From an uncultured Bacilli bacterium (GTDB lineage Bacteria > Bacillota_I > Bacilli_A > RF39 > UBA660): a DNA stretch of 64,000 bases. The stretch spans positions 25,964 through 89,963 of the forward strand of contig CANPYM010000002.1 in NCBI GenBank assembly GCA_947588685.1. Reading direction: 5' to 3'. Numbering within the stretch: the first letter of the stretch is position 1; each line of letters opens with the position of its first letter. Positions 1 through 64,000 of the stretch are shown piece by piece. The position numbers and the translations under genes are program-made. The notes beneath the pieces were generated by a model. The model made no database searches, was not told the origin of the DNA, and worked only from the letters and a program-made list of their open reading frames with translations.

Positions 1-660
1 TGGCTAATTGCTTTTTTAACCGGTCATTTTAAAGCCTTTACAATCTATACCATTATTATTATCGTTCATGAACTAGGTCATATTTTAGCAGGATTTGTTC
101 TTAAATGGCCGATTGCTAAAATAACGCTTTATCCCTTTGGGGCTTTAACGACTTTTGATCATAAATTAAATTCTTCTAATCTTGAAGAATTTTTTGTTTT
201 AATCTATGGGCCATTATTTCAAATCTTATTTTATAAGTTATATCCGACTCCATATCATTATTTTATCTTGCTATTTAATTTATTACCTATTTATCCTTTG
301 GATGGATCTAAACTGCTTTTTTTATGCTTAAATAAGGTATCCAGTTATTATACATCATATATAATTATTTACTTTGTTTCTTACCTTACCATCTTTATAT
401 TAATGATGTTAGATGTTAATTTCCTTAATTATCTAGTTTTACTTTATCTAATATATGATGTTTTTACCTATTTAAAAAAATTACCTAGTATCATGCTTAA
501 GTTTTATTTTGAACGCTATAAAGATTCACCGCATTACCCTCATCAACATCTTATTAAAGGACTTAAAATGAAGAAGATGTTTAAAGAGAAAAATAATTAT
601 TTTTTAATTAGTGATTCTTATTATTCCGAAACAGAAGTGTTGCGCCACTTTTTTAACTAA
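1..660 (+). CDS. M50 family site-2 metalloprotease (SpoIVFB/RseP-like), 5'-partial
   Basis: Frame 1 is open from base 1. HExxH motif (IVHELGHIL) and LDG motif (LLPIYPLDGSKLL) typical of M50 peptidases; hydrophobic TM segments. Confidence 0.6.
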   Translation, partial: WLIAFLTGHFKAFTIYTIIIIVHELGHILAGFVLKWPIAKITLYPFGALTTFDHKLNSSNLEEFFVLIYGPLFQILFYKLYPTPYHYFILLFNLLPIYPLDGSKLLFLCLNKVSSYYTSYIIIYFVSYLTIFILMMLDVNFLNYLVLLYLIYDVFTYLKKLPSIMLKFYFERYKDSPHYPHQHLIKGLKMKKMFKEKNNYFLISDSYYSETEVLRHFFN

Positions 661-665
661 AGTCT

Positions 666-694
666 TTGACTTATAAAAGGGCTTGTATTATAAT
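666..694 (+). promoter_or_regulatory. sigma-A type promoter TTGACT-17-TATAAT
   Basis: TTGACT at 666-671, 17-nt spacer, TATAAT at 689-694. This places the paralog-1 start codon downstream of the ATG at 695. Confidence 0.4.
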
Positions 695-709
695 ATGACC
701 AGTTTGGTG

Positions 710-1267
710 ATGTGTGTGAACATAATTATAAATTATGATTTTTGGGAACATATTTTAGATGCTAAAGAGGGTATAACTCCTTTTAAAGTAGTTCGTAACA
801 ATAAAAGGAAGTGGGCCCGCTTGCATTTTCCCGTTTATACTTTAGTTGACACTTTAATTTTAGGCTCTCTTGATAAAACGATTGTATGTTTAGCCATTCA
901 ATTTGGCGGTTTAATATCGGTAGAATATTTTGCTCAAAGATTTTATAATGATGATGCTTACGCTAAAGTAGCTCAAAAAGATTTAACGATTTTAGCCCAA
1001 AAGATGAATGATAATTATATTAAAACAAGTTATCCTCTATTATTAGATTCAGAATATTATGATAGAGAGTGGCACATCCATATTAATGAAAGTAAAATAC
1101 CGGAATTAATTGAAAAAAAGTATATTTTAGTACCAACATATGCGGGAGATGGTAACACCAAGAGTGTGTCAATGGTTCAAGAACATATTGTGGGATCAGA
1201 TAATTATGTTTTAACGTTAGGTTCACCAAAGAAAAAATTCACACCGGTATTAGCTAGGGGGGTCTAG
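710..1267 (+). CDS. hypothetical protein, tandem paralog 1 of 4 (N-term NYD[FL], C-term KYILVP.Y...VQEHI.G motif)
   Basis: ORF 683-1267. Start placed at ATG 710 after the promoter. Shares N- and C-terminal motifs with the next three ORFs. Confidence 0.5.
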   Translation: MCVNIIINYDFWEHILDAKEGITPFKVVRNNKRKWARLHFPVYTLVDTLILGSLDKTIVCLAIQFGGLISVEYFAQRFYNDDAYAKVAQKDLTILAQKMNDNYIKTSYPLLLDSEYYDREWHIHINESKIPELIEKKYILVPTYAGDGNTKSVSMVQEHIVGSDNYVLTLGSPKKKFTPVLARGV

Positions 1268-1269
1268 GT

Positions 1270-1818
1270 ATGAATATTATTGTTAATTATGATTTAATTG
1301 AGAACATTAAGAATGCTACCGAGCCTTTACATCCATTAAAACTTTTGCGATGTAAGAAAAGAAAATTATGCTTTTACTATGTTCCTTGTCTAACCATTCT
1401 TAATGGTTTAACTAATCGTCATTTTTTACTACCAAGTTTAGCCATTAGTTTAGGTCTGGTATGTGTCTATGAGACTTTTCCTGAGTTGATGGCTAGAGTA
1501 GATCCTTTTTCTTTAAAAGCGAAGTCAGATTTACATAAATTAACATCACAGTTAAGAGATAATAATATCAATACTAACTATGATATGCTTCTTGCTTCTC
1601 AAGTAGAAGCTAAGGAGTATCATCTTCAGTTAAATGAACATAAGCTTCCAACTATCTTAGAACAAAAGTATATCCTAGTTCCTTCTTATGGCTTTGATAA
1701 TACGATAAGGGATACATCAATTGTTCAGGAACACGTCATTGGAACAAGGCATTATGTCTTATCAAGTGGAAGATATAATCCTCATAAAAAACTATCTTTA
1801 GTAAGGTCAAATGCTTAA
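1270..1818 (+). CDS. hypothetical protein, tandem paralog 2 of 4
   Basis: MNIIVNYDLIENIKN...KYILVPSYGFDN...IVQEHVIGTRHYVL; 3-nt gap from paralog 1. Confidence 0.55.
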   Translation: MNIIVNYDLIENIKNATEPLHPLKLLRCKKRKLCFYYVPCLTILNGLTNRHFLLPSLAISLGLVCVYETFPELMARVDPFSLKAKSDLHKLTSQLRDNNINTNYDMLLASQVEAKEYHLQLNEHKLPTILEQKYILVPSYGFDNTIRDTSIVQEHVIGTRHYVLSSGRYNPHKKLSLVRSNA

Positions 1819-1819
1819 T

Positions 1820-1848
1820 TTGACAAAAAAATAAAAATATGATAGTAT
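1820..1848 (+). promoter_or_regulatory. promoter TTGACA-17-TAGTAT with TGn extended -10
   Basis: TTGACA at 1820-1825; TG at 1840-1841; TAGTAT at 1843-1848. Confidence 0.35.
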
Positions 1849-1850
1849 AT

Positions 1851-2040
1851 AGCTCGTTGAAAGGGAGTAGTTCTCATTCTTCGGAATGTTTTAGCCCGTC
1901 ATTTCAGCTTCGGCTCGGGTTAAAAGATATACTAGTTATCGAACGAGACTTTTACGAATAAGTAGAAGTCTCGTTTTTTATTAAACTTCTACTTATAAGT
2001 AGAAGTTTTTTCTTTTCAATCGTTATAAAACAAAGGGGGG
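1851..2040 (+). promoter_or_regulatory. structured 5' leader with two UUCG-capped hairpins and two tandem intrinsic-terminator hairpins (candidate attenuator/riboswitch)
   Basis: Hairpin CATTC-TTCG-GAATG at 1875-1888. Hairpin GCCCG..AGC-TTCG-GCT..CGGGT at 1894-1920. CGAGACTT..AAGTCTCG followed by T6 (~1946-1978). AACTTCTACTT-ATA-AAGTAGAAGTT followed by T-run (~1990-2020). CTCGTT (1853-1858) can pair with AACGAG (~1942-1947), which overlaps the 5' arm of the first terminator. Confidence 0.3.
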
Positions 2041-2046
2041 ATATCT

Positions 2047-2736
2047 ATGATAGCATTGAATTATGACTTAGTTAAAAAGATTAAGAAACACCGTCTTGCC
2101 CTAAAACTTTCTAATCGGACTAGAATCGTCAAAGAAAAAAATCAAGCTTTTTATAAAAAACTTGGTACAGTTTGCGATAACGTCTTTGATGAAATAGATG
2201 TCGGCAATATCATCATTAGTAGTAAAGTTAGCGCGATAACATCATTTGTAATTTTAGCTGGTCTTATTAATAAGATATGCTTAAAACATATGGCAAAGGA
2301 ACAAATACCCATAGTTCTTATGACAGAGGGTAAAGCCGTTTTAGCTATTTTAGGCGGTATCGTAACGATTAATCTGGGATTACCTTTTGTCGCTTTGACT
2401 AGCAATTTAGCGCAAAAAAAGGTGGAGAAAACATTAATTGCTGCTCAAGAAAAAATGCATCATCCAAGCTTCCAATTAGATTTAACGAATCCACATAGTG
2501 AAATCTTGGCAACGAAAAGAAAAATTAAATTTCAAAAAAATCATCAAAAAATAAAAACACCGATTATAGAAAAACATATTTATTGTAGAGTATTTGACTA
2601 CAAAACTTCAAAGAAAAAATATGCTGAAGTTATTCAGGAACATAAATTAGGTACAAAAAAATATAAATTAACTTTTGGTGATGTGTATGATGCATCAGAA
2701 GAATGCATAACGCATCAAAAAGTAAAAAAAATGTAA
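2047..2736 (+). CDS. hypothetical protein, tandem paralog 3 of 4
   Basis: MIALNYDLVKKIKK...VIQEHKLGTKKYKL; RBS GGGGGGA before ATG. Confidence 0.55.
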   Translation: MIALNYDLVKKIKKHRLALKLSNRTRIVKEKNQAFYKKLGTVCDNVFDEIDVGNIIISSKVSAITSFVILAGLINKICLKHMAKEQIPIVLMTEGKAVLAILGGIVTINLGLPFVALTSNLAQKKVEKTLIAAQEKMHHPSFQLDLTNPHSEILATKRKIKFQKNHQKIKTPIIEKHIYCRVFDYKTSKKKYAEVIQEHKLGTKKYKLTFGDVYDASEECITHQKVKKM

Positions 2737-2749
2737 AGGAGAGATAAAA

Positions 2750-3349
2750 ATGATAATTAATTATAATTTATTTAAAAAGGTTCTTTCAACTAATCGTGCT
2801 TTTTCCTTATCAGGTTCAATTGCATGGGAAGGTTTCGATTTTGGTGAAGGATTATTTTCAAAAGATTTTTTTGAAGCTGTTGGTGCTCAAGAGTTTATCG
2901 TTGCTTTAGGATGCGTGGTAGTTCGTTTCATAAAGGATATTCATGCTGATTTCTATAGTGTTTTCATTACGGCATGTAAAGGTTGTTGGTATGTCTTCCT
3001 TGGAAATATTGGTATTGAGCTTTTGATAGATGCCATTACTGTTATAACAGATGTATCAAGTTCAATTGCTTATTACTTTAAAAAGAAAAGCCTTCCTAAA
3101 ATAGCTAAACAATTAGAGACATTAGGATGTCATATAACGGCGAATGATTTGTATGGTGCTGAATTTAGTTGGCCGCAATTTACATTACAACGTGAGGAAG
3201 AAAAAAGAACTAAAGTTTTAGTTACACGTACTATGAGTATTAATGATATAACTTTCATTCAAGAACATATTCTCGGAAGTAGAAAGTACAAAATCACTCG
3301 TGAGGGTTATAGTGAAGTTTTACCGGATAAAGTAAAAAAACTTAGTTAA
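2750..3349 (+). CDS. hypothetical protein, tandem paralog 4 of 4
   Basis: MIINYNLFKKV...FIQEHILGSRKYKI; RBS AAGGAGAG before ATG. Confidence 0.55.
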   Translation: MIINYNLFKKVLSTNRAFSLSGSIAWEGFDFGEGLFSKDFFEAVGAQEFIVALGCVVVRFIKDIHADFYSVFITACKGCWYVFLGNIGIELLIDAITVITDVSSSIAYYFKKKSLPKIAKQLETLGCHITANDLYGAEFSWPQFTLQREEEKRTKVLVTRTMSINDITFIQEHILGSRKYKITREGYSEVLPDKVKKLS

Positions 3350-3367
3350 CTTAATTGTCAAAAATCA

Positions 3368-3492
3368 TTGACAAACCAAGGCTCGTATGTTAAAATGTAT
3401 TACTGTGTAGGACCTCATTCTACAACCGCACAGAACAGGTTTAAAACGTAAAGTACCTTAATGGCGAGTCTTAGATTATAAAGGAGGATATT
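3368..3492 (+). promoter_or_regulatory. promoter (TTGACA-17-TAAAAT) plus structured rplU 5' leader (L21-leader-like)
   Basis: TTGACA at 3368-3373, TAAAAT at 3391-3396. ~90-nt leader with CTGTG...CACAG pairing before RBS AAGGAGG. Confidence 0.4.
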
Positions 3493-3789
3493 ATGAAAGC
3501 TGTTATTGAAACAGGTGGAAAACAATACTACGTTGAAGAAGGATCTATTCTTTATGTTGAAAAGCTTGACGCTGAAGCTGGTAAAGAAGTTGTTTTTGAT
3601 AAGGTATTGATGCTAGATGGTAAAGCTGGTAACCCTTATATCAAAGGCGCTAAAGTTACGGCTGAAGTATTAAAGCATGGTAAAGCAAAAAAAGTTATCG
3701 TTTATAAATATAAACAAAAGAAGAATTATCATCGTACACAAGGACATCGTCAACCATACACCAAAGTTGAAATTAAGAAGATTAAGTAA
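3493..3789 (+). CDS. rplU: 50S ribosomal protein L21
   Basis: [25 protein letters not shown]... is the canonical L21 sequence. Confidence 0.95.
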
Positions 3790-3794
3790 TTAGT

Positions 3795-4100
3795 ATGATA
3801 AAAGTAGATGTTAAAAAGAAAGATGATGTAGTAAATTACATTAAGATATCAGGGCATTCAGAATATGCGGAAGCTGGTTTTGATATCGTTTGTGCCTCAG
3901 TATCTTCAATAGCGATTACGACAGTTAATGCTTTAGTTAGTATTAATGAGGACTGTCTTGTTTATAGTGAAGGTGAGGGCTTGTTAGAGATAGGTATTTT
4001 AATTCATGATGAAGTTATTGATAAATTAGTCACGAATATGTTAAATCTATTTAAAAACTTATCTCTAGATTATAAAGAATATATAAAACTTAATTATTAA
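3795..4100 (+). CDS. prp: ribosomal-processing cysteine protease Prp (YsxB family)
   Basis: Conserved position between rplU and rpmA. ~100 aa with GHSEYA...DIVCASVS motif. Confidence 0.85.
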
Positions 4101-4114
4101 GGGAGGTGCTCAGG

Positions 4115-4402
4115 ATGAAATTGATGAGATTGAATATCCAATTATTTGCCCACAAAAAAGGTCAAGGTTCAACTAAAAATGGACGTGACTCAATATCTAA
4201 AAGATTAGGAGCAAAAGCTGCTGATGGTGAACATGTATCTGGCGGTTCTATTTTATATCGTCAAAGAGGAACAAAGATTCATCCAGGTGTTAACGTAGGT
4301 ATTGGTTCTGATGATACTTTATACGCTAAAATTAGCGGATATGTAAAATTTGAACGTTTAGGAAAAGATAAAAAACAAGTAAGTATTTATCCTGAAGTAT
4401 AA
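4115..4402 (+). CDS. rpmA: 50S ribosomal protein L27 with cleavable N-terminal extension
   Basis: [11 protein letters not shown]|[15 protein letters not shown]... RBS GGGAGG at 4101-4106. The ORF track begins at GTG 4106; ATG 4115 is preferred. Confidence 0.93.
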
Positions 4403-4427
4403 GACTGATTAATCAGTCTTTTTTTTG
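4403..4427 (+). terminator. rho-independent terminator
   Basis: AGACTGATT-AATCAGTCT hairpin followed by T8. Confidence 0.7.
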
Positions 4428-4442
4428 TAAAAAGAAAAGCTA

Positions 4443-5405
4443 TTAGCTAACTTTTCCTTTTAATACTTTACAAATAGTTTCAATACATTTTTGCTTTTGG
4501 GATAATCTTGGATGTACATAAAGATTTAAGGTTATATCAACGCTAGCATGACCCAATAATTCACTTACGGTTTTATAATCCGTTCCTGCGCTGATACAGT
4601 TAGTTGCAAAAGTATGACGAAGTGTATGAAACTTGAAATGATCTAGACCGATAAAATCAATTAATTTAGAAAAATAGCGACTATAAGAACGGGGTTCGAT
4701 AGGTTTAAGTTTACCAGATATTAGATAGCTATGAAGATTACTTGGTACATATTCTTTTAAAATATTTAAGATATCTTTACTAAGAGGAATATCGCGGTTG
4801 GCATTAATTGTTTTAGGCGAGGTGATGACTAATTTTGATAATGATCTATCTTCATCTTTAATATATATTCGCTGAATTGTTTTATTGATTGATATCGTTC
4901 CTTTTTTAAAATCGACATCTTCCCATTTCAAGGCACATACTTCGCCAATGCGAAGCCCTAAATACAATGATAATAAAATGCCAAGATTGCGATAATTCAT
5001 ATTATCAAGTAAATAATTAGTTAGAGTTACTTGTTCATCATAAGATAATACATATAAACGATTCGCCTGTTTCTTGTTAGGATAGGCGAATGTTAAATCG
5101 ATATAAGAAATGTATTTTTCACTCATCGCTTTTTTAAGGCTACTTTTAATAATGTTGGCAATATCTTTGATGGTCTTTAACGCTAACCCTGTCTTTTTAT
5201 TATCATCGGCTAAAGTTAGTAAAAAATCTTGAATTATTTTATGGGTAATATCTTCCAAATAATATTTTCCTAACATTGGAATAATATGGTTGAAAATATG
5301 GTTTGAGTAATTAGCATAGGTTGATTCTTTGACATAATTTTTCTTATCTTTAAGCCATTCACATATCCAGTTTTGGTAAAGTATTCTTTTTTTAAATATA
5401 ATCAT
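4443..5405 (-). CDS. tyrosine-type site-specific recombinase/integrase
   Basis: C-terminal HTLRHTFATNCISAGTD...LGHASVDITLNLYVHP (R..HxxR..Y catalytic region). Start moved to ATG 5405 (MIIFKK), preceded by AAAGGAGGA. Confidence 0.85.
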   Translation of the reverse strand: MIIFKKRILYQNWICEWLKDKKNYVKESTYANYSNHIFNHIIPMLGKYYLEDITHKIIQDFLLTLADDNKKTGLALKTIKDIANIIKSSLKKAMSEKYISYIDLTFAYPNKKQANRLYVLSYDEQVTLTNYLLDNMNYRNLGILLSLYLGLRIGEVCALKWEDVDFKKGTISINKTIQRIYIKDEDRSLSKLVITSPKTINANRDIPLSKDILNILKEYVPSNLHSYLISGKLKPIEPRSYSRYFSKLIDFIGLDHFKFHTLRHTFATNCISAGTDYKTVSELLGHASVDITLNLYVHPRLSQKQKCIETICKVLKGKVS

Positions 5406-5547
5406 ATTTCCTCCTTTCAAGGAATTTATTATATAAGAAGATTTAAAAGATTGGCGAGAGGAAAAAATTATGACATTTTTTTACAATTTACTTGTTTGCC
5501 AAATTAGAATATGTTAATATAATAATGTATAAGAAAGGAGTAAGATA

Positions 5548-8500
5548 ATGAAGAGATTATTTCGAAGTCTATTAGCTTTAGCGTTGATATTTGGTTTATA
5601 TGTACCACAAGTTTTAGCTTTCCCTCCTTTATTTAATGAACCAATTAGTATTTTAGCGGAAGCTGATAGTTTGCTAAGTACATCTTTAGAACAACCTTCA
5701 TTCGTTGGAACAGGTAACTTGGAACTTGATTTAAAGTTTAGTTTACCAATTAAAAATGTTGCTAATCCTAATATTAAAGTAACTCTTAAAGATAGTTCAA
5801 ATGCGTCTTTTACTATCAATCTAAATGATTATCCAACGATGACACGGGATAATTATACTTTAGGTGATCAAAAGGGCGAGTTTTCTATTCGTAAGATGGA
5901 AGTTGTTACTAAAGAAGACGGCAATATAAGCTATGAAGACGTTAAAAATGGCGTTGATAGTAGCGATGTTAAGTATTATGCGATGACCATTTATGGTTTG
6001 CGCCAAGGAACTTATAGTGTAACTTTATCTGGTAATGGTTATAAAGATTACACGGTTACTGGCATTAAACTAGATGATTACGCTAAACGTGTTACCATGT
6101 CAAATGATCGGGGATTATTTGAAGTGGGGGATGTCAATGGTGATAACGCTGTCGATGAAAAAGATATCGATGGTATTATTGCGCATATCGGTAGTAAAGA
6201 TGCCGCAGATTTAAATAAGTATGATTTAGATCGTGATGGCGAGATTCAAATTAACGATATGGCGATGGCAGCTTCTAGTATCAATGGCGAAGTTGAAAAA
6301 GTATCGATTGAAAATACGATGGCTATTATCAGTGCTGATAGCTTTAGCATTGATGAATCATCAACTTCTATCGATGGCGATATAGCTGATTTATTCACGC
6401 CAGATGGAAGTGTCGGAGTTCACCCAAGTGATACCGAAGCCGAAATATCTGAGGAAAATCCGGCTGTCATTTCCCTTGATATGAAAAAGCCTGTTGAAAT
6501 GGGTGAGATTAGAATTGAGACAGGACACGATAATGTGCCTGAAGAAATGACTGTTATCGTTTTAGATGAAAACGATAAAGAACACGAGTTTAAAGTTGCA
6601 AAACAACAAGTAGAAGCGATAGCGCATAAGTTTACGGATAAGAGTAGCGAAGGTACGATTGTTGTTGACTTAGAAGGTCAAATAGCTGTTAAAAAGGTAA
6701 CAATTAAAATCACGAAATCATCAGGTAAAAACTTAGCGGAAATCGCTGAAGTGGAATTCTTAAACAATGTTAAAGAAGATGTGGCTCCACCTGAAATAAA
6801 TATTCCAAGTGGCTTAAAAGCTAACTTAGGTAGTGAACAAGTAACCCTTACTTGGAATGGTATTCCAAACGTTACGGGATATGAAGTATTATTCCAAACT
6901 TTAGATACTAGTGGTAATGTCACAAAGAATGAAATCTTACAGACAACCTACACGAATTATACAATTGAAGATTTGAAAAATTACAAAGATTATCGCGCTG
7001 CTGTAAGAGGTGTTAATGGCGATTGGAAGGGTGCCTATAGTGCTGAAATAACTTTCCAACCCGAGGCTAGTAGAAAACCTCCAGCACCCGATATGGTTAA
7101 TGTAACACCAACTTTTGCCGGCTTAGATATTAGTTGGAAAGATATGAAAGATACCTTATCCTATAATATCTATTACCGAGCTTTAGGTGCTGAAGAGTTT
7201 GAAGAAATAAGAGAATACAAAGGAACAAGTTATAAACTACGTAACTTACTTCCATCAACGGCTTATGAAGTTTATATTTCTGGTAATAACCCAAATGGTG
7301 AAGGAGCTCGCTCATTAAAAGCTAGTGGCACGACCCTTGCTGAAGGCGCTGCTATTACCCCTAAATATAAATTAATTAATAAGTCTAATGGTGGCGATAT
7401 AACTAGTCATATTAAAGAAGTTGTATCAAGTCTAGGTACGATGTCTAACGGCGATAATACCGCTTTAGTTGATGATGATTTCCATACTTATTGGGAACAC
7501 AAAGATTGGCAAGTAAATGCAAGCGCTAACTATTCTTTTGGAGCACCAATAATTGTTCTAGATCAAGAATATACAATGGACCGTTTTGCTTTAACTATAC
7601 CTGATTCTTACACATTTAGTTATAAGGGTGGTTCTTATGATCCAACTAGTAGAGATTATAACGATGTTAAAGTCTTCTACTGGAGTGGTGATGATGTAAG
7701 ATCAACTCAAAATAGTATAGTGGTTCATGGTAAGCTAGAACTAAAAAAGGATAAGAATAATCGTTCTTATTATGTTTTAAAACTTCAAGAACCAATTAAA
7801 GCTAATGCTGTTCAATTTGGTCTTACTGTTGCTGGTAATACTAAATTAATTCAAATTAGTGAAGTAAAACTATATGAATATGATTCTATTGCTGACGAAG
7901 TTAATGCTTTATTCACGGATGATTTGCATTTAGTTTTAGCTGATGGTGTTAATGAAGCTCGTCTTAAAGCGTTAGAAGAACGTCTTAATACAGTTGATAA
8001 AGAAAGTGGTGAGTATCACCCAGATAAGGATGCTATTCAAGCTGATATTGACTATGCAAGACGTATCTTAAATGATGAAGATTTAAGTAAAGAAATTATT
8101 ACGGTTAACCAAAATATAACCGCTAAAAAACATACTGGCTTTAGTCAACTTAGTGAGTTACAACCATTAGGTATTGTTGCTCGCCCTGGTGAGACGATTA
8201 CCATTTATATGGGAACTGATACGAATGTACATCCACAAGTTGTCTTTACACAGTTCTATGCCGAAGCTGGTGGATGGAGTGTCACTAAAGGAAACCTTAA
8301 TAATGGCGCTAATGTTATTGAAGTACCAAAAGTAAACTCTATGGATGTTGATAAGGGTGGCGCTGTTTATATTAAGTATCCTAATTCAGCACCAACTAAA
8401 GGAACGATTAAGATTAGAGTTAGTGGTGGCGAAAGAATACCAATGCTAGATTTATATAGTAATCTATCTGATGAAGTTGAATCTAAGGCTATTATTAGTT

Positions 8501-10728
8501 CTTATCTAACAGATTTAAATAATTATGTTCAAAAGATTCGGGCAACCGATGGTTTTGATGAAAATCTTAGTGTTATTAACTCAACAGAAATAGGAACTAA
8601 GAATGCGTTATTCTCTGTTCCAGCTACTAAAGTATACGATAGTATTGTAAGTGGTATTGAAGGAGACACAACTGCTCAAATTAATCGTGTTTATAATTCG
8701 TTATTAGCGTTTGAAGAAATGATGACGATTTTCTATAATCATAAAGGTTTATCTTTAACGCCAGAAGAAAGTGTTGATATGGCCCCAGCATCAAGAATTA
8801 ACATTCGGGCAATGCGGATGTTTGATGGCGCATTTATGTATGCATCTGGGGATCACATCGGTATCGGTCAGGCATCAGTGCCTGGTTTAATGCAAGGTAT
8901 ACCAAATCAAGGTACGGGTGCTGATATGACAACAACCGGTTACTTTGGTTGGGGTATCAGCCATGAGATTGGTCACCAAATCAATCAAGGTAATTTAGCT
9001 CATGCTGAAGTTACTAACAATGTTTTTGCTTTACTTGCGCAAACAAGTGATGATAAAACCGCTCCTCGTATCGCTGATCGAATGGACCGCATTTATCAGA
9101 AAGTAACATCTAATACTTTGGGTAAAGGAACAGATGTCTTTGTTACTTTAGCAATGTATTGGCAATTACATTTAGCTTATGATGATGCTTATACTTTCAG
9201 TGATACAAACTCTATCTTTGCTAAAATAAATAAAGAGAGTAGAAGGGTAAATCAAGATGAAACATTAAAGAGTATGAGTAAAGATGAACTTCTTATTGCT
9301 CTTGCTAGTAAGGCATCTGGTTATGACCTTAGAGAATACTATCGTCATTGGGGACTTGCCTCAACAGAAAAAGTTGATAATTATATTGCTGGTCTAAATC
9401 TAAAGACAGAAGAAAGACCAATCTGGTATATCAATGATAATGCTAGAAGATATCGAATGAATGGTGGCGCTAAAACACCAGAGACGACATCAATTGTGGC
9501 TTTCTTATCTGAAGAAGACCCACAAAATAAACGTTATACTTTAACTTTCAATCCAATTGATGGCTCTGATAGTCGTTATATCTTGGGTTATGAAATTAAA
9601 CGTAATGGTGTACCAATTATGTTTACGACGGAAACGTCATTTACAGATGTTATTGGTGCTTTAAATAATCAAGCTCTTACATATGAAGTAACAGCTTATG
9701 ATATGTATTTAAAACCAACTAATACCGTTAAGTTAAAAGAAGTTAAAGTAAGACATGATGGAAGCATTAATAAAGAAGGCTTTACTATCGAGTCTAACTT
9801 CAAACATAATGGTGAAGTTGTAAGCTATGAAGATGAAAGTTTTGATAGCAAGAAATTAAGTGTTAATAATCTATTAGATGGAAAAAATAGTACCTTCATT
9901 GGTGATACGAGAATTTCTGATAAAGAAGTTGAAACAGTTGATAAGGGCGATGCTAGTATCATTATTGATTTAAATAGTGCAATGTCCGTATCAGGTATTG
10001 CTTATACGGCTGGTACTGATGAAAATGGCCTTTTAGCTAACACTATTTCTAAGTATGCTGTTTATGTAAGTAAAGATCGTAATACTTGGGATAAAGTAAA
10101 AGAAGGTACATTTGATTTTGAAAAATCTAAAGATTATAAAAATACCATTTATTTTGACAAAATAGGTACAACTGGTGGTAACCAATTATGGACTTATAAT
10201 GATATATCCTATATTAAGATTGTATCTGTCGGAAATACAAATGGTATAAGTGGTGCGGAAATAGATGTTATTGCTCCTCCAGGCGATAATGTTGAATTAG
10301 ATAATGTTGGTAAATTATCCAAAGATTATAAATATCAAGGCGAAGATGGAAGTGAGAAAACAATCGAAGCTGGCTCAATTGTCTTCACAGGTAATTATCG
10401 TGGTAATCCAACTTTCAACGTTATGTTGATGGTTGATGCTACCAATGCTGAAAAAGTCTTTGATGGTGAAAACTTCTTATTTGCTAAATTAACAGACGAT
10501 GGTACTGTAAGTGAAACTTATGATGGTACTTGGTTCTATGTTGTTAGTAAAGAAACTTATGAAGATATGTGTAAGGGTAGTGTTAGAGCCGAATTATATC
10601 GGGTAAATGATCCACATACTAATGATGGTGAACGCCTTACAAGTACATCACTTTCCCTAAGTGATTTAGCAGCATATGAAGAACTTCCAGATTTAAATAT
10701 TGTTGACTCTACTAAGGAGGTTTCATAG
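5548..10728 (+). CDS. large secreted multidomain protein: type-I dockerin + FN3 repeats + M60-like (enhancin-like) zinc metallopeptidase + discoidin/CBM32-like C-terminus
   Basis: Signal peptide MKRLFRSLLALALIFGLYVPQVLA. Duplicated Ca-loop DVNGDNAVDEKD / DLDRDGEIQIND (~6127-6275). HEIGHQINQGNLAHAE = HExxHx10E (8961-8975). Confidence 0.8.
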   Translation: MKRLFRSLLALALIFGLYVPQVLAFPPLFNEPISILAEADSLLSTSLEQPSFVGTGNLELDLKFSLPIKNVANPNIKVTLKDSSNASFTINLNDYPTMTRDNYTLGDQKGEFSIRKMEVVTKEDGNISYEDVKNGVDSSDVKYYAMTIYGLRQGTYSVTLSGNGYKDYTVTGIKLDDYAKRVTMSNDRGLFEVGDVNGDNAVDEKDIDGIIAHIGSKDAADLNKYDLDRDGEIQINDMAMAASSINGEVEKVSIENTMAIISADSFSIDESSTSIDGDIADLFTPDGSVGVHPSDTEAEISEENPAVISLDMKKPVEMGEIRIETGHDNVPEEMTVIVLDENDKEHEFKVAKQQVEAIAHKFTDKSSEGTIVVDLEGQIAVKKVTIKITKSSGKNLAEIAEVEFLNNVKEDVAPPEINIPSGLKANLGSEQVTLTWNGIPNVTGYEVLFQTLDTSGNVTKNEILQTTYTNYTIEDLKNYKDYRAAVRGVNGDWKGAYSAEITFQPEASRKPPAPDMVNVTPTFAGLDISWKDMKDTLSYNIYYRALGAEEFEEIREYKGTSYKLRNLLPSTAYEVYISGNNPNGEGARSLKASGTTLAEGAAITPKYKLINKSNGGDITSHIKEVVSSLGTMSNGDNTALVDDDFHTYWEHKDWQVNASANYSFGAPIIVLDQEYTMDRFALTIPDSYTFSYKGGSYDPTSRDYNDVKVFYWSGDDVRSTQNSIVVHGKLELKKDKNNRSYYVLKLQEPIKANAVQFGLTVAGNTKLIQISEVKLYEYDSIADEVNALFTDDLHLVLADGVNEARLKALEERLNTVDKESGEYHPDKDAIQADIDYARRILNDEDLSKEIITVNQNITAKKHTGFSQLSELQPLGIVARPGETITIYMGTDTNVHPQVVFTQFYAEAGGWSVTKGNLNNGANVIEVPKVNSMDVDKGGAVYIKYPNSAPTKGTIKIRVSGGERIPMLDLYSNLSDEVESKAIISSYLTDLNNYVQKIRATDGFDENLSVINSTEIGTKNALFSVPATKVYDSIVSGIEGDTTAQINRVYNSLLAFEEMMTIFYNHKGLSLTPEESVDMAPASRINIRAMRMFDGAFMYASGDHIGIGQASVPGLMQGIPNQGTGADMTTTGYFGWGISHEIGHQINQGNLAHAEVTNNVFALLAQTSDDKTAPRIADRMDRIYQKVTSNTLGKGTDVFVTLAMYWQLHLAYDDAYTFSDTNSIFAKINKESRRVNQDETLKSMSKDELLIALASKASGYDLREYYRHWGLASTEKVDNYIAGLNLKTEERPIWYINDNARRYRMNGGAKTPETTSIVAFLSEEDPQNKRYTLTFNPIDGSDSRYILGYEIKRNGVPIMFTTETSFTDVIGALNNQALTYEVTAYDMYLKPTNTVKLKEVKVRHDGSINKEGFTIESNFKHNGEVVSYEDESFDSKKLSVNNLLDGKNSTFIGDTRISDKEVETVDKGDASIIIDLNSAMSVSGIAYTAGTDENGLLANTISKYAVYVSKDRNTWDKVKEGTFDFEKSKDYKNTIYFDKIGTTGGNQLWTYNDISYIKIVSVGNTNGISGAEIDVIAPPGDNVELDNVGKLSKDYKYQGEDGSEKTIEAGSIVFTGNYRGNPTFNVMLMVDATNAEKVFDGENFLFAKLTDDGTVSETYDGTWFYVVSKETYEDMCKGSVRAELYRVNDPHTNDGERLTSTSLSLSDLAAYEELPDLNIVDSTKEVS

Positions 10729-10729
10729 A

Positions 10730-11587
10730 ATGAAGAAAATGATGTTAACTTGCTTTGCAGTTACATCTTTCTTCCTATGCTTAATGGTTACACATGCGAC
10801 AACCTTAAATCGCGAAAGTAGTAGTAATGGCGAAGTTAAACTATCCTTAACGGTTGATGAAGGATATGTTGGCGGTATTGATGTAACATTAAAAATATCA
10901 GGGGATGTAACTTATAGTAATTTTACTTGGGATACTTCATTTAGTAAGTATGTTAAGAAAAATATATATAATGAAAATAATAAAGAATTAAGCCTTTATG
11001 TCGCAACCGGTAGTACTAGTAAAAATTTAGCTAATGATAAACGTAATATCCCACTAGGAACGATGAAAGTAAGTTCTAGTAAAGATACAAAGTACAATAT
11101 TACAGTTAGTAAATTAGTTCTTACCGATATGGATTATAAATATATTACAAAAACCGATGTAACTAATAATCCTGATAGCGAATTAACTTTTAAAAAGACG
11201 AATAGTTCTAATTCAAATAGTAACTCTAGTAGCAACTCCAATAGTAATTCTAGTTCTAGTGGAAATAGTGGATCTAGTTCTAGTGGAGGAACTAGTAGTG
11301 GTACAACATCAAATAGTAGTTCAACACAAAGTACAGGAAGTACATCATCTAATGTTACGAGTAATAATTCATCATTAAATAGTAATACTATAGATGATCA
11401 ACCTAGTAACACGTCCAAAGATGATACTATAACTAGTAACAATGATAAAGAAAATATTGAAAGTACTAAAGAAGAAGTAAAAGATAAAAAACGTAATAGT
11501 AACGCTATTGCGATTGTATCTTTCTGTATCTTAGTTGTCGTTGCGGCTTGTCTCATCTTATGGCGAAGTATAACTAAAATGAAATAG
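10730..11587 (+). CDS. cell-surface protein: signal peptide + cohesin-like beta domain + Ser/Asn-rich linker + C-terminal TM anchor
   Basis: MKKMMLTCFAVTSFFLCLMVTHA signal peptide. ~130-aa beta-rich domain (VKLSLTVDEGYVGGIDVTLKISGDV...FTWDTSF...LSLYVATGST). (S/N)n low-complexity linker. C-terminal AIAIVSFCILVVVAACLILW + RS. RBS AAGGAGG. Confidence 0.6.
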   Translation: MKKMMLTCFAVTSFFLCLMVTHATTLNRESSSNGEVKLSLTVDEGYVGGIDVTLKISGDVTYSNFTWDTSFSKYVKKNIYNENNKELSLYVATGSTSKNLANDKRNIPLGTMKVSSSKDTKYNITVSKLVLTDMDYKYITKTDVTNNPDSELTFKKTNSSNSNSNSSSNSNSNSSSSGNSGSSSSGGTSSGTTSNSSSTQSTGSTSSNVTSNNSSLNSNTIDDQPSNTSKDDTITSNNDKENIESTKEEVKDKKRNSNAIAIVSFCILVVVAACLILWRSITKMK

Positions 11588-11617
11588 AGAAAAGGATTTA
11601 TCTTTTCTCTTTTTTTG
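11586..11617 (+). terminator. rho-independent terminator
   Basis: AGAGAAAAG-GATTTAT-CTTTTCTCT followed by T7. Confidence 0.65.
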
Positions 11618-11642
11618 TTATAATAGTTAAAGAGGTGATAAA

Positions 11643-12506
11643 ATGCCGGAACTACCAGAAGTAGAAACAGTAAGAAAAGTTTTAGAGAAAAAAGTCGTTG
11701 GGGAAAAGATTAAAGAAGTATATGTATATTATTCTAAAATTATTGAAGAACCTAGCGTTGAAGAGTTTAAAGAAAAATTAAAAGGTAAAACCATAACAGC
11801 GATGGACCGGCGCGGTAAATGGTTAATATTTGTTTTAGATGATACATATTATTTACTTACTCACCTAAGAATGGAAGGACGCTTCTTCTTTAGAAATCAT
11901 GATGATGAGGTCTCACGCCATGAACACGTTGCCTTTCTTTTTGAAAGTGGTTTAGAACTAAGATATAATGATACCCGTAAATTTGGCCGAATGTATCTAT
12001 TAAAAAAAGATGATGCCTTTAAGGTTAAACCTTTAAATGAGCTTGGTAAAGAACCTTGGGATAAAACATTAACTGAAGATTATTTACTTGCTTCTTATAA
12101 AATGCGTCGTCTACCTATTAAAACAGTTTTATTAGATCAAAGTATCATTACAGGTATTGGCAATATTTATGCTGATGAAATCCTTAAAATGAGTTCTTTA
12201 TATCCTCTCACACCAGCTAATGAATTAACGCGTAGGGATTGCACGAATATTATTAATAATACGAAAGAGGTCTTAAATAAGGCTCTAGCTAGTGGGGGAA
12301 CGACAATTCGTTCTTATGAGTCTAGTGAGGGTGTTCACGGCCGGTTTCAAAACCAACTATTAGTCCACAGTAAAGAGGGGGAGGATTGCCCTAGTTGTGG
12401 CTCTAAAATCGTCAAAATAAGAGTCGGTGGAAGGGGTACCTATTACTGCCCTAATTGCCAACGAGAAAGGCCTAAAACAGCAAAAACTAAAAAGGTAAAA
12501 AAATAG
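11643..12506 (+). CDS. mutM: formamidopyrimidine-DNA glycosylase
   Basis: N-terminal MPELPEVETVRK. C-terminal zinc finger CPSCGS...CPNCQ. Confidence 0.95.
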   Translation: MPELPEVETVRKVLEKKVVGEKIKEVYVYYSKIIEEPSVEEFKEKLKGKTITAMDRRGKWLIFVLDDTYYLLTHLRMEGRFFFRNHDDEVSRHEHVAFLFESGLELRYNDTRKFGRMYLLKKDDAFKVKPLNELGKEPWDKTLTEDYLLASYKMRRLPIKTVLLDQSIITGIGNIYADEILKMSSLYPLTPANELTRRDCTNIINNTKEVLNKALASGGTTIRSYESSEGVHGRFQNQLLVHSKEGEDCPSCGSKIVKIRVGGRGTYYCPNCQRERPKTAKTKKVKK

Positions 12507-12544
12507 AAAAATAAAATTTGTCAAAAATTAAAAAAAATAAAAAA

Positions 12545-12581
12545 AGAGAAAAAAAGTTAAAACACAATTTTTCTCTTTTTT
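12545..12581 (+). terminator. rho-independent terminator
   Basis: AGAGAAAAA...TTTTTCTCT stem followed by T-run. Confidence 0.55.
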
Positions 12582-12620
12582 AATACTTTTTCCTTATATT
12601 TCAAGGAAACAAAAGGCTTG

Positions 12621-12792
12621 AAGTGTCAAAATGACACACTAGATAAAAAATCAAAAAAATTAAAAATTAAAAAATGTAAAGAAATAAAAAAACTAAATTA
12701 TTGAAAAATAATACATAAAGGTAACATCATTAAAAAACCACTCAAAAAGTGATCAAAAAGTATTGCATTCTGTCTAAAATGAAGAGTATAAT
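12621..12792 (+). promoter_or_regulatory. nrd upstream control region: two inverted repeats (NrdR-box-like) and promoter TTGCAT-18-TATAAT
   Basis: GTGTCA-aaa-TGACAC at 12623-12637. CACTC-aaaa-AGTG at 12746-12758, immediately upstream of the -35. TATAAT at 12787-12792. Confidence 0.35.
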
Positions 12793-12823
12793 CAAATTAG
12801 ATAGTAGGAGGTCAAGTAAGGAT

Positions 12824-15139
12824 ATGTCAGATTCATACAACAAGATAACATTAGACGTAATTAAAAGAAATGGAAAAAAAGTATCCTTTGATGCTAGTAA
12901 AATAGCCCTAGCTATTAAAAAAGGTTTTGATAGCGTTGTTACAGTATCAAATGATGCCGAAGGCGAAGAAAAGAAAGTATACACCGGTGAGGATATCAAT
13001 AAAGTATATCTCGGCGTTATTAAGAGTATTGAGAAAAAATATAAAGATGAAACCAGAATTAAAATTGAAGAGATTCAAGATTTAATTGAACAAGAATTAG
13101 AGAAACAAGGTTATGATGATGTTTATAAATCATTCTCTGAGTATCGGGAACGTCGTAACCAATCAAGAGCTTTGTTTGCTGATGATAAAAAGATTCACAA
13201 GTTTTTAAAAACCCTTGAAGGACTAGGGTTAAAATCAGCAACCGAAGATGATACTAAAAGAGAAAATGCTAATATCGATGGCGATAGCGCTATGGGTACC
13301 ATGCTTCAATATGGTAGTACTGTTTCTAAGGAGTTTGCTAAAGCATACTTAATGAAAAAAAGATTTTCAATGGCTCATGATGAAGGAGATATCCACATTC
13401 ATGATATGGATTTCTTAGCTATGGGTACAACTACTTGTATGCAAATTGAACTTGATAAACTATTTAAGAAAGGTTTTTCAACCGGTCATGGTCATTTAAG
13501 AACACCAGCTAGTATTGGTTCATATAGTGCGTTAGCAGCAATTGCTATTCAGTCTAACCAAAACGATCAACATGGTGGACAATCAATTCCGGCATTCGAT
13601 TATTATATGGCTCCAGGTGTTATTAAGACCTTTAAAAAAGAGTTTAAACAACAAATATATGATTTGTTAGATTATATGGATTTACTTTCATTTATCAATA
13701 TGGATAGAGTTGTTAAAGAAATTGATAAATTGACATCAATCGAATTTGATATTGAAAGATTTGAACCTATTTATAATAATTCAGCATCTATCAAAAGATT
13801 GTTTGTTAAGTCATATGAAAAAGCTTTAGCTAAGACAAATCGTCAAACTTATCAAGCTATGGAAGCTTTTGTTCATAACTTAAATACGATGCATTCAAGA
13901 GCAGGAGCGCAAGTACCATTTTCATCTGTTAACTTTGGTACGGATACGAGCGCTGAAGGAAGAATGGTTATTAAAAACTTCCTAGAGGCTACAGAAGCTG
14001 GTCTCGGTAAAGGTGAAACACCAATCTTCCCAGTATCTATTTTCAAGGTTAAGGAAGGTGTTAACTATAATCCGGGTGATCCTAACTATGATTTATTTAA
14101 GTTAGCTTGCCGAGTTTCAGCTAAAAGATTATTCCCTAACTTCTCTTTCTTAGATGCTCCATTTAACTTGGAATATTATAAAGAAGGCGATTACCGCACA
14201 GAAGTTGGTTATATGGGATGTCGTACGAGAGTTATGGCTGATGTAACTGATGTTAATAATCAAACAACTGGTGGTCGTGGTAATTTATCATTTACTTCTA
14301 TTAACTTACCAAGGTTAGGTATAAAACATGGTATTTGCTTAAAAGAACGTGATAAAGCTGATATGAAAGGCTTCTATAAGGATTTAGGCGAAATGATGGA
14401 TTTAGTTCGTGATCAATTACTTGAACGTTTTGAAATCCAATGTAGTAAAAGAGTTTATAACTTCCCATTCTTGTTAGGCTCTGGTGTTTGGACTGATGGT
14501 GATAAGCTAAAACCAACTGATCGCTTACGGAAGATTTTAAAACACGGGACTTTAACAATTGGTTTTATCGGCCTTGCTGAAACGCTTAAAGCTTTAATTG
14601 GTAAACATCATGGTGAGAGTGAAGAAGCTCAAAAATTAGGTTTGGAAATAATTACCTTTATGCGTAAAAGATGCAACGAATATTGTAAAGAATACAACTT
14701 AAACTTTACTTTAATTGCAACCCCAGCTGAAGGCTTGTCAGGACGCTTTGTAGCGATTGATAAAGCAATCTATGGACGGATTAAAGGTGTAACAGATAGA
14801 AATTATTATACGAATTCTTTCCACGTTCCTGTTTACTATAATATTAGTATTAAGGATAAGATTATGAAAGAAGCTCCATATCATAATTTAACTAATGGTG
14901 GACATATTTCTTACATTGAGTTAGATGGTGATACGGTTCAAAATGTTGAAGCTTTCGAGAAAGTAATTCGTTTAATGAAAGAAGCAGGTATTGGTTATGG
15001 TGCAATTAACCACCCTGTTGATCGTGATCCTGTATGTGGATACGTTGGGGTTATTGGTGATGTTTGTCCAGGATGTGGACGTAAAGAGTTTGATAGTGTA
15101 CCACTAGAAGAAGTAAAATCCCTTAATTGTGGATGTTAG
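12824..15139 (+). CDS. nrdD: anaerobic ribonucleoside-triphosphate reductase (class III) large polypeptide, ending after the Zn-ribbon and lacking the glycyl-radical segment
   Basis: ATP-cone N-terminus, class III RNR core, C-terminal CPGCG...NCGC then TAG. Start placed at ATG 12824 after TAGGAGG. Confidence 0.85.
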   Translation: MSDSYNKITLDVIKRNGKKVSFDASKIALAIKKGFDSVVTVSNDAEGEEKKVYTGEDINKVYLGVIKSIEKKYKDETRIKIEEIQDLIEQELEKQGYDDVYKSFSEYRERRNQSRALFADDKKIHKFLKTLEGLGLKSATEDDTKRENANIDGDSAMGTMLQYGSTVSKEFAKAYLMKKRFSMAHDEGDIHIHDMDFLAMGTTTCMQIELDKLFKKGFSTGHGHLRTPASIGSYSALAAIAIQSNQNDQHGGQSIPAFDYYMAPGVIKTFKKEFKQQIYDLLDYMDLLSFINMDRVVKEIDKLTSIEFDIERFEPIYNNSASIKRLFVKSYEKALAKTNRQTYQAMEAFVHNLNTMHSRAGAQVPFSSVNFGTDTSAEGRMVIKNFLEATEAGLGKGETPIFPVSIFKVKEGVNYNPGDPNYDLFKLACRVSAKRLFPNFSFLDAPFNLEYYKEGDYRTEVGYMGCRTRVMADVTDVNNQTTGGRGNLSFTSINLPRLGIKHGICLKERDKADMKGFYKDLGEMMDLVRDQLLERFEIQCSKRVYNFPFLLGSGVWTDGDKLKPTDRLRKILKHGTLTIGFIGLAETLKALIGKHHGESEEAQKLGLEIITFMRKRCNEYCKEYNLNFTLIATPAEGLSGRFVAIDKAIYGRIKGVTDRNYYTNSFHVPVYYNISIKDKIMKEAPYHNLTNGGHISYIELDGDTVQNVEAFEKVIRLMKEAGIGYGAINHPVDRDPVCGYVGVIGDVCPGCGRKEFDSVPLEEVKSLNCGC

Positions 15140-15153
15140 AAAGGAAGGATATT

Positions 15154-15333
15154 ATGGAAAAATTAGTTGGTGAAGGAGTTGGCTTTGAAAGAATTAGAAG
15201 GGTAACAGGATACCTTTCAGGAGATGTTAGACGTTTCAATAACGCTAAACAATGCGAAGAAAAAGATCGTGTCAAACATTCCGGAATCAAAGAAGTTTTA
15301 AATAGTTCAACTTGCCCAAAAGAAGCTAAATAA
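15154..15333 (+). CDS. stand-alone NrdD C-terminal glycyl-radical segment (59 aa), or the 3' piece of a frameshifted nrdD
   Basis: MEKLVGEGVGFERIRRVTGYLSGDVRRFNNAKQCEEKDRVKH carries the RxxGY glycyl-radical motif and an NrdD-like C-tail. Own RBS AAGGAAGG with 5-nt spacing. Stop overlaps the nrdG start. Confidence 0.6.
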   Translation: MEKLVGEGVGFERIRRVTGYLSGDVRRFNNAKQCEEKDRVKHSGIKEVLNSSTCPKEAK

Positions 15334-15896
15334 TGACGATTCGATTAGCTAGTGAACTACAAATCGATAGTGTGGTTGATGGAACTGGTGTTAGGGCTGT
15401 TATCTGGACACAAGGTTGTGCTCATAACTGTCCTGGATGCCATAATCCACAGACCCATAGTTTCGATGATGGCTTTTTAAAAGATGTCGATGAGTTGATT
15501 GAAGAGATTCAAACTATGGAAGGTCAAACAGGTATAACCTTTAGTGGTGGCGATCCCATGTATCAACCTGAGGCGTGTGCGGTTATTGCGAAGGCCGCTC
15601 ATAAATGTAAGTTGGACGTATGGTGTTATACCGGATTTACGTTTGAAGAAGTACTTAAAATGCGTGATACAAATAAAGCTGTTAAAGACTTCTTAAATGA
15701 GATTGATGTTCTTGTTGATGGAAGATTTATAATGGCTAAGCGTAGTTATAATATCAAGTTTAGAGGTTCGACGAATCAAAGAATTATTGATGTTAAAAAG
15801 AGTTTAAAACAAAAAAAAGTTGTTATAGCTTTATCAGATGATGTTGAAGTAACCCATAACTATGGCAGATATGATGATAAAGGACTATACATTTAA
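15333..15896 (+). CDS. nrdG: anaerobic ribonucleotide reductase activating protein (radical SAM)
   Basis: CAHNCPGC cysteine cluster; ~185 aa. Confidence 0.88.
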   Translation: MTIRLASELQIDSVVDGTGVRAVIWTQGCAHNCPGCHNPQTHSFDDGFLKDVDELIEEIQTMEGQTGITFSGGDPMYQPEACAVIAKAAHKCKLDVWCYTGFTFEEVLKMRDTNKAVKDFLNEIDVLVDGRFIMAKRSYNIKFRGSTNQRIIDVKKSLKQKKVVIALSDDVEVTHNYGRYDDKGLYI

Positions 15897-15965
15897 AGCT
15901 ACTATTTAGTAGCTTTTTTGTATAATTTAAAATTAACCTCATATAATTAAAATGAGAGGTTATAT

Positions 15966-16424
15966 ATGCATAAAAAATTAAAAAATATCTTTTATATCTT
16001 TTTTCCTTTAGTTATCGGTGGGATAGTTAGTTTAATAATTAAAGATCATATCGATTATACGACTCTTAGTAAGCCACCTTTAAGTCCCCCTAAATGGGCT
16101 TTCCCTGTTGCTTGGAGTATCATCTACCTTTTAATGGGAATTGCTTATTACGTATTTAGAAAAAAATATCCAACCAATGAGAAGACAGTTTCTCGTCTTT
16201 ATTATTTACAACTCGGTGTCAATGCTTTATGGAGTATCATTTTCTTCTTATTTAAATGGCGTTTTATAGCTATCCTATGGATTTTATGGTTACTTTCTTT
16301 AATTATTCTATTGATGATATCCTTTAGAGAAAAGGAAAAATTATCTTTTTATCTATTTATCCCATATCTTGTTTGGGTCTTATTTGCAACTTACTTAACA
16401 ATTGGTATTTACATTTTAAATTAA
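15966..16424 (+). CDS. tspO: TspO/MBR family tryptophan-rich sensory protein
   Basis: LSPPKWAFPVAWSIIYLLMGIAYY; five TM helices. Confidence 0.75.
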   Translation: MHKKLKNIFYIFFPLVIGGIVSLIIKDHIDYTTLSKPPLSPPKWAFPVAWSIIYLLMGIAYYVFRKKYPTNEKTVSRLYYLQLGVNALWSIIFFLFKWRFIAILWILWLLSLIILLMISFREKEKLSFYLFIPYLVWVLFATYLTIGIYILN

Positions 16425-16517
16425 AGTTACAATGTGTAACTTTTTTAATTATGTAAAATAACCTGAAGAAGTAGAAAAAAACCTTAATTTAGATTATAAT
16501 ATTAATTAGGTGATACA

Positions 16518-17456
16518 ATGAATGATATCAAAGTCGTTTTTATGGGAACACCTGATTTTAGCGTTCCTGTATTAGAAATGTTAATTGCTAATTATAATGT
16601 TGTTTTAGTCGTTACTAATCCTGATAAACCGGTCGGAAGAGGGGGAAAAGTAGCTTTCTCACCTGTCAAGGAAGTAGCGTTAAAAAATAATATTCCTCTT
16701 TTTCAACCTGAAAAAATTAGAGTTGATTATGAAGACGTTTTAAAGATGGAACCTGATCTTATCGTTACTTGTGCTTATGGACAGATTATTCCAAAAGAGG
16801 TTTTGGATTATCCCCGTTTGGGATGTGTAAATGTTCACGCCTCTTTACTTCCTAAGTATCGTGGTGGGGCACCTATTCATCACGCTATTATTAATGGCGA
16901 TAAAAAAACGGGTATAACCATTATGTATACGGATGTAGGTATGGATAGTGGCGATATTATTGCGCAAAAAGAAATACCTATTGAAAATGATGATACGGCT
17001 GAAACCTTATTTTCTAAATTGTCATTATTAGGAAGTGACTTCTTAAAAGAAGTTTTACCATCAATTATTAATGGTACTAACAATAGGATTAAGCAAAATG
17101 AAGAAGATGTTACTATCGCTCATAATATTAGTCCTACTGATGAAATAATTGATTTTACGAAAACAAGAGAAGAAGTTTATAATCAAATAAGGGGGCTTAA
17201 TAGTTGGCCTGGTGCGTACACATATCTAGATGGCAAAAGACTAAAGGTTTGGATGTCAAAAATAGGTGCTGAAAAAGATTATCAAGATATGGGTGTTATT
17301 ACAAACATATATAAAGATGGAGTGGGTGTAAGTACGAAAGATGGGGAGATCATTTTAACAGAACTACAGATAGAAGGTAAGAAAAAAATGACCGCCCATG
17401 ATTATTTGAATGGCCTTACGAATCGTGATGAATTAGTTGGAAAGAAATTGGGGTAG
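16518..17456 (+). CDS. fmt: methionyl-tRNA formyltransferase
   Basis: KVVFMGTPDFSVPVLEML...VVTNPDKPVGRG; HxSLLPKYRG motif. Confidence 0.95.
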   Translation: MNDIKVVFMGTPDFSVPVLEMLIANYNVVLVVTNPDKPVGRGGKVAFSPVKEVALKNNIPLFQPEKIRVDYEDVLKMEPDLIVTCAYGQIIPKEVLDYPRLGCVNVHASLLPKYRGGAPIHHAIINGDKKTGITIMYTDVGMDSGDIIAQKEIPIENDDTAETLFSKLSLLGSDFLKEVLPSIINGTNNRIKQNEEDVTIAHNISPTDEIIDFTKTREEVYNQIRGLNSWPGAYTYLDGKRLKVWMSKIGAEKDYQDMGVITNIYKDGVGVSTKDGEIILTELQIEGKKKMTAHDYLNGLTNRDELVGKKLG

Positions 17457-17462
17457 ATAGTT

Positions 17463-18311
17463 GTGAAAAAGTTTTGGGAAATTGTTAAAAATGCTTTTAA
17501 GGACAAGCGTAAACGAGCTGTAATAAGCCTTGGATTTTGGATTATTTTCTTTATTGCCGTTTTTGTTATGATTGGAGGTCCTGTTAATATTGATTATGAG
17601 TATCAGAAAAGGACATCATCATCAAATTCTAATGTAAGTAAACCGGTTACTAAAAATACTCTTGAAAATTTTAAGAAGGTCGACAATACAGAGTTTACTT
17701 ATGATGTCACTATTACGGAATATAATAAAACTTTAAATTATAAAGTTGAAGGTACATACTATGATAAAGATTATTATTTTACATTAGATGGTGTATCTTA
17801 TTATCTAAAGGATGATATTATCTATCTTGTCGATGATGTAAACCATAATTTGGTAACTTTTCGTCCTGATGCAAACCATCTTTTTAATCGGATGGATGGC
17901 AAGTTAATGCAAATGCTTAGAATTAGTGAGTTATATACAACCCTTACTTCTAGTGAAGAGCAAACAAAAACTACTTATAAGGATAATACGACGGTAACAA
18001 GTTTTGCTTATAAGGTTTATGATGGAAGAAGTATTGCTATTAAAATGACTGAAAAAGATAACAAGCTAGGCGCACTTAGCCTTGATTATACTAATTATGC
18101 TGTACCTAAAGCCCAATTATTTCGGGTTGATATAACATATAATAATATGGATAATATTGCTGATTATAATAAGGATTATCACACATATACCTATGATGCG
18201 GTCATAACACCTGATACGACAAGTAATCCATCTAGTGATTTAGGTAATGTAACCAGCAATCCCAATTCTATGACTAATAGTAATTTAACGCCCATAAAGG
18301 AAGGTGTTTAA
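17463..18311 (+). CDS. hypothetical membrane-anchored protein
   Basis: GTG start, N-terminal TM (ISLGFWIIFFIAVFVMIGG). Stop overlaps the next gene's start. Confidence 0.45.
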   Translation: MKKFWEIVKNAFKDKRKRAVISLGFWIIFFIAVFVMIGGPVNIDYEYQKRTSSSNSNVSKPVTKNTLENFKKVDNTEFTYDVTITEYNKTLNYKVEGTYYDKDYYFTLDGVSYYLKDDIIYLVDDVNHNLVTFRPDANHLFNRMDGKLMQMLRISELYTTLTSSEEQTKTTYKDNTTVTSFAYKVYDGRSIAIKMTEKDNKLGALSLDYTNYAVPKAQLFRVDITYNNMDNIADYNKDYHTYTYDAVITPDTTSNPSSDLGNVTSNPNSMTNSNLTPIKEGV

Positions 18312-19675
18312 TGATAAATATTAAATCTGACTCAAGAAAGATTCAAAAAGGGGATACCTTTATCGCTTTAAGAGGAATTGCGAGCGATGGTCATGATTAT
18401 ATTGAAAAAGCCATATCAAATGGGGCTTCTAAGATTGTCGCTGAAGAAGGTAGCTATAGTGTTGAAACAGAAATTGTATCAGATACGCGGGCTTATTTAA
18501 ATAAATATTTAGAGGAACATTATCATTATTTAATTGATGAGATGACCCTTATTGGCGTGACCGGCACGAATGGCAAAACTACTAGTTGTTATTTAACTTA
18601 TCAAGCTTTAAATAAATTAGGTTATAAATGTGCTTATATTGGAACAATCGGTTTTTATTTAGATGGTAAAGTTAAAGATTTACCTAATACTAATTGTGAT
18701 ATATGTGATACTTATGAAATGTTATATGAAGCTTATGAAAAGGGATATAGATATGTTGCTTTAGAAATTAGTAGTCAAGGATTATCTTATGGCCGAGCTG
18801 AAACCCTTTTATTTGACTATGCTGTTTTTACAAACTTAACAAGAGACCACTTAGATTATCATAAGACGATGGAAAACTATGCCTTGGCTAAACAGAAATT
18901 ATTTCATCAGTTAAAACCTAATGGCATCGGTATTATCAATACGGATGATGCGTATGCTTCATACTATAAAATTGGTAATTATGTAACCTACGGCTTTAAT
19001 GGTGGCGATTATACCGTTACGGATTATCATTTGAACGCAGATAGTCTAACCTTTAAAATTAATAGTGGGGATACTTTAGAAGCTAATCTTATTGGTAAAT
19101 ATAATATTTACAATCTTACAGTAGCTTATATTTTATTAGATAAGATAGGTATAACAAGTAACCAAATTAAAGAAGTATTTAAAAGTTTAGTTCCACCTAA
19201 TGGTCGCACAGACATTATTAAATATGGCACCAATACAATCATTATTGATTATGCTCATACACCTGATGCGATGGAAAACTTATTTTCGGCTATTAAAGAT
19301 ATAAGGTATCATCATCTATATATCGTCTTCGGCTGTACTGGAGATCGTGATCGTGAAAAAAGACCAATGATGACTAAACTTGCTCTTGATATGGCTGATT
19401 ATACTTTTATTACTAGCGATGATCTACACAATGAGGATTTCTCACAAATTATTGACGATATGTTAAAAGAAAATACGAAGACTAATTATAAGGTTATTGA
19501 AGATCGTTATGAAGCTATTTTAAAAGCGATGTCTTTACTTAAAGAGCATGATTTATTACTTATTTTAGGTAAAGGTCACGAGGAATATATTATTGTTAAA
19601 GATAAGAAAATTCCTCATAATGATCATAAAGCTGTTCTAGAGATTATCAAGGAACATAAGCATATTAATGTTTAG
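18311..19675 (+). CDS. Mur ligase family protein, MurE paralog with non-canonical specificity motif (DDLH in place of DNPR)
   Basis: DSRKIQKGDTFIALRG N-terminus, GVTGTNGKTT P-loop, ..ITSDDLHNEDF at 19418-19429. Confidence 0.75.
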   Translation: MINIKSDSRKIQKGDTFIALRGIASDGHDYIEKAISNGASKIVAEEGSYSVETEIVSDTRAYLNKYLEEHYHYLIDEMTLIGVTGTNGKTTSCYLTYQALNKLGYKCAYIGTIGFYLDGKVKDLPNTNCDICDTYEMLYEAYEKGYRYVALEISSQGLSYGRAETLLFDYAVFTNLTRDHLDYHKTMENYALAKQKLFHQLKPNGIGIINTDDAYASYYKIGNYVTYGFNGGDYTVTDYHLNADSLTFKINSGDTLEANLIGKYNIYNLTVAYILLDKIGITSNQIKEVFKSLVPPNGRTDIIKYGTNTIIIDYAHTPDAMENLFSAIKDIRYHHLYIVFGCTGDRDREKRPMMTKLALDMADYTFITSDDLHNEDFSQIIDDMLKENTKTNYKVIEDRYEAILKAMSLLKEHDLLLILGKGHEEYIIVKDKKIPHNDHKAVLEIIKEHKHINV

Positions 19676-19727
19676 GTAAAAAAACACTTTTGGATATTTG
19701 TCATAAAATATACTGAGGTGTTTTTTT

Positions 19728-21023
19728 ATGTTACAATCAGATTCCCGGAAAGTCAAAGATGGCGATACTTTTATTGCCCTCAAGGGGTATAAGGAAGATG
19801 GCCATAAATATATTTTAGACGCTATTAATAATGGCGCCAAAAAAGTTATTGCGGAACGTGGTAAATATGATGTTGAAACGCTAATTGTTGATGACACTAA
19901 TGAATATTTATATAAATATTTTAAAATAAATAATATTGATATTAAATTAATCGGTGTGACTGGTACGAATGGTAAGACAACAACGTGTTATTTATTGTAT
20001 CAATTATTAAATGGACTAGGCTGTAAATGTGCCTACATTGGAACGATTGGTTATATTGTTGATGATGTTGTAACGTCCCTTGATAATACCACACCAGGTA
20101 GTTTAGAATTATATAATTTATTAGAAGATAGCTACAACCATAACTGTGAATATGTCGTGATGGAAGTAAGTAGTCAAGCTCTTGATCAAAAAAGAGTTGA
20201 CTATTTAGAGTTTGATGCCGCTATTTTTACTAATCTAACGAGAGATCACCTAGATTATCATAAGACATTAGAAAATTATATTGAAGCTAAAAGGAAATTA
20301 TTTTATCTATTAAAAGATGATGGTATTTCTTTAATCAATAATGATGATCCGTATGCTGATAATTTTAAAATAAAAAATTATAAAACGTATGGATTTACTG
20401 ATAGTGATTATACTATTGATGATGAGAATGTTATCAATTCCCATCCTTATGATATCCCTTTAATTGGTAAGTATAATAAATATAATGTTCTAGCAGCCAT
20501 CAGCCTTTTATATGAATTAGGATATCAATATGATGATATTAAGGAACTTGTTCAAAACTTAAAAGAACCAAGTGGTCGGATGGAAGTTATCAATTATAAA
20601 ACGAATAGGATTATTATCGATTACGCCCATACACCTGATGCTTTACAGAATGTTATCAATACCTCTTTAGAACTTACTGATGGACACGTTTATGTCATTA
20701 TTGGTTGTGGTGGCAATAGGGATAAAGGTAAAAGAAAAATGATGGGATTAATCGCTACGGATATGGCTTATTACACAATCTTTACAAGTGATAATCCTAG
20801 AGATGAAGATCCCTTAGATATCATTAAAGATATGACTTCTAATCTCGATAAAGATAACTATCAAATTGAAGTAAATCGTGAAAATGCGATTAAAAAGGGT
20901 ATACAATTACTTAATAATAATGATATACTATTGGTGCTGGGAAAAGGCCACGAAAAATATCAAATTATTGGTAACGAACGCTTACCATTCGATGATAAAC
21001 AAATTGTATTAGATAATATTTAG
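19728..21023 (+). CDS. murE: UDP-N-acetylmuramoyl-L-alanyl-D-glutamate--2,6-diaminopimelate ligase
   Basis: DSRKVKDGDTFIALKG, GVTGTNGKTTT, DNPR motif at 20790-20801 (meso-DAP type). Confidence 0.85.
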   Translation: MLQSDSRKVKDGDTFIALKGYKEDGHKYILDAINNGAKKVIAERGKYDVETLIVDDTNEYLYKYFKINNIDIKLIGVTGTNGKTTTCYLLYQLLNGLGCKCAYIGTIGYIVDDVVTSLDNTTPGSLELYNLLEDSYNHNCEYVVMEVSSQALDQKRVDYLEFDAAIFTNLTRDHLDYHKTLENYIEAKRKLFYLLKDDGISLINNDDPYADNFKIKNYKTYGFTDSDYTIDDENVINSHPYDIPLIGKYNKYNVLAAISLLYELGYQYDDIKELVQNLKEPSGRMEVINYKTNRIIIDYAHTPDALQNVINTSLELTDGHVYVIIGCGGNRDKGKRKMMGLIATDMAYYTIFTSDNPRDEDPLDIIKDMTSNLDKDNYQIEVNRENAIKKGIQLLNNNDILLVLGKGHEKYQIIGNERLPFDDKQIVLDNI

Positions 21024-21034
21024 GAAGTGAAAAT

Positions 21035-22027
21035 ATGTTAGTTTTAGCCAAAGCTGTCCTTTCGATGATGATTGGATTTATCATATCTGTTATCCTAGGG
21101 GCTATTTTAGTACCAATTCTAAAAAAAATTAATGTTAAACAAAAAATAAGTACTTATCTTTTAAAAAGACATCATGATAAAGAGGGTACACCGACAATGG
21201 GCGGACTCATCTTTATTATTCCAACGGTTGTATCGACATTTATTTTACTTTTTATGGGTAAAATTGAGATGTCTCACAACTTAGCAATTGTTCTTTTCGT
21301 CTTTATTTCATATGCTGTTTTAGGATTTATTGATGATTATTTGATTATCAAGCGTGGTAATAACTTAGGTCTAACGGAGTTTCAAAAACTCTTTGGACAA
21401 ATTGTTATCGCTTTAGTGTTTTTCTACATCTTTATGAAATCAGGGGCGACACCAACCATCGATATAACAAGTTTGGGTATTACCATTAATATGGGCTGGT
21501 TATACGGCGTCTTCTTATTATTTGTCTTAGTAGCTAGTAGTAATGCCGTTAATATAACCGATGGCTTAGACGGCTTAGCTGGTGGTCTATCCTTAATTGC
21601 TTTTCTAACTTTAGGACTTATCAGTTGGAATTCAAGAGGTATAGCTGGTAGTAGTGATATTGCTATTTTCTGTTTTATCCTTTTTGGATCTTTACTAGGA
21701 TTCCTTTTATTTAATACTTATCCTGCTAAAGTTATTATGGGTGACACGGGATCGTTATCTTTGGGAGCTACTTTAGCTAGTGTGGCTTTAATTACTAAAC
21801 ATGAACTAACATTTATTGTTATTATGGGTGTCTTTATTTTTGAAACACTAGTTTGTATTATTCAAATTGTCAGTATGGTTTGGTTCCATCATAAAGTATT
21901 CTTGATGACACCATTCCATCACCATCTTGAAAAACTAGGTTGGGCTGAACCGGATATTGTTAAATTATTCTGGGTCATTGGTCTAATTCTTAGTATGGGC
22001 GCTATTATCTTTGGCGTTTGGATTTAA
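21035..22027 (+). CDS. mraY: phospho-N-acetylmuramoyl-pentapeptide transferase
   Basis: Polytopic membrane protein with MGDTGSLSLGA motif. Confidence 0.95.
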   Translation: MLVLAKAVLSMMIGFIISVILGAILVPILKKINVKQKISTYLLKRHHDKEGTPTMGGLIFIIPTVVSTFILLFMGKIEMSHNLAIVLFVFISYAVLGFIDDYLIIKRGNNLGLTEFQKLFGQIVIALVFFYIFMKSGATPTIDITSLGITINMGWLYGVFLLFVLVASSNAVNITDGLDGLAGGLSLIAFLTLGLISWNSRGIAGSSDIAIFCFILFGSLLGFLLFNTYPAKVIMGDTGSLSLGATLASVALITKHELTFIVIMGVFIFETLVCIIQIVSMVWFHHKVFLMTPFHHHLEKLGWAEPDIVKLFWVIGLILSMGAIIFGVWI

Positions 22028-22050
22028 AAGAGAAATAATCTCTTTTTTTT
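22028..22050 (+). terminator. rho-independent terminator
   Basis: AAGAGAAATAATCTCTT followed by T8. Confidence 0.7.
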
Positions 22051-22099
22051 CTTGTAATAAATGGTAAATATGATATAATTAATAATAGGTGAATAGGGT

Positions 22100-23518
22100 A
22101 TGTTAAATAAGACAAAAGTAGTAGCAACAATCGGTCCAGCCACCATTGAAAAAGAGCAATTACGCCGCTTGATGGAAAATGGCATGGATGTTGCGCGCAT
22201 TAATATGAGTCATAGTGATTACAATTTCTGTAAATTAGTAGCTGATGAAATTGGTGAACTTAATGAAGAATTAGGTTTAAATGTTGCCATTATGATGGAT
22301 TTAATGGGTTCAGAAATTCGTATTGGTAGTTTTGTCAATCATCAAGCCCACTTTGTTAAAGGTGACAAAGTAAAGGTTTATATGGATGATGTTGAAGGCG
22401 ATAATACTAAGTTTTCTGTAAGTTATCCTAATTTAATTAATGAAGTTACTTATAACAATGTTATCAGTGTTTCTGATGGTAAGATGTTAATGGAAGTTGT
22501 TGATATTTTATCCGATGGTTTTGTATGTGAGGTTTTAAATGATGCTGTTATTGAAGATCATCAAACTTTGACAGTTAAAGATGTTAAATTAAAAATGCCA
22601 TATTTAACTACTAAAGATGAGACAGATATAGCGATTGCTCATAAATTAGGTTTCGATTTTATTGCTTTATCTTATGTATCCGAGCCCGATAATGTGTTAG
22701 CTGTCAATGATGTGTTAATTAATCTTAAAAATAATCATATTGGACTAATATCTAAAATTGAAACGGAAGAAGGGGTTAACAACATTGACGCTATTATCCA
22801 AGTAAGTGATGGCGTGATGGTTGCTAGAGGTGACCTTGGAGTTGCGATATCACTAGAACGGATTCCTGGCATTCAAAAGAAAATTATCAACAAGTGCCAT
22901 AGCGCTGGTATTGTCAGTATCGTTGCTACAGAATTATTATCATCAATGGAACATTCAGCTAGACCAACAAGAGCTGAAGTTAGTGATGTTGCTAATGCCG
23001 TTTTAGATGGCGCTGATGCAGTTATGTTATCAGGTGAAACAACGGTTGGTAAGTATCCAATTGAAACACTTAAAATGATGGAAAAAATTATTAATTCCGC
23101 TGAGTTAGATGTTGATTATGGTGATTTCATTAGCCGTAGTGCTAATGCTGTTAAAGAAGACATCACAGGAGTTATTTCCCTTGGTGTTGCTGATGCGGCT
23201 AACAGACTTAAATGTTGTGCGATAATTGCGCCAACGCAAACGGGTTATACCGCTAGAGTTATGAGTCGTTTCCGTCCAAGTTGTCCAGTGATTGCTGTTA
23301 GTCCTAATCTTGATACAGTTAAATCATTACAACTTCATTTTGCTGTTAATCCTGTTTTGATTGATGAGCTTAATACCTTTGATAAGATTATTGAAATATC
23401 TAAAAAGATAACTTTCAAACTTGTATCAACCAAACCGGGTGATAAAATAATTATTACAGGTGGTTATCCATTTAAAGAAGTTAAGTTTACAAACTTTATG
23501 AAAATAGAAGAATTATAG
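22100..23518 (+). CDS. pyk: pyruvate kinase
   Basis: KTKVVATIGPAT...ARINMSHSD; MVARGDLG motif. Confidence 0.95.
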   Translation: MLNKTKVVATIGPATIEKEQLRRLMENGMDVARINMSHSDYNFCKLVADEIGELNEELGLNVAIMMDLMGSEIRIGSFVNHQAHFVKGDKVKVYMDDVEGDNTKFSVSYPNLINEVTYNNVISVSDGKMLMEVVDILSDGFVCEVLNDAVIEDHQTLTVKDVKLKMPYLTTKDETDIAIAHKLGFDFIALSYVSEPDNVLAVNDVLINLKNNHIGLISKIETEEGVNNIDAIIQVSDGVMVARGDLGVAISLERIPGIQKKIINKCHSAGIVSIVATELLSSMEHSARPTRAEVSDVANAVLDGADAVMLSGETTVGKYPIETLKMMEKIINSAELDVDYGDFISRSANAVKEDITGVISLGVADAANRLKCCAIIAPTQTGYTARVMSRFRPSCPVIAVSPNLDTVKSLQLHFAVNPVLIDELNTFDKIIEISKKITFKLVSTKPGDKIIITGGYPFKEVKFTNFMKIEEL

Positions 23519-23533
23519 AAAAAGGGTGATGCT

Positions 23534-25963
23534 ATGTACGATTTAGGCGATCAATTTAAATTAGATTTAAATAGAGCGTTAGCAAATCCAGCCTCTGTTT
23601 TAAAGGGTGATAAATATCGTATTACCATTTTAACGGAGCGTTTAATCAGATTAGAATATAATGAAAATGGGCTATTTGAAGATAGTCCAACGGAGTTAGT
23701 GTGGTATCGTAATCTCCCTAAGCCTGATTATACGGTTATTAATAATCAAGCTAATTTAATTGTTGAGACAAAGTACTTCTCCTTAAATTATGTTAAAGAA
23801 GCACCATTTGCGGGTAAGTCTGTCAATAAGACAAACACTTTACGGATTGATTTAAAAGGTACTGATAAAGTTTGGTACTATGGTCATCAAGAAATAAAAA
23901 ACTTTGGCGCTCCTGTTTTACAAAAAAATGGCGTTGCCGATGATGATATGAACTACAATATGCGCGGTTTATATTCCATTGATGGTTTTGCTTCTATTGA
24001 TGATTCTAATACGCCACTACTGAATGCTAGAGGTAATGTGGTAGCGAGAACTAATCAAGAAATCGATATATATGTTTTTATGTATGGTCGTGATTTTTCA
24101 CTAGCACTTAAAGATTACTATATGATAACTGGTTATCCCGCTTTAATTCCACGTTATGCTTTAGGTAACTGGTGGAGTAGAAATGATACTTATGATGATG
24201 CTAAAATAGCTGATTTGATGAAGAATTTTGATGATCATCACATTCCTATTTCCGTATTGATGCTAGATAAGGATTGGCACCTACGGATAAAAGAAGAAAA
24301 TCGGCATTTAATGACAGGTTTTACCTTTAATGGTAGCTTATTTAAAAATCCATCGGAACTAGTTAGTAAAATTCATGAACGAGGTATCAGAATTGGTGTT
24401 AACATTAATCCCATCGAAGGTTTTTATCCTATTGATGCTTTCTTTGAAACAGCTGCTAAGTATTTACCAAAAAATGAAAATGGTATTATTCCGTTTAATG
24501 TATATGATGCGAAAACAGTTGATGTTTATTTAAAAGTCTTCATTCACCCACTTGATAATTATGGTATTGATTTCTTCTGGGTTGATTGGTATGACGAAAA
24601 AAGAACACAAGAATTAGCTATGCTTAAACATTATCATTTCTATGATATGATGCGTAATTATAAAAGAAGACCGATGGTCTATGGATATAATGCTCGTGTT
24701 GCTGCTCATCGTTATCCCGTTTTATATGCCGGCAAGAGTGTTGTTGGATGGGATACTTTAGCGTTAATTCCATATTTTAATGGCCGGGCTGCTAACATTG
24801 GTGTTAGTTGGTGGAGTCATGATATCGGTGGCTACTTTAATGGTATGGAAGATAATGAATTATATGAACGTTATGTTCAATTAGGAACTTTCTCACCAAT
24901 TTTGAAATTGAGTGCTGATGAGGGTCGCTTTTATAAAAGAGAGCCTTGGCGGTGGGGTATTCGGACTTACGCTATTGCAACCGAATACTTAACTTTGCGT
25001 CATCGCCTAATTCCATATTTATATTCAGAAGCTTATCGTTATTATAAATATGGTATACCTTTTATCCAACCAGTTTATTACCAGTATCCGGAATTATTTG
25101 ATGATGTATTATATCGTAATGAATATTCTTTGGGTAGTGAGTTCTTTATTAGTCCAATTATTACTAAAAAAGATCCAATTATGGAGCGAACAATTCATAA
25201 GTTCTTCTTACCAGAAGGAACTTGGTTTAACTACCGTAGTGGTAAAAAATATCTAGGTAGAAGAAAACATATTTCGTTCTTTAGAAACGAAGAATATCCA
25301 GCTTTCGTTAAAGCGGGAGCTATTATTCCGATGGCTATTCATTCAAACATTAATGATACAAGGCCACCAATAACGATGGAAGTTCAAATCTTCCCAGGTG
25401 AAAGTAATAGCTATAGACTATATGAAGATGATGGTGTCAGTGATTTATACTTACAAGGATATTCTATTACAACCTTAATTGAATATAACTACTTACCAAA
25501 TAACTATACGGTTATTGTAAGACCTATTGAAGGTAAAACAGGTATTATTCCAGCTAAACGTAATTATATTTTCCGGTTTAGGAATACAAGGGAATCAAGT
25601 GATGTTCAAGCCTATATAAAATCAGCTAAGACGGCTGTTAAAACATCAGTTGATGGAACAGATTTTATTGTTGAAGTAAGAGATGTTCCAACGACGGAAC
25701 AATTGACCGTTAACTGTAAAGGTAAAGATATCGAAATCGATGCAATTCGGATTGTCTTAGATGATATTGAGGAAATCATTAGTGACTTACCAATTTTAAC
25801 TGAACAAAAAGAGCTAGTTTACAATCTTTTAACAGATAAGAATATGGTAAAAGATAAAAAACGGATTGAACTTCATAAATTATCAAAGGGTAAAAATGCC
25901 TTTGATAAGAAATATATTCAGTTATTCTTACAATTACTTGAATATATGGATCAAGTTAAATAA
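23534..25963 (+). CDS. glycoside hydrolase family 31 protein (alpha-glucosidase/alpha-xylosidase-like), cytosolic
   Basis: GIDFFWVDW and WWSHDIGGYF motifs characteristic of GH31; no signal peptide. Confidence 0.7.
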   Translation: MYDLGDQFKLDLNRALANPASVLKGDKYRITILTERLIRLEYNENGLFEDSPTELVWYRNLPKPDYTVINNQANLIVETKYFSLNYVKEAPFAGKSVNKTNTLRIDLKGTDKVWYYGHQEIKNFGAPVLQKNGVADDDMNYNMRGLYSIDGFASIDDSNTPLLNARGNVVARTNQEIDIYVFMYGRDFSLALKDYYMITGYPALIPRYALGNWWSRNDTYDDAKIADLMKNFDDHHIPISVLMLDKDWHLRIKEENRHLMTGFTFNGSLFKNPSELVSKIHERGIRIGVNINPIEGFYPIDAFFETAAKYLPKNENGIIPFNVYDAKTVDVYLKVFIHPLDNYGIDFFWVDWYDEKRTQELAMLKHYHFYDMMRNYKRRPMVYGYNARVAAHRYPVLYAGKSVVGWDTLALIPYFNGRAANIGVSWWSHDIGGYFNGMEDNELYERYVQLGTFSPILKLSADEGRFYKREPWRWGIRTYAIATEYLTLRHRLIPYLYSEAYRYYKYGIPFIQPVYYQYPELFDDVLYRNEYSLGSEFFISPIITKKDPIMERTIHKFFLPEGTWFNYRSGKKYLGRRKHISFFRNEEYPAFVKAGAIIPMAIHSNINDTRPPITMEVQIFPGESNSYRLYEDDGVSDLYLQGYSITTLIEYNYLPNNYTVIVRPIEGKTGIIPAKRNYIFRFRNTRESSDVQAYIKSAKTAVKTSVDGTDFIVEVRDVPTTEQLTVNCKGKDIEIDAIRIVLDDIEEIISDLPILTEQKELVYNLLTDKNMVKDKKRIELHKLSKGKNAFDKKYIQLFLQLLEYMDQVK

Positions 25964-25994
25964 AAGACTTGCAAAACCTTATTAACTATATTAT

Positions 25995-26215
25995 AATAAT
26001 CACATAGCGATGAAGAAGAGTAGTAATAATAAAGCATTATCTAGAGAAAAAGTGGTCGGTGTAAACTTTTAATGTGATATTATGAACTTACTTTGGAGCC
26101 TTTTATATGATAAGTATAAAACGTCTGTCTGCGTTAAAGATTTAAGAGCATAATTAAAGTATTATGAAGTAGGGTGGTACCGCGCTCGGGCGTCCCTACA
26201 CATAATACTTTTTTG
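25995..26215 (+). promoter_or_regulatory. T-box riboswitch leader, Leu specifier (CUU)
   Basis: AGUAGGGUGGUACCGCG T-box sequence at 26168-26185. Terminator stem GTAGGG...CCCTAC + T-run ending ~26215. AGAGA box at 26043. Candidate specifier AACUUA at 26085-26090. UGGU matches tRNA-Leu discriminator A. Confidence 0.75.
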
Positions 26216-26226
26216 TTGGAGGATTT

Positions 26227-26592
26227 ATGGATATATTATTATTTTTTATAGGAACGTTCCTAATAATTTATTTGTTTTACTTTATTTTTGTTATACATAA
26301 GGCTAATGCCCTTAAAAAGATGCAAAAAAGTAAAGAGGTTAAATTGCTCTGTCAGTTAGGAAAAATTGATCAAAATAAAATCGAGTTTAAGAGATTAGCA
26401 ACTATTCTTTCTTTAGCAAATTCTTTTATTATTGCTTTGATGGGTAGTTTAGTAATGCTTTTAAATAAGTTTATTACCAATTTTTATGTTTGGTTAATTG
26501 TAAGTGCTCTTATCGCTTTAGTTTTATTAGTTCCTCTTATTATTGGAACATATAAAATAGCCGGCAAGTTAATTAAAAAGGAGAGAAAATAA
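26227..26592 (+). CDS. small hydrophobic membrane protein (121 aa) between T-box and leuS
   Basis: RBS GGAGGA. Three predicted TM segments. Stop abuts the leuS start. Confidence 0.5.
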   Translation: MDILLFFIGTFLIIYLFYFIFVIHKANALKKMQKSKEVKLLCQLGKIDQNKIEFKRLATILSLANSFIIALMGSLVMLLNKFITNFYVWLIVSALIALVLLVPLIIGTYKIAGKLIKKERK

Positions 26593-29436
26593 ATGTATAA
26601 TTTTAGTGTTATTGAAAAGAAATGGCAAAAAAAATGGTTGGATGAAAAGTGTTTTAATGTTAAAGTTGATCCAAGTAAAGAAAAGTTTTATATGCTTGTT
26701 GAGTTTCCTTATCCATCAGGTGTTGGCTTACATGTTGGACACGCTAGAGTATATACGGCATCTGATGTGCAAGCACGTTATCGAAAAGCTTTAGGATATA
26801 ATGTTTTATTCCCAATGGGTTGGGATGCCTTTGGAGCGCCAGCTGAACAATATGCGATTCAAAATCATATTCATCCTAAGGAAGCTGTTAATGAAAATAT
26901 CAAAGTTTTTAAAGGCCAAATGCAATCACTTGGTTTAGCTATTGATTGGTCTAGAGAATTTTCAACTACCGATCCTGAATATTATCGTTTAACGCAATGG
27001 CAATTTTTACAATTTTATAAAGCAGGTCTTGCTTATAAAGCCGAAAAAGAAATTAACTGGTGTCCAAAGTGTAAGACTGGTTTATCTAATGAAGATGCCC
27101 AAGGTGGTGTTTGTGAACGATGTGGTTCGAAGACGACCAAGAAGTTAAAAAATCAATGGGTTTTAAAGATGAGTGCATACGCTGATAAACTTATTGATGG
27201 TTTGGACGATACGGAGTTTTTGGATAAAGTTAAAATAGCGCAAATAAACTGGATTGGTAAAAGTATTGGGGCTTCTATTAACTTTAAATTAAAAGATACC
27301 GATGATTATCTTGAAGTCTTTACAACTAGAGCTGATACTTTATATGGTGTCACCTTTATGGTTGTAAGTCCTGAACACCCTTATCTTGAAAAGTATAAGG
27401 ATAAGATTCACAACTTAAAAGAATTACAAGCTTATCAAGAAGCCGCTCGTCATAAAAGTGATATTGAAAGAACGGATGCAACCCGTGAAAAAACAGGTAT
27501 TTGTATTGATGGCTTGACGGCTATTAATCCTATTAATAATGAAGAAATACCAATTTGGGTAAGTGATTATGTTTTAGCAGGATATGGAACGGGTGCTATA
27601 ATGGCGGTTCCTGCTCACGATGAAAGAGATTATGCTTTCGCTAAGAAGTTTAATATTCCAATCAGACAAGTTATCATTCCTGTTTATGAAGGGGATGACG
27701 CACCACGTCCTGATAAAGAAGAAACAAAACGTGAAGTTGTCGTCTTAATGGTAAAACATCCAACGGAAGATAAATATCTATGTGTTAAAAATTTAAAATT
27801 AGGTTGGAAGAGCCTTCTTATGGGTGGCATTGAAGAGGGTGAAACACCAGAAGAAGCCGCTAAAAGAGAATTAAGAGAAGAATCAGGATATATTAATTTT
27901 GACCATGATTGGACTTTTGACTTTATGTTTAGAGAAAAGTTCTATGCTGCTCATAAAGATGTTAATCGTAATATTACTAACCACATTATTGTTGGACACT
28001 TGTCAACTTTAACGCAAGGTGAGATTAGTGAGGAAGAAAAAAATACCCAAGAAGCATTCTGGGTTAGTGCTGATGAATTAATGGATACCTTAGACTTTAC
28101 AACCCATAAGAAAGTTGTCAGTGACTACTTTAATGGTGAGAATGCCTATGTTGGCGATGGTGAGATGGTTAATTCTGATATCTTAAATGATATTGATAAT
28201 AAAAAAGATAGTATCGACAAAATGATTAACTATCTAGAGAGTAAAGGTATTGGTAAAAAGACGACTAATTATCGTTTACAAGATTGGATTTTCTCACGTC
28301 AACGTTTCTGGGGTGAGCCAATTCCAATGGTTAATTGTCCTAAATGTGGATGGGTACCAGTTAAAGAAGAAGATTTACCGGTCGTTTTACCAGATGTTAG
28401 TGCTTATGAACCAACCGAGACGGGGGAAAGCCCACTTGCTAATATTAAAGAATGGGTTAAGACAACTTGTCCAAAATGTGGTGGCGAAGCCGAAAGAGAA
28501 ACCGACACGATGCCAAACTGGGCTGGTTCTAGTTGGTATTGGTTAAGATATATGGATCCTCATAGCGATAAAATAGCTAGTGATGAAGCTCTAAATTATT
28601 GGGGTAAAGTTGATCTATATGATGGTGGTATGGAACATGCGACAAGACATTTACTATATGCTAGGTTTTGGAACATCTTCTTACACGAACAAGGCTTAGT
28701 TCCTAATAGTGAGCCATTCTTAAAACGTATCAGCCATGGTATGATTTTAGGTGAAGGCGGCGAGAAGATGAGTAAGAGTAAAGGTAATGTCGTTAATCCT
28801 AATGATATGATTAGGGATTATGGAGCCGATGCCTTAAGAACATATGAGATGTTTATTGGTGATTACTCTAAAGATGCGGCTTGGAGTGAGAATGGCTTAA
28901 AGGGCTGTAAAAAGTTCTTAGACCGGATATGGAAATTACAAGATAAATTAAATAATGAAGAAGGATATACGAAAGCCTTAGAAACGATAATTCATAAAAC
29001 AATTAAAAAGGTAACTTTAGATATTGCTAATTTGGATTATAATACAGCCGTATCAGCATTGATGATTTTACTTAATGAAACGGATAAATGTGAGAGTATT
29101 ACCAAAAGTGATTATCGAACTATCTTAGCTCTTTTAAATCCTTTTGCCCCACATATCACGGAAGAATTAAATGAGATATGTGGCCTAGGAGAACCATTCT
29201 ATAATAGTAGTTGGCCTACTTATGATGAAGCTAAGACGAATGATGCTAGTTATGAAATGGTTGTTCAAGTCAATGGTAAAGTAAGAGGTAAGATTGAAGT
29301 TTCAACGGATACAACCGATGAAGAAATGAAGTCTTTAGCGCAAGATATTGATAATGTTAAAGTTCATCTTGAAGGTAAAGAAATTGTTAAGATTATCGTT
29401 GTTCCTAAAAAACTTGTTAATATTGTTGTCAAATAA
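26593..29436 (+). CDS. leuS: leucine--tRNA ligase with ~150-aa Nudix hydrolase domain insertion
   Basis: HIGH-region P.PSG.GLHVGHA, KMSKS. Insertion at ~27675-28135 carries the Nudix box GGIEEGETPEEAAKRELREESGY (27823-27891). Confidence 0.93.
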   Translation: MYNFSVIEKKWQKKWLDEKCFNVKVDPSKEKFYMLVEFPYPSGVGLHVGHARVYTASDVQARYRKALGYNVLFPMGWDAFGAPAEQYAIQNHIHPKEAVNENIKVFKGQMQSLGLAIDWSREFSTTDPEYYRLTQWQFLQFYKAGLAYKAEKEINWCPKCKTGLSNEDAQGGVCERCGSKTTKKLKNQWVLKMSAYADKLIDGLDDTEFLDKVKIAQINWIGKSIGASINFKLKDTDDYLEVFTTRADTLYGVTFMVVSPEHPYLEKYKDKIHNLKELQAYQEAARHKSDIERTDATREKTGICIDGLTAINPINNEEIPIWVSDYVLAGYGTGAIMAVPAHDERDYAFAKKFNIPIRQVIIPVYEGDDAPRPDKEETKREVVVLMVKHPTEDKYLCVKNLKLGWKSLLMGGIEEGETPEEAAKRELREESGYINFDHDWTFDFMFREKFYAAHKDVNRNITNHIIVGHLSTLTQGEISEEEKNTQEAFWVSADELMDTLDFTTHKKVVSDYFNGENAYVGDGEMVNSDILNDIDNKKDSIDKMINYLESKGIGKKTTNYRLQDWIFSRQRFWGEPIPMVNCPKCGWVPVKEEDLPVVLPDVSAYEPTETGESPLANIKEWVKTTCPKCGGEAERETDTMPNWAGSSWYWLRYMDPHSDKIASDEALNYWGKVDLYDGGMEHATRHLLYARFWNIFLHEQGLVPNSEPFLKRISHGMILGEGGEKMSKSKGNVVNPNDMIRDYGADALRTYEMFIGDYSKDAAWSENGLKGCKKFLDRIWKLQDKLNNEEGYTKALETIIHKTIKKVTLDIANLDYNTAVSALMILLNETDKCESITKSDYRTILALLNPFAPHITEELNEICGLGEPFYNSSWPTYDEAKTNDASYEMVVQVNGKVRGKIEVSTDTTDEEMKSLAQDIDNVKVHLEGKEIVKIIVVPKKLVNIVVK

Positions 29437-29459
29437 AAGGAGTACTAAATGTACTCCTT

Positions 29460-30632
29460 TTAGCGAACAATCCAAGCATTTGGTAAGTAACGATCACCAG
29501 CATAGCCATAACCTCTAGGGTTATTAACAATTTTATTATTGATAACAAGAATTGATGATCCACCACCATCTAAGTTCGCGGCGTTATAAGCGTTATACTT
29601 TTGAAATAGGGTAATCATTTCTTGATAAGAGATACCTTTACTACCATTAGCGCCTCGCCCATCAATGACAAGGAATAAAACGATACCATCTTTTCTTTGG
29701 GCGATGGCTGTTCTGTTAGCATCAGCACCATTACCTTTGGCATTGGTAGCTTTACCATTAACAATTAAGAATGGTCCAAATGTCATTGCATTATACATAC
29801 CTTTTTTAATAGCGCTTTCAGCACTTCCAGATGATAACATTAATACGTGATTTTTCGTAAATCCAATTAAGCCACCACCATGGGTATTACGTCTTCCGAC
29901 GGAGGCAATTTTACCATTTTTAATAACTGTTCCATGAGGGATTAAAGCTCCACCGGAGCGGGAAAAACCACTCGCATTAATAGCTACTTTAGCTTTAGCC
30001 TCTTTAGCCATTTGAAGCATTCCTTGACCACCGCTATTAATTTTTGATGATGTATATAAACTAATACGGGCTGGATCATAAATGACAACCATATAGCCAT
30101 TATAATCTTTTTCATCAATCGTAATTAATTTATAAATAGCGTCTTTATCACGTTTTAAAATTTGTTCTTCATAGGCTGATTCATAATTATTAGTATCGGT
30201 ATTATCAAAAGTAATCTCACTGGTATTCGTGTCATCACTAGTTTCAACGATGACACTTTCTTTAGCTACTCTTTCAATTTCAAAATCAGAATAAAGGACA
30301 TTGGCAAAATATTTGTGATGACCAGTTTCTAAAGCCGTCGTTATCCACCAATTTTTAAAATTATCAAAAGGTCCATAAACAATGAAAAATAGGGAAAGCG
30401 CTACAAGATCAGCTAAGACACATAAAATAGTTAGAATTGATACTTTCTTTTTTTTCTTTTTCTTTGTTACAACCTTTTTGGAATCTTCTATTTTGGTTAC
30501 GTCATCTTTTTTGATGCTTTTCTTTTCTACCTTAGCGACTTCATTTTTTTTGCTACTTTTTTTCTTTTTCTTGTCTTCTATTTTTGTCACATCATTTTTT
30601 TTGACGTTCTTTTTTTTCTTTTCATCTTTCAC
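29460..30632 (-). CDS. phosphodiester glycosidase family (DUF2233/NAGPA-like) membrane protein with Lys-rich repeat N-terminal tail
   Basis: N-terminal KKNDVTKIEDKKKKK-type repeats, one TM, C-terminal NLDGGGSSIL motif. Confidence 0.55.
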   Translation of the reverse strand: MKDEKKKKNVKKNDVTKIEDKKKKKSSKKNEVAKVEKKSIKKDDVTKIEDSKKVVTKKKKKKKVSILTILCVLADLVALSLFFIVYGPFDNFKNWWITTALETGHHKYFANVLYSDFEIERVAKESVIVETSDDTNTSEITFDNTDTNNYESAYEEQILKRDKDAIYKLITIDEKDYNGYMVVIYDPARISLYTSSKINSGGQGMLQMAKEAKAKVAINASGFSRSGGALIPHGTVIKNGKIASVGRRNTHGGGLIGFTKNHVLMLSSGSAESAIKKGMYNAMTFGPFLIVNGKATNAKGNGADANRTAIAQRKDGIVLFLVIDGRGANGSKGISYQEMITLFQKYNAYNAANLDGGGSSILVINNKIVNNPRGYGYAGDRYLPNAWIVR

Positions 30633-31993
30633 TATGAACTACCTCCTAACGTTAAAGGGGATAGATATGTTCCATTGCCACTTTTAATTTCGATATCACC
30701 TTTTAAATAAATAACTGGGCGAACATTAAGCTTTTGCGTTGTCATACTTTCATATAAACCTTTATTAGCGTTAACTGAGAAAATGGCTGATTCATTAGCT
30801 ATATCGGTTGTAAGAAGGAAAGTGTTAGGAACTTCATAAGCAAATAAATCGGCAACTGATAACATACCAACTTTAAGATTAGCAGTATTTTTTAAAACCG
30901 TCCGATAATCATTTGTAGTAAGAGAATAGGTACCGGTATAAAAAGGTCCACTAACTATTAAAGCGTTATCTTTAAGGCTATTTAAATAGGTTTTATTTAA
31001 GTAATACATTAGATTTGTTTTATCTGATGTACTTATTTTATTAGAATAATTAGAATAAGCAATACTAAGACATTCTTCACCATTTTTGATACATTCGGTG
31101 CTGACTAGTTTAACTTTGTCTTTGTCTTTAGCAACAATTCGCCATAAAGTATCATTAAATGTTACATAATTACCAATATAGGCATCAGTTAATTTATTTA
31201 AAGAAACATTATCAATTAAATATGGATTTTCAGATATACCTTCGCCACCTAAGACTTTTGTTTGATCAGATAAGGTAATAACTGGTCTAATGCCTAACTT
31301 AGTATTATTTAAATTGTTGCTAACTAAGCCGTCTGAAGCAATATACCAGACATTTTCAGAATTATAGCGATTACTCGTCCAAAAGGTTGTTTCATTGACA
31401 AGATAACTTTCATTAGCGCCTGCTTTTAAGTAATCATCAAGACTTAAAAGACCAATTTTGTAGTCATAAGTAGTCTCATAACAACCAGCGATGCTGATAT
31501 CGTTAAAGCGATCAAGACAGACTTTGTTTTTGACAAGATCTTTGTCATCTTCTAAAGCGTTTTCGAAAATACCACTTGTATTATCCTCGCCCTTATTTAA
31601 ATAAGGAAGAATTATTGTATTTAAATCAGAACCATAAGCAAGGGAAGTGATGGTATCTTCAGATACCATTGTAATAGAATGGTCTTGATTTATTCTAATA
31701 ACCCGCCATAAAAAGCCTTTATATTTAACGTAATTATTATTAACATTGCCCACGAAACGATAGATACCATTTAATTCGATAAAACTTGTTTTAAGGTCAT
31801 AGGTATCATTTTCATCAATAATGCGTTCATATAAAAGATCAGAGTAAACAACTGGTTTTTGACTTTCTTTATAATAATAGATAAGTCTACCTACATAGTA
31901 TGTTACACAGCCTAATAAGAATATAATACTTATAAGGTTGAAAATTAATTGTTTTTTAATTTTTCTTCTAGATTTTTTCATAGTATCCCTCAA
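30632..31993 (-). CDS. hypothetical membrane-anchored extracellular protein
   Basis: N-terminal TM (LIFNLISIIFLLGCVTYYVG). Start/stop overlap with the downstream gene, indicating an operon. Confidence 0.45.
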   Translation of the reverse strand: MRDTMKKSRRKIKKQLIFNLISIIFLLGCVTYYVGRLIYYYKESQKPVVYSDLLYERIIDENDTYDLKTSFIELNGIYRFVGNVNNNYVKYKGFLWRVIRINQDHSITMVSEDTITSLAYGSDLNTIILPYLNKGEDNTSGIFENALEDDKDLVKNKVCLDRFNDISIAGCYETTYDYKIGLLSLDDYLKAGANESYLVNETTFWTSNRYNSENVWYIASDGLVSNNLNNTKLGIRPVITLSDQTKVLGGEGISENPYLIDNVSLNKLTDAYIGNYVTFNDTLWRIVAKDKDKVKLVSTECIKNGEECLSIAYSNYSNKISTSDKTNLMYYLNKTYLNSLKDNALIVSGPFYTGTYSLTTNDYRTVLKNTANLKVGMLSVADLFAYEVPNTFLLTTDIANESAIFSVNANKGLYESMTTQKLNVRPVIYLKGDIEIKSGNGTYLSPLTLGGSS

Positions 31994-32112
31994 TTACCCA
32001 ACGTTACCATTATATCAAAAAAAGCCTTAGGAGACAATTAATTTGTATACAATTGTCGAATTATATAGTATAATATAGATGTCCTTAAAACGTAAAGGAG
32101 CGTGATAGTCAT

Positions 32113-34989
32113 ATGTTTGAAAAGAAAAAAATGAAACATCTTTTCCCACTTATCGTGGCGATGGCTATTTTAGCGCTTCTTTTAATTATAGTCGAAATTT
32201 TTACATCATATGACGGAACAGATACAGAAGATAAATTAGACAATGGTAAAATTAATATTAATGCGTTAGTTATTAATGAAATAATGACGTCTAATAAAGG
32301 AGCTTTAGCTGATAAAGATGGCAATACCTATGATTGGATTGAATTATATAATGGTACAAGTAAGGATATTGATCTTACGGGTTATGGCTTAAGTGATGAA
32401 CAATCTGGTAATACAAAATGGCTTTTTCCTAATGTTACTATCAAAAGTAAAGATTATTTAATTGTATATTTAAGTGGTTCCAATAAAGATGGATTATATG
32501 CTAATTTTGCTTTAGATAAAGCCGGAGGGGAGACCCTTACATTAAAGAAAAAATCTGGTAAAGTAGTTGACTCTGTCAAGACTAAATCGCTTGCTAAAAA
32601 CAATGTTATGGCGCGTAATAGTAGTGGTAAATGGATTGAAACGGCCGATATGACGCCGGGTTTTGCTAATAACGATGAAGGTCGGAAAGCTTTCTTAGAA
32701 AAACGGACCTTAACGAATGATGATCCTCTTAGTATTACAGAGTTTTTACCACGTAATGATGGTAATATCAGTTTTGACGGCCATTTATATAGCTATATAG
32801 AAATTCAAAATACTGGTAAAGAAAGTGTTTCCTTAAAGAATTATTTTGTTTCTAATGATCTTAATATGCCATATCAATATCGACTTCCTGATGTGATGTT
32901 AAAACCTAATGAAACATATCTCATTTATACATCTAATCTCGGCCATGATAATCATGCTAACTTTACCTTAAAAAGTAAAAATGGTGTCGTTATTTTGGCT
33001 CATGGCGCTGACATCATCGAAGAAGTTGAATACACGGATGTTCCTAATGGAAGTGCCTACATAAAAACGTCGGGTGGCGATTTTATGGAAAGTGTCAACA
33101 TTACGCCAGGCTATCCAAACACACCGGAGGGAATGGAAAACTTCACTAATTATGAACGCAAAAATCCAACGGACTTAATCATTAGTGAACTTATGAATGC
33201 CAATACAAAGTATTTAGCTCAAAATGGTGGTGAATACTATGATTGGATTGAATTATATAATAATTCGGGTAAGACGATTAATCTTGCTGATTATGCTCTT
33301 TCAACTGATACCGGTAATAAAAAGATGTATGTTTTGCCAAAGAAAGAATTAAAAAGCGGTGAGTATTACGTTTTAATGGCATCCGGAGATACCGCTTTAA
33401 GTAATTCTAAATATGCGCATGCTAACTTTAAAATATCCGAAAGTGAAAGTATCTTCCTATATAAAGGGAATGACTTAATTGATTCTGTTGCCATATCTAA
33501 TATTCCAAGGGGATATAGTTATGGTAGGAGTAATGTCAAAGGATTTTACTATTATGCGACACCAACGCCAGGTGCGAAGAACAATAATAGTGGCATTTTA
33601 GAAATTGCGTATGAACCTGTTTTTGTTACAACCCCAGGTGTATATAATAACGTTTCTAATGTTTCCGTAACATTAAAAGGGGAAGGGACTATTTATTATA
33701 CTTTAGATGGTTCAACACCAACTACTAAATCTAAGGTGTATAATAGTCCTATTATTTTAAAAAAAACAACCGTTGTTAAAGCTATTTCCTATGCGAGTAA
33801 AAAAAAAGCAAGTGCGGTTACGACCGGATCATATATTATTAATGAAAATCATACGCTTCCGGTTTTATCCGTCAGTTTACCACCAACGTCTTTTAAATCT
33901 GTAAGTTCAAGGACAAGTGCGAGTGGTTATGTCGTTGCGGCCCATGCGGAATTATATGAAAAGGACAAATCTTTTTCTGTTGATTGTGGGTTAAAATTGT
34001 TTGGTGGATCAACAAGATATATGGCTAAGAAAAGCTTTACTTTAAAGTTTTCTAAAAAATATGGCCCATCTACTTTAAATTATAAAGTCTTTGATAACCG
34101 GGATGCGGTTAAGTATGATTCCTTGGTTATTCGAAGTGGTTCCCAAGATAGTACCGGAACAATGATTAGAGATGAACTCGCTACATCCTTGATGAATGAT
34201 TATGGAACGGTTGATGTTCAGGCTTACAAAGGTGTTATTTTATATATCAATGGTGAATATTGGGGCATTTATTTTATTCGGGAGAAAGTTGATGAAGAGT
34301 TTGTCCGCCATCACTATGATGTTCCGGAAGAAGGAACCAATATTGTTAGGATTGATAATCAAGTTAGTGCTGGATCATCAAAAGATTACCGGTCACTCGT
34401 CAACTATGTTAAAAGTCATGATATGAGTGTCGCTAGTAATTATGATTATGTTACAAAAAAATTAGATATCGACAATTTTATTGACTATTGGATTGGCGCT
34501 ATGTATACAACCAATAATGATATTGTCAATACTAGATTTTTTAATAATCCTAACCTTGATGGTGGTAGGATAAAAATGGTCTTTTATGACTTTGACTATG
34601 CCTTCTATAATACGGATCGCAATTATATGCAGTGGATGACAGCTAGTAATGGTCTTTCAGCTTACACTTGGAGTTATGATAATTCACTTCTTCGTAATCT
34701 ACTAAAAAATAAAACATTTAAGAAACGTTTCTTAGAACGAGCATCTTATAATTATAAAAACTTATGGAATAAAAATGTTGTTATGAAAAGGTATAACGAA
34801 CTTATCAATCTAATCAAACCAGAAATAAGTCGTAATCAAAAACGTTGGAATAATACGATGAAAGATTGGGAAAGTGAATGTAAAACCCTTAAAAACTATA
34901 TTAATAACCGGGATACTTATTTTGTTAATCACATTAAAAGTTATTTTGGCTTAAGTAGTAAGGAAGTGAAAGAATACTTTGGAACATAA
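32113..34989 (+). CDS. CotH kinase family protein with two lamin-tail (LTD) domains and chitobiase-C-like Ig domain
   Basis: Signal/TM N-terminus. LTD motifs (INEIMTSN...YDWIELYN) x2. CotH region (YWGIYF...DNFIDYWIGAMYTTNND). Confidence 0.75.
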   Translation: MFEKKKMKHLFPLIVAMAILALLLIIVEIFTSYDGTDTEDKLDNGKININALVINEIMTSNKGALADKDGNTYDWIELYNGTSKDIDLTGYGLSDEQSGNTKWLFPNVTIKSKDYLIVYLSGSNKDGLYANFALDKAGGETLTLKKKSGKVVDSVKTKSLAKNNVMARNSSGKWIETADMTPGFANNDEGRKAFLEKRTLTNDDPLSITEFLPRNDGNISFDGHLYSYIEIQNTGKESVSLKNYFVSNDLNMPYQYRLPDVMLKPNETYLIYTSNLGHDNHANFTLKSKNGVVILAHGADIIEEVEYTDVPNGSAYIKTSGGDFMESVNITPGYPNTPEGMENFTNYERKNPTDLIISELMNANTKYLAQNGGEYYDWIELYNNSGKTINLADYALSTDTGNKKMYVLPKKELKSGEYYVLMASGDTALSNSKYAHANFKISESESIFLYKGNDLIDSVAISNIPRGYSYGRSNVKGFYYYATPTPGAKNNNSGILEIAYEPVFVTTPGVYNNVSNVSVTLKGEGTIYYTLDGSTPTTKSKVYNSPIILKKTTVVKAISYASKKKASAVTTGSYIINENHTLPVLSVSLPPTSFKSVSSRTSASGYVVAAHAELYEKDKSFSVDCGLKLFGGSTRYMAKKSFTLKFSKKYGPSTLNYKVFDNRDAVKYDSLVIRSGSQDSTGTMIRDELATSLMNDYGTVDVQAYKGVILYINGEYWGIYFIREKVDEEFVRHHYDVPEEGTNIVRIDNQVSAGSSKDYRSLVNYVKSHDMSVASNYDYVTKKLDIDNFIDYWIGAMYTTNNDIVNTRFFNNPNLDGGRIKMVFYDFDYAFYNTDRNYMQWMTASNGLSAYTWSYDNSLLRNLLKNKTFKKRFLERASYNYKNLWNKNVVMKRYNELINLIKPEISRNQKRWNNTMKDWESECKTLKNYINNRDTYFVNHIKSYFGLSSKEVKEYFGT

Positions 34990-35674
34990 ACAATATCGTT
35001 ATGAGTTAAAGTTTATCTTAAATAGGAAACAAGCTGAAGTTTTGAAACATCGTCTTTCACTTTTAATGGAAGTTGATGCCAATTCAGTTAATCCTAACCA
35101 TACTTACTTTATTAGAAGCCTATATTTTGATGATTTAGAAGATAGTGCCTACTATGAAAAAGTTGATGGTATCTATGAAAGAAATAAGTACCGTATTCGT
35201 ATCTATAATCTAGATGATTCTTATATTCGGCTTGAACGTAAAGAAAAAACGCGTGATTTAACTTATAAAAAGCAAGCTATTATTTCTAAAGATGCTTGCC
35301 TTAGAATAATCAAAGGAGATTTACCAAATCCTGCTTCCATTGAAAATGAACTAGTTAGAGAGTTTGCTATTAAGCAAAAACTGTCCAATCTTAAGCCTAG
35401 CGTCATTGTTGATTATGAACGTTTAGCTTATACGTATCCTGTTGAGGATGTCCGGGTAACGTTTGATGAAAATATTAAATCGGGACGTTTTAGTGATGAC
35501 TTATTTGATCCTGATTTACTTACTTTTGATGTTTTAGAACCTGATGAAGTTGTTTTAGAAGTCAAATATAATAATTATATTCCTAGCCATTTAGTTAGTG
35601 TTATTACAAGTATTCCATCATTAAGACAGGCTGTTTCGAAGTTTGCTTTATGTCGGGAAAAGAAGGAGGTATAA
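34979..35674 (+). CDS. VTC domain (polyphosphate-polymerase-like) protein
   Basis: MEHKQYRYELKFIL...RSLYFDD; conserved partner of CotH. Confidence 0.65.
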   Translation: MEHKQYRYELKFILNRKQAEVLKHRLSLLMEVDANSVNPNHTYFIRSLYFDDLEDSAYYEKVDGIYERNKYRIRIYNLDDSYIRLERKEKTRDLTYKKQAIISKDACLRIIKGDLPNPASIENELVREFAIKQKLSNLKPSVIVDYERLAYTYPVEDVRVTFDENIKSGRFSDDLFDPDLLTFDVLEPDEVVLEVKYNNYIPSHLVSVITSIPSLRQAVSKFALCREKKEV

Positions 35675-35675
35675 A

Positions 35676-36329
35676 ATGGGCTTTTTAGATTTAATTAAAA
35701 AGAGTGTCGTAGCTGAGTTTAGTAATTCACTATCGACCGTGGATGTATTTTTCTCACTACTTATAGCTTTTTTAGCTGCTATTATCATCATTATTATTTA
35801 TAAGAAAACTTATACGGGGGTTTCTTACACCAAATCATTTGCATTATCAATTGTCTTACTTGCAATGGTAACATCTTTAGTTATCAGAACAATCAATTCT
35901 AATTTAGCGCTTTCTTTAGGTATGGTTGGTGCGTTATCAATCGTTCGTTTTAGAACGGCTGTTAAAGATCCGGTGGATACCATCTTTATGTTCTGGGCTA
36001 TTACCGTTGGTATTATGGCCGGAGCAGGACTTTACCTTATTACCTTAATTGCTACTTTAATTTTAGGTATTTTATATGTTGTTAGTTATACAACGACATT
36101 TAAAGCATCAAAAAAGTATCTTTTAGTTATTAAAGCTACCAAGGATGCCTCTCCAGCTATTATTAAGATAATGAGTAAAAAGAAAAAATGTGTTTTAAAA
36201 ACGGAATCTTATAAAAAGAATAAAGTTGAACTTACTTTTGAATTAGCCTCACGAGGTACAACGGAAGATATAATGAAATTACAAAGTATGGAAGAAATTG
36301 AAAGCCTTCACTTAATAAATATTGATTAA
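35676..36329 (+). CDS. DUF4956 family membrane protein
   Basis: RBS GGAGG + ATG 35676 (MGFLDLIKK). TM-rich. Conserved third member of the CotH–VTC–DUF4956 triad. Confidence 0.55.
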   Translation: MGFLDLIKKSVVAEFSNSLSTVDVFFSLLIAFLAAIIIIIIYKKTYTGVSYTKSFALSIVLLAMVTSLVIRTINSNLALSLGMVGALSIVRFRTAVKDPVDTIFMFWAITVGIMAGAGLYLITLIATLILGILYVVSYTTTFKASKKYLLVIKATKDASPAIIKIMSKKKKCVLKTESYKKNKVELTFELASRGTTEDIMKLQSMEEIESLHLINID

Positions 36330-36353
36330 GAAAGAAAAGACTTTCTTTTTTTT
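36328..36353 (+). terminator. rho-independent terminator
   Basis: AAGAAAG-AAAAGA-CTTTCTT followed by T6. Confidence 0.55.
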
Positions 36354-36386
36354 GATTAATAAGATATAATGATAATAGGTGATAGT

Positions 36387-36923
36387 ATGAATGATATCGA
36401 AAATGAAACAAAATTAGAAGAGACACCAGAAGAAAAAGTAAGTGAAGAAAAAAAGAAAATTGATTTTGAAAAAATACTTAATAATATATGGAAAGCTATC
36501 AAAAGATTTTGCTTAAGATATTGGCCACTTATGTTAATGAATTTAATTATCTTTATTTTAACTGTTTTTGTTGAAGGTATTTACTTTAACAACTTAACAG
36601 CTGGATGGGCTATTCTTAATGCCGCTGCCTTTATTATCGTTCCAACCATTATCTTTAATATATGGGGCAGGGTAACATCTGAAGATATTATCTTAAGTAT
36701 TCCAATGTTATATATCTTATTCCTTATTTCTTTAGGATATTGTACTTTAAGAGATTTATATTGGATTACATCTGGTTCTGTCGATATGATACCAGCATTC
36801 TTAGATGCTTTATTTGTCGTCTTTATTTTTACTTTTATCGAATACGTTCCAGCTTTTATTGTTACTAAATTAAAAAGAGTATCTGATTATAATAAACAAA
36901 TGGCTCATAAACACCAAAAATAA
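36387..36923 (+). CDS. hypothetical polytopic membrane protein
   Basis: AGGTGA + ATG 36387 (MNDIENET); four TM segments. Confidence 0.45.
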   Translation: MNDIENETKLEETPEEKVSEEKKKIDFEKILNNIWKAIKRFCLRYWPLMLMNLIIFILTVFVEGIYFNNLTAGWAILNAAAFIIVPTIIFNIWGRVTSEDIILSIPMLYILFLISLGYCTLRDLYWITSGSVDMIPAFLDALFVVFIFTFIEYVPAFIVTKLKRVSDYNKQMAHKHQK

Positions 36924-37001
36924 TTGGTGTTTTTTTTATAATTTAAAAAATAAAAAAGGAAATCGCTCTTAAATCAATAATAATTTAATAGGAGGTTTAA
37001 T

Positions 37002-38162
37002 ATGCGAAAGATAATTTTATTTTTAGTATTGATGTTAATAGGAACTAATGTTTATGCTAGTGGGGATACTTTCTATTATGATAGTGAAAAAGTAAGTGAA
37101 ATGTGGATAACGAAAGAAAAGGGTGATAACAAAAGGTCAGCTCATCCTTATAAGTTAAAAAGAAGAGGGGATAATACCTATATTTATTGTTTGGAACCTT
37201 TTGTTCTTCTTAAAAAGGATGCGACAACTTATATTGAAGATGCGGATTTTACTAAATACAATCTAACGCAAGCACAGCTTGATCGTATCAATTTAATCAT
37301 ATATTATGGTTATGGCTACCGCAATCATACTAGTAATATATGGTATGGTGTAACACAATACTTGGTATGGCAAGAAGTTGATAAAGAAGCTGATATTTAT
37401 TTTACAAGTGAAAAAGATGGGCCAAGAAAAAAACTTTATACAAAAGAAATAAATGAGATAGAAGCTTTAATTAGTGAACATAAAAAAGAAGCTAATTTTA
37501 AAGATACCTATCTTTTATCAACTAATCAAACTTTAGATATTGATAGTAATATTACCTTAGATGATTATGACATTACAGCGGATATACCTTATGAAAAAGA
37601 AGGTAATACCTTAAAAATAAGTAATCCTCAAGTGGGGGAATATACTTTTAATTTAGTTAAAAAGAATAATCGTTTTAAGACAGAGTTTCAAATGTTTTAT
37701 AGTAAGAATAGTCAAAATGTTATCGTCCCTGGTAATAGTCCTATCTATAGTAAAGAGTATAGTTTTAAAATTATTGTCAAGGAAGGAGAGTTAGAATTAA
37801 CAAAGAAAAGTACGACGACCAATAAATATTTAAAAGGAGCCGTATATGGGGTGTATCAAGATGGAACTTTAATTACAAAAATTAAAACGGATAAAAAGGG
37901 TAAGGGTTCTACTAAACTACCTTTTGGTACATATATCATTAAGGAATTAGTGGCTCCAGCGGGATACAAATTAGATAATAAAGAATATCAAGTTATTATT
38001 GGCGAGGATAAACTTAAGATAGAACTTAACTTATATGATGAAGAAGATATTTATGAAGTACCCGATACCGGAACTAATTCTATTTTTTATACTCATTTAG
38101 GATTAATTATTTTAGGCTCTTTAGGACTTTTATATGTTAAGAAAAAGTATTACATGTATTAG
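37002..38162 (+). CDS. sortase-anchored surface adhesin with thioester (TED/TQXA-like) domain; sorting signal VPDTG
   Basis: Signal peptide. YIYCLEP (Cys codon 37198-37200) and VTQY. VPDTG at 38059-38073, followed by hydrophobic segment + KKKYYMY. Confidence 0.65.
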   Translation: MRKIILFLVLMLIGTNVYASGDTFYYDSEKVSEMWITKEKGDNKRSAHPYKLKRRGDNTYIYCLEPFVLLKKDATTYIEDADFTKYNLTQAQLDRINLIIYYGYGYRNHTSNIWYGVTQYLVWQEVDKEADIYFTSEKDGPRKKLYTKEINEIEALISEHKKEANFKDTYLLSTNQTLDIDSNITLDDYDITADIPYEKEGNTLKISNPQVGEYTFNLVKKNNRFKTEFQMFYSKNSQNVIVPGNSPIYSKEYSFKIIVKEGELELTKKSTTTNKYLKGAVYGVYQDGTLITKIKTDKKGKGSTKLPFGTYIIKELVAPAGYKLDNKEYQVIIGEDKLKIELNLYDEEDIYEVPDTGTNSIFYTHLGLIILGSLGLLYVKKKYYMY

Positions 38163-38697
38163 TTTGTTATTTATTGGTTATGGGATTACTTTCTTTGGTA
38201 TTGATTATCACGATAAATTAGAAGATGCACACGAAAATGAATTATTAACTGCAAAATATTTTGAACGTAAAGTTAGTTCTAAGCCTAAAGATAATCCCTA
38301 TATTGCCATTTTAGAAATTCCTAAATTAAAATTCAAAAGGGGTTTATATGAAATTAAAGATCCTAAAAGTAAACTAGATAAAAATATTGTTTTTTTAGAT
38401 AAATCGGATATGCCAGATATGCAAAATAGCCGGGTTATTATTGTTGGTCATAGTGGAGCGACGAGTAATTCTTATTTTAAAAATATTCATAAGTTAAAGA
38501 GGAAAGATACAATATATTTATATTACGATAAGATAAAGTACACCTATAAAGTAACTGATCGTTATGACATTATTAAAAATGGAACTCTAGCCTTAGAATC
38601 AAATCACGATAAAAAGACTTTAACGCTTGTTACCTGTAAAGGTAATACTAAACAATTAGTTATTATTGCAACATTAACAAAAGAAGAAACCATTTAA
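38134..38697 (+). CDS. sortase (class B/C-like), dedicated to upstream adhesin
   Basis: N-terminal TM, VIIVGHSG..., catalytic TLVTC motif. Start overlaps the adhesin stop. Confidence 0.8.
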   Translation: MLRKSITCISLLFIGYGITFFGIDYHDKLEDAHENELLTAKYFERKVSSKPKDNPYIAILEIPKLKFKRGLYEIKDPKSKLDKNIVFLDKSDMPDMQNSRVIIVGHSGATSNSYFKNIHKLKRKDTIYLYYDKIKYTYKVTDRYDIIKNGTLALESNHDKKTLTLVTCKGNTKQLVIIATLTKEETI

Positions 38698-38706
38698 AAA
38701 AGAGCG

Positions 38707-40386
38707 TTAATTAGCGCTCTTTTTGATATCCATAATAACAGGTAAAATAATTGGATTACGACCTGTTTTTTCATAGATATATGTTGATAAACTACTTACA
38801 AGTTCACTTTTTATTTCATTATAATTAACATGATTATCAATATGACTAGTAATAATATTATTACTAATATCTTCTAATTCTTTCATTAAATCAGCACTAT
38901 CTTGAATGATGACGAATCCGCGTGAGGTTATATTACAACTACCTAACAATTTATTATTTTTAGTATCAATGTTAGCGATAACTACGACAATGCCATCACT
39001 AGACATAAGCTTACGATCGCGCATAACAGCAGATCCGACCTCACCAATGCGGTTACCATCGATATAAACGTCACCTGCTAAAACGGTACCTTCTTGTTTA
39101 ACTTTACCTTTATCCATTACAAGAACATCGCCATTTTCTAAGATGAAAGTATTTTCTCTTGGAATACCACACTCAACAGCTAAGTCAGCATGTCTTTTTA
39201 ACATTCGGTATTCACCGTGAAAAGGCATAAAGTATTTAGGATTAAATAGTCTAATCATCAGTTTTAATTCTTCTTCACTACCATGACCTGATGTATGAAC
39301 ATCACTTAAAGAGGTACTTGTACATACTTTAACACCTTGTAAGTATAATTTATTAATAATTTTAGAAATGCTTAAGGCATTACCAGGAATAGCTGATGAT
39401 GAGAAGATAACTAAATCATCCGATTGTAATTTGATTTGGCGATGACTACCATTGGCAATCCTTGATAAAGCCGCCAGTGGTTCACCCTGTGAGCCGGTAC
39501 ATAATAAACATACTTGATTAGGTGGCAAATGATTAGCTTCTTCCGGTGAGACAAAGATTTCTTTATGTTTGATATATCCTTCGTTTAAAGAAATCTCAAT
39601 ATTGTTTTCCATACTGCGACCAAAGATAGCAATCTTCCGATTATTCTTTTTACAAGTATCGACAATATGTTTTAACCGGTAAATATTAGAGGCAAAGGTA
39701 GCAATAATAATGCGGCCATCATGCTCTTTAAATATCTCAGCTAAAGCTTCGTCAACCTTTGATTCACTGGTACTAAAACCGCTATTTAAGGCATTGGTAC
39801 TATCGCTAAGAAGGAGAGTAACACCTTTAGCGCCAATCGCTGCCATTTTTTGTAAGTTTGACATTGGTCCAATTGGTGTTAAGTCAAACTTAAAGTCACC
39901 GGTTGTGACAATAACTCCGTTAGGTGTCGTAATAGCGATACCATGTGAATCAGGGATTGAGTGGGTTGTTCTAAAGAACTCTACGCTCATCGTCTTAAAT
40001 TTAATTTTTGATTTTTCCGTATAGATAAATAGATTTTTATAATTAATATCACGCTCTTCAAGCTTTTTACGAATTAGACTAACTGCTTGATTTGGGGCAT
40101 ATATAGCTGGAATATTAACTGTTTGAAGTAAATATGGTATTCCACCAATATGATCTTCATGCCCGTGAGTAATAAAAAGTGCTTTTATTTTGTTTTCGTT
40201 TTTCTTTAAAAAAGTAAAATCAGGAATAATATAGTCAATACCAGGAAGTTCATTAGATGGGAATGTTATACCGACATCCGTAATAATAATTTCATTATCA
40301 GTCATAACGCAATACATATTTTTTCCAACTTCACCTAAACCACCTAAGGCAAAGACTTTTGTTATTCCGTTATCAAAAAACTTCAA
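38707..40386 (-). CDS. rnj: ribonuclease J
   Basis: Metallo-beta-lactamase HGHEDHIGG; beta-CASP/RNase J architecture; 559 aa. Confidence 0.9.
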   Translation of the reverse strand: MKFFDNGITKVFALGGLGEVGKNMYCVMTDNEIIITDVGITFPSNELPGIDYIIPDFTFLKKNENKIKALFITHGHEDHIGGIPYLLQTVNIPAIYAPNQAVSLIRKKLEERDINYKNLFIYTEKSKIKFKTMSVEFFRTTHSIPDSHGIAITTPNGVIVTTGDFKFDLTPIGPMSNLQKMAAIGAKGVTLLLSDSTNALNSGFSTSESKVDEALAEIFKEHDGRIIIATFASNIYRLKHIVDTCKKNNRKIAIFGRSMENNIEISLNEGYIKHKEIFVSPEEANHLPPNQVCLLCTGSQGEPLAALSRIANGSHRQIKLQSDDLVIFSSSAIPGNALSISKIINKLYLQGVKVCTSTSLSDVHTSGHGSEEELKLMIRLFNPKYFMPFHGEYRMLKRHADLAVECGIPRENTFILENGDVLVMDKGKVKQEGTVLAGDVYIDGNRIGEVGSAVMRDRKLMSSDGIVVVIANIDTKNNKLLGSCNITSRGFVIIQDSADLMKELEDISNNIITSHIDNHVNYNEIKSELVSSLSTYIYEKTGRNPIILPVIMDIKKSAN

Positions 40387-40534
40387 TCAATTCGCTCCTT
40401 TCTTTAAGTTTAAATCAACTATAACATTATACCTTTTTTTTATTCTTTTGTCTATACACAAAAAGTGTAAAGGAAACTTACTGCTTCATTGACTATTATT
40501 TAGGGGCGTGTTAGAATGTTTCTAGGATAGGAGT

Positions 40535-40873
40535 ATGGCTATGGAACTAAGAGATGAAGTATTAAGTTATGATCCTGTAATGCGTATTGCTTTAGCTTTT
40601 TATGACTTTGTTCGTAACAATAAAGATTGGCATAATCGTCTTCAAAATGTCGTAGCTAATTATAATAAAAATAGTAGTGATTATGATTTCGAATACGATC
40701 GCAAATTATATAGTTTTTTCTATCAACACTTGGATGATAAAAATGTGCGGTGCTGCGTTAGAGAGTATAATACTTTCTATGATTTAGCTAAACGTTGTAG
40801 CTATATTCTTTTTGATTATAACTTAAATAATGGAAGTATTACGAAGGTCTATCGGTATGGAGAAGAGAAATAA
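40535..40873 (+). CDS. hypothetical protein
   Basis: 112-aa ORF followed by a terminator. Confidence 0.4.
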   Translation: MAMELRDEVLSYDPVMRIALAFYDFVRNNKDWHNRLQNVVANYNKNSSDYDFEYDRKLYSFFYQHLDDKNVRCCVREYNTFYDLAKRCSYILFDYNLNNGSITKVYRYGEEK

Positions 40874-40953
40874 TCTCTTTTTTTCTTAAACGACTTTAAT
40901 TTTCATCACTTTTATAGTAAAATAGATATGTAAACATTAGGTAGGAGGACATT

Positions 40954-41925
40954 ATGGGATTTTTTGGAAAGTTTAAAAATCTCTTTACTTCCAAGGAAGA
41001 GCAGCAAGAGGTTGAAGTTTACGATAAAGGTTTAGAGAAAAGCCGTAAAGAGTTTGTTTCTAAAATAACCTTACTTAATACCCGTTATAAAAAAGTTAGT
41101 AATGAGTATTTTGAAGAATTAGAAGAAATACTTATTATGGCCGATATTGGTGTCAATACGGTTATGGAGTTTATTGATAAATTAAAAAAACGGGTTAAGC
41201 ATGAAAATATTGAAGATGTCGATGATTTAAAAGAAATTATCGTTGATGAGATGTTTATCATCTATGTTGATAATGCCATTATGGTAAATAAGATTCAGTA
41301 TGCTGAAGAAGGACCGACTGTTATCCTTTTTGTAGGTGTTAATGGCGTGGGCAAAACGACAACCATTGGTAAAATGGCAGCAAAGCTTAAAAGTGAAGGG
41401 AAAAGTGTTTTATTAGTAGCTGGTGATACCTTTAGAGCTGGCGCTGTTGAACAACTATGTGAATGGGGCGAAAAAACGTCTTGTCCTGTTGTCTATAAAG
41501 AAAATGCGGATCCTGCCAGTGTTATGTATGATGGCGTCGATAAAGCCTTAAAAGAGAATTATGATGTTGTATTAGTTGATACCGCTGGCCGTTTACAAAA
41601 TAAGACTAATCTTATGAATGAATTAGATAAAATTAATCGTGTTATTGGTAAATTAATTCCGGGTGCGCCTCATGAGACCTTATTAGTCATCGATGCGACG
41701 ACCGGTCAAAATGGTATTAGTCAAGCTAAAGAGTTTCAAAAAATTACCAATATAACGGGTATTGTTTTAACTAAATTAGATGGAACAGCTAAAGGTGGTA
41801 TTGTCTTAGCCATTAAAGAGGAAGTTGGCATACCTGTTAAATATGTTGGTTTAGGTGAGACAGCTAAAGATTTACAAGTCTTTGATATTGAAAAATATAT
41901 ATATGGATTATTTAAAGATATGTGA
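40954..41925 (+). CDS. ftsY: signal recognition particle receptor FtsY
   Basis: ILFVGVNGVGKTTTIGK, DTAGR, LTKLDGTAKGG. Confidence 0.95.
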   Translation: MGFFGKFKNLFTSKEEQQEVEVYDKGLEKSRKEFVSKITLLNTRYKKVSNEYFEELEEILIMADIGVNTVMEFIDKLKKRVKHENIEDVDDLKEIIVDEMFIIYVDNAIMVNKIQYAEEGPTVILFVGVNGVGKTTTIGKMAAKLKSEGKSVLLVAGDTFRAGAVEQLCEWGEKTSCPVVYKENADPASVMYDGVDKALKENYDVVLVDTAGRLQNKTNLMNELDKINRVIGKLIPGAPHETLLVIDATTGQNGISQAKEFQKITNITGIVLTKLDGTAKGGIVLAIKEEVGIPVKYVGLGETAKDLQVFDIEKYIYGLFKDM

Positions 41926-41933
41926 GGTAAAAA

Positions 41934-42215
41934 ATGCATAATGTTGAAGTAATTGAAATAAAATCTTTTTCTTTTAAAAATATTAGTTTAAAAGTTCAAT
42001 TATTTTTATTAGTTGTCTTAATCGGTTGTTTTATCGCTTATTTCTTTGTTGATCCTGACATTATGACACTAATTATATATGGCGTTTTAGCGCTTATGAT
42101 GTTAGTAATGGCTTATAATAATAAAGTCTATTATAAAAGAAAATATTTGGGCGTTATTTATATCATTTTAAGTATTACACTTATTGTCAATTTGGTGGTT
42201 GAACTAATATGGTAG
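41934..42215 (+). CDS. small two-TM membrane protein
   Basis: 93 aa, hydrophobic, overlaps the ylxM start. Confidence 0.4.
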   Translation: MHNVEVIEIKSFSFKNISLKVQLFLLVVLIGCFIAYFFVDPDIMTLIIYGVLALMMLVMAYNNKVYYKRKYLGVIYIILSITLIVNLVVELIW

Positions 42216-42496
42216 AGGTACGTCTCGGTATTCTTTTTGACTATTATGGTGATTTATTAACCGAGCGTCAGCAAGCATTCTTTAAAGATTATTACTTTGA
42301 TAATTTAACACTTCAAGAAATTGCTGATAACAATGGTATTAGTAGAAATGCTGTTCATAAAACGCTCGGTGTGATTAGTCAAAAGTTAGAATATTATGAA
42401 AAAACTTTGGCTTTAATGAAGAAAGCCGAAAGAATTAGAGAACTCACGCAAGATTTGAGTGCGGATAAAAAAAGAGAACTCGAAGATTTAATATAG
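42209..42496 (+). CDS. ylxM: YlxM/UPF0122 family putative DNA-binding protein
   Basis: ILFDYYGDLLTERQQ...LQEIAD..GISRNAVH; classic ftsY–ylxM–ffh neighbour. Confidence 0.75.
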   Translation: MVEVRLGILFDYYGDLLTERQQAFFKDYYFDNLTLQEIADNNGISRNAVHKTLGVISQKLEYYEKTLALMKKAERIRELTQDLSADKKRELEDLI

Positions 42497-42515
42497 ATAA
42501 GAAGGGTGGATAGCT

Positions 42516-44273
42516 ATGTTTGGAAAGATTGTATATATTAGTGATAATATTGCGCATGTTGAAGTTCCAAAAACAGATGAAGTTGTCGTTAACTTGATGA
42601 ATAGACATGTTGTTTTTGAGGATGAAGATAAAAAGATACTAGGTGAAGTTGAAGATATTTCTCCCGAAGTTATGAAAATTAGATTTTTAGGTGAACTTAC
42701 TAAAGATAGTTTTATTGGTGGTGTTTTAAGAAAGCCTAATTTAACGGCTAAAACACGACTTATCAATGAGGAAGAGTTAAAAATCATTATGGGTGATCCC
42801 GGTGAAGGGTCATTCGTTTTAGGGGTTAGTCCTCTATATGATGAGATGCCAATTAACATTAATATTAATGAAGTTTGTAGTAACCATTTAGCTATTTTTG
42901 GTAATACTGGTAGTGGTAAATCATATGGTGTTGCTAGATTTATTCAAAGCTTATTCTATGATCCAAAGTTTGTCCCACTACGATCTAATTTTATGATTTT
43001 TGATGCTTATGGTGAGTATCACAATGCATTTAGAAATTTAAGTCAAGTTAATCCTAATTATAACTTTAAGTTTTATACGACCAATAAGTCTCAATTAAAA
43101 GAGGGGGGCGAACTTTTACGTATTCCTCTTTGGTTATTAGGTGTTGATGATTATGCTTTACTTCTTAATGCTGAAAAGCACTCACAATTACCAATTATTG
43201 AAAGAATGATTAAGCTTGTCCGCGTTTTTGCCACGGAAGGAGATATTAGTACTAGATATAAGAACCATTTGATTGCCAAAGCTATTATGGATATTATGTA
43301 TACGAATCAAACGTCAGCTAGTAAAAGAAACGATATCTTCTCTATCTTAGCTAGTTGTTCAACGCAACAATTTAATCTTGAAGCTCCGGTTCAAGGTATT
43401 GGATACGTTCGAAAGTTCCGTGATTGTTTCTTAATTGATACGGCTGGGCAATTTACCGAAAGTGTTTTAGTAACGCAATATATTACATCATTCATTGATG
43501 AGGAATTAGAGAAATATGAGCCAACAGCTAATCATTTTTTTACGCTAGATGATGTTGAAAAAGCCTTACAATTTACTTTGATTTCTGAAGGTTTACTTCG
43601 AAATGAAAAATTATATAATGAAGCTATTACTTTAAAAGTTCGCCTTCATGCTTTAGCAGTTGGAGAAAATAAAGAGTTCTTTAACTATCCTCAATATATA
43701 ACAATGGAAAATTATATAGCTTCTTTAGTTACTTATAATAATAAAAAAGCACAAATTGTTAACTTTAACTTAGAGGATGCGGATGACCGTTTGTCTAAAA
43801 CAATCGTTAAGATTTATGCTAAATTGTTCTTTGATTTTACTAAACGTTTAAATGAAAGAGCATCTATCCCATTCCATCTAGTTTTAGAGGAATCTCACCG
43901 TTATGTTCAAAATGATAACGATAACTTCTTACTTGGTTATAACATTTTTGAACGTATCGCTAAAGAGGGCCGTAAGTTTGGTATGTTGCTTTTCTTAATT
44001 TCTCAGCGTCCCGTTGAATTATCTGAAACAGTTATCTCTCAGTGTAGTAACTTCTTAATCTTTAAGATGACGCACCCAAGAGATCTTGAATATATGGAAA
44101 AGATGTTACCAAATATGAGTGCTGAAATTATGGAAAAACAAAAGAGTTTACAGCCAGGTACTTGTGTCGCTTTTGGTCGAGCATTTAGTATTCCAATGAT
44201 TGTTAAAATGCCACTTCCAAATCCAGAACCATATAGTACAAATGCCGATATCGTCGGCCGTTGGACACAATAA
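42516..44273 (+). CDS. HerA/FtsK-superfamily P-loop ATPase (DUF87-like) with N-terminal HAS-barrel-like domain
   Basis: Walker A GNTGSGKS, Walker B LVLEESH, ISQRP sensor. Confidence 0.7.
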   Translation: MFGKIVYISDNIAHVEVPKTDEVVVNLMNRHVVFEDEDKKILGEVEDISPEVMKIRFLGELTKDSFIGGVLRKPNLTAKTRLINEEELKIIMGDPGEGSFVLGVSPLYDEMPINININEVCSNHLAIFGNTGSGKSYGVARFIQSLFYDPKFVPLRSNFMIFDAYGEYHNAFRNLSQVNPNYNFKFYTTNKSQLKEGGELLRIPLWLLGVDDYALLLNAEKHSQLPIIERMIKLVRVFATEGDISTRYKNHLIAKAIMDIMYTNQTSASKRNDIFSILASCSTQQFNLEAPVQGIGYVRKFRDCFLIDTAGQFTESVLVTQYITSFIDEELEKYEPTANHFFTLDDVEKALQFTLISEGLLRNEKLYNEAITLKVRLHALAVGENKEFFNYPQYITMENYIASLVTYNNKKAQIVNFNLEDADDRLSKTIVKIYAKLFFDFTKRLNERASIPFHLVLEESHRYVQNDNDNFLLGYNIFERIAKEGRKFGMLLFLISQRPVELSETVISQCSNFLIFKMTHPRDLEYMEKMLPNMSAEIMEKQKSLQPGTCVAFGRAFSIPMIVKMPLPNPEPYSTNADIVGRWTQ

Positions 44274-44289
44274 AAAGAGGAGAGCTAGT

Positions 44290-44718
44290 ATGAATGAAAA
44301 TGAACAAGTCGTAAGTAATGATACAAATTTATCCGGTGTAGCTAGTCAAGAGGTAACTTATAATTCTAATGAAATTAATGCTAATATGAGCTATCAACAG
44401 CCTCAAGCCTATATGCCTGTAAATAATAATCAAATGTCCGTACCAGGGTATAATCAACCAATGGATCAACAATATCCTGCTACTCCTGTTAAGAAGTTTA
44501 ACAAAAAATTACTTCTTTTATGGCTTATCCCTGTTGGTTGCTTTCTTGGCGGTTTTGCTTGCCTTATGATTAATACTATTGCTCGTGCTTCCACTGAATA
44601 TTATGAGCCAGCCTTTATTAATAATGTGTTATCTATAATGCATCTTCTTTTATGGTTTTTAACCTTACCAAGCTTGGTGGTTGTAACTATTGTTTTTGCT
44701 ATTAAAGTAAATAAATAG
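44290..44718 (+). CDS. membrane protein with Q/N-rich N-terminal region and two C-terminal TM helices
   Basis: RBS AGAGGAG. Immediately follows the HerA-like ATPase. Confidence 0.5.
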   Translation: MNENEQVVSNDTNLSGVASQEVTYNSNEINANMSYQQPQAYMPVNNNQMSVPGYNQPMDQQYPATPVKKFNKKLLLLWLIPVGCFLGGFACLMINTIARASTEYYEPAFINNVLSIMHLLLWFLTLPSLVVVTIVFAIKVNK

Positions 44719-44770
44719 AAAGTGTCAAAAAACACTTTCTTTTTTTATAAACACTAACATATATTAAACT

Positions 44771-45367
44771 ATGAATAATTTAATTGCCCATCGTTCGCTT
44801 GACAAGCATCAGTATCCCGAAAATAGCCTTTTAGCTAGTCTTTTTTGCCTTAAACAAAAATATATTTTAGGCATAGAAATTGATGTTCGGCTGACTAAAG
44901 ATAAAAAGTTTATTATGTATCATAATTATTTATATAATTTAAAGAGAATTACCAATTTAAAATATAAAGAATTAGCTAATATTGATAAGCTAGAGGATTT
45001 GTTAAAGCAGATTAAATCTCCAAAAATAATTTTACTTGATCTTAAATGTGAAGATATCAATGTTGATGATTATTTAAAAAGACTTTTACGCCTTTTAAAA
45101 AAGTATCCTCTAAATTATTATTTATGTTCTTTTAATTATGATTTAACTAAAAAACTAGCTAGGTTGACAAATTATCCGGTTGGTTTATTTATTAGTGATT
45201 TAATCAATAAAAAGAAGAATTATAATCATTTATCTTTCTTAGCTTTATCTCGTCATAGTTATTTTGATATTCCTTTTGATACGAAAATGGTTTGGACAGT
45301 TAATGATACCAAAGCAATTTATAAATATCAATATATTATAACAGACAAGCCTTATTTATTATCGTAG
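44771..45367 (+). CDS. glycerophosphodiester phosphodiesterase family protein (GDPD-like)
   Basis: IAHRS.....PENS...F......GIEIDVRLTKD.....YHN motif. Confidence 0.55.
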   Translation: MNNLIAHRSLDKHQYPENSLLASLFCLKQKYILGIEIDVRLTKDKKFIMYHNYLYNLKRITNLKYKELANIDKLEDLLKQIKSPKIILLDLKCEDINVDDYLKRLLRLLKKYPLNYYLCSFNYDLTKKLARLTNYPVGLFISDLINKKKNYNHLSFLALSRHSYFDIPFDTKMVWTVNDTKAIYKYQYIITDKPYLLS

Positions 45368-45837
45368 TAAGATGCTTTTTCGGTTATAATCATTGCTTTA
45401 GAATCAATTAATTTAATAAGTCTAACTAGTGAGAATTTCTTTTTTCTAGGAATCATAATAAGTAAGACTTTCTTTTTATCATTTACTCCCTCGCCATCAA
45501 TTGTTGTAACTTGATAATTTAAAGACCGAAGACCATCAATTAATTTGTTGTCATTCTCGGTAATACAAGTAATCATATTCTCACCCAAAGCTATTTTTTC
45601 TTCAATAAGACAACCTAAATAAGAACCAGTAAAACAGCCGAGGGCAAAAGCGACGATTTTAAATGGCTCGCTTGTAAAATTACGTAATAGGGCCACTGTT
45701 GCATAAATCCAAATAACAGCAATAAAGATATTTAAAATCGCGCCTAATAATTTCTTTTGATTAGCGATAACAATAATTCTAATCGTCGTTAAAATGTTTT
45801 CTAAAGTTTTGGCTCCAAAAATCAATATATATTGCAC
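45352..45837 (-). CDS. hypothetical membrane protein (YitT/DUF2179-like C-terminus)
   Basis: 161-aa ORF with one TM. Confidence 0.35.
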   Translation of the reverse strand: MQYILIFGAKTLENILTTIRIIVIANQKKLLGAILNIFIAVIWIYATVALLRNFTSEPFKIVAFALGCFTGSYLGCLIEEKIALGENMITCITENDNKLIDGLRSLNYQVTTIDGEGVNDKKKVLLIMIPRKKKFSLVRLIKLIDSKAMIITEKASYYDNK

Positions 45838-45934
45838 ATTCTCACCATTTTTATTATTGGATTAAATGGTATTTATATACAAAAAGATAGATTTTTTAAT
45901 ACTTAAAATGTTATAATGAGATGTAGGTGATAAT

Positions 45935-47233
45935 ATGTTTGAAAGTTTAGGCGATCGATTACAATCAGCTGTTAATAAAATTAAAGGCTATGGTAAAATT
46001 ACCGAGGATAATATCAGTGACGTAACAAGAGAAATCCGCCTTGCTTTACTAGAAGCCGATGTTAACTATAAAGTTGTTAAAGAGTTTATTAATAATGTTA
46101 AAGAAAAAGCCTTAGGGGAAGAGGTAGCAAAATCTTTAAAACCCGGTGAGATGTTTGTTAAAATTTTAAAAGATGAACTTGTTGATCTTTTAGGTGGCGA
46201 TGATGCACCTCTTTATATGAGTGGTCATCCATCTGTTTTAATACTTGTCGGTTTACAAGGTAGTGGTAAAACGACAACGATTGGTAAACTAGCTCTTCGC
46301 TTACGAAAAAAGGAAAAAAAGCGTCCTTTATTAGTTGCCTGTGATGTTTATCGTCCAGCGGCTATTGATCAGTTAAAAACATTAGGACGAGAACTTAATA
46401 TTGAGGTTTATTCCGAAGGTAAGGGTAATCCTGTTGAAATAAGTAAAAATGCCATTAAGTACGCTAAAGAAAATAATTATGATTATGTTTTAATTGATAC
46501 GGCTGGTCGTTTACATATCGATGAAGAGTTGATGGACGAATTAAACAACATTAACTCCGAAGTAAATCCCGATGAGGTTCTACTAGTTATCGATAGTATG
46601 ACCGGTCAAGATGCGATTAATGTTATTGAGGGCTTCAATAATAAGTTACCTCTTACGGGCGCTATTTTAACGAAGTTAGATGGCGACACTAGAGGTGGTG
46701 CGGCTTTATCCATTCGTCATCTTACTAATGTTCCAATTAAGTTTATCGGTATTAGTGAAAAATTAGATGGCTTAGATGAGTTCCATCCTGACCGGATGGC
46801 TTCTAGGATTCTTGGTATGGGCGATCTTATGACGATGATTGAAAAAGCGGAAGATGTCATTGATCAAGATGAAGCAATGAAAACGGCTAAAAGAATGCAG
46901 GAAGGGAAATTTGACCTTGAAGACTTTTTAAGTGCCTTAAAGCAAGTTAAAAAGTTAGGACCTTTAGAAAATTTAATTAAAATGATGCCGGGCATGCCAA
47001 AAGAAGCTCGTAATTTAAAAGTTAATCCTAAAGATATGGCCCATATTGAAGCGATTGTTTTATCGATGACCCCATATGAACGAAGACATCCAGAATGCCT
47101 TAAGAATAGTCGTAAAATCCGCATATCTAAAGGATGCAATCGTCCTGTCGAAGAGATTAATCGTCTTCTTAAACAATTTGAAGAGATGAAAAAAATGATG
47201 AAAATGATGAAAAATGGGAAAATGCCATTTTAA
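45935..47233 (+). CDS. ffh: signal recognition particle protein Ffh
   Basis: LVGLQGSGKTTTIGKLA, DTAGR, Met-rich M-domain tail. Confidence 0.95.
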   Translation: MFESLGDRLQSAVNKIKGYGKITEDNISDVTREIRLALLEADVNYKVVKEFINNVKEKALGEEVAKSLKPGEMFVKILKDELVDLLGGDDAPLYMSGHPSVLILVGLQGSGKTTTIGKLALRLRKKEKKRPLLVACDVYRPAAIDQLKTLGRELNIEVYSEGKGNPVEISKNAIKYAKENNYDYVLIDTAGRLHIDEELMDELNNINSEVNPDEVLLVIDSMTGQDAINVIEGFNNKLPLTGAILTKLDGDTRGGAALSIRHLTNVPIKFIGISEKLDGLDEFHPDRMASRILGMGDLMTMIEKAEDVIDQDEAMKTAKRMQEGKFDLEDFLSALKQVKKLGPLENLIKMMPGMPKEARNLKVNPKDMAHIEAIVLSMTPYERRHPECLKNSRKIRISKGCNRPVEEINRLLKQFEEMKKMMKMMKNGKMPF

Positions 47234-47256
47234 AGTGTAGTAATACACTTTTTTTA
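47234..47256 (+). terminator. rho-independent terminator
   Basis: AGTGTAGTAATACACT followed by T7. Confidence 0.65.
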
Positions 47257-47364
47257 TTGTTAATAATGCCTTAAAAAATGTCAGACGTTAACACTTGCTA
47301 GACGTTATAATCTTGCCTATTTACTAACTCTATGTTATCATTATTACAATAGGGTAGTGGTGTG

Positions 47365-50028
47365 ATGAACAAAGATTTTCAACTGATGACTGAGGAAGAA
47401 ATTCTTCAAAGTTTAAAAACAAATATTACTGGTCTAACCGATAATGAAGCGAGTGAAAGACTGTTTTCTTATGGATTTAATGAACTACCTAAAAAGAAAA
47501 AAGATGGTATCATTAAAATCTTTTTTATGCAATTTTTAAATGCCATTACAATGATTATGATTGCGGCCGCTGTTTTATCTTTTCTAATTCATGAATATAC
47601 TGATGCGATAGCCATTATTTTTATCATTATGGCGGATGCGATTATGGGTACTATTCAAGAATGGCGCGCTAATAAAAGTGCGGAAGCTTTAGCTAATATG
47701 ATTCGGATGAAAACAACCGTCTTAAGAAGTGGTAAGGAAGAAGAGATTGATGCTGCTTATTTAACTTTAGGTGATATTGTATCTTTGCAATCCGGAGATA
47801 AAGTACCAGCTGATGGTCGTATTTTAGAGTGTAATAATTTAACGATTGACGAATCTGTTTTAACGGGTGAATCTTTAGCTAGCAATAAAACTGATGATAT
47901 CCCCCTTGAGGTAAAACCAGTGAGTGATGCTAAAAATATGTTATATGCAGGTACTAGTATCTTAACTGGTCGGGCAAAAGCCGTTATCATCGCAACTGGA
48001 GCGAATACCGAAATTGGTAAAATTGCTTCTAAAGTTATTAATACGGAAGATACGCCATCGCCACTTACTATTAGAATGAACAAGTTTACAAAACAAATTA
48101 GTATTTTAATAGTTATTATTGCCGTTTTATTAATCTTTCTTCTTTTAGGTAAAGATTATACTTTAGATGAGATTTTTATGTCTGTGGTTGGTCTTGCTGT
48201 CTCAGCTATGCCAGAAGGGCTTCCTTTAGCTTTAACGCTTGCTTTGACAATTGGATCAAGTCGGATGGGCCGTCGTAATGTTATTGTCAAAAAGTTAAAT
48301 GCTGTTGAATCTCTTGGTAGTTGTACTGTTATCGCTAGTGATAAAACAGGGACTTTAACGGTAAATGAGCAAACAGCTAAAAAGATTGTCTTACCTAGTG
48401 GGGATACCTTTGAAGTCTCCGGAACGGGGTATAATGATACGGGTAAAATTATGGGACCCCAAGCTTTAATGCCCCAAGCTTTAACGCTTGCTAAATTAGG
48501 TTATTTAAATAATGAAGCTGGTCTTACTTATGAAGATAATATGTGGCTTAGTTATGGTGATAGTATTGATGTTGCTTTCTTAGCTTTAGGAAAAAAGGCA
48601 CATCTAAACCTTGATAACTATCAGAAATTAGGGGGCATCCCTTATGAGTCTGAGAATAAGTATTCGGCTATTTATTTTCAAAATAATGATGATGTTATGT
48701 GTACCGTCAAAGGCTCTTTAGAAACAGTTTTTACTTTTTGTGATAAGATGCTTGTTGGAAACCAAGTTGTCCCACTTGATAAAGATGTCATTTTAAAACA
48801 AAATGAGGCTTTAGCTCGTGATGGATACCGGGTTATTGCTTTAGCCGCTAATCAAGCTAAATCTTTTTCAAAGAAAGCTAATTATACAGAGGATGATATC
48901 CCATCACTTGTTTTCTTTGGCCTTGTTGCTTTTATTGATCCTATTAGGGAAGAAGCTAAAGCTTCAATTAAAAAATGTAAGAAAGCCGGTATTAGAGTTG
49001 TTATGGTAACGGGTGATCACCCCCTAACAGCTTATAGTATTGCTAGAGATTTAGGATTAACAAATACTTATGATGAAGTAGCAACCGGCGATGATATTGC
49101 TGAAGCCTTAGCGCTTGGTCATGATAGTTTTGATAAATATGTAAATACTAAAAGAGTATTTACGCGTGTAACACCTCTTCAAAAACTTGAAATTATTGAA
49201 GCTTATAAACGAAATGGTGAGTTTGTCGCTGTAACCGGTGATGGCGTAAACGATGCTCCTGCTATTAAAGCTGCTAACATTGGTATTGCGATGGGAAGTG
49301 GTTCTGATGTTGCGAAAGAAACAAGTAATATGATTATTATTGATGATAATTTTATGTCGATTGTATCGGGTATTGAAGAAGGACGTAATGCCTATGCTAA
49401 TATCCGTAAGGTTGTTTATATGTTAGTATCGTGTGGTTTAGCGGAAGTATTATTCTTTAGCTTATCCATTTTATTAGGTTTACCAATGCCCCTAGTAGCT
49501 GTCCAATTATTGTGGCTTAACCTTGTTACGGATGGTTTACAAGATCTTGCTTTATCCTTTGAGAAAGAAGAAGAGGATACAATGAATGAAAAACCTCGTA
49601 GTCCAAGTGAACCATTATTTGATAAATTGTTAATTCAAGAAATAGCTGTATCAGGATTATTCATTGGCCTTATTGTTTTCCTTGTTTGGTTCATCTTATT
49701 AAAAGAATTCAATATGGACACGACTCTAGCAAGAGGTTATATTATGGCTCTTATGGTATTTATGCAAAATATTCATGTCTTTAATTGCCGCAGTGAGAAA
49801 AAATCTACTTTCAAAATTAGTTTAGCTAGTAACTGGTTTGTATCTATCGCTGTTTTCTCATCAATCGGTTTACAGATATTAATTATGGAGGTACCATTCT
49901 TAAGCCATTTCTTAAGTACAGAAAGTATTCCGGTTAACCATTTAATTTTACTATTACTAGCGGCTTTACCAATTTTAGTAGTAATGGAATTATTTAAATT
50001 ATTAAAAAGATCCAAAGAGGCATCATAA
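47365..50028 (+). CDS. cation-transporting P-type ATPase (Ca2+-ATPase-like, type IIA)
   Basis: DKTGTLT, TGDGVNDAPAIK, TGES motifs; ~10 TM. Confidence 0.9.
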   Translation: MNKDFQLMTEEEILQSLKTNITGLTDNEASERLFSYGFNELPKKKKDGIIKIFFMQFLNAITMIMIAAAVLSFLIHEYTDAIAIIFIIMADAIMGTIQEWRANKSAEALANMIRMKTTVLRSGKEEEIDAAYLTLGDIVSLQSGDKVPADGRILECNNLTIDESVLTGESLASNKTDDIPLEVKPVSDAKNMLYAGTSILTGRAKAVIIATGANTEIGKIASKVINTEDTPSPLTIRMNKFTKQISILIVIIAVLLIFLLLGKDYTLDEIFMSVVGLAVSAMPEGLPLALTLALTIGSSRMGRRNVIVKKLNAVESLGSCTVIASDKTGTLTVNEQTAKKIVLPSGDTFEVSGTGYNDTGKIMGPQALMPQALTLAKLGYLNNEAGLTYEDNMWLSYGDSIDVAFLALGKKAHLNLDNYQKLGGIPYESENKYSAIYFQNNDDVMCTVKGSLETVFTFCDKMLVGNQVVPLDKDVILKQNEALARDGYRVIALAANQAKSFSKKANYTEDDIPSLVFFGLVAFIDPIREEAKASIKKCKKAGIRVVMVTGDHPLTAYSIARDLGLTNTYDEVATGDDIAEALALGHDSFDKYVNTKRVFTRVTPLQKLEIIEAYKRNGEFVAVTGDGVNDAPAIKAANIGIAMGSGSDVAKETSNMIIIDDNFMSIVSGIEEGRNAYANIRKVVYMLVSCGLAEVLFFSLSILLGLPMPLVAVQLLWLNLVTDGLQDLALSFEKEEEDTMNEKPRSPSEPLFDKLLIQEIAVSGLFIGLIVFLVWFILLKEFNMDTTLARGYIMALMVFMQNIHVFNCRSEKKSTFKISLASNWFVSIAVFSSIGLQILIMEVPFLSHFLSTESIPVNHLILLLLAALPILVVMELFKLLKRSKEAS

Positions 50029-50799
50029 ATGTTTGATATTGAAGATTTTGTAATTGTTAATCGTGGTTTGAAACGAGAGGTAAATCAAGATAATATCTAT
50101 GTGAATGGCTTTAGTTTACCACTTCATAATGATGGCTTTGATAATTATCAAAAAAAGATAAATAGTTCCTCAAATAAACTTATTTATGGCGTGTTTGATG
50201 GGGTTGGTGGCTTAATTAAAGGGGAAGATTCTTCTTTTAAAGCGACCCATAATATCAATTTCAAAAAAGATATACCTTCTTTTTTGAAAGAGGCGAATTA
50301 CGCTATTATAAAAAATAATCAAGAAGAAAAAATTAAAAGTGGTTCGACTGCATCTATTATAATGATTAAAGGAAATAAACTGGCAACTTACGAAGTTGGT
50401 GATAGTCCCATCCTTATTTATTCTAAAGGGCATCTAAAAAAAGTGGTGGATGAAAAAAATCCTAAATTGCTTAATAATTATTTAGGTAAAGATGAAAAGC
50501 TTAAAATAACAACGAATTTTTATCGCCTTCATCACAATGATCGCATTGTTATATGTTCTGATGGCCTTACTAATAATGTTTTAGAAGAAGATATTTTAAA
50601 GGTTATTAGTTCCAGTAAAGATGCATCATATATAACTAAAAAGCTTTTAAACTTAGCTTTACTAAATGGTGGGAATGATAATATTTCAATTATTACACTT
50701 GTCGTTAAAAGAAATTACTATATGCTTGTTTTGTTTAGTATTATGCTTCTTTTAATACTTATCATTATTATACAAGTTATTATTCTTCTTTCGATTTAA
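50029..50799 (+). CDS. PP2C-family Ser/Thr protein phosphatase with C-terminal TM
   Basis: GVFDGVGG, ICSDGLT, GGNDNISI; C-terminal hydrophobic tail. Confidence 0.7.
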   Translation: MFDIEDFVIVNRGLKREVNQDNIYVNGFSLPLHNDGFDNYQKKINSSSNKLIYGVFDGVGGLIKGEDSSFKATHNINFKKDIPSFLKEANYAIIKNNQEEKIKSGSTASIIMIKGNKLATYEVGDSPILIYSKGHLKKVVDEKNPKLLNNYLGKDEKLKITTNFYRLHHNDRIVICSDGLTNNVLEEDILKVISSSKDASYITKKLLNLALLNGGNDNISIITLVVKRNYYMLVLFSIMLLLILIIIIQVIILLSI

Positions 50800-50884
50800 T
50801 TAAATGTAGATTTGAGTATCGGATTTTTCTGGGTATTAAATTATAAAAGAATTAAAAAGGAAAATAAGAAAAGGAGTGAGAATT

Positions 50885-51445
50885 ATGAAAGAAAAAATTG
50901 TGTTGAAAAGTGTGAATCCTGAAGAATATGGTGATATCGAAGTTGAATGTCGCGTTTTAGAAAGAGCTGACATACCAGCTTATATCGATACCATTCCGGA
51001 CACGGAAAAGTTTATGGGTGTTAAAGTAGCGCCTGTTGCGGCTAGACTTGCTACCCCAGGGGAAGTAATTCATACCACGCTTACAACCGAAATTGGTGGT
51101 AGATTATATATGTTATCTGAAGAATCTAATACAGCTAGAGAAGGGGATTATGTTGTTACTAATGTTGGTAGTACTTCTAACGAACAATATATTGTTCGTG
51201 GAGAGAAGTTTGCAAAAACATATGAAGCTAATGCTGATGGAACTTTTACCCCTGTTCCTGATCCTAGAATGTTAACAAGAGTGCCTGAAAATATTATGTT
51301 TACAACATCTTGGGGTGCTCCAGCTATATGTTTAGCTGGATCATACCTTGTTACTTATGGTCCAACATCATTTAATACGCTTGAAAAAGATGCTTATGCT
51401 AAAACATATAAACCTTATGTTCCAACTGTTCCACAAAAAAGCTAA
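50885..51445 (+). CDS. hypothetical protein
   Basis: AAGGAG RBS + ATG 50885. Confidence 0.4.
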   Translation: MKEKIVLKSVNPEEYGDIEVECRVLERADIPAYIDTIPDTEKFMGVKVAPVAARLATPGEVIHTTLTTEIGGRLYMLSEESNTAREGDYVVTNVGSTSNEQYIVRGEKFAKTYEANADGTFTPVPDPRMLTRVPENIMFTTSWGAPAICLAGSYLVTYGPTSFNTLEKDAYAKTYKPYVPTVPQKS

Positions 51446-51537
51446 TAGTCTAATCTATTAGCTTTCTTTTGGCATAGACATTCGTACATTCCTCTTTAGG
51501 GTTTTATCATATTATAGATTAGATAAGGAGGATTTGT

Positions 51538-51813
51538 ATGTTTAATCGAAATTGCTGTCAAAAAAATAATATGTTTAGATGTGGTTGTGGGGAAAGAGAA
51601 GTAGCTAATCAAGTTATTGAACCAACAATAACTAAATGTGTTCAAAAAGATTTCTACCATGAGGTACCCCATATTTGTCCAATTCATACGCATGTAATTA
51701 ATCGTCATATTTATAATCATACTTATACACCACAATATACTTGTTCTGAGGAAAACCAAGTTGTTAACAACGATTGTGGAAAATGTAGTGGCTTTATGAA
51801 TCAACGCTACTAA
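51538..51813 (+). CDS. CotD-like His/Cys-rich small protein (spore coat protein D family-like)
   Basis: HEVPHICPIHTHVINRHIYNHTYTP...CGKCSG pattern; RBS AAGGAGGA. Confidence 0.5.
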   Translation: MFNRNCCQKNNMFRCGCGEREVANQVIEPTITKCVQKDFYHEVPHICPIHTHVINRHIYNHTYTPQYTCSEENQVVNNDCGKCSGFMNQRY

Positions 51814-51863
51814 GGTGTTTGGCGACAAATACCTTTTTTATGTATAAAAAAAGGGTTACCCCT

Positions 51864-52820
51864 TTAATTATTTTCAATATAGTAAGCATAGTATTCATCA
51901 AAAGTAATGTTGCTATCATGAATAATGGTAGCGGCATCAACACCAACATAACGATAATGCCATGACTCATAGGTATATCCCGTTATGTTTTCTTTTTCAT
52001 TTGGATATCTTAAAATAAAGCCAAAATTGTGTGCATTATTTTGAAGCCAACTAAAGGCATCAGTGCTTTCAAACTGAGATCCGGTTACACCATAAGTTGT
52101 AATGTCAACCGAAAGACCGGTTTGATGTTCTGAATGTCCGGGACGCGCGGCAACACCATCTGTATACGCTTGACCATGGTTTTTTAAATATTGGTTATAG
52201 ACTTCTTCTTGTTCTTTATAAGAACGATAAGCCGAATTAATAATTAGCGTTATACCTTCCTCTTTAGCGGCATTAAACATATCGATAAAAGCGTTATAAG
52301 CTTCATCTCTTAATTTAACATTGGTGCCGTAAGCATACCAGTTTTTAACATCAACTAAATCTTCTGGTTCATAATCACTAGGTAGTTTATAAAATTTATT
52401 GTTAATCATTAAAATATCTTTACTTAAATCGGTATCTTTAATATGACTATACCATTCTTCGTTAGCGCCAGCATTAACCATTGTAACAACCTCATTTGAT
52501 GAGGCATTTAAGTGATCATTATAGTATTTAACATAATCTTTAAGTTTATTTTTTATATAATAACCTTCCGTAATGATATCAATGTAGACTCTATCATACT
52601 CTTCCTCGAGTAAACTATTCATAAAATCTTCATCAGTTTTCTTTTGTAATAAAGAAACTTCTTCTTTGTTATATCCTTGTTGTAATAGTTTGTATTCAAT
52701 TGTTTTACGATAGTTTAATTCATTAACCGTTTTAACAATGAAAATGATAAGGACAATTAGTAATATAATTGAACATACTAAAACGATTACGGGTTTCTTT
52801 TTTAATTTTCTTCCTTTCAT
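51864..52820 (-). CDS. D-alanyl-D-alanine carboxypeptidase, M15B (VanY-like), membrane anchored
   Basis: SAYRSY..Q, GHSEHQTGLSVDI, SWHYRY motifs. Confidence 0.8.
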   Translation of the reverse strand: MKGRKLKKKPVIVLVCSIILLIVLIIFIVKTVNELNYRKTIEYKLLQQGYNKEEVSLLQKKTDEDFMNSLLEEEYDRVYIDIITEGYYIKNKLKDYVKYYNDHLNASSNEVVTMVNAGANEEWYSHIKDTDLSKDILMINNKFYKLPSDYEPEDLVDVKNWYAYGTNVKLRDEAYNAFIDMFNAAKEEGITLIINSAYRSYKEQEEVYNQYLKNHGQAYTDGVAARPGHSEHQTGLSVDITTYGVTGSQFESTDAFSWLQNNAHNFGFILRYPNEKENITGYTYESWHYRYVGVDAATIIHDSNITFDEYYAYYIENN

Positions 52821-52933
52821 AGTATCCTCCGTTATTTTTATTATACCTCAAAAACCTTAAAAATAATACATAAATTAAAGGATGGGTTAGTTATAAACCA
52901 AGGATATTTTCATATATATTATTAGAGGTGGAT

Positions 52934-54091
52934 ATGAAAAAAATCTTGTTTTTATTTATTTGTTTATTTTTATTTATAGGTAGTGCTTTAGCAAAAGAAG
53001 ATAATTCTTTATCGCCCAAAGCTAAAAGTGCGATTATTATGGAAGCGGATAGTGGGGAAGTTTTATATCAATATAATGCCCTTGCCAAATTAGCACCCGC
53101 TTCGATGACCAAAATGATGAGCTTAGTTTTAATTATGGAAGCGATTGATAAAGGCGTTATTAAATATGATGAGATGGTTACCGTAAGTAAGAATGCTTCT
53201 GATATGGGTGGATCACAAATATTACTTGAAACCGGTGAACAGATGAGCGTTGATGATCTTCTTAAAGGAATTACGGTAGCGAGTGGGAATGATGCGGTTG
53301 TCGCGCTTGCAGAAAAAATTGCTGGTACCGAAGATAATTTTGTTAAAATGATGAATGATAAAGCTAAAGAGTTGGGTTTAAAAAACACTAACTTTAAAAA
53401 TTGTCATGGACTGGACGCTAAAGATCATTATTCAAGTGCTTATGATATGGCTATTATTGCCAAAGAATTAGTTAAACATCAAAAAATATTAGATTATAGT
53501 TCCATCTATGAAACATACTTAAGAAAGGGAACTGATAAACAGACTTGGCTTGTTAACACCAATAAATTAGTGCGTTTCAAGCAAGGCGTTGATGGCTTAA
53601 AAACCGGCTATACAGCGGCATCTGGCTATTGCCTTACTGCAACTATGAAAAAAGATAATATGCGGATTATTGCCGTTACGATGGGTGAACCTAGTAGTGA
53701 CGTGAGAAATGATGAAGTAAGTGGAATGTTAGATTATGCTTTTGCGCAATATGCGATGAATACCCTTTATAATAAAGGAACTATTGTTGATAATATTAAA
53801 TTAGAAAAATCTGATATGGAAAATGTTGATGTCGTTCCTTTAGAAGATGCTAAAGTATTATATAAGAAAACGGATGGCAAGAAAGATATTCAAACCGAAA
53901 TTAAATATGATAAAATCAAAAAAGAAATAAAGGTTGGTGATGTGATCGGTGAACTTATCTTAAAAGATGGAGATAAGAAGATAAAAAGTGTTCCTTTAAC
54001 GGTTAATAAAAATGTTGGTAAAGCTAGTTTTATAGATTTACTTATACGGTATTTTAAAGATATGATTACAGGTAATATCAAAATAAATTAA
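52934..54091 (+). CDS. dacA: serine-type D-Ala-D-Ala carboxypeptidase (PBP5 family)
   Basis: Signal peptide. SMTK (SxxK), SGN, KTG motifs. Confidence 0.85.
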   Translation: MKKILFLFICLFLFIGSALAKEDNSLSPKAKSAIIMEADSGEVLYQYNALAKLAPASMTKMMSLVLIMEAIDKGVIKYDEMVTVSKNASDMGGSQILLETGEQMSVDDLLKGITVASGNDAVVALAEKIAGTEDNFVKMMNDKAKELGLKNTNFKNCHGLDAKDHYSSAYDMAIIAKELVKHQKILDYSSIYETYLRKGTDKQTWLVNTNKLVRFKQGVDGLKTGYTAASGYCLTATMKKDNMRIIAVTMGEPSSDVRNDEVSGMLDYAFAQYAMNTLYNKGTIVDNIKLEKSDMENVDVVPLEDAKVLYKKTDGKKDIQTEIKYDKIKKEIKVGDVIGELILKDGDKKIKSVPLTVNKNVGKASFIDLLIRYFKDMITGNIKIN

Positions 54092-54144
54092 CTCTTTTTA
54101 TTTACCATTAGTTATGATATAATTATCGTAATGAAGGTGGATAT

Positions 54145-54831
54145 ATGCAAAGTAAACGAAAGAAAAGACGTGTTAAAAGAATTGTAACATTAGTTATTGT
54201 CTTATTAATTTTAGGTGGTTTTGGATTTGCTGGTTATAAAGTTTATGATATGATTAAAACGCATATTGAGGAAGAAAAGAATGCTTGGAAGATTGAAATA
54301 ATCACCGAATCGGTTAATGTTAGAAATGATCATAATGCTATTGCTCCCCACTATGGTAAAGCTTATAAGGGTGAAGTTTTTAAAGTCGTTGAAACATATC
54401 GCGATGATAAAAAGTTTGTCTGGTATAAGGTTAAGTTCCGTGGCGATATGGAAGCTTGGATAGCGAGTGATCGAAATAATCCTTATGTTAAAGAGATAAA
54501 TAATAAAGAAATTGAAGAGGCCGAAGAGTCATCGGAACATCCTTTTGAATATGTGAAACCGGATGTTAAATTCTTCTCTGAAGATTATTATGTCAAAGAC
54601 ATTAATAGTATTACCACGGATCATTTAGATATTTATGATGATTCGGATTATACGATTAAATATGAAGTCTATTATGAAGAAAAACCACTCGACCGGGATG
54701 AACCACAATATTGGATTCAATGGGTTGTTACTGATGAGTTTGGCAATACAACAAAGAAAGTACAAAGAATAATTTTTGAGGTCGAACCCCAAAAGGGAAC
54801 GGTTAAAGATTTTAAAAAGATGAAAAGATAA
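54145..54831 (+). CDS. hypothetical membrane-anchored protein
   Basis: N-terminal TM after a KRKKRRVKR stretch. Confidence 0.45.
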   Translation: MQSKRKKRRVKRIVTLVIVLLILGGFGFAGYKVYDMIKTHIEEEKNAWKIEIITESVNVRNDHNAIAPHYGKAYKGEVFKVVETYRDDKKFVWYKVKFRGDMEAWIASDRNNPYVKEINNKEIEEAEESSEHPFEYVKPDVKFFSEDYYVKDINSITTDHLDIYDDSDYTIKYEVYYEEKPLDRDEPQYWIQWVVTDEFGNTTKKVQRIIFEVEPQKGTVKDFKKMKR

Positions 54832-54854
54832 CTAGGGTTAGTTATCTTTTTAAA

Positions 54855-54883
54855 TTGACTTTCTAATTCTTTGATGATAGAAT
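54855..54883 (+). promoter_or_regulatory. promoter TTGACT-17-TAGAAT
   Basis: TTGACT at 54855-54860; TAGAAT at 54878-54883. Confidence 0.45.
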
Positions 54884-54909
54884 GATGATGTTTGATAAGG
54901 AGTGGGAAA

Positions 54910-54999
54910 ATGAAGTTATCAAGAAATCATTTACAACGCTTAAAGGTAGTTTGTCTAAATAGGGAATTACTCATTTCCCATTTTAACCATAGATTGTAG
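54910..54999 (+). CDS. 29-aa leader sORF (MKLSRNHLQRLKVVCLNRELLISHFNHRL)
   Basis: AAGGAG at 54898-54903 with 6-nt spacing. The stop codon lies inside the following hairpin. Confidence 0.4.
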   Translation: MKLSRNHLQRLKVVCLNRELLISHFNHRL

Positions 55000-55022
55000 C
55001 TACCTTTAGGTAGCTATTTTTT
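54996..55022 (+). terminator. hairpin + T6 (candidate attenuator) between sORF and ABC exporter
   Basis: TAGCTACC-TTT-AGGTAGCTA followed by TTTTTT, abutting the exporter RBS GGAGGTG. Confidence 0.45.
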
Positions 55023-55035
55023 ATGGAGGTGAATT

Positions 55036-56763
55036 ATGAAAGGATTAAAAGAATTTAAACCTTTAGTCAAACTGATTAAAGAAGAAAAAGTTAAAATTAT
55101 TATTGCTAGTATATGTATTTTCGCATCCGGCATTTGTGAAATATTCACCGGCTACTTAAATGGTGCGGCTATTGATGCCCTAACCGTTGGTGATGTTAAA
55201 AAATCGATTTTATATCTACTAGCTTATTTACTCTTGTCGGTAACAATGGGGTGCTTTTTACTTTATATCGCTAATGCTATTTTACATAAAGCCGAAAGTT
55301 CTCTAACGCGTAAATTGGGTTATTTTACTTATAAAAAATCCCTTAATCTTCCGGCCGTTGCTTTCGAACAAAAATCAAGTGGAGAGATTATTAACCGGAT
55401 TACCAATGATGCTGATTCTTTAAGTTTTTCCTTTGGTAGGCTTTTAGATGTTGTCTCATATCTTGTTGGATCCGTTTTAATCGGTATATACGTTTTCTTT
55501 AATTCATGGATTGTTGGTGTTGAAATATTATTTTTTGTTCTTATTCTTTTCTTTGTTTTAAAACATTATAATCCATTACTTAAAAATATTCATAAGGAAA
55601 GAAAACAGGAACAAGATCATTTTACATCGTTAGTTACAGAATCGATTCGGGGTATTAGAGAGATAAAAACACTCGGTATTAAAAATAGTTTACTAGTTGA
55701 TATGCGAACTATTATCCACCGCATTTATGATAAGTCAACGAAAGAAATTGATATTAATAAAGAGTTTGAAATTGTCTCACGTTTACTTAAGTCATTATTA
55801 GAAGTTGGCGTCTTTATTACCTGCGCTATTTTGGTTTATACAGGTGAAGTAACATTTACTTTCTTTATTGCTATGACTTATTATATTTATCGTTATACGT
55901 GGTTTTTGGAAAGTATGACGGATTTAAGTCAAACTTATCAAAAATTGGTTGTCTCTTTAGGCCGCGTTAATGAAATATTAGAAAATCGTCTATATGAAGA
56001 TGACGCTTTTGGCGATAAGATAATCAAAGATATCAAAGGAGTAATTGAGTTTAAAGATGTCACTTTCTCTTATCCTGATGAAGAGGTTACCCTAGAAAAC
56101 TTCAATCTAAAATTAGAACCTAAAAAGAAAATTGCTATTGTCGGTAAATCGGGTCAAGGTAAATCAACTCTTTTCAACTTAATAACTAGGATATTTGATC
56201 CAACATCCGGTCAGATTTTATTAGATGATATTGACCTAAAAGATTTAAGTGAAGACGAATTGCGTAAGCAAATATCGATTATTCGGCAAGAACCATTTAT
56301 TTTTAATCGAACGATTAAAGAAAACTTTGAATTAATCAAGCCGGATATAACGATTGATGAAATAAGAAAGTATACCAAAATGGCTTATTTAGACGATTAT
56401 ATTATGTCTTTGCCTAAGCAATATGATACGATTTTAGGCGAAGGGGGCGTTAACTTATCCGGTGGTCAAAAACAACGATTATCAATTGCTAGAACCTTAT
56501 CAAAACAAAGTCGGGTCATCCTTTTTGATGAAGCGACAAGTGCCCTTGATAACGATTCTCAAAACTATATTAAACGGGCCATTGATGATTTAGTAAAAGA
56601 CCATACCGTCATTATTGTTGCTCATCGTCTATCAACAATTATTGATGCCGATGTTATCCATGTTGTCGATGGGGGACGTGTCATTGCTTCTGGTACCCAC
56701 GAACAGTTACTTGATGAAAGCCCAATCTATAAAACATTATATGAAACGGAAGCATTAAATTAA
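55036..56763 (+). CDS. ABC transporter permease/ATP-binding fusion protein (MsbA/BmrCD-like exporter half-transporter)
   Basis: Six TM + NBD with GKSGQGKST Walker A and LSGGQKQR signature. Confidence 0.85.
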   Translation: MKGLKEFKPLVKLIKEEKVKIIIASICIFASGICEIFTGYLNGAAIDALTVGDVKKSILYLLAYLLLSVTMGCFLLYIANAILHKAESSLTRKLGYFTYKKSLNLPAVAFEQKSSGEIINRITNDADSLSFSFGRLLDVVSYLVGSVLIGIYVFFNSWIVGVEILFFVLILFFVLKHYNPLLKNIHKERKQEQDHFTSLVTESIRGIREIKTLGIKNSLLVDMRTIIHRIYDKSTKEIDINKEFEIVSRLLKSLLEVGVFITCAILVYTGEVTFTFFIAMTYYIYRYTWFLESMTDLSQTYQKLVVSLGRVNEILENRLYEDDAFGDKIIKDIKGVIEFKDVTFSYPDEEVTLENFNLKLEPKKKIAIVGKSGQGKSTLFNLITRIFDPTSGQILLDDIDLKDLSEDELRKQISIIRQEPFIFNRTIKENFELIKPDITIDEIRKYTKMAYLDDYIMSLPKQYDTILGEGGVNLSGGQKQRLSIARTLSKQSRVILFDEATSALDNDSQNYIKRAIDDLVKDHTVIIVAHRLSTIIDADVIHVVDGGRVIASGTHEQLLDESPIYKTLYETEALN

Positions 56764-56864
56764 TTTAAGAAAGTAGCTTTTTACTTTCTTTTTTCTTGTC
56801 TAACATTATTGATAAATATACTTTTATATGATAGAATTATAGTATATAGGGTAGAGGATGATTT

Positions 56865-57386
56865 ATGGATAAGTATGTTCCTGATATCTATCAAAAAGAT
56901 ATATACACAATCAATTATGATCAGTTATATGCTCGGGGCATTAGATGCCTCTTGTTTGACCTAGATAATACGCTTGTCCCTATAGATGTAAAAACACCAC
57001 CAAAGGAAGTAAAAGACCTTTTTGATTCTTTAAAAGCGAAAGGCTTTAAAATCATTCTTTTTTCTAATAGTTTAAAGAAACGTTTACGTCCTTTTAAAAA
57101 TGGTTTAGAAGTTGATTGTTGTCCGATGGCCTGTAAACCACATCCTCGAAAATTCTTATCAATTATTAAGGTTTACAATCTAAAATTTAGTGAAGTGGCT
57201 ATTATCGGCGATTCAATAACCGATGATGTTTATGGTGGGAATAATGTTGGTATTACAACAATTTTAATTGAGCAGTTAGCGCCTAAAGAATTTTTCTTTG
57301 CTAAACTAAGAAGGAAAAGGGAAAAGAAAATATTAAAACGTTTACGTTTACAAAACCTTTTCACTAAAGGAAGATACTATGAGTAA
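56865..57386 (+). CDS. yqeG: YqeG family HAD-IIIA phosphatase
   Basis: LLFDLDNTLVP; conserved partner upstream of yqeH. Confidence 0.7.
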   Translation: MDKYVPDIYQKDIYTINYDQLYARGIRCLLFDLDNTLVPIDVKTPPKEVKDLFDSLKAKGFKIILFSNSLKKRLRPFKNGLEVDCCPMACKPHPRKFLSIIKVYNLKFSEVAIIGDSITDDVYGGNNVGITTILIEQLAPKEFFFAKLRRKREKKILKRLRLQNLFTKGRYYE

Positions 57387-58368
57387 ATGTATAGGTTGTG
57401 GAGCGCCTCTTCAAATTGAAAGCCCCGATATGGTTGGATATACTAAGTCCCTTGATAACTTATTATGTGAACGTTGTTTTCGCATTAAAAATTATAGTGA
57501 CTACAAAATTGTTATTAAAACAAACAACGATTTTTTACCTATTTTAAATAAGATTGCTGTCACATCATCATTAGTTGTCTTGGTTGTGGACTTATTCCAT
57601 ATCCCTCGGACGCTTGAGGCTTTAAAACAATATTTACCAAATGATGTTCTTTTAGTTCTAACAAAACGCGATCTTCTTCCACGTTTTGCTTATGATGTTA
57701 AATTAAAAGAATACTTTAAAAGATATTCATTAAATGTTGTTGATACCATTATTATTAGCAGTATGAAGAATTATCATTTTGATACGCTGATAGCTAAAAT
57801 TAGAGAATATCAAAAAGATAAAAACGTGTATGTTGTAGGCTTTACTAATGCTGGTAAATCAACGATGATCAATCGTCTTATATACAATTATGGTAGTACT
57901 AGTCCTAATATTACAACTTCGTTTTTGCCAACGACGACCATTGACACGATTGAAATTGCTTTAGATGATGATTTAACACTAATTGACACACCTGGCTTAT
58001 TAGAAGAGGGTAACATTATTAATTATATTGATCCTGATATTATGAAACAGATTACACCACAAAAAGAGATAAAGCCAATTACTTATCAAATCAAAGAAAA
58101 GCAGACCATTGTGGTTGATGATTTTGTTAGAGTTGATTGTTATGAAGAAAATAGTCTTACATTTTATATGGCTAATGCATTAGAATTTAGACGTATTTTT
58201 AAAGAGACTGATGCTTTAACTAATTTAGAAAAACATCATTTAAAAGTATCAAATAATAATGATATTGTTATTTCAGGTTTAGGGTTTATTAAGGTTGTAA
58301 ATGAAGGAGTATTTGATATATACACCATCAAAGGTGTTGATGTATATACGCGTGATGCTTTGATTTAA
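57379..58368 (+). CDS. yqeH: ribosome biogenesis GTPase YqeH
   Basis: N-terminal CIGCG...CERC zinc finger, circularly permuted GTPase (TKRD...GFTNAGKST). Confidence 0.85.
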   Translation: MSKCIGCGAPLQIESPDMVGYTKSLDNLLCERCFRIKNYSDYKIVIKTNNDFLPILNKIAVTSSLVVLVVDLFHIPRTLEALKQYLPNDVLLVLTKRDLLPRFAYDVKLKEYFKRYSLNVVDTIIISSMKNYHFDTLIAKIREYQKDKNVYVVGFTNAGKSTMINRLIYNYGSTSPNITTSFLPTTTIDTIEIALDDDLTLIDTPGLLEEGNIINYIDPDIMKQITPQKEIKPITYQIKEKQTIVVDDFVRVDCYEENSLTFYMANALEFRRIFKETDALTNLEKHHLKVSNNNDIVISGLGFIKVVNEGVFDIYTIKGVDVYTRDALI

Positions 58369-58384
58369 GTATAAGGAGGAAAAT

Positions 58385-59551
58385 ATGAATAACGAGGAAT
58401 ATGAAAAAGAGAAAGAAAAAATGCGCCGCGAAATTTTAGATGAGATGGAAAAGGATCAAATGCGCAAAGAGATTCTTGATGAATTAAACACTAAAGGCAG
58501 AGAAAATCCTAATAGTGGTAGTGAGACTATTCAATCCTTTGGTCAAGCAAAGAAAAAGTCAACAGTAAGTTTTAGTAAAGAAGCAAAGAGTGAGGAATCA
58601 GAAGAAAAAATTGATGATGATAACGTTCCAGCTTTAGAGGCTATCAGTATAACGCCAAAGCAATCTATGTCAAAAGTTAGCAAAGTTATGATTGGTGTAT
58701 CTTTGGTGTTGGTTATTGTGGCCATTGCTTGTTTCCCTCTTATTTATGATAAAGCTAATGATTTCTTTGCTAAATTAGGAAATAGTGATTATATTCCTAT
58801 ACCAGATGAACCAGAAAAACAATATGACAAAATAACAATGGATAGTGAAGTTGTTAAAAATTTAAAATATCCAGTTATGCATAACGATCCAGCAACCAAG
58901 GATACATATTTTAGTAAAGATAAAATATCAACTAGTGATTTTACGAATAATGATTTACTATATAGATCTTTACTAGATGTTTTAGAAGGAAATATGGCAC
59001 CATATAGTGGTAAATATAGTGGTAAATATTGTGGATCTGGAGCGACCAAAGTTTCTTTAGATGGCGATTATCTTGAACTTCGTTTAACGGGACTTTTTAG
59101 CCGTAATGTTAATTATACTTTAACTGATTTTACTGTTCCAATGAATAGGTTAGATACAAAATATGTTGGCAATTGGAAATATGATGCTAAAAATAACCGC
59201 TTTATCTATTATGGTTGTGGAACAAAAACAAAAACAAATTTAAATTACTATGATATTAGTGTTCCTTATGAAGTATCAACTTCTGAAAAGAATGTTAATC
59301 TTTATGTTGATAGTTATGTAGCTTTTGCTCTTGTTAATACTAAAAGCAAAGAATATATTTTATATAAAGATGCTGCCTATACGGAAGAATTATCACGTGG
59401 TACTTTAAAGACTAATGATGCTTCAGAAGAATTAAAGACAGTGGTTAAAGATATGGATAAAGCTAGCATTAATAAATATAAGTATACATATACAATTGAG
59501 GGTTGCCCATATTTAGATTATTGCTTTGCCAGTGGAGAGTGGGTTAAATAA
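58385..59551 (+). CDS. hypothetical single-pass membrane protein with extracellular domain
   Basis: Acidic coiled N-terminus, TM (VMIGVSLVLVIVAIACF), Cys-containing ectodomain. Confidence 0.45.
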   Translation: MNNEEYEKEKEKMRREILDEMEKDQMRKEILDELNTKGRENPNSGSETIQSFGQAKKKSTVSFSKEAKSEESEEKIDDDNVPALEAISITPKQSMSKVSKVMIGVSLVLVIVAIACFPLIYDKANDFFAKLGNSDYIPIPDEPEKQYDKITMDSEVVKNLKYPVMHNDPATKDTYFSKDKISTSDFTNNDLLYRSLLDVLEGNMAPYSGKYSGKYCGSGATKVSLDGDYLELRLTGLFSRNVNYTLTDFTVPMNRLDTKYVGNWKYDAKNNRFIYYGCGTKTKTNLNYYDISVPYEVSTSEKNVNLYVDSYVAFALVNTKSKEYILYKDAAYTEELSRGTLKTNDASEELKTVVKDMDKASINKYKYTYTIEGCPYLDYCFASGEWVK

Positions 59552-59997
59552 TGATTAACAACAATCTTACTAGCGGTAATGCTTTCCAACAGCGGCAACA
59601 ATATATTAGAGCTAACAATGAACTTCGTCATGGAACAGATGCTAGTGTTTATGTTGAAGGCAATAAGCAGAAAGTTGAACTAGATAGAAAACTAGAAGAA
59701 ATATCTATTAATACCGATTCGGCTATCAGTGGTCGGGTTGTTCGCCAAAACATTTTAAATGCTTCGGCATCTGGGGAAGCAGCAGCAACACCAGTTGTCG
59801 TTGATACTTCTGTAGGCGAAGAAGCTAAAGCTCGTAATGAACGAATGAAAGAAGCGGAAGACAATCCTATTATAAAATCGGCACCAAGTTATGAGAAACA
59901 AACTGGTAGAGTTGTAAATCCTGGTAGCCAAGTGGCTAAATCATTTCAAGGAATGGGACCTGCGGGTCCAAATCCTTTTAGGCATAATAATTTTTAA
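59551..59997 (+). CDS. hypothetical protein, translationally coupled to upstream gene (ATGA overlap)
   Basis: 148-aa ORF. Confidence 0.4.
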   Translation: MINNNLTSGNAFQQRQQYIRANNELRHGTDASVYVEGNKQKVELDRKLEEISINTDSAISGRVVRQNILNASASGEAAATPVVVDTSVGEEAKARNERMKEAEDNPIIKSAPSYEKQTGRVVNPGSQVAKSFQGMGPAGPNPFRHNNF

Positions 59998-60054
59998 AAC
60001 ATTTGATGTATATCAAATGTTTTATGTTATAATATAACCGTTTGAGGTGGTACT

Positions 60055-62871
60055 ATGGATAAAATTATCATCAAGGGAGCAAGAGAAAATAATCTTAAGA
60101 ATATTAACTTAGAACTTCCTAAAAATAAATTAATTGTTATGACTGGTGTCAGTGGTAGTGGTAAGAGTAGCCTTGCTTTTGATACGATTTATGCTGAAGG
60201 CCAAAGACGTTATGTCGAATCCCTTAGCGCCTATGCTAGGCAGTTTTTAGGTGGTACGGAAAAACCGGATGTCGATTCGATTGAAGGCCTTAGTCCCGCG
60301 ATTAGTATTGATCAGAAGACAACGAATAAAAATCCTCGTAGTACAGTGGCTACAGTTACAGAGATATATGATTATCTCCGTCTTTTGTATGCTCGAATTG
60401 GTGTTCCATATTGTCCTATTCATCATAAACCGATAACGAGTCAGTCGATTGAAGAGATGACTAATCAAATTTTAAAATTAGATATTGGAACGAAGATTAG
60501 AGTTTTAAGTCCCGTTATTTATGGTGAGAAGGGGACTCAAAAAGACTTGTTAGATGATTTACGAAAAGATGGTTATGTCAGAGTTATCGTCGATGGTGTC
60601 GATTATGATTTATCGGAAGAAATAACTTTAGAAAAAAACAAGAAACATAATATCAGTATTGTTGTAGACCGGTTAGTTATTAAAGAAGATATTCGTAGTC
60701 GCTTGTATGAAGCAATTGAAATAGCGGCTAAAGAAGCGCATGGTAAAGTTGTCATTGATGTTGTTGGTGGCGAAGAAATTATCATGAGTGAAAAATATGC
60801 ATGTCCAGAATGTGATTTTTCATTACCAGAATTAGAGCCACGGATGTTTTCCTTTAATGCCCCATATGGTGCTTGCCACGATTGTAATGGTCTTGGTGTT
60901 AAATTAAAACTTGATGTTGATCTTTTAATACCTGATAAAAGTAAAAGTATTATGGGTGGTGGTATTCTAGCTTTTAGTCTTGATGCCTCTATTAACCGGA
61001 CGCAAATTGAAACGGTTGCTAAAAAGTATAATATTGATTTAACAAAACCTATTTCAAAACTAACTAAAGATGAATTAGATATCATTTTATATGGCAGTAA
61101 AGAACCTTTAGAGTTTAATTATGTCGCTAATAATGGTAACACGAGAAGAACAGTTGATTACTTTGAAGGTATTGTCAATAATTTAGAAAGACGCTATATT
61201 GAGACGAAAAGTGGCTGGATTAGAGATTGGATTGAACAATTTATGACTGAGCTTGATTGTCCAACATGTCACGGGGCTCGTCTTGATGCCTCTGTTTTAG
61301 CCGTTAAAGTCGGCGGTAAAGATATTTATGAACTTACTAAACTAAGTATCAGTAAGATGTTAGATTTCTTTACCAATTTAAAACTTAGTAAAGAAAAGCA
61401 AGAAATATCAAAAATGATTATTAAAGAGATTAGTGATCGCTTACGTTTCTTAAATAATGTTGGTCTTGGCTATTTAACTTTAAACCGGAGTGCCGGAACT
61501 TTATCTGGTGGGGAAGCGCAAAGGATTCGTCTTGCTACCCAAATTGGCTCCCACTTAACAGGTGTTTTATATGTTTTAGATGAACCTAGTATTGGTTTAC
61601 ATCAACGTGATAATAACCGGTTGATTAAATCAATGATGGAAATGCGTGATCTAGGTAATACTTTAATTGTCGTTGAACACGATACTGATACGATGTTAGC
61701 CGCTGATTATCTAGTTGATATTGGGCCTAAAGCAGGGGAACATGGTGGAGAGGTTATGGCGGCCGGCACCCCAGAGGAAGTTATGAAAAACCCTAATAGT
61801 TTAACGGGAAAGTATTTGACTGGTGAACTTAAAATTGATGTTCCGAAGCATCGTCGTAAAGGCAATAAAAAGTTTATTGAAATCATTGGTGCTAAAGAAA
61901 ATAACCTCAAAAATATCAATGTTAAAATTCCCCTTGGAACATTTACTTGTGTAACCGGTGTTAGTGGTAGTGGTAAAAGTACCCTTGTTAATCAAATATT
62001 GTATCGTAGTATTGCTAATACCTTATACAAAAATAAGGAAAAAGTTGGCGCTCATAAAAAGATTAAAGGGCTTAACAATATTGATAAAGTTATCGATATT
62101 TCGCAAGCACCTATCGGAAGGACACCAAGAAGTAATCCAGCAACGTATACTGGTGTGTTTGATGATATAAGAGAAGTTTTTGCTGAGACAAAAGAAGCGA
62201 AAATGCGGGGCTATGATAAAAGTCGGTTCTCTTTTAATGTCAAAGGTGGCCGCTGTGAAGCTTGTTGGGGTGATGGTGTTAAAAAGATTGAGATGCACTT
62301 TCTTCCTGATGTATATGTTCCTTGTGAAGTATGTGGGGGAACAAGATATAATAGTGAAACTTTACAAATAAAATATAAAGGTAAAAATATTACCGATGTT
62401 TTAGATATGCGCGTTGAAGAAGCTCTAGAGTTTTTTGCTAATCATAAAAAGATTAGGGAAAAATTGCAAATGCTTATGGATGTTGGTTTATCTTATGTTA
62501 AACTTGGTCAAAGTGCTCCAACTTTATCTGGTGGGGAAGCTGGCCGGGTTAAACTAGCCAAAGAATTACAAAAAAAGCCAACTGGCAAAAGTTTGTTTAT
62601 CTTAGATGAACCAACGACCGGACTACATGTCGATGATATTAAAAAACTTTTAACTATCCTAAATCGTATTGTCGATAATGGCGATACTGTCCTTGTTATT
62701 GAACACAATCTAGATGTTATTAAGATGGCGGATTATATTATCGATTTAGGACCAGAAGGTGGCGATGAAGGTGGATATGTTGTCGCAAGCGCTACCCCTG
62801 AAGAATTAGTTAAAGTAAAAGAAAGTTATACTGGCCAATTCTTAAAGCCAATGTTGGAGGATAAAAAATGA
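60055..62871 (+). CDS. uvrA: excinuclease ABC subunit A
   Basis: Two ABC ATPase modules (GVSGSGKSSL / GVSGSGKSTL), zinc fingers. Confidence 0.97.
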   Translation: MDKIIIKGARENNLKNINLELPKNKLIVMTGVSGSGKSSLAFDTIYAEGQRRYVESLSAYARQFLGGTEKPDVDSIEGLSPAISIDQKTTNKNPRSTVATVTEIYDYLRLLYARIGVPYCPIHHKPITSQSIEEMTNQILKLDIGTKIRVLSPVIYGEKGTQKDLLDDLRKDGYVRVIVDGVDYDLSEEITLEKNKKHNISIVVDRLVIKEDIRSRLYEAIEIAAKEAHGKVVIDVVGGEEIIMSEKYACPECDFSLPELEPRMFSFNAPYGACHDCNGLGVKLKLDVDLLIPDKSKSIMGGGILAFSLDASINRTQIETVAKKYNIDLTKPISKLTKDELDIILYGSKEPLEFNYVANNGNTRRTVDYFEGIVNNLERRYIETKSGWIRDWIEQFMTELDCPTCHGARLDASVLAVKVGGKDIYELTKLSISKMLDFFTNLKLSKEKQEISKMIIKEISDRLRFLNNVGLGYLTLNRSAGTLSGGEAQRIRLATQIGSHLTGVLYVLDEPSIGLHQRDNNRLIKSMMEMRDLGNTLIVVEHDTDTMLAADYLVDIGPKAGEHGGEVMAAGTPEEVMKNPNSLTGKYLTGELKIDVPKHRRKGNKKFIEIIGAKENNLKNINVKIPLGTFTCVTGVSGSGKSTLVNQILYRSIANTLYKNKEKVGAHKKIKGLNNIDKVIDISQAPIGRTPRSNPATYTGVFDDIREVFAETKEAKMRGYDKSRFSFNVKGGRCEACWGDGVKKIEMHFLPDVYVPCEVCGGTRYNSETLQIKYKGKNITDVLDMRVEEALEFFANHKKIREKLQMLMDVGLSYVKLGQSAPTLSGGEAGRVKLAKELQKKPTGKSLFILDEPTTGLHVDDIKKLLTILNRIVDNGDTVLVIEHNLDVIKMADYIIDLGPEGGDEGGYVVASATPEELVKVKESYTGQFLKPMLEDKK

Positions 62872-63365
62872 GTTTTGAATATGAATGGACCCGAAAGGAT
62901 TTAAAAAAAGAATTAATAAGTAAAAGATATAATACGAACATCTTCTTTCTTATTTTAGGTATCTTATTGTATGTTTGGTATTTATATGATGGTATTAAAT
63001 CCGAAGCCTTTGATAACTTTGTCATATTAATTGGTGGAGTAATCTATACTGCCGTCCTTATGCTTATTTTATTTCTTCTTACGAGATTATATGTTTATAT
63101 CAGCTTAAGAAAAAATGATAAAAGAACATCTAAAGCGTATGGAACTTATCATGTTAACTTAACCGATGAAGATATAACAGTTACGATAAATGATGAAAAA
63201 GTGTCATATAAATATAAAGATATAATAAAATTAAAAAAGAGAAAACATTATTTCTTTATCAGAACCAATGAAGATAAAATTGGTTTAACTTTTAAAGAGA
63301 AAGTTATGGGTAAAGAAAACTATGCGAAAATTATCAACTTTATTACGGAAAAAGTAAGTTGTTAA
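62868..63365 (+). CDS. hypothetical membrane protein
   Basis: Two TM segments; overlaps the uvrA stop. Confidence 0.45.
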   Translation: MSFEYEWTRKDLKKELISKRYNTNIFFLILGILLYVWYLYDGIKSEAFDNFVILIGGVIYTAVLMLILFLLTRLYVYISLRKNDKRTSKAYGTYHVNLTDEDITVTINDEKVSYKYKDIIKLKKRKHYFFIRTNEDKIGLTFKEKVMGKENYAKIINFITEKVSC

Positions 63366-63407
63366 AATAGTGTAGTTATGTTATAATTTGGAATAGTAGG
63401 TGATGAT

Positions 63408-64000
63408 ATGTTACAGTTAAAAAATATTAATAAAATATATGTAACAGGCGATTTTAAGCAGCAAGCTTTAAAAGACATCAATTTAAAATTTCGGGAAAGT
63501 GAGTTTGTCGCTATTTTAGGCCAAAGTGGTAGTGGTAAAACGACCATGTTAAATATCATTGGTGGCCTAGATCAGTATACATCAGGAGACTTAATTATCA
63601 ATGGTAAATCGACGAAAAAGTATAAAGATCGTGATTGGGATACTTATCGTAATCATAGTGTCGGTTTCGTTTTTCAAAACTACAATTTAATTCCTCACCA
63701 GACAGCTTTATCGAATGTTGAATTAGCCTTAACTTTATCTGGTGTCCCTAAAGATGAAGCTCGTGCTCGTTCAATTAAAGTATTAGAAAAAGTTGGCTTA
63801 AAGGAACATATGTATAAAAAGCCTAGCCAAATGTCTGGTGGACAAATGCAAAGAATTGCAATTGCGAGAGCGCTAGTTAATGACCCAGACATTTTGCTTG
63901 CTGATGAACCAACCGGTGCTTTAGATTCTGATACAAGTCTTCAAATAATGGATTTATTAAAAGAAATAGCTGAAGATAAATTAGTTATTATGGTTACCCA
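63408..64000 (+). CDS. ABC transporter ATP-binding protein (MacB/FtsE-like), 3'-partial
   Basis: GQSGSGKTT Walker A, LSGGQMQR signature; runs off the window end. Confidence 0.85.
   Translation, partial: MLQLKNINKIYVTGDFKQQALKDINLKFRESEFVAILGQSGSGKTTMLNIIGGLDQYTSGDLIINGKSTKKYKDRDWDTYRNHSVGFVFQNYNLIPHQTALSNVELALTLSGVPKDEARARSIKVLEKVGLKEHMYKKPSQMSGGQMQRIAIARALVNDPDILLADEPTGALDSDTSLQIMDLLKEIAEDKLVIMVT

What the first reader, a model, noticed from the sequence alone, without database searches (positions are those of the whole stretch)
5548..11587. Dockerin-bearing M60-like zinc peptidase followed by a cohesin-like membrane-anchored partner
The 1726-aa secreted protein carries a canonical type-I dockerin duplicated Ca-binding segment (DVNGDNAVDEKD...DLDRDGEIQIND), FN3-like repeats and an HExxHx10E motif (HEIGHQINQGNLAHAE) typical of M60-like/enhancin-like O-glycopeptidases (mucinases). 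Its C-terminus resembles discoidin/CBM32. The next gene has a signal peptide, a ~130-aa beta-rich module with a cohesin-like strand pattern, a Ser/Asn-rich linker and a C-terminal TM anchor. The arrangement suggests a dedicated cohesin–dockerin pair that tethers a mucin-type peptidase to the cell surface, a mini-cellulosome logic applied to a protease. This points to a host-associated (gut/mucosal) lifestyle.
Basis: partly seen in the sequence, partly recalled or inferred. Interest (0 to 1): 0.65.

Follow-up and report, generated by a model that had tools for sequence, protein, structure and literature searches.

The report
Surface-tethered mucin-type peptidase, two-gene module
A gut bacterium encodes a large secreted glycoprotein-cutting (M60-like) peptidase next to a small membrane protein whose tip has the fold of the peptidase's likely docking partner, and this pair, probably a way to hold the enzyme on the cell surface, recurs in many gut Bacillota although standard sequence models do not recognise the partner.

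Summary
Window 5548-11587 is a two-gene operon.

**Gene 1 (1726 aa).** It is a secreted M60-like zinc peptidase, closest among solved structures to Clostridium perfringens ZmpB. It has two FN3 domains, an F5/8-type-C domain and a two-loop dockerin.

**Gene 2 (285 aa).** It has a signal peptide, a 133-residue beta domain, a 102-residue Ser/Asn-rich stalk and a C-terminal membrane helix. No Pfam or PDB sequence model recognises the beta domain. Its AlphaFold model matches cohesins only (top 36 Foldseek hits).

**N-terminus of gene 1.** It models as one rigid unit, and its ten best matches are all type II X-module-dockerin dyads. Many of these come from the same crystal complexes that gene 2 matches.

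**Comparative evidence.**
- The pair is adjacent in all 24 species-representative loci of uncultured gut Bacilli, while the flanking genes vary.
- In six Clostridia loci, the enzyme's homologues are followed by a partner with a homologous N-terminal domain. Its stalk and anchor differ; most carry sortase-type C-terminal signals.
- In four other homologues a related domain lies in the enzyme polypeptide itself (clear in two), and no partner gene follows.

**Conclusion.** The best reading is a dedicated type-II-like cohesin-XDoc tether for a glycopeptidase. Physical binding is not shown. I class it as a new variant of a known kind.

The parts
5496..5523 (+). Promoter-like site (TTGCCA-16-TATAAT), about 25 nt upstream of the ORF1 start
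   Evidence: 11 of 12 matches, the best + strand site in the region. It is a consensus match only; the number of sites found was no higher than in shuffled sequence.
5548..10728 (+). ORF1: secreted 1726-aa multidomain M60-like zinc peptidase
5548..5619 (+). Sec-type signal peptide (MKRLFRSLLALALIFGLYVPQVLA)
   Evidence: Read from the sequence. The cleavage site is inferred.
5710..6102 (+). X-module-like beta-sandwich (residues ~55-185), packed against the dockerin
   Evidence: AF2 model of residues 45-262, pLDDT 91.2, pTM 0.87; the ten best PDB hits are type II X-dockerin chains. Weak PEGA and CarboxypepD_reg hits.
6115..6291 (+). Dockerin (residues ~190-248) with two 12-residue Ca-binding loops (195-206 and 226-237) and three helices
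   Evidence: Dockerin_1 21.7 bits against a 22.9 cut-off; orthologues 33.9 and 24.3 bits; loop positions 1, 3, 5 and 12 conserved in 93-100% of 29 orthologues; helices at model residues 160-167, 175-181 and 191-202.
6805..7362 (+). Two fibronectin type III domains (residues ~420-605)
   Evidence: fn3 60.4 bits, two stretches.
7900..9744 (+). Region homologous to the crystallised core of C. perfringens ZmpB (residues 785-1399). It includes M60-like_N (851-958) and the catalytic domain.
   Evidence: 5kdj E 1.3e-25, 5kdn 2.6e-24, ZmpC 6xsz 5.5e-23, ZmpA 6xsx 1.1e-13. Peptidase_M60 55.8 bits; M60-like_N 20.9 bits, below its cut-off of 23.
8962..9009 (+). Zinc-binding motif HEIGHQINQGNLAHAE (HExxH followed 10 residues later by Glu), residues 1139-1154
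   Evidence: One search gives the position. One search aligns it residue for residue with HELGHNFDTGGRTIVE of ZmpB.
9847..10158 (+). F5/8 type C (discoidin / CBM32-like) domain, residues 1434-1537
   Evidence: 34.3 bits (cut-off 28.2); F5_F8_type_C_2 32.9 bits.
10714..10720 (+). Ribosome-binding site AAGGAGG for ORF2, inside the 3' end of ORF1. The ORF1 stop is TAG at 10726-10728.
10730..11587 (+). ORF2: 285-aa single-pass membrane protein with an N-terminal cohesin-fold domain
10730..10798 (+). Signal peptide of ORF2 (MKKMMLTCFAVTSFFLCLMVTHA)
   Evidence: Read from the sequence. The profile match begins at residues ~24-30 in nearly all family members.
10799..11197 (+). Cohesin-fold domain (residues 24-156)
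   Evidence: pLDDT 87.8, pTM 0.82, all-beta; top 36 PDB hits all cohesins, E from 2.5e-5, TM 0.51-0.64. No Pfam or PDB sequence hit.
11198..11503 (+). Low-complexity Ser/Asn/Thr-rich stalk, 102 residues
   Evidence: Family median linker is 103 residues. Its length differs between near-identical strains.
11504..11584 (+). C-terminal transmembrane helix (AIAIVSFCILVVVAACLILW) and basic tail RSITKMK, with no LPXTG motif
   Evidence: In the family, 92 of 98 full-length members have this ending and one has LPKTG.
11586..11610 (+). Terminator-like hairpin followed by a T run, directly after the ORF2 stop

Best explanation
Window 5548-11587 is a bicistronic operon for a surface-displayed O-glycopeptidase.

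Gene 1 is exported by the Sec pathway. It is a ZmpB-type M60-like gluzincin, carried on FN3 and discoidin-like carbohydrate-binding modules. It has no anchor of its own. Directly after its signal peptide sits a beta-sandwich packed against a two-loop Ca-binding dockerin. Together these resemble the X-module-dockerin (XDoc) dyads of type II cellulosomal anchoring.

Gene 2 is probably translationally coupled to gene 1. It is a single-pass membrane protein that holds one cohesin-fold domain on a stalk of about 100 Ser/Asn-rich residues. That length could plausibly span the cell wall.

The cohesin-fold domain most likely binds the XDoc dyad 1:1 in a Ca-dependent way. This would keep the peptidase on the producer's surface while it cleaves mucin-type glycoproteins.

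Shown here: domain homologies, both predicted folds, operon signals, conserved adjacency, homologous partners in Clostridia, and fusion proteins.

Inferred: the physical contact, its Ca dependence, the membrane topology, and the substrate.
For: Enzyme:
- Pfam Peptidase_M60 at 55.8 bits, and an HExxH-x10-E motif aligned to ZmpB.

Dockerin:
- Ca-ligand positions are 93-100% conserved in 29 orthologues sharing 31-64% identity.
- Pfam Dockerin_1 is above cut-off in orthologues.

XDoc dyad:
- The model of residues 45-262 has pLDDT 91.2 and pTM 0.87.
- Its ten best PDB hits are all XDoc-bearing chains: 4wi0_B, 4u3s_B, 5k39_B, 2b59_B, 5g5d_B, 3kcp_A, 5m0y_B and three chains of 4fl4.

Cohesin fold:
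- The top 36 hits are cohesins. They include 4u3s_A, 4wi0_A, 2b59_A, 5k39_A, 5g5d_A and 5m0y_A, the partner chains of the complexes that ORF1 hits.

Operon:
- A ribosome-binding site lies inside ORF1, the gap between the genes is 1 nt, and a terminator-like hairpin follows ORF2.

Synteny:
- In all 28 fetched loci (24 species-representative hits plus other copies of the same gene pair) the partner gene directly follows a full-length orthologue.
- The flanking genes fall into 77 clusters, none present in more than 5 loci.

Clostridia:
- Six of six unfused homologues are followed by a partner gene.
- The partners' N-terminal domains are homologous to the ORF2 domain: hhalign probability 95.9%, E 5.6e-9.
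- They end in LPITG, LPATG, LPQTG or xxTGD-type sorting signals or a membrane helix.

Fusions:
- P0214 and P0211 carry the domain in cis (E 3e-10 and 6e-18). P0222, P0220 and P0224 match weakly or marginally.
- No partner gene follows the four fusion proteins whose loci were fetched: P0214, P0211, P0224 and P0220.

Family architecture:
- 92 of 98 full-length members have a C-terminal helix and a basic tail.
Against: - No interaction was computed or measured.
- The cohesin assignment rests on fold only. TM-scores are 0.51-0.64 and identity is 9-15%. Pfam Cohesin hits none of 49 members, and a family profile finds no PDB sequence.
- The cohesin model was built from only three sequences.
- Window ORF1 scores just under the Dockerin_1 cut-off.
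- The fusion proteins keep both the N-terminal dockerin and the cohesin-like domain. If the contact served only as a tether, both would be redundant there. The contact may therefore do something else, or the domain may bind another part of the enzyme.
- Only 64 kb of the genome was seen, so other cohesins or dockerins in the same organism cannot be excluded.
Confidence: 0.68

Rival explanations
1. ORF2 does associate with the enzyme, but not through the dockerin. Its beta domain binds, or structurally continues, the C-terminal part of ORF1. The N-terminal XDoc-like dyad engages a different cohesin encoded elsewhere, or mediates oligomerisation.
For: In the fusion proteins the cohesin-like domain directly follows the C-terminal region of the enzyme, and the N-terminal dockerin is kept. 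Some fusions add a second, canonical C-terminal dockerin (P0211, P0224). Dockerins in this lineage can therefore address other partners.
Against: The two modules independently hit opposite chains of the same type II Coh-XDoc crystal complexes. The window holds no other dockerin- or cohesin-like ORF. Dockerin helix 3 and the Ca ligands are strongly conserved alongside the partner gene.
Confidence: 0.15
2. ORF2 is an independent surface protein, such as an adhesin or a substrate-binding protein. Its beta-sandwich only resembles cohesins. It is co-transcribed with the peptidase because both act on the same host substrate, without binding each other.
For: There is no sequence-level cohesin signal. 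TM-scores are moderate. Other beta-sandwiches (YcnI, a CLIPPER domain) appear lower in the list.
Against: ORF1 has no anchor of its own. The pair is adjacent in all 28 Bacilli loci and all six unfused Clostridia loci despite shuffled flanks. Gene fusions exist. All 36 best fold hits are cohesins.
Confidence: 0.1
3. The dockerin-like segment is only a structural Ca-binding element of the enzyme's N-terminal domain and has no protein partner. Dockerin-like sequences occur in many genomes that lack cohesins (from my own knowledge of the field).
For: The window protein falls just below the Dockerin_1 cut-off, and EF-hand models also hit weakly. The dyad is kept in fusion proteins that are anchored by SLH repeats.
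Against: Helix 3, the usual contact helix, is more conserved than helix 1 or the linker: mean column entropy 1.36 against 2.27 and 2.45. A cohesin-fold partner is always present, either in trans or in cis.
Confidence: 0.07

Closest known systems
Type II cohesin-XDoc anchoring of cellulosomes (C. thermocellum CipA XDoc with SdbA/ScaA/ScaC cohesins; A. cellulolyticus ScaA XDoc with ScaB Coh3; PDB 2b59, 5k39, 5g5d, 5m0y, 3kcp, 4fl4, 4u3s, 4wi0)
   Same: A beta-sandwich immediately N-terminal to a two-loop dockerin, modelled as one rigid unit. A partner with a cohesin fold sits on a cell-surface anchor. Both modules here hit the two chains of these very complexes.
   Different: Here the dyad is at the N-terminus of an enzyme, not at the C-terminus of a scaffoldin. 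The cohesin is single and on a membrane helix rather than SLH repeats. It is invisible to PF00963. The cargo is one peptidase, not a multi-enzyme scaffold. There is no detectable sequence homology to these proteins.
Clostridium perfringens non-cellulosomal cohesin-dockerin complexes (NagH-NagJ, PDB 2ozn; cohesin-like modules 2jh2, 2w1n, 2vo8) and its M60-like peptidases ZmpA/B/C
   Same: A host-glycan-degrading Firmicute uses Coh-Doc contacts outside cellulose degradation. ZmpB is the closest solved relative of the catalytic core. The C. perfringens cohesin modules are among the fold hits, and 2ozn_B matches the dockerin at 28% identity.
   Different: There the modules sit on glycoside hydrolases and link enzymes to each other. 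No dedicated adjacent membrane anchor for an M60 peptidase is described in the papers I could search.
Mucinolysome of Limousia (PMC12997984, 2026)
   Same: Cohesin-dockerin logic applied to mucin degradation in animal guts. Dockerin-bearing peptidases are part of that system.
   Different: That system uses multi-cohesin scaffoldins with many dockerin-bearing CAZymes and a sortase-anchored scaffoldin, mostly detected with the Pfam cohesin and dockerin models (a few weak modules escape them). Here there is a 1:1 enzyme-anchor operon, no scaffoldin, and a divergent cohesin. The term M60 does not occur in that paper's main text.
Ruminococcus flavefaciens ScaE (from my own knowledge): a single-cohesin, sortase-anchored protein that binds XDoc dyads of ScaB and CttA
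   Same: A one-cohesin anchoring protein receiving an XDoc dyad. The Clostridia partners found here likewise end in sortase-type signals.
   Different: ScaE anchors a scaffoldin and an adhesin, not an enzyme encoded directly upstream. The window protein uses a membrane helix.
Sequence-divergent cohesin families found by structure in Ruminococcus (PMC13463774, 2026)
   Same: Cohesin folds that sequence models miss and that are recognised only through AlphaFold models (abstract).
   Different: Those belong to cellulosome or amylosome scaffoldins in Ruminococcus. This family is a single-domain anchor paired with an M60 peptidase in uncultured Bacilli and several Clostridia.
M60-like/PF13402 domain survey (Nakjang et al. 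2012, PMC3267712)
   Same: It records that PF00404 dockerin co-occurs with M60-like domains in 2 proteins, and links the family to mucosal microbes.
   Different: The text passages I retrieved describe no partner protein, cohesin or operon.

Membership tests
Peptidase M60-like (Pfam PF13402; gluzincin O-glycopeptidases such as ZmpB) | Family HMM above the curated cut-off | tested here: met
   55.8 bits against 25.8. The match covers profile positions 117-275 of 275.
Peptidase M60-like (Pfam PF13402; gluzincin O-glycopeptidases such as ZmpB) | HExxH zinc motif with a downstream Glu ligand | tested here: met
   HEIGHQINQGNLAHAE at residues 1139-1154, aligned to HELGHNFDTGGRTIVE of ZmpB.
Peptidase M60-like (Pfam PF13402; gluzincin O-glycopeptidases such as ZmpB) | Homology to solved M60-like structures across the catalytic core | tested here: met
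   5kdj E 1.3e-25 over residues 785-1399. Also ZmpC, ZmpA and 4fca.
Peptidase M60-like (Pfam PF13402; gluzincin O-glycopeptidases such as ZmpB) | N-terminal accessory domain M60-like_N (PF17291) | tested here: inconclusive
   20.9 bits against a cut-off of 23. The region does align to ZmpB.
Peptidase M60-like (Pfam PF13402; gluzincin O-glycopeptidases such as ZmpB) | Cleavage of O-glycosylated (mucin-type) proteins | not testable with these tools
   Needs an enzyme assay.
Dockerin (Pfam PF00404) | Two 12-residue Ca-binding loops with Asp/Asn at positions 1, 3, 5 and 12, each followed by a helix | tested here: met
   for the loops and their conservation. for the three helices in the model.
Dockerin (Pfam PF00404) | Family HMM above the curated cut-off | tested here: inconclusive
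   Window protein 21.7 bits against 22.9. The orthologous segment scores 33.9 and 24.3 bits in two orthologues and 13.5-22.7 in others. Precomputed PF00404 hits are listed for many homologues.
Dockerin (Pfam PF00404) | Ca-dependent binding to a cohesin | not testable with these tools
Biophysics is needed.
Type II-like X-module-dockerin dyad | Beta-sandwich module directly N-terminal to the dockerin and packed against it | tested here: met
   pTM 0.87 for the two-module model; ranks 1-10 are all XDoc chains, TM normalised to the target 0.55-0.64 for the isolated dyads. This is fold-level evidence only.
Type II-like X-module-dockerin dyad | Sequence homology to known X modules | tested here: not met
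   phmmer of ORF1 against PDB finds no XDoc chain. Pfam gives only weak PEGA and CarboxypepD_reg hits.
Cohesin (Pfam PF00963) | Family HMM match | tested here: not met
   None of 49 family members hits it at E <= 1. No hit for ORF2. A family profile finds no PDB cohesin sequence.
Cohesin (Pfam PF00963) | Cohesin beta-sandwich fold of about 130-170 residues | tested here: met
   model pLDDT 87.8 with ten beta elements; top 36 Foldseek hits all cohesins (types I, II and III, C. perfringens, A. fulgidus), E 2.5e-5 to 2.5e-4, TM 0.51-0.64.
Cohesin (Pfam PF00963) | Binds a dockerin | not testable with these tools
   Only indirect evidence: adjacency in all 28 Bacilli loci and all six unfused Clostridia loci, and fusion proteins.
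Cellulosome / mucinolysome (scaffoldin-based multi-enzyme complex) | Scaffoldin with several cohesins, and several dockerin-bearing enzymes | tested here: not met
   ORF2 has one cohesin-fold domain. The window holds only one dockerin-bearing ORF and one cohesin-like ORF. The rest of the genome was not available.
Sortase-anchored surface protein | LPXTG-type motif before the C-terminal hydrophobic segment and basic tail | tested here: not met
   ORF2 has none. In the family, one of 98 has LPKTG and two have near-motifs. Clostridia partners do carry LPITG, LPATG or LPQTG.

The most novel reading that the evidence does not exclude
A cohesin family that current sequence models miss defines a conserved module found widely in gut Bacillota. 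The module pairs an XDoc-bearing M60 glycopeptidase with a one-cohesin adaptor. The adaptor's anchor has been exchanged repeatedly: membrane helix, sortase signal, SLH repeats, or a second dockerin that could plug into a larger complex. The adaptor is encoded either next to the enzyme or fused to it. In the fused forms, keeping both modules would imply ring closure or head-to-tail polymerisation of the enzyme on the cell surface. That would be a mode of cohesin-dockerin use not described for peptidases.
Probability: 0.45. Interest if true: 0.7.

Novelty: new variant of a known kind. Interest (0 to 1): 0.58.

Why it matters
M60-like O-glycopeptidases are central to how gut bacteria attack mucins. 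How Gram-positive commensals keep these enzymes at their surface is poorly documented.

If the pairing is real, it gives three things:
- a simple, testable 1:1 display system for a mucinase;
- a family of about 100 clusters of cohesin-fold domains that Pfam-based surveys of cohesin-dockerin systems would not count;
- a natural series of anchor swaps and gene fusions that could show how such systems evolve and connect to larger complexes.

It also supplies a compact Coh-XDoc pair that might be useful for protein display.

Tried and rejected
- **Complex prediction.** I built 20 paired cohesin-linker-dockerin chimeras. The interface was therefore not modelled.
- **Locus search.** The 49-sequence alignment was too diverse for the locus search. 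The 3-sequence alignment was used instead.
- **Comparison with a recalled cohesin.** This has low value because that sequence is unverified.
- **PDB sequence searches.** Searches with family profiles found no meaningful hits.
- **Mobile element check.** I looked for direct repeats that could mark an inserted element around the integrase plus operon. Only short chance-level matches appeared.
- **Anchor exclusivity.** I first thought SLH-anchored homologues would lack the dockerin, which would show that the two anchoring devices exclude each other. They keep it, so that argument was dropped. The cis fusion was found instead.
- **Covariation.** I considered a covariation or mirror-tree test on about 22 pairs and rejected it. 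It would be underpowered and confounded by shared descent.
- **Lipoprotein reading of ORF2.** Rejected: no lipobox is seen (FFLC, read from the sequence).


Full report
**What is in the window.** The region holds two co-oriented ORFs. ORF1 runs 5548-10728 (1726 aa). The ORF2 frame opens at a TTG at 10700, but its likely start is ATG 10730. That ATG lies one base after the ORF1 TAG stop and 9 nt after an AAGGAGG site that sits inside the end of ORF1. The best + strand promoter-like site lies at 5496-5523. A hairpin with a T run at 11586-11610 directly follows the ORF2 stop. These are consensus matches only, but together they fit a two-gene transcription unit. Neighbours are ordinary chromosomal genes: a Prp protease gene between two short ORFs that I read as ribosomal proteins L21 and L27, then fpg and nrdD. 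A phage-integrase-family gene lies on the opposite strand directly upstream. G+C is about 30-36% throughout.

**ORF1 is an M60-like peptidase.** Pfam gives Peptidase_M60 at 55.8 bits (cut-off 25.8), fn3 at 60.4 bits in two stretches, and F5_F8_type_C at 34.3 bits at residues 1434-1537. M60-like_N (20.9 bits against 23) and Dockerin_1 (21.7 against 22.9) fall just under their cut-offs. A sequence search of PDB finds C. perfringens ZmpB over residues 785-1399 (5kdj, E 1.3e-25), followed by ZmpC, ZmpA and 4fca. HEIGHQINQGNLAHAE (residues 1139-1154) aligns to the ZmpB zinc motif. The N-terminus looks like a Sec signal peptide. No hydrophobic C-terminal segment or LPXTG motif is seen.

**The dockerin belongs to an X-module-dockerin-like unit.** The two loops (195-206 and 226-237) are present in every orthologue whose N-terminus was recovered; in two of them the first loop departs from the strict pattern. 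In 29 orthologues sharing 31-64% identity, loop positions 1, 3, 5 and 12 are 93-100% conserved. The helix after loop 2 is more conserved than the helix after loop 1, with mean column entropy 1.36 against 2.27. Dockerin_1 passes its cut-off in some orthologues at 33.9 and 24.3 bits. An AlphaFold2 model of residues 45-262, built on that alignment, has pLDDT 91.2 and pTM 0.87. It shows a beta-sandwich followed by three helices. Its ten best Foldseek hits in PDB are all X-module-dockerin chains of type II complexes: 4wi0_B, 4u3s_B, 5k39_B, 2b59_B, 5g5d_B, 3kcp_A, 5m0y_B and three chains of 4fl4 (E 5e-5 to 1e-3). The first unrelated hit is about four times weaker in E-value than the tenth. 'Canonical type I' is therefore not the best label. 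The module resembles the dyads that anchor scaffoldins to cells. That functional description is my own knowledge of the field.

**ORF2 has a cohesin fold that sequence models do not see.** ORF2 has a signal peptide, a 133-residue domain, a 102-residue linker (37 Ser, 20 Asn, 13 Thr), a hydrophobic helix and the tail RSITKMK. Pfam and NCBIfam find nothing credible. PDB sequence searches with 3- and 49-sequence profiles find nothing relevant. None of 49 family members hits Pfam Cohesin at E <= 1. The AlphaFold2 model of the domain comes from a 3-sequence alignment, with pLDDT 87.8 and pTM 0.82, and is all-beta. Its top 36 Foldseek hits in PDB are all cohesins. They span types I, II and III, the C. 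perfringens cohesin-like modules and the A. fulgidus cohesin. E-values run from 2.5e-5, TM-scores are 0.51-0.64 and identity is 9-15%. YcnI appears only from rank 37. Among the hits are 4u3s_A, 4wi0_A, 2b59_A, 5k39_A, 5g5d_A and 5m0y_A. These are the cohesin chains of the same complexes whose XDoc chains ORF1 matches. Two independent models thus point at the two halves of one known interaction.

**The ORF2 family.** An exhaustive profile search finds 101 cluster representatives. Nearly all are 250-370 aa with the domain at residues ~24-160. Of 98 full-length members, 92 end in a hydrophobic helix with a short basic tail. The median linker is 103 residues, rich in N, S, E, D and T. One member has LPKTG. 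The family is therefore a membrane-anchored protein with one cohesin-fold domain on a long flexible stalk. The neighbouring genes in one locus include a penicillin-binding protein, an FtsW/RodA-family protein and a Glycos_transf_4-family enzyme. These organisms therefore probably have a cell wall that such a stalk could span; this last step is inference.

**The pair is a conserved unit.**
- A scan of one genome per species returned 24 loci. All are MAGs titled uncultured Bacilli or Tenericutes, and many are labelled 'Lapin'. One (L005) is 100% identical to the window's ORF2 domain.
- In all 28 loci then held, the cohesin-like gene lies directly after a full-length orthologue of ORF1, with the genes overlapping or at most a few codons apart. 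These 28 are the 24 scan hits plus four loci fetched earlier, some of them copies of the same region.
- The flanking genes form 77 clusters, none present in more than 5 loci. The pair is thus the only constant.
- Within the window there is no other ORF with the double-loop dockerin motif and no other cohesin-like ORF.

**The module extends to Clostridia, with different anchors.**
- ORF1 has full-length homologues at 31-35% identity whose source names include Clostridium tertium, Sellimonas, Ruminococcus, Oscillospiraceae and Clostridiales.
- In six of six unfused loci examined, a gene follows within 0-60 nt.
- These partners have a signal peptide, an N-terminal beta domain of about 130 residues, and a variable stalk: Ig-like repeats, six FIVAR repeats, or Thr- or Pro/Gly-rich linkers.
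- They end in LPITG, LPATG or LPQTG, in xxTGD-type motifs followed by a helix and basic tail, or in a membrane helix. In one locus a sortase gene lies next to the partner.
- Pfam does not recognise their N-terminal domains.
- A profile of the six domains matches the ORF2 family profile at 95.9% probability, E 5.6e-9, over 96 columns.

**Fusion proteins.**
- Homologues with SLH repeats keep the N-terminal dockerin.
- They also carry the cohesin-like domain inside the same polypeptide, after the enzyme body and before the anchoring module.
- Evidence by protein: P0214 residues 1787-1884 (E 3e-10 with the ORF2 family profile); P0211 residues 1784-1878 (E 6e-18 with the Clostridia profile); P0208, P0222 and P0220 weaker; P0224 marginal.
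- P0211 and P0224 end in a second, canonical-looking dockerin.
- None of the four fusion loci has a partner gene downstream.
- The domain is thus encoded either next to the enzyme or within it. This is classical evidence for a functional link.

**Mechanism.** The most economical reading has three steps. The enzyme is secreted. Its XDoc-like dyad then binds the cohesin-fold tip of ORF2 in a Ca-dependent 1:1 complex. The stalk and membrane helix hold the peptidase just outside the wall, where its FN3 and discoidin-like modules and catalytic core act on mucin-type glycoproteins. The 1-nt gene spacing would favour matched expression. The folds, homologies, operon signals, synteny and fusions are shown. 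The contact itself, its Ca dependence, the topology and the substrate are inferred. I put this reading at about 0.68.

**What does not fit neatly.** If the contact were only a tether, fusion proteins would not need to keep both modules, yet they do. The contact may close the protein into a ring or link molecules head to tail. Alternatively, the cohesin-like domain may bind another part of the enzyme. I could not test this.

**Comparison with what is known.**
- Cohesin-dockerin use outside cellulose degradation is established. C. perfringens complexes appear among the fold hits.
- Mucin-directed cohesin-dockerin complexes with dockerin-bearing peptidases were described in Limousia in 2026.
- Co-occurrence of PF00404 with M60-like domains was tabulated in 2012.
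- Cohesins invisible to sequence models were reported in Ruminococcus in 2026.
- In four full-text searches I found no paper describing this enzyme-plus-adjacent-anchor module, this cohesin-fold family, or its fusions. The searchable library is incomplete, so this is not proof of absence.
- The system fails the defining features of a scaffoldin-based complex. By sequence it also fails Pfam Cohesin membership. It works like a type II Coh-XDoc anchor. I therefore class it as a new variant of a known kind.

Noticed in passing
window 4443-5420 (-): A phage-integrase-family tyrosine recombinase (Phage_integrase 97.5 bits plus SAM-like N-domain) sits between rpmA and the peptidase operon on the opposite strand. 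Among the other loci its homologue was seen only in L005, the window's own species. ORF1 has slightly higher G+C (0.35-0.36) than its surroundings (0.30-0.32). No flanking direct repeats were found. The operon may have arrived here by insertion.
   Followed up: partly
window 11198-11503 (ORF2 linker); tandem 24-nt copies at 11240-11287: The Ser/Asn stalk varies in length between near-identical proteins (285, 290 and 293 aa; P0001-P0003). It contains short tandem DNA repeats. This suggests that repeat slippage changes stalk length between strains.
   Followed up: partly
P0214 (L031 5001-11411), P0211 (L036 3501-9797), P0224 (L037), P0220 (L038): In Clostridia homologues the enzyme polypeptide also contains the cohesin-like domain. 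This is clear for P0214 and P0211, weak for P0220 and marginal for P0224. An SLH module or a second C-terminal dockerin follows, and the N-terminal dockerin is kept. Why both modules persist in one chain is unexplained.
   Followed up: partly
L034 9342-11125: The partner gene after a homologue labelled Ruminococcus sp. is called as two ORFs, split within a Thr-rich stretch. The second ORF ends in LPQTG plus a helix. A sortase gene follows immediately. This may be an assembly or frameshift artefact in the repeat.
   Followed up: no
window 3493-4402 (+): An rplU / Prp cysteine protease / rpmA cluster. Prp is supported by Pfam at 72 bits. L27 starts with an N-terminal extension ([19 protein letters not shown]), the kind that Prp removes in Firmicutes (my own knowledge).
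   Followed up: partly
window 12749-15139 (+): An anaerobic ribonucleotide reductase NrdD (633 bits). It fits an anaerobic gut organism.
   Followed up: partly
window 2047-2736 and 2750-3349 (+): Two adjacent ORFs of 229 and 199 aa with no Pfam match at E <= 0.001.
   Followed up: no
P0084 (ORF2 family member): One of 98 family members has a canonical LPKTG before its C-terminal helix. A switch between membrane and sortase anchoring may therefore also occur inside the Bacilli family.
   Followed up: no
window 7471-7500 (ORF1 residues 642-651) and residues ~296-402: ORF1 has two further regions that look discoidin-like. One is the DDDFHTYWEH motif, which recurs in orthologues. The other is a sub-threshold F5_F8_type_C hit at residues ~296-402. 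The last ~190 residues have no family match.
   Followed up: partly

Follow-up and report, generated by a model that had tools for sequence, protein, structure and literature searches.

We have identified here two adjacent, paralogous murE genes in an uncultured Bacilli lineage of the gut, within a 64-kb stretch of DNA to which we refer in its entirety as the window. The pair descends from one old duplication and has been conserved since. Whilst the second copy, M2, has the features of a canonical meso-DAP-type ligase, the first copy, M1, combines an intact catalytic core with defined substitutions in the pocket for the amino acid side chain. The sequences incline us, by a modest degree, to the view that M1 joins a cationic diamino acid without a distal carboxylate, most likely L-Lys, and that M2 adds meso-DAP.

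A tandem pair of MurE paralogs upstream of mraY

The sequence-only reading of this DNA had placed tandem MurE paralogs of 454 and 431 residues upstream of mraY, and both open reading frames lie exactly where it put them, with mraY as the next gene (Table 1). The two proteins align by BLASTP with 50% identity over 443 residues (E = 6e-145). They share the MurE N-terminal pattern DSRK..GDTFIAL.G and the P-loop that had been read from the letters, and both lack the ~25 N-terminal residues of E. coli MurE. All three Mur ligase domains (PF01225, PF08245 and PF02875) are found in each copy, and each scores above the cutoff of the MurE subfamily model TIGR01085 (M1 424 bits, M2 455 bits, cutoff 257) and of the DAP-type equivalog model NF001126 (445.5 and 495.9 bits, cutoff 373). 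With the Firmicutes Lys-type model NF010628 the score of M1 is 252 bits, far below the cutoff of 536, and M1 falls outside that lineage. Such scores are to be expected if M1 was recently derived from the DAP type, but they leave the assignment of lysine resting on a few residues. M1 is likewise below the cutoffs for MurF (TIGR01143, 138 bits against 288.6) and for the MurT models (49 bits against 800), and a GatD-like partner is absent next door. The AlphaFold2 (AF2) model of M1 (pLDDT 91) superposes on product-bound MurE, with TMq values of 0.90 to 1e8c and 0.92 to 4c13, compared with best values of 0.71 for MurF and 0.64 for MurC.

The genes around the pair have the appearance of an operon. 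The order fmt, membrane protein, M1 is kept in eight loci (L001-L004, L008, L019, L084 and L086), and the Pfam domain Glycos_transf_4 is present on a gene of L086 that is near-identical to the mraY of the window. The membrane protein found no match in an NCBIfam search. Its TAA stop codon shares the sequence TAATG with the ATG of M1. No terminator-like site occurs across M1, M2 and mraY, the closest one upstream of the operon genes being at 15895-15916, and M1 and M2 are probably co-transcribed. The genes found between or next to M1 and M2 in the loci (MutY, VanY, a radical SAM protein, a family-less HExxH protein, a DHH phosphoesterase, PGK and ZnuABC) include no consistent partner and offer no clue to the substrate. 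FemAB, ATP-grasp and racemase genes were not seen among them. Nor is a substrate indicated by regulatory RNA: the leaders of M1 and M2, both in the window and in 11 loci, contain no riboswitch or T-box. The window does encode D-Ala-D-Ala carboxypeptidases of the VanY and PBP5 types, from which ordinary pentapeptide stems would be expected.

Table 1. Positions of the paired murE genes, their diagnostic motifs and the adjoining genes in the window
Feature	Position	Strand	Basis or remark
fmt, upstream gene of likely operon	16518..17456	+	
282-aa membrane protein without family, upstream gene of likely operon	17463..18311	+	
M1 ribosome-binding site GGAAGG	18299..18304	+	direct sequence reading
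M1, accessory MurE paralog, 454 aa, altered third-residue pocket	18311..19675	+	ORF, Pfam, TIGR01085, AF2
M1 P-loop GTNGKTT	18563..18583	+	invariant in M1 and M2 clades
M1 GCTGDRD loop	19331..19351	+	T343 (19337-19339) for canonical G386; R346 (= E. coli R389) kept
M1 DDLH codons (D370-D371-L372-H373)	19418..19429	+	alignments; = E. coli D413-N414-P415-R416
M2 ribosome-binding site GAGGTG, in 52-nt M1-M2 spacer	19715..19720	+	
M2, canonical meso-DAP-type MurE, 431 aa	19728..21023	+	NF001126, DNPR, G at 386 position
M2 DNPR codons (D355-N-P-R358)	20790..20801	+	invariant in 21/21 M2 clade members
mraY, next peptidoglycan pathway cluster gene	21035..22027	+	ORF; homologs follow DNPR copy in 20 related loci

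Conserved substitutions in the side-chain pocket

The DNPR motif characteristic of meso-DAP ligases is present in M2, in the context FTSDNPRDED already pointed out in the sequence-only reading, and is missing from M1. The corresponding DDLH of M1 is homologous to the specificity loop, matching DNPR column for column: ITSDDLHNED aligns with FTSDNPRDED without gaps, and DDLH falls on residues 413-416 of E. coli MurE. Sequencing error does not explain this motif, since the M1 protein is identical on three independent ENA contigs and the 120 best database clusters, at 59-98% identity, have DD[LP]H without exception. The further claim that the motif matches neither the DAP nor the Lys signature is literally true of DDLH but holds less well for the family, in which 7 of 25 orthologous loci have DDPH. 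This variant differs only at its last position from the Lys-type consensus D(D/N)P(N/A) that Boniface et al. 2006 reportedly gave.

Only three positions differ invariantly between the M1 clade and 73 DNPR relatives, namely G386T, N414D and R416H in E. coli numbering. The Thr at 386 is invariant in the M1 clade and the Gly in the 73 relatives, and neither D371 nor H373 varies across the 25 members of the clade or the 120 best database clusters. We assessed the pocket formed by T343, D371 and H373 by covariation over 208 sequences, and found that all 41 of those without R416 are also without G386. N414 and R416 hydrogen bond the distal carboxyl of meso-A2pm and have been proposed as the discriminators between DAP and Lys (PMC3681970; PMC3829189). 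In the Lys-specific MurE of S. aureus, which lacks the Arg, Asp406 and Glu460 hold the epsilon-amino group and the pocket is net negative (PMC3829189). M1 keeps the equivalents of these two acids (D370 and E424, both invariant), has H373 in place of the Arg and an extra acidic residue in D371, and its pocket charge is shifted by about -2. These substitutions are those expected of a Lys-type pocket.

The other active-site residues that we checked are unaltered. Invariant in all 25 M1 sequences are the P-loop, E182, S184, R192, D209/H210, K224 and R341 (E. coli numbering) together with DYAH, R389, D413 and GKGHE/E468, and the catalytic set (P-loop, Mg-binding Glu, the His of DH(L)D, carbamylated Lys, R389 and E468) is invariant in all 21 M2 sequences too. 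The carbamylated lysine, Lys-219 in S. aureus, is K194 in M1 (E. coli K224). Neither copy varies at N156, T157, S184, R192 or R389, or in the N-terminal UDP-binding domain.

The M1/M2 pair is found in ~25 related species of uncultured gut Bacilli, whose closest single-copy relatives are of RF39 type. These bacteria have small genomes and live in the guts of humans, mice, rabbits and ruminants. In the phylogeny, the 25 loci with DD[LP]H form the sister clade of the DNPR copies next to mraY (21 loci) from the same MAGs, and both are nested within the RF39-type single-copy DNPR MurE proteins and within DAP-type MurE. The M1 and M2 subtrees mirror each other, implying one old duplication. A DNPR MurE lies within ~3 kb of M1 in 20 of the 25 M1 loci, and in relatives the M2-type copy always adjoins mraY. 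The two clades are similarly conserved, with mean identities of 56% (M1) and 57% (M2) and with 98 and 104 invariant columns, respectively. M1 is under strong purifying selection, with a dN/dS of 0.036 against a 96%-identical relative, compared with 0.079 for M2 and 0.013-0.058 for mraY, fmt, leuS, GH31 and pyk. These observations support the view that the DDLH change is conserved and selected rather than the product of drift. All related clusters are of uncultured origin, and so no known wall chemotype can be attached to the DD[LP]H motif. Our search of the literature on MurE motifs, paired MurE proteins and ornithine specificity found neither DD[LP]H enzymes nor this pair described.

Candidate substrates of M1

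From these features we infer both the substrate of M1 and an acceptor that M1 and M2 would share. The duplication of murE would have taken place in an ancestor of these uncultured gut Bacilli, and the side-chain pocket of the M1 copy would have been rebuilt, with the Asn and Arg for the DAP distal carboxylate becoming Asp and His, the neighboring Gly becoming Thr, and the Asp and Glu that grip the distal amino group being retained. M1 would activate the same D-Glu gamma-carboxylate as an acyl phosphate and then join to it a positively charged diamino acid, of which L-lysine is the most likely, with L-ornithine or D-lysine as possible alternatives. The cell would thereby gain either a second way of making the tripeptide precursor, one that does not depend on DAP, or a mixed wall. 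It is the loss of two DAP-recognizing residues from M1 that points to a different wall building block, probably lysine. A counterpoint is that the His and Thr of M1 differ from the residues of known Lys-type enzymes, as exemplified by the DNPA motif and Ala380 of S. aureus MurE.

Lysine may also be too narrow a choice in view of more distant accessory copies, which keep the catalytic core but have loops reading DNYY, NHLY, VHLY, DCLN, DHTY and others. The combinations of residue 386 with the 413-416 loop include T/DDLH, T/DDPH, R/DNYY, R/NHLY, R/DCLN, T/DHTY and P/DNAE, among others, and such strong variation would fit a family exploring several substrates. Two divergent accessory copies that we looked up are again each near a DNPR copy and mraY, and the 979-residue protein P0242 is a natural fusion of a DNPR MurE to an accessory-type (P/DNAE) MurE. 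The accessory MurE could be a diversifying 'specificity cassette' that adds partly non-canonical residues or amines beside DAP, so that the residue added by M1 would be none of Lys, Orn and DAP. We regard this as a minority possibility deserving some weight.

The sequence-only reading had suggested that M1 adds a different third-position residue or builds a side branch. Both ideas are compatible with our data. The third-residue option is favored because only the side-chain pocket has changed, the residues checked for contact with UDP-MurNAc-dipeptide and ATP being invariant in both copies. As a side-branch or modification ligase M1 would act on the D-Glu alpha-carboxyl (as in type-B walls) or on the distal carboxyl of DAP in the tripeptide, adding an amino acid or polyamine. 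The proximity of a canonical DNPR MurE, both to M1 in most loci and to the two divergent copies looked up, would suit such a role, as would an accessory pocket that varies across lineages in the way a decoration might, an acidic M1 pocket that would also fit a diamine, and the P0242 fusion, which suggests that both MurE types share one pathway. We nevertheless consider a side-branch ligase unlikely given the unchanged acceptor-side residues (N156, T157, S184, R192, R389 and the UDP-binding domain), the superposition of the M1 model on closed MurE, and the low MurT score together with the lack of an adjacent GatD-like partner. Weakly in the same direction, the accessory-side MurE of L025 and L050 is the sole MurE in a partial genome stretch and lies directly before mraY, as though no other copy were needed.

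M1 might instead be an isozyme for meso-DAP, or for LL-DAP or amidated DAP, with the motif merely tuning affinity or regulation. M1 does exceed the DAP-type equivalog cutoff and retains R389, D413 and E468, and DAP amidation in the lineage is hinted at by an asnB-type amidotransferase gene that overlaps M1 in L024, precedes the single DNPR murE in L028, L032 and L069, and lies 1.8-4.4 kb upstream in L035, L039 and L071. In S. aureus, moreover, specificity does not depend on the motif alone: the A409R substitution did not confer use of DAP (PMC3829189). This reading nonetheless appears rather improbable to us, since both distal-carboxylate ligands are replaced, one of them by an Asp of like charge to the carboxylate, and the replacements are invariant in >140 sequences. 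A redundant copy would not be expected to fix such substitutions for so long at the dN/dS of M1. Against the amidated-DAP variant in particular, we know of no free amidated DAP as a metabolite.

Less probable again is an uncharged or unusual third residue, such as homoserine, alanine, lanthionine or a hydroxylated diamino acid. No position of peptidoglycan is more variable than the third, the T343/H373 pair is absent from known Lys-type enzymes, and loops of related accessory copies are rich in aromatic residues. The invariance of the amino-holding acids D370 and E424, with D371 as a third acid, argues instead for a cationic side chain.

That M1 takes the place of MurF, adding D-Ala-D-Ala, or that it lacks catalytic activity like the MurE-like proteins of plant plastids, is highly improbable: murF is missing from the window and from within 6-10 kb of the pair in ~30 loci, the pre-mraY gene elsewhere is often murF (as in L072, L075 and L079), and plant MurE-like proteins are non-enzymatic paralogs, but M1 is below the MurF cutoff, has a TMq of about 0.70 to MurF against 0.90-0.92 to MurE, and has all its catalytic residues intact. 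A database search with MurF of the sister lineage as query returned proteins of the sister lineage only.

Significance and comparison with known systems

The third residue of the stem peptide sets peptidoglycan cross-linking and host sensing, with NOD1 sensing DAP-type but not Lys-type fragments. If M1 adds lysine, these organisms could make a wall without DAP or mix chemotypes, with a bearing on their auxotrophies, on culturing attempts, on susceptibility to antibiotics and lysozyme, and on innate immune signaling. Because annotation models pass both M1 and M2 as DAP ligases, a second specificity would be invisible in genome surveys. For RF39 and related orders the only wall that such surveys predict is 'meso-DAP-type', and it comes with gaps in the supply of precursors (PMC10868615); the supplements of that study contain no per-gene data for murE or murF. 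Were the accessory copies to form a specificity cassette, a frozen core with repeatedly rebuilt pocket loops would allow abundant gut commensals to mix or switch their wall chemotypes. The T/D/H triad and the 386-416 covariation would in addition provide a compact, testable rule for engineering MurE specificity.

M1 has the fold, the three domains and the catalytic residues of the meso-DAP MurE enzymes (EC 6.3.2.13; E. coli 1E8C, M. tuberculosis 2WTZ) and belongs with M2 to the same sequence family. It departs from them in lacking the distal-carboxylate ligands N414 and R416 and in having Thr for G386, whereas M2 retains DNPR and G386. MurT offers a parallel, as a Mur ligase copy that was recruited to decoration of the stem peptide: together with GatD it amidates the D-Glu alpha-carboxyl of lipid II, MurT activating that carboxyl. 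M1 differs in keeping the MurE N-terminal domain, in having no GatD-like neighbor and in its score with the MurT models.

Lysinibacillus (Bacillus) sphaericus, according to classical biochemistry attributed to Tipper and co-workers, adds L-Lys in its vegetative wall and meso-DAP in its spore cortex. As we propose for M1 and M2, this single organism possesses one third-position ligase of the Lys type and another of the DAP type. Those of L. sphaericus are split by life stage, whereas the M1 and M2 genes are adjacent and probably co-transcribed. We rejected a sporulation-linked use of this kind, since the scanned ORFs of the window include no dedicated sporulation genes, the only related hit being a PP2C-type phosphatase that weakly matches a SpoIIE domain.

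The T. maritima MurE (4BUB), which accepts DAP in vitro, resembles M1 in having Asp at motif position 2 and in using a DAP-like scaffold for lysine. It is, to our knowledge, the only MurE of its genome. Its motif is DDPR and it incorporates both L- and D-Lys (PMC9434261). It keeps the Arg and G386, whereas in M1 these are His and Thr, and a DNPR copy is present alongside. The S. aureus Lys ligase (EC 6.3.2.7; 4C12/4C13) shares with M1 the absence of Arg at motif position 4, an acidic pocket with the Asp406/Glu460 pair and a residue other than Gly at the E. coli 386 position, and its structure 4c13 gives the best TM-score for the M1 model. The motifs are distinct (DDLH or DDPH with Thr343 in M1, DNPA with Ala380 in S. 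aureus), and M1 is of other descent, having arisen from a DAP-type enzyme inside its own lineage.

The tandem MurE genes and their surroundings

The two tandem MurE-type ligases that the sequence-only reading placed at 18311-21023, ahead of mraY, are present, with ORFs, domain content and scores against the MurE subfamily model TIGR01085 in agreement. Both the first, accessory paralog (M1) and the second, canonical one (M2) contain three Mur ligase domains and exceed the cutoffs of TIGR01085 (257 bits; M1 424, M2 455) and of the DAP-type equivalog model NF001126 (373 bits; M1 445, M2 496), and both fall far below the respective cutoffs of the MurF, MurD, MurC and MurT models; annotation models pass the two alike as DAP ligases. 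They share 50% identity (E = 6e-145). The DNPR motif reported for the second ligase is confirmed (FTSDNPRDED), as is DDLH at the equivalent position of the first: ITSDDLHNED aligns with the M2 segment without gaps, and its DDLH falls on the DNPR motif of E. coli MurE, residues 413-416. Relative to E. coli and S. aureus MurE, M1, M2 and the single-copy MurE found in related MAGs (starts at 18311 and 19728 in the window and 6001 in locus L038) begin ~25 residues late, so that the initial portion of the N-terminal domain is missing; for M1 an upstream in-frame start is impossible.

M1 has the ribosome-binding site GGAAGG, its ATG overlapping the stop of the upstream ORF (TAATG), and the site of M2 (GAGGTG) lies inside a 52-nt spacer. 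No terminator-like site was found from fmt through the gene for a 282-aa membrane protein, M1 and M2 to mraY, and no riboswitch or T-box was found ahead of M1 and M2. The 282-aa protein, whose gene keeps its place between fmt and M1, combines an N-terminal membrane helix with a Ser/Thr/Asn-rich tail; it returned no family match and evolves fast, with a rough dN/dS of ~0.33 from two copies unequal in length and compared without alignment.

Elsewhere in the window, the 947-aa leucyl-tRNA synthetase carries a NUDIX hydrolase domain inserted at residues 381-510, directly after the editing domain, an architecture also seen in two relatives. A 1726-aa surface protein combines fn3, M60/enhancin-like peptidase and F5/8 type C domains, which makes it a candidate enzyme for the breakdown of mucin or glycoproteins. 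A tyrosine integrase adjoins an L21 leader and four small ORFs without family matches, and the region 683-5420 may mark the boundary of an integrated element.

Positions of the features discussed, in the window unless a relative's locus (L) is named
Feature	Position	Strand	Remark
M1, 454 aa	18311-19675	+	ORF
M2, 431 aa	19728-21023	+	ORF adjacent to M1
mraY	21035-22027	+	ORF, next after M2
DDLH motif (M1)	19418-19429	+	coordinates from sequence
DNPR motif (M2)	20790-20801	+	coordinates from sequence
282-aa membrane protein	17463-18311	+	
Nearest upstream terminator-like site	15895-15916		
Four small ORFs	683-3349		
L21 leader	3414-3481		
Tyrosine integrase	4443-5420	-	
1726-aa surface protein	5548-10728	+	
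Leu-type T-box leader	26001-26200		5' of leucyl-tRNA synthetase
Leucyl-tRNA synthetase	26593-29436	+	
Same architecture in relatives	L084 19802-21365; L086 18282-21125		
Gene cluster	32113-36329	+	958-aa CotH kinase-like protein with lamin-tail domains, VTC-domain protein, DUF4956 protein
VanY-type and PBP5/S11-type D-Ala-D-Ala carboxypeptidases	51864-52820 and 52928-54091	- and +	divergent pair
SH3_3 protein	54145-54831		after the carboxypeptidase pair
Glutamine-dependent asparagine synthase (AsnB type)	L024 4158-6008; L028 2433-4256; L032 3316-5136; L069 4129-5943		
HEMGH protein	L014 4769-5815; L018 7408-8475; L020 7456-8460		
Amidoligase_2 (PF12224) gene and two unknown genes	L090 646-1638		just 5' of an R/DNYY accessory MurE

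Constraint on M1 and its altered pocket

M1 is predicted, from its sequence and structural model, to be a functional MurE-type Mur ligase. It is about as conserved as M2, with a mean within-clade identity of 56% (M2 57%) and 98 invariant columns (M2 104). A comparison of the window with the close relative L086 gives dN/dS values of 0.036 (M1) and 0.079 (M2), alongside 0.013 (mraY), 0.032 (fmt) and 0.027 (leuS). The P-loop, E182, S184, R192, D209/H210, the carbamylated lysine K224, R341, DYAH, R389, D413 and GKGHE/E468 do not vary among the 25 M1 sequences. The AlphaFold model of M1 is confident (pLDDT 91, pTM 0.85) and superposes best on product-bound MurE (TMq 0.90 to 1e8c and 0.92 to 4c13), the match to MurF being ~0.70.

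Only three positions are both invariant in M1 and unlike all 73 DNPR relatives: the canonical Gly, Asn and Arg at E. coli positions 386, 414 and 416 are replaced by Thr343, Asp371 and His373, respectively. At position 415, 18 members of the M1 clade have Leu and 7 have Pro; among the best 120 database clusters, 114 have DDLH and 6 DDPH, and all 120 have GCTG. N414 and R416 are, in canonical enzymes, the hydrogen-bonding partners of the meso-DAP distal carboxylate, which is the proposed basis of DAP/Lys discrimination (PMC3681970; PMC3829189). In S. aureus MurE, the sequence of which we checked against 4c12, the Arg is missing, the pocket is net negative and the lysine epsilon-amino group is bound by Asp406 and Glu460 (PMC3829189); the equivalents of both acids are retained in M1 (D370, E424), and the residue at position 386 is Ala in the S. 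aureus enzyme, whose gene is lytic when expressed in E. coli. The MurE of T. maritima accepts L-lysine and D-lysine (PMC9434261) and has the motif DDPR. Positions 386 and 416 covary: all 41 sequences without Arg416 also lack Gly386, which is present in 160 of the 167 with Arg416, in a set of 208 sequences that are phylogenetically non-independent, though they include at least 10 distinct combinations.

Distribution and history of the pair

When one genome was scanned for each species, the pair turned up in MAGs of uncultured gut bacteria; these carry the labels Bacilli, Tenericutes, Mollicutes or Erysipelotrichaceae and stem from samples of rabbit, human, mouse and ruminant origin. The DD[LP]H copy occurs in 25 loci and the DNPR copy in 21, nearly always immediately 5' of mraY, the two being adjacent or less than 3 kb apart in most loci. 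A near-identical relative of the window (GCA_947589735.1, contig CANQCR010000002.1) has M1 at 96% nucleotide identity. More distant relatives have a single DNPR MurE, including Candidatus Coprovivens (L039), a genus placed in order RF39, family CAG-1000. Neighbour-joining places the DD[LP]H clade as sister to the clade that the DNPR copies next to mraY form in these genomes; the two subtrees have matching groupings, and both are nested within single-copy DNPR enzymes. This is the pattern expected from sequence if one old duplication was followed by co-inheritance, although the tree is distance-based, without bootstrap, and the order of its deeper branches should be taken as provisional. The pattern is not the one that transfer from a Lys-type Firmicute would leave, which is consistent with the low score of M1 against the Lys-type model NF010628 (252 against a cutoff of 536).

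An exhaustive search of representatives revealed more divergent accessory-side proteins (47-54% identity to M1) that keep the catalytic core and have quite different pocket loops, written as residue 386/residues 413-416: T/DDVH, R/DCLN, R/DNYY, R/NHLY, R/VHLY, T/DHTY, A/DDPG, R/DNPN and G/EDQR. DDPH is found as well in further MurE branches whose residue 386 is Pro or Ala (database proteins P0247, P0284, P0296), and P0247 (L088) and P0244 (L090) are each paired with a G/DNPR MurE near mraY. In P0242, a 979-aa protein of an unrelated lineage, a DNPR MurE is fused to a second MurE with P/DNAE; like the other divergent proteins it comes from an uncultured source. Both its units are complete (GAGGNKD/DNPR, then GAPGNRD/DNAE); the protein, from an 11.7-kb JGI metagenome contig, has ~35% identity to M1 and may be either a genuine fusion or an artefact of gene calling. 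These cases suggest that a canonical plus an accessory MurE is a recurring arrangement in which the accessory pocket is evolutionarily plastic. In three related MAGs a 334-355-aa protein with a HEMGH (HExxH) zinc-peptidase motif and no Pfam match lies between the accessory and canonical MurE.

Proposed reaction and relation to known ligases

We propose that M2 would add meso-DAP, and that M1 would make the same acyl phosphate and then take an amino acid with a terminal amino group on its side chain and no distal carboxylate. L-lysine, whose chain length equals that of DAP, would be the simplest candidate; L-ornithine or D-lysine is possible. The recurring arrangement and the plasticity of the accessory pocket are the main reason why we place the lysine assignment no higher. 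Ordinary pentapeptide stems are expected, since genes for VanY-type and PBP5-type D-Ala-D-Ala carboxypeptidases lie in the window and a complete peptidoglycan pathway is reported for four RFN20 and RF39 genomes (PMC7301438). In L021 a VanY gene sits between the two MurE copies.

The presence of a DNPR copy alongside, and the plasticity of the accessory pocket, would also fit a ligase that builds a side-branch or decoration; the unchanged acceptor-side residues and the absence of MurT/GatD-like features argue against this. A redundant DAP isozyme is disfavoured because precisely the carboxylate ligands have been exchanged and then frozen. A related DAP-amide idea is kept alive by an asnB-type amidotransferase gene near murE copies, which overlaps M1 in L024, lies directly 5' of a single DNPR murE in L028, L032 and L069, and is 1.8-4.4 kb upstream in L035, L039 and L071; it may encode a DAP-amidating enzyme of the AsnB1/LtsA kind instead of a housekeeping AsnB. 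Replacement of MurF, or a non-catalytic role, is unlikely given the MurF model score, the poorer structural match to MurF than to MurE and the invariant catalytic residues, which together with the low dN/dS also argue against a pseudogene.

A survey of RF39 and related orders predicted a DAP-type wall with precursor steps missing (PMC10868615); a lysine-adding M1 could ease DAP dependence, a link that we infer. The question bears on abundant uncultured gut bacteria and on a wall feature sensed by the host.

M2 is an ordinary DAP-type MurE. M1 resembles Lys-type MurE in its predicted action but lies outside the Firmicutes Lys-type family; judged by its sequence, it is a lineage-specific derivative of the DAP-type enzyme with the signature T/DD[LP]H, of which we found no description in the searchable literature. 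Separate Lys-adding and DAP-adding enzymes in one organism reportedly have a precedent in classical work on Bacillus sphaericus.

Follow-up and report, generated by a model that had tools for sequence, protein, structure and literature searches.

A HerA-family ATPase in the ftsY–ylxM gene cluster of uncultured gut Bacilli as a candidate housekeeping DNA motor

Introduction

Bacterial HerA has so far been discussed almost only as an immune motor, as in SIR2–HerA and DUF4297–HerA, or as a partner of NurA. In the window dealt with here, that is, the whole stretch of 64 kb of DNA from an uncultured Bacilli bacterium, a gene for an ATPase of this kind separates ylxM from ffh and has small membrane ORFs on both sides, as an earlier note on the sequence had pointed out. 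That note grouped the ATPase and the two membrane proteins as a three-gene module and likened it to anti-phage or abortive-infection systems. The question raised by the locus is whether the ATPase is an immune motor or a motor of the cell itself. On balance it is regarded here as a stand-alone, vertically inherited housekeeping HerA motor, probably a double-stranded DNA (dsDNA) translocase working on the cell's own chromosome.

Organization of the Locus

All of the ORFs which the earlier note placed at the locus were found, including a GDPD-like gene and a membrane gene on the minus strand. On the plus strand, ftsY for the SRP receptor (40954..41925; Pfam SRP54, 2.2e-77, and SRP54_N) is followed by the gene for a 93-aa small membrane protein, designated tm93 (41934..42215), by ylxM for a UPF0122 HTH protein, an SRP accessory factor (42209..42496), and by the gene for the 585-aa ATPase (42516..44273). 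YlxM was assigned by both NCBIfam (NF045758, 86.8 bits against an equivalog cut-off of 80) and Pfam (UPF0122, 3.1e-22, 79.2 bits against a cut-off of 22.7). These four genes are joined by ribosome-binding sites (RBSs), a 7-nt overlap and short gaps, and an intrinsic-terminator-like hairpin with a T-run lies at the end (44717..44747, plus strand; a 9-bp stem, AGAAAGTGT/ACACTTTCT, then TTTTTTT), from which ftsY–tm93–ylxM–herA is predicted to be one transcription unit. The same hairpin occurs directly 3' of the HerA stop codon in relatives with a HerA of 94% identity.

A 112-aa ORF (40535..40873, plus strand) precedes ftsY. It was detected by tblastn in 10 of 83 loci, only in close relatives, and has no family in Pfam or NCBIfam. 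Just 5' of this ORF, the first gene of the unit, there is a promoter-like site (40489..40517, plus strand; TTGACT-17-TAGAAT with a TG extension, a 10/12 consensus match only).

On the other side, 3' of the terminator and outside the HerA unit, a short GDPD-like gene (44771..45367, plus strand) and a DUF5698/DUF2179 membrane gene (45352..45837, minus strand) are convergent, and they are followed by ffh (SRP54; 45935..47233, plus strand; Pfam SRP54, SRP_SPB and SRP54_N). The GC content ranges from about 0.24 to 0.39 across the stretch, the HerA gene is without a discrete GC step, and the remainder of the window is ordinary core chromosome.

Family, Fold and Motifs of the ATPase

The 585-aa protein is a full-length, stand-alone HerA-family ring ATPase. 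The sources label it “Predicted ATPase” or “hypothetical protein” only, and its earlier placing in the HerA/FtsK superfamily is confirmed by Pfam DUF87, the HerA central domain (6e-23, 82.5 bits against a gathering cut-off of 23.2), by the PADLOC HerA model, which matches over the full length (5.8e-105), and by Foldseek, where the top matches of an AlphaFold2 (AF2) monomer model are all HerA structures (about 600 columns aligned, E down to 2.7e-24). The best PDB sequence matches are likewise all HerA, among them 9c1m (7e-41), and the Pfam FtsK_SpoIIIE match is confined to 42 residues around the P-loop (aa 112-153). The AF2 model is moderate overall (mean pLDDT 66); its N-terminus is beta-rich (aa 5-82, pLDDT 80-89), in agreement with the HAS-barrel-like region recognized earlier, and a helical region extends over about aa 210-405. 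The predicted fold is consequently an N-terminal HAS barrel followed by a RecA-like core that carries a helical insert. The protein has no hydrophobic or transmembrane (TM) segment.

The motifs read earlier from the sequence, that is, Walker A, Walker B and SQRP, are all present and intact. In a 10-sequence alignment, invariant residues are G129, N130, G132, S133, G134, K135 and S136 of Walker A (GNTGSGKS, 42900..42923, plus strand, aa 129-136), L457, E458, E459 and H461 of Walker B with its catalytic acidic pair (LVLEESH, 43878..43898, plus strand, aa 455-461) and the residues of FERIAKEGRKFG (EGRK) and SQRP (43947..44012, plus strand; SQRP, aa 496-499). The latter two belong to the conserved HerA core, are also found in defence-type HerAs and align with IERIAKEGRKYG and SQRP of the solved HerAs 9c1m and 8xau.

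Distribution, Synteny and Evolutionary Rate

A HerA orthologue is present in at least 587 species-representative genomes, from which 83 loci were drawn for a synteny comparison; in the 80 HerA loci kept, the protein is 64-94% identical and essentially full length. The host metagenome-assembled genomes (MAGs) of this clade are low-GC, uncultured and from the gut, and go under diverse labels (Bacilli, Tenericutes, Mollicutes or Erysipelotrichaceae). ylxM stands immediately 5' of HerA in 80 of the 83 loci, ftsY is found upstream in practically every locus whose flank is long enough, and ffh is directly 3' of HerA in about 10 loci (e.g., L020, L054, L058, L074, L080 and L091) and at most 8 kb downstream in about 30. 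The patchy, island- or plasmid-borne distribution of defence HerAs was not seen in these loci, in which synteny is fixed.

HerA also diverges together with the core genes. Its identity correlates with that of FtsY (r = 0.67), Ffh (r = 0.88) and RNase J (r = 0.90), being 5-8 points below these three proteins and 20 points above YlxM. The dN/dS values are 0.016-0.065 for HerA, 0.016-0.124 for FtsY and 0.005-0.078 for Ffh; purifying selection on HerA is as strong as on FtsY and Ffh.

The Neighbouring Small Genes

In this strain an insertion of 444 nt (44274..44717, plus strand) separates the HerA stop codon from the terminator of the operon; it brings its own RBS and an ORF from an ATG at 44290 to 44718. 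The product, described earlier as a Q/N-rich protein of 143 aa with two TM helices, is indeed Q/N-rich (30% of the first 70 residues) and has two hydrophobic segments, but counts 142 aa from the ATG. In an alignment with relatives whose HerA is 99% and 94% identical, the terminator or the GDPD gene comes almost directly after the HerA stop codon. The ORF occurs in none of the 83 loci, nor in the relative with the 99% identical HerA, its sole match among 5.8 billion proteins is itself, no DNA source of the insertion was found and its GC3 is host-like. It is a strain-specific ORFan insertion and not a partner of HerA, and the suggested co-occurrence of the ATPase with the Q/N-rich protein fails.

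The case of tm93 is different in that its gene is conserved. In 64 of 84 loci an ORF with a minimum length of 60 aa lies in the ftsY–ylxM gap, and the MAYNN-x-YKRKY-T loop of tm93 is conserved in 54 of these. The gene has an RBS after the ftsY stop codon, and its dN/dS is 0.08-0.34. It had been described as encoding a two-TM protein in a frame overlapping ylxM; the overlap, of 7 nt, and the membrane nature hold, but there are three hydrophobic segments. In the 19 loci (of 84) where tm93 is absent, HerA is found without it. tm93 is a real lineage-specific gene, conserved and dispensable for HerA. It has no curated family, the only recurring match being a weak, sub-threshold one to DUF6442 in 7 of 24 members. 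In Bacillus subtilis, YneF, a small membrane protein of Firmicutes and Tenericutes, is functionally tied to FtsY, SecY and YlxM, and tm93, likewise a small membrane protein, has its gene between ftsY and ylxM; however, the sequences are unrelated, and tm93 has its three hydrophobic segments and is missing from some loci. An identification of tm93 with YneF/UPF0154 was rejected, as no UPF0154 match occurred in the 24 members at E ≤ 1. By position, tm93 more plausibly belongs with FtsY and YlxM than with HerA.

The GDPD-like protein matches Pfam GDPD (3.5e-9) in its N-terminal part only. Its gene was detected in 11 of 83 loci, adjoins HerA in the closest relatives only and lies away from HerA in L031, L162 and L171. 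The DUF5698/DUF2179 gene travels with it and not with HerA, and the pair is confined to the closest relatives.

The Gene Neighbourhood and the Substrate

Since the ATPase gene is tightly spaced, and predicted to be co-transcribed, with ftsY–tm93–ylxM across at least 80 species, and has ylxM and ffh as its immediate neighbours in about 10 loci, it may be asked whether the HerA ring acts together with FtsY, YlxM and tm93 in co-translational membrane-protein targeting or envelope biogenesis, as a translocase or remodeller of polypeptide or RNA. Such a function would accord with the SRP accessory role of YlxM and YneF in B. subtilis, with the membrane ORF often found 3' of HerA (in 13 loci it encodes a single-TM protein of 135-145 aa, and in many cases it overlaps the HerA stop codon) and with the breadth of the FtsK–HerA superfamily, which takes in the protein-secretion ATPases EssC, VirB4 and VirD4. 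We consider it unlikely, however: HerA does without tm93 in the loci mentioned above and lacks a membrane segment, all characterised HerAs act on DNA, and the deeper orthologues (39-49% identity) have no SRP gene adjacent.

These deeper orthologues adjoin sepF–divIVA, yqeH, dnaA or rmuC instead. An orthologue of 58% identity still shows the order ftsY–91aa–ylxM–HerA–ffh; elsewhere the orders are PP2C–HerA–sepF–divIVA–ileS, with SepF 3' of HerA in 27 loci, yqeG–yqeH–HerA in 13-14 loci and, next to rpmH, HerA–dnaA–dnaN–recF–gyrB. Some of the orthologues have long, low-complexity, linker-like tails. As the neighbourhood varies by sub-clade (SRP, division, ribosome-biogenesis GTPase and oriC), none of them pins down the pathway.

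One of these contexts bears on a specific sub-case of a DNA motor, an end-resection helicase of the NurA–HerA type, which would process double-strand breaks with an unlinked NurA or a PD-(D/E)xK nuclease such as RmuC. Archaea and Deinococcus provide the classical example of a housekeeping HerA, which is paired with NurA. The HAS barrel, the nuclease-docking face of known complexes, is strongly conserved in the 10-sequence alignment, and rmuC is found 44 nt upstream of one orthologue. That rmuC linkage is confined to a single species, and known NurA–HerA pairs are operonic. Neither NurA nor any other nuclease was found in the window or among the Pfam-annotated genes of about 12 related loci; for the other loci, neighbour clusters that recur and scans with reference proteins gave none either. 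In addition, the NCBIfam repair-HerA equivalogs are far from reached (HerA_Thermprot, 119.2 bits against a cut-off of 800; helicase_HerA, 100.6 against 970). This sub-case is accordingly held to be improbable.

The Defence Reading

In the reading as a defence module, HerA would sense or translocate the DNA of an invader, and the part of the effector would fall to a small membrane protein or to the GDPD-like one. This reading draws on the fact that the nearest relatives, among solved structures as well as among mobile genes, are SIR2–HerA and DUF4297–HerA immune motors, on the strong match to the PADLOC HerA model, on the membrane ORF 3' of HerA in this strain and on a weak match of the GDPD-like protein to the PADLOC Aga_SIR2 model (E = 3.9e-4, 17.9 bits). 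The best plasmid matches, however, are SIR2–HerA pairs of only about 30% identity, a level which no plasmid or phage relative exceeds, and phage sequences gave no meaningful match. A tblastn search of the window and the 83 loci with a plasmid SIR2 query gave no SIR2 homologue at an E value under 0.3; the neighbouring ORFs matched no defence effector model of Pfam or PADLOC, DUF4297 included, and DUF4297 had no match among the called genes of the annotated related loci either. The anti-phage HerA equivalogs of NCBIfam are missed about five-fold (162.1 bits against 850 and 157.4 against 800).

Together with the conservation and fixed synteny in hundreds of species, the co-divergence and SRP-like dN/dS, the ORFan nature of the Q/N-rich protein, the dispensability of tm93 and the position of the GDPD-like gene past the terminator in close relatives only, these results make a three-gene defence module very improbable. 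As evidence against its own proposal, the earlier note had named an occurrence at the same place throughout related lineages, combined with a housekeeping role already known. Such an occurrence was found, and by it the defence reading is largely refuted; as for a known role, no description of a housekeeping role of this HerA clade was found in the literature or annotation. A neighbor-joining (NJ) tree, without support values, pairs the clade of the window with a sister clade that includes a SIR2-linked HerA from a plasmid, and, the nearest relatives in sequence and structure being immune HerAs, the gene may descend from a defence HerA or retain something of a role in defence.

Proposed Role

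The favoured reading thus remains a housekeeping DNA motor, in which we infer the hexamer, the DNA substrate and the cellular role of the 585-aa HerA from knowledge of the family and from the gene neighbourhood. An ancestor of the lineage would have acquired herA between ylxM and ffh and then kept it as the last conserved gene of the ftsY–(small membrane protein)–ylxM–herA unit. Six HerA subunits would assemble as a ring, ATP would be hydrolysed by the Walker A/B site of every interface between subunits, and dsDNA would be pumped through the central pore of the HAS barrel and the RecA core. The substrate would be not phage DNA but the chromosome of the cell itself, handled as the cell grows and divides, be it for segregation, for clearance or for recombinational repair; it is the most likely one because there is no effector and no sign of mobility and because the sister sub-clades stand beside sepF–divIVA, dnaA–dnaN and yqeG–yqeH.

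A HerA with neither an effector nor NurA in its neighbourhood, kept at a fixed place in the SRP operon by hundreds of species, suggests that reduced-genome gut Bacilli put HerA to a housekeeping use not described so far, and HerA-model matches of defence finders in these lineages would be false positives for immunity. The clade also offers a natural comparison for the recruitment of immune HerAs from cellular machinery or their domestication into it. A more far-reaching reading, which appears possible rather than probable, is that the clade is at once an essential-like housekeeping motor (perhaps an FtsK-analogous motor of the chromosome or of division, or one coupled to the SRP operon) and the closest relative of the SIR2-linked immune HerAs; if this is true, immune and core HerA motors would be derived one from the other, in either direction.

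Comparison with Known Systems

NurA–HerA of archaea, Deinococcus and Thermus has the same domain plan, a HAS barrel, a RecA core and a helix bundle, and its housekeeping HerA hexamer as a dsDNA translocase is the likeness proposed for the 585-aa HerA. However, no NurA is linked to the orthologues in any locus examined, and the similarity is more distant than that to defence HerAs (3e-31 for 4d2i and 4e-22 for 9x1l against 7e-41 for 9c1m). FtsK/SpoIIIE belong to the same superfamily of ring dsDNA pumps, their link to division is paralleled by the deeper orthologues beside sepF–divIVA, and the linker-like tails of some orthologues are a further likeness. The 585-aa HerA differs from them in having neither an N-terminal membrane anchor nor a Pfam match to the KOPS-reading gamma domain (Ftsk_gamma). 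To our knowledge FtsK is without a HAS barrel, whereas the 585-aa HerA is predicted to have one.

SIR2–HerA (including “Nezha”) and DUF4297–HerA share the full-length HerA architecture and the ERIAKEGRK-G, SQRP and C-terminal PNPEP-S…W motifs with the 585-aa HerA, and their structures are its best PDB matches in sequence and fold (9c1m, 8xau, 8ziq, 8wiv/8wld and 8j4u), although even the nearest SIR2-linked HerAs are only distantly identical to it, as given above. In SIR2–HerA, the SIR2 gene is adjacent to herA and usually overlaps it, while here ylxM occupies the upstream slot. Moreover, defence HerAs reside on plasmids and islands, whereas the 585-aa HerA is chromosomal, lineage-wide, syntenic and conserved like the SRP genes.

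Organization of the ftsY–ylxM–HerA Locus

The open reading frames (ORFs) that the earlier note described around the HerA gene were all recovered in place by ORF calling. The ftsY gene (40954-41925, + strand) is followed, 8 nt past its stop codon and behind a GAGG ribosome-binding site (RBS), by a 93-aa ORF (41934-42215, +), called tm93 here, which overlaps ylxM (42209-42496, +; NCBIfam YlxM, 86.8 bits against a cut-off of 80) by 7 nt and whose product has three hydrophobic segments where two had been counted. The gene for the 585-aa HerA-family ATPase (42516-44273, +) has its own RBS and is predicted to be co-transcribed with ftsY–tm93–ylxM. Next comes an ORF for a Q/N-rich protein (+), starting with the ATG at 44290 and ending at 44718; its presence and position stand as first described, with a length of 142 instead of 143 aa. 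A hairpin with a T-run, terminator-like in appearance, lies at 44717-44747 (+), and beyond it are a short GDPD-like gene, a convergent DUF5698/DUF2179 membrane gene and then ffh.

The GC content across the stretch is about 0.24-0.39 and the HerA gene shows no discrete step. The rest of the 64-kb window is made up of ordinary core chromosome genes, namely those for Fpg, NrdDG, Fmt, Mur ligases, MraY, pyruvate kinase, LeuRS, RNase J, a P-type ATPase, PBP5, YqeG/YqeH and UvrA. The LeuRS (947 aa, 26593-29436, +) carries a NUDIX domain (PF00293, 1.5e-13, residues 381-510) just past its editing domain, an insertion which is unusual for LeuRS. At the window start (268-5420), five ORFs in series (130-229 aa) without a Pfam family and then a tyrosine integrase gene (4443-5420, − strand) may mark where an integrated element ends. 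A large CotH-kinase/LTD protein gene followed by VTC-domain and DUF4956 genes is found at 32113-36329, and a SpaA-type pilin and sortase pair (37002-38697) is directly downstream of them.

Identity of the HerA-Family ATPase

The 585-aa protein matches Pfam DUF87, the HerA central domain, at 6e-23 and, from end to end, a PADLOC HerA model at 5.8e-105. Significant matches in a PDB sequence search were all HerAs or the related TdpA, and a Foldseek search with the AF2 model (mean pLDDT 66; 80-89 in the N-terminal barrel) gave HerA chains only at the top, with DUF4297–HerA and SIR2–HerA ahead of archaeal HerA–NurA. Across the clade there is no variation in Walker A GNTGSGKS (aa 129-136), Walker B LVLEESH (aa 455-461), FERIAKEGRKFG or SQRP, on the strength of which the enzyme looks catalytically competent; no membrane segment was found in it. 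The protein falls far under every NCBIfam HerA equivalog cut-off, anti-phage and repair alike, and therefore it is a HerA family member of no named HerA subfamily. The only names given to it in public sources are "Predicted ATPase" and "hypothetical protein". In the open-access literature text no paper mentions HerA together with ylxM, and none was found that links HerA to ylxM, SRP or sepF or describes a stand-alone bacterial HerA clade in Mollicutes/Firmicutes.

Conservation and the Defence Reading

HerA and its membrane-protein neighbours had been proposed to be an inserted three-gene module of the anti-phage or abortive-infection type, and this proposal is largely refuted. Relatives occur in at least 587 genomes in a scan with one genome per species; the best 80 of these are 64-94% identical over essentially the full length, and all come from metagenome-assembled genomes (MAGs) of uncultured low-GC Bacilli, "Tenericutes", Mollicutes or Erysipelotrichaceae. 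Among 83 related loci from other genomes, ylxM is immediately 5' of HerA in 80, and ftsY is upstream in essentially every locus with flanking sequence. The evolutionary behaviour of HerA is also that of its core neighbours: its identity to the window protein correlates across loci with that of FtsY (r = 0.67), Ffh (r = 0.88) and RNase J (r = 0.90), lying 5-8 points under these three and 20 points above YlxM, and its dN/dS against five close relatives (0.016-0.065) is in the same range as that of FtsY (0.016-0.124) and Ffh (0.005-0.078). HerA is thus vertically inherited under very strong purifying selection.

Eight loci of the Bacilli-type syntenic organization (L006, L030, L037, L048, L071, L072, L075 and L076) are in MAGs titled Roseburia sp., Muribaculaceae or Sphaerochaetaceae. 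Their FtsY proteins are mostly about 73-86% identical to that of the window, only 56% in L037, and these cases look like misbinned or mislabelled genomes, not like horizontal transfer.

The best plasmid-borne relatives of HerA are only about 30% identical to the window protein and are textbook SIR2–HerA pairs, in which the SIR2 gene overlaps the HerA start; a search of phages gave no relevant match. A mobile-element origin was rejected because relatives on plasmids or phages reach about 30% identity at most. No SIR2 homologue was found in the window or in the 83 loci, and the PADLOC defence models gave no match to the HerA neighbours besides a weak and unconvincing one of Aga_SIR2 to the GDPD-like protein. 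The idea that the latter is a hidden SIR2-like effector was rejected, since the match is weak (E = 3.9e-4), Pfam assigns the protein to GDPD, and the gene is past the terminator and confined to close relatives. A defence function for HerA and its neighbours is accordingly regarded as very improbable.

Genes Flanking HerA

The Q/N-rich protein, which the earlier note had taken for a partner of HerA, was rejected in that role and proved to be an ORFan: it gave no tblastn match in the 83 loci, is missing from a relative with a 99% identical HerA as well as from the 94% relatives, and had itself as the sole match among 5.8 billion proteins. It is encoded on a 444-nt insertion (44274-44717) with the HerA stop immediately on one side and the operon hairpin terminator on the other (alignment A2); in the 94% relatives the hairpin is directly 3' of HerA. 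The insertion, for which no DNA source was found, holds this single ORF with its own RBS and a host-like GC3 (0.225), and may be a small membrane gene that arose, or was captured, not long ago.

The slot 3' of HerA is highly variable across loci, being occupied by ffh in about 10, by GDPD in close relatives, and elsewhere by genes for PBP5-like carboxypeptidases, LDH, acetate kinase or pilin-like proteins. This variability suggests an ancestral order ylxM–herA–ffh into which other genes were later inserted between herA and ffh. In 13 loci (L039, L045, L046, L051, L052, L060, L062, L063, L065, L070, L071, L075 and L081) the slot holds a family of 135-145-aa proteins with one N-terminal TM helix and a conserved 'LIHLTFDN..NHILFSDIK'-like stretch. 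In many cases the start of these ORFs overlaps or adjoins the HerA stop, and a scan of one member (L065) gave no Pfam family. These proteins could be a sub-clade-specific partner of HerA. A link to competence or pili, suggested by pilin-like ORFs adjoining HerA in some loci and comK in one, was rejected because the enrichment is negligible (1.9 versus 1.1 motifs per 100 kb, 10 loci).

On the 5' side, 64 of 84 loci have an ORF of 60 aa or longer in the ftsY–ylxM gap, 54 of them with a MAYNN-x-YKRKY-T loop motif, and in 19 loci tm93 is absent and ftsY abuts ylxM. The dN/dS of tm93 is 0.08-0.34. No curated family was above threshold, DUF6442 appearing sub-threshold in 7 of 24 members, and a comparison with solved structures likewise gave nothing above threshold. 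The gene tm93 represents a real, lineage-specific family of three-segment small membrane proteins and, because HerA occurs without it, not an obligate HerA partner. Its position makes a tie to the SRP genes more plausible. In B. subtilis, a 2026 study shows YneF, another small membrane protein, to be an accessory factor of SRP which binds FtsY, SecY and YlxM, and by analogy tm93 could be such a factor.

Deeper Orthologues

At E ≤ 1e-30, an exhaustive search of 1.84 billion representatives gave 212 proteins, among them full-length members at 58, 49, 47, 44, 43, 41, 40, 39 and 35% identity. Metagenomes were scanned with a deep alignment of 4 sequences. In a neighbour-joining tree without support values, the full-length deeper members group with the clade of the window protein, and this group is sister to a clade holding the plasmid SIR2-linked HerA. 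P0134, a sister-clade protein, is on a short contig with neighbours of no family.

The contexts of the deeper orthologues are housekeeping ones. The 58% orthologue lies in RNase J–MgtC–ftsY–91aa–ylxM–HerA–ffh, the 44% orthologue in PP2C–HerA–sepF–divIVA–(ileS), an order kept to about 56% identity within its sub-clade (sepF is 3' of HerA in 27 loci), and the 41% orthologue between rpmH-rnpA-yidC-jag and dnaA–dnaN–recF–gyrB. In addition, yqeG–yqeH–HerA is found in 13-14 loci and the 49% representative, rmuC–HerA in one species, and the 39% orthologue stands alone adjoining an LtaS-like gene. In the window, the slot directly 3' of yqeG–yqeH, that of HerA in the yqeG–yqeH–HerA sub-clade, is taken by a 388-aa ORF (58385-59551, +) without a Pfam family.

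A function coupled to SRP would accord with the tight operon, but the deeper orthologues at 39-49% identity are in non-SRP contexts, and such coupling is unlikely. NurA-type end resection with a putative unlinked nuclease is held to be equally doubtful; none of SIR2, DUF4297 or NurA is present in the deeper contexts listed. RmuC as a general nuclease partner was rejected, being seen only at L097 and L098, of the same species.

Some orthologues, namely P0121, P0122, P0124, P0125 and P0128, have low-complexity S/N/T/P/Q tails of 80-360 residues that contain no folded domain. Fused domains in the 829-943-aa orthologues were rejected as a hint to function, since only such tails and no Pfam domain were found. 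P0121 has 'EHNPALDFG' three times, and the last residues of P0122 resemble those of P0128 ('…FI(E/D)NM'). In P0128 the motifs are degenerate (GNDGFGKS for GNTGSGKS, and LLIDNAH for the acidic pair), and this protein may be catalytically inactive.

Proposed Role and Relation to Known Motors

The window protein belongs to a housekeeping, effector-less HerA clade, and we are confident that its gene is a core housekeeping gene and not a defence module. HerA and FtsK are ring dsDNA translocases, for which domain roles and basic pore residues have been described (PMC9960219). As in the family, six subunits would form a ring that pumps dsDNA using ATP. The substrate would most likely be the cell's own chromosome, on which the motor would serve segregation, clearance or recombinational repair, because there is no effector and no mobility and the neighbours are from growth, division and replication operons. 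The chromosome-motor role by itself is put forward tentatively; housekeeping gene and chromosome motor combined are considered a reasonably probable reading. What is left after the defence proposal is a core motor, widespread and under strong constraint, which is the closest relative of the immune HerAs and merits follow-up.

FtsK has a membrane anchor and a gamma domain, both of which are absent from the window HerA. The SIR2–HerA, DUF4297–HerA and NurA–HerA motors are defined by an adjacent effector or nuclease, which the window HerA does not have, and by equivalog cut-offs which it does not reach, but it is related to these motors and would work like them.
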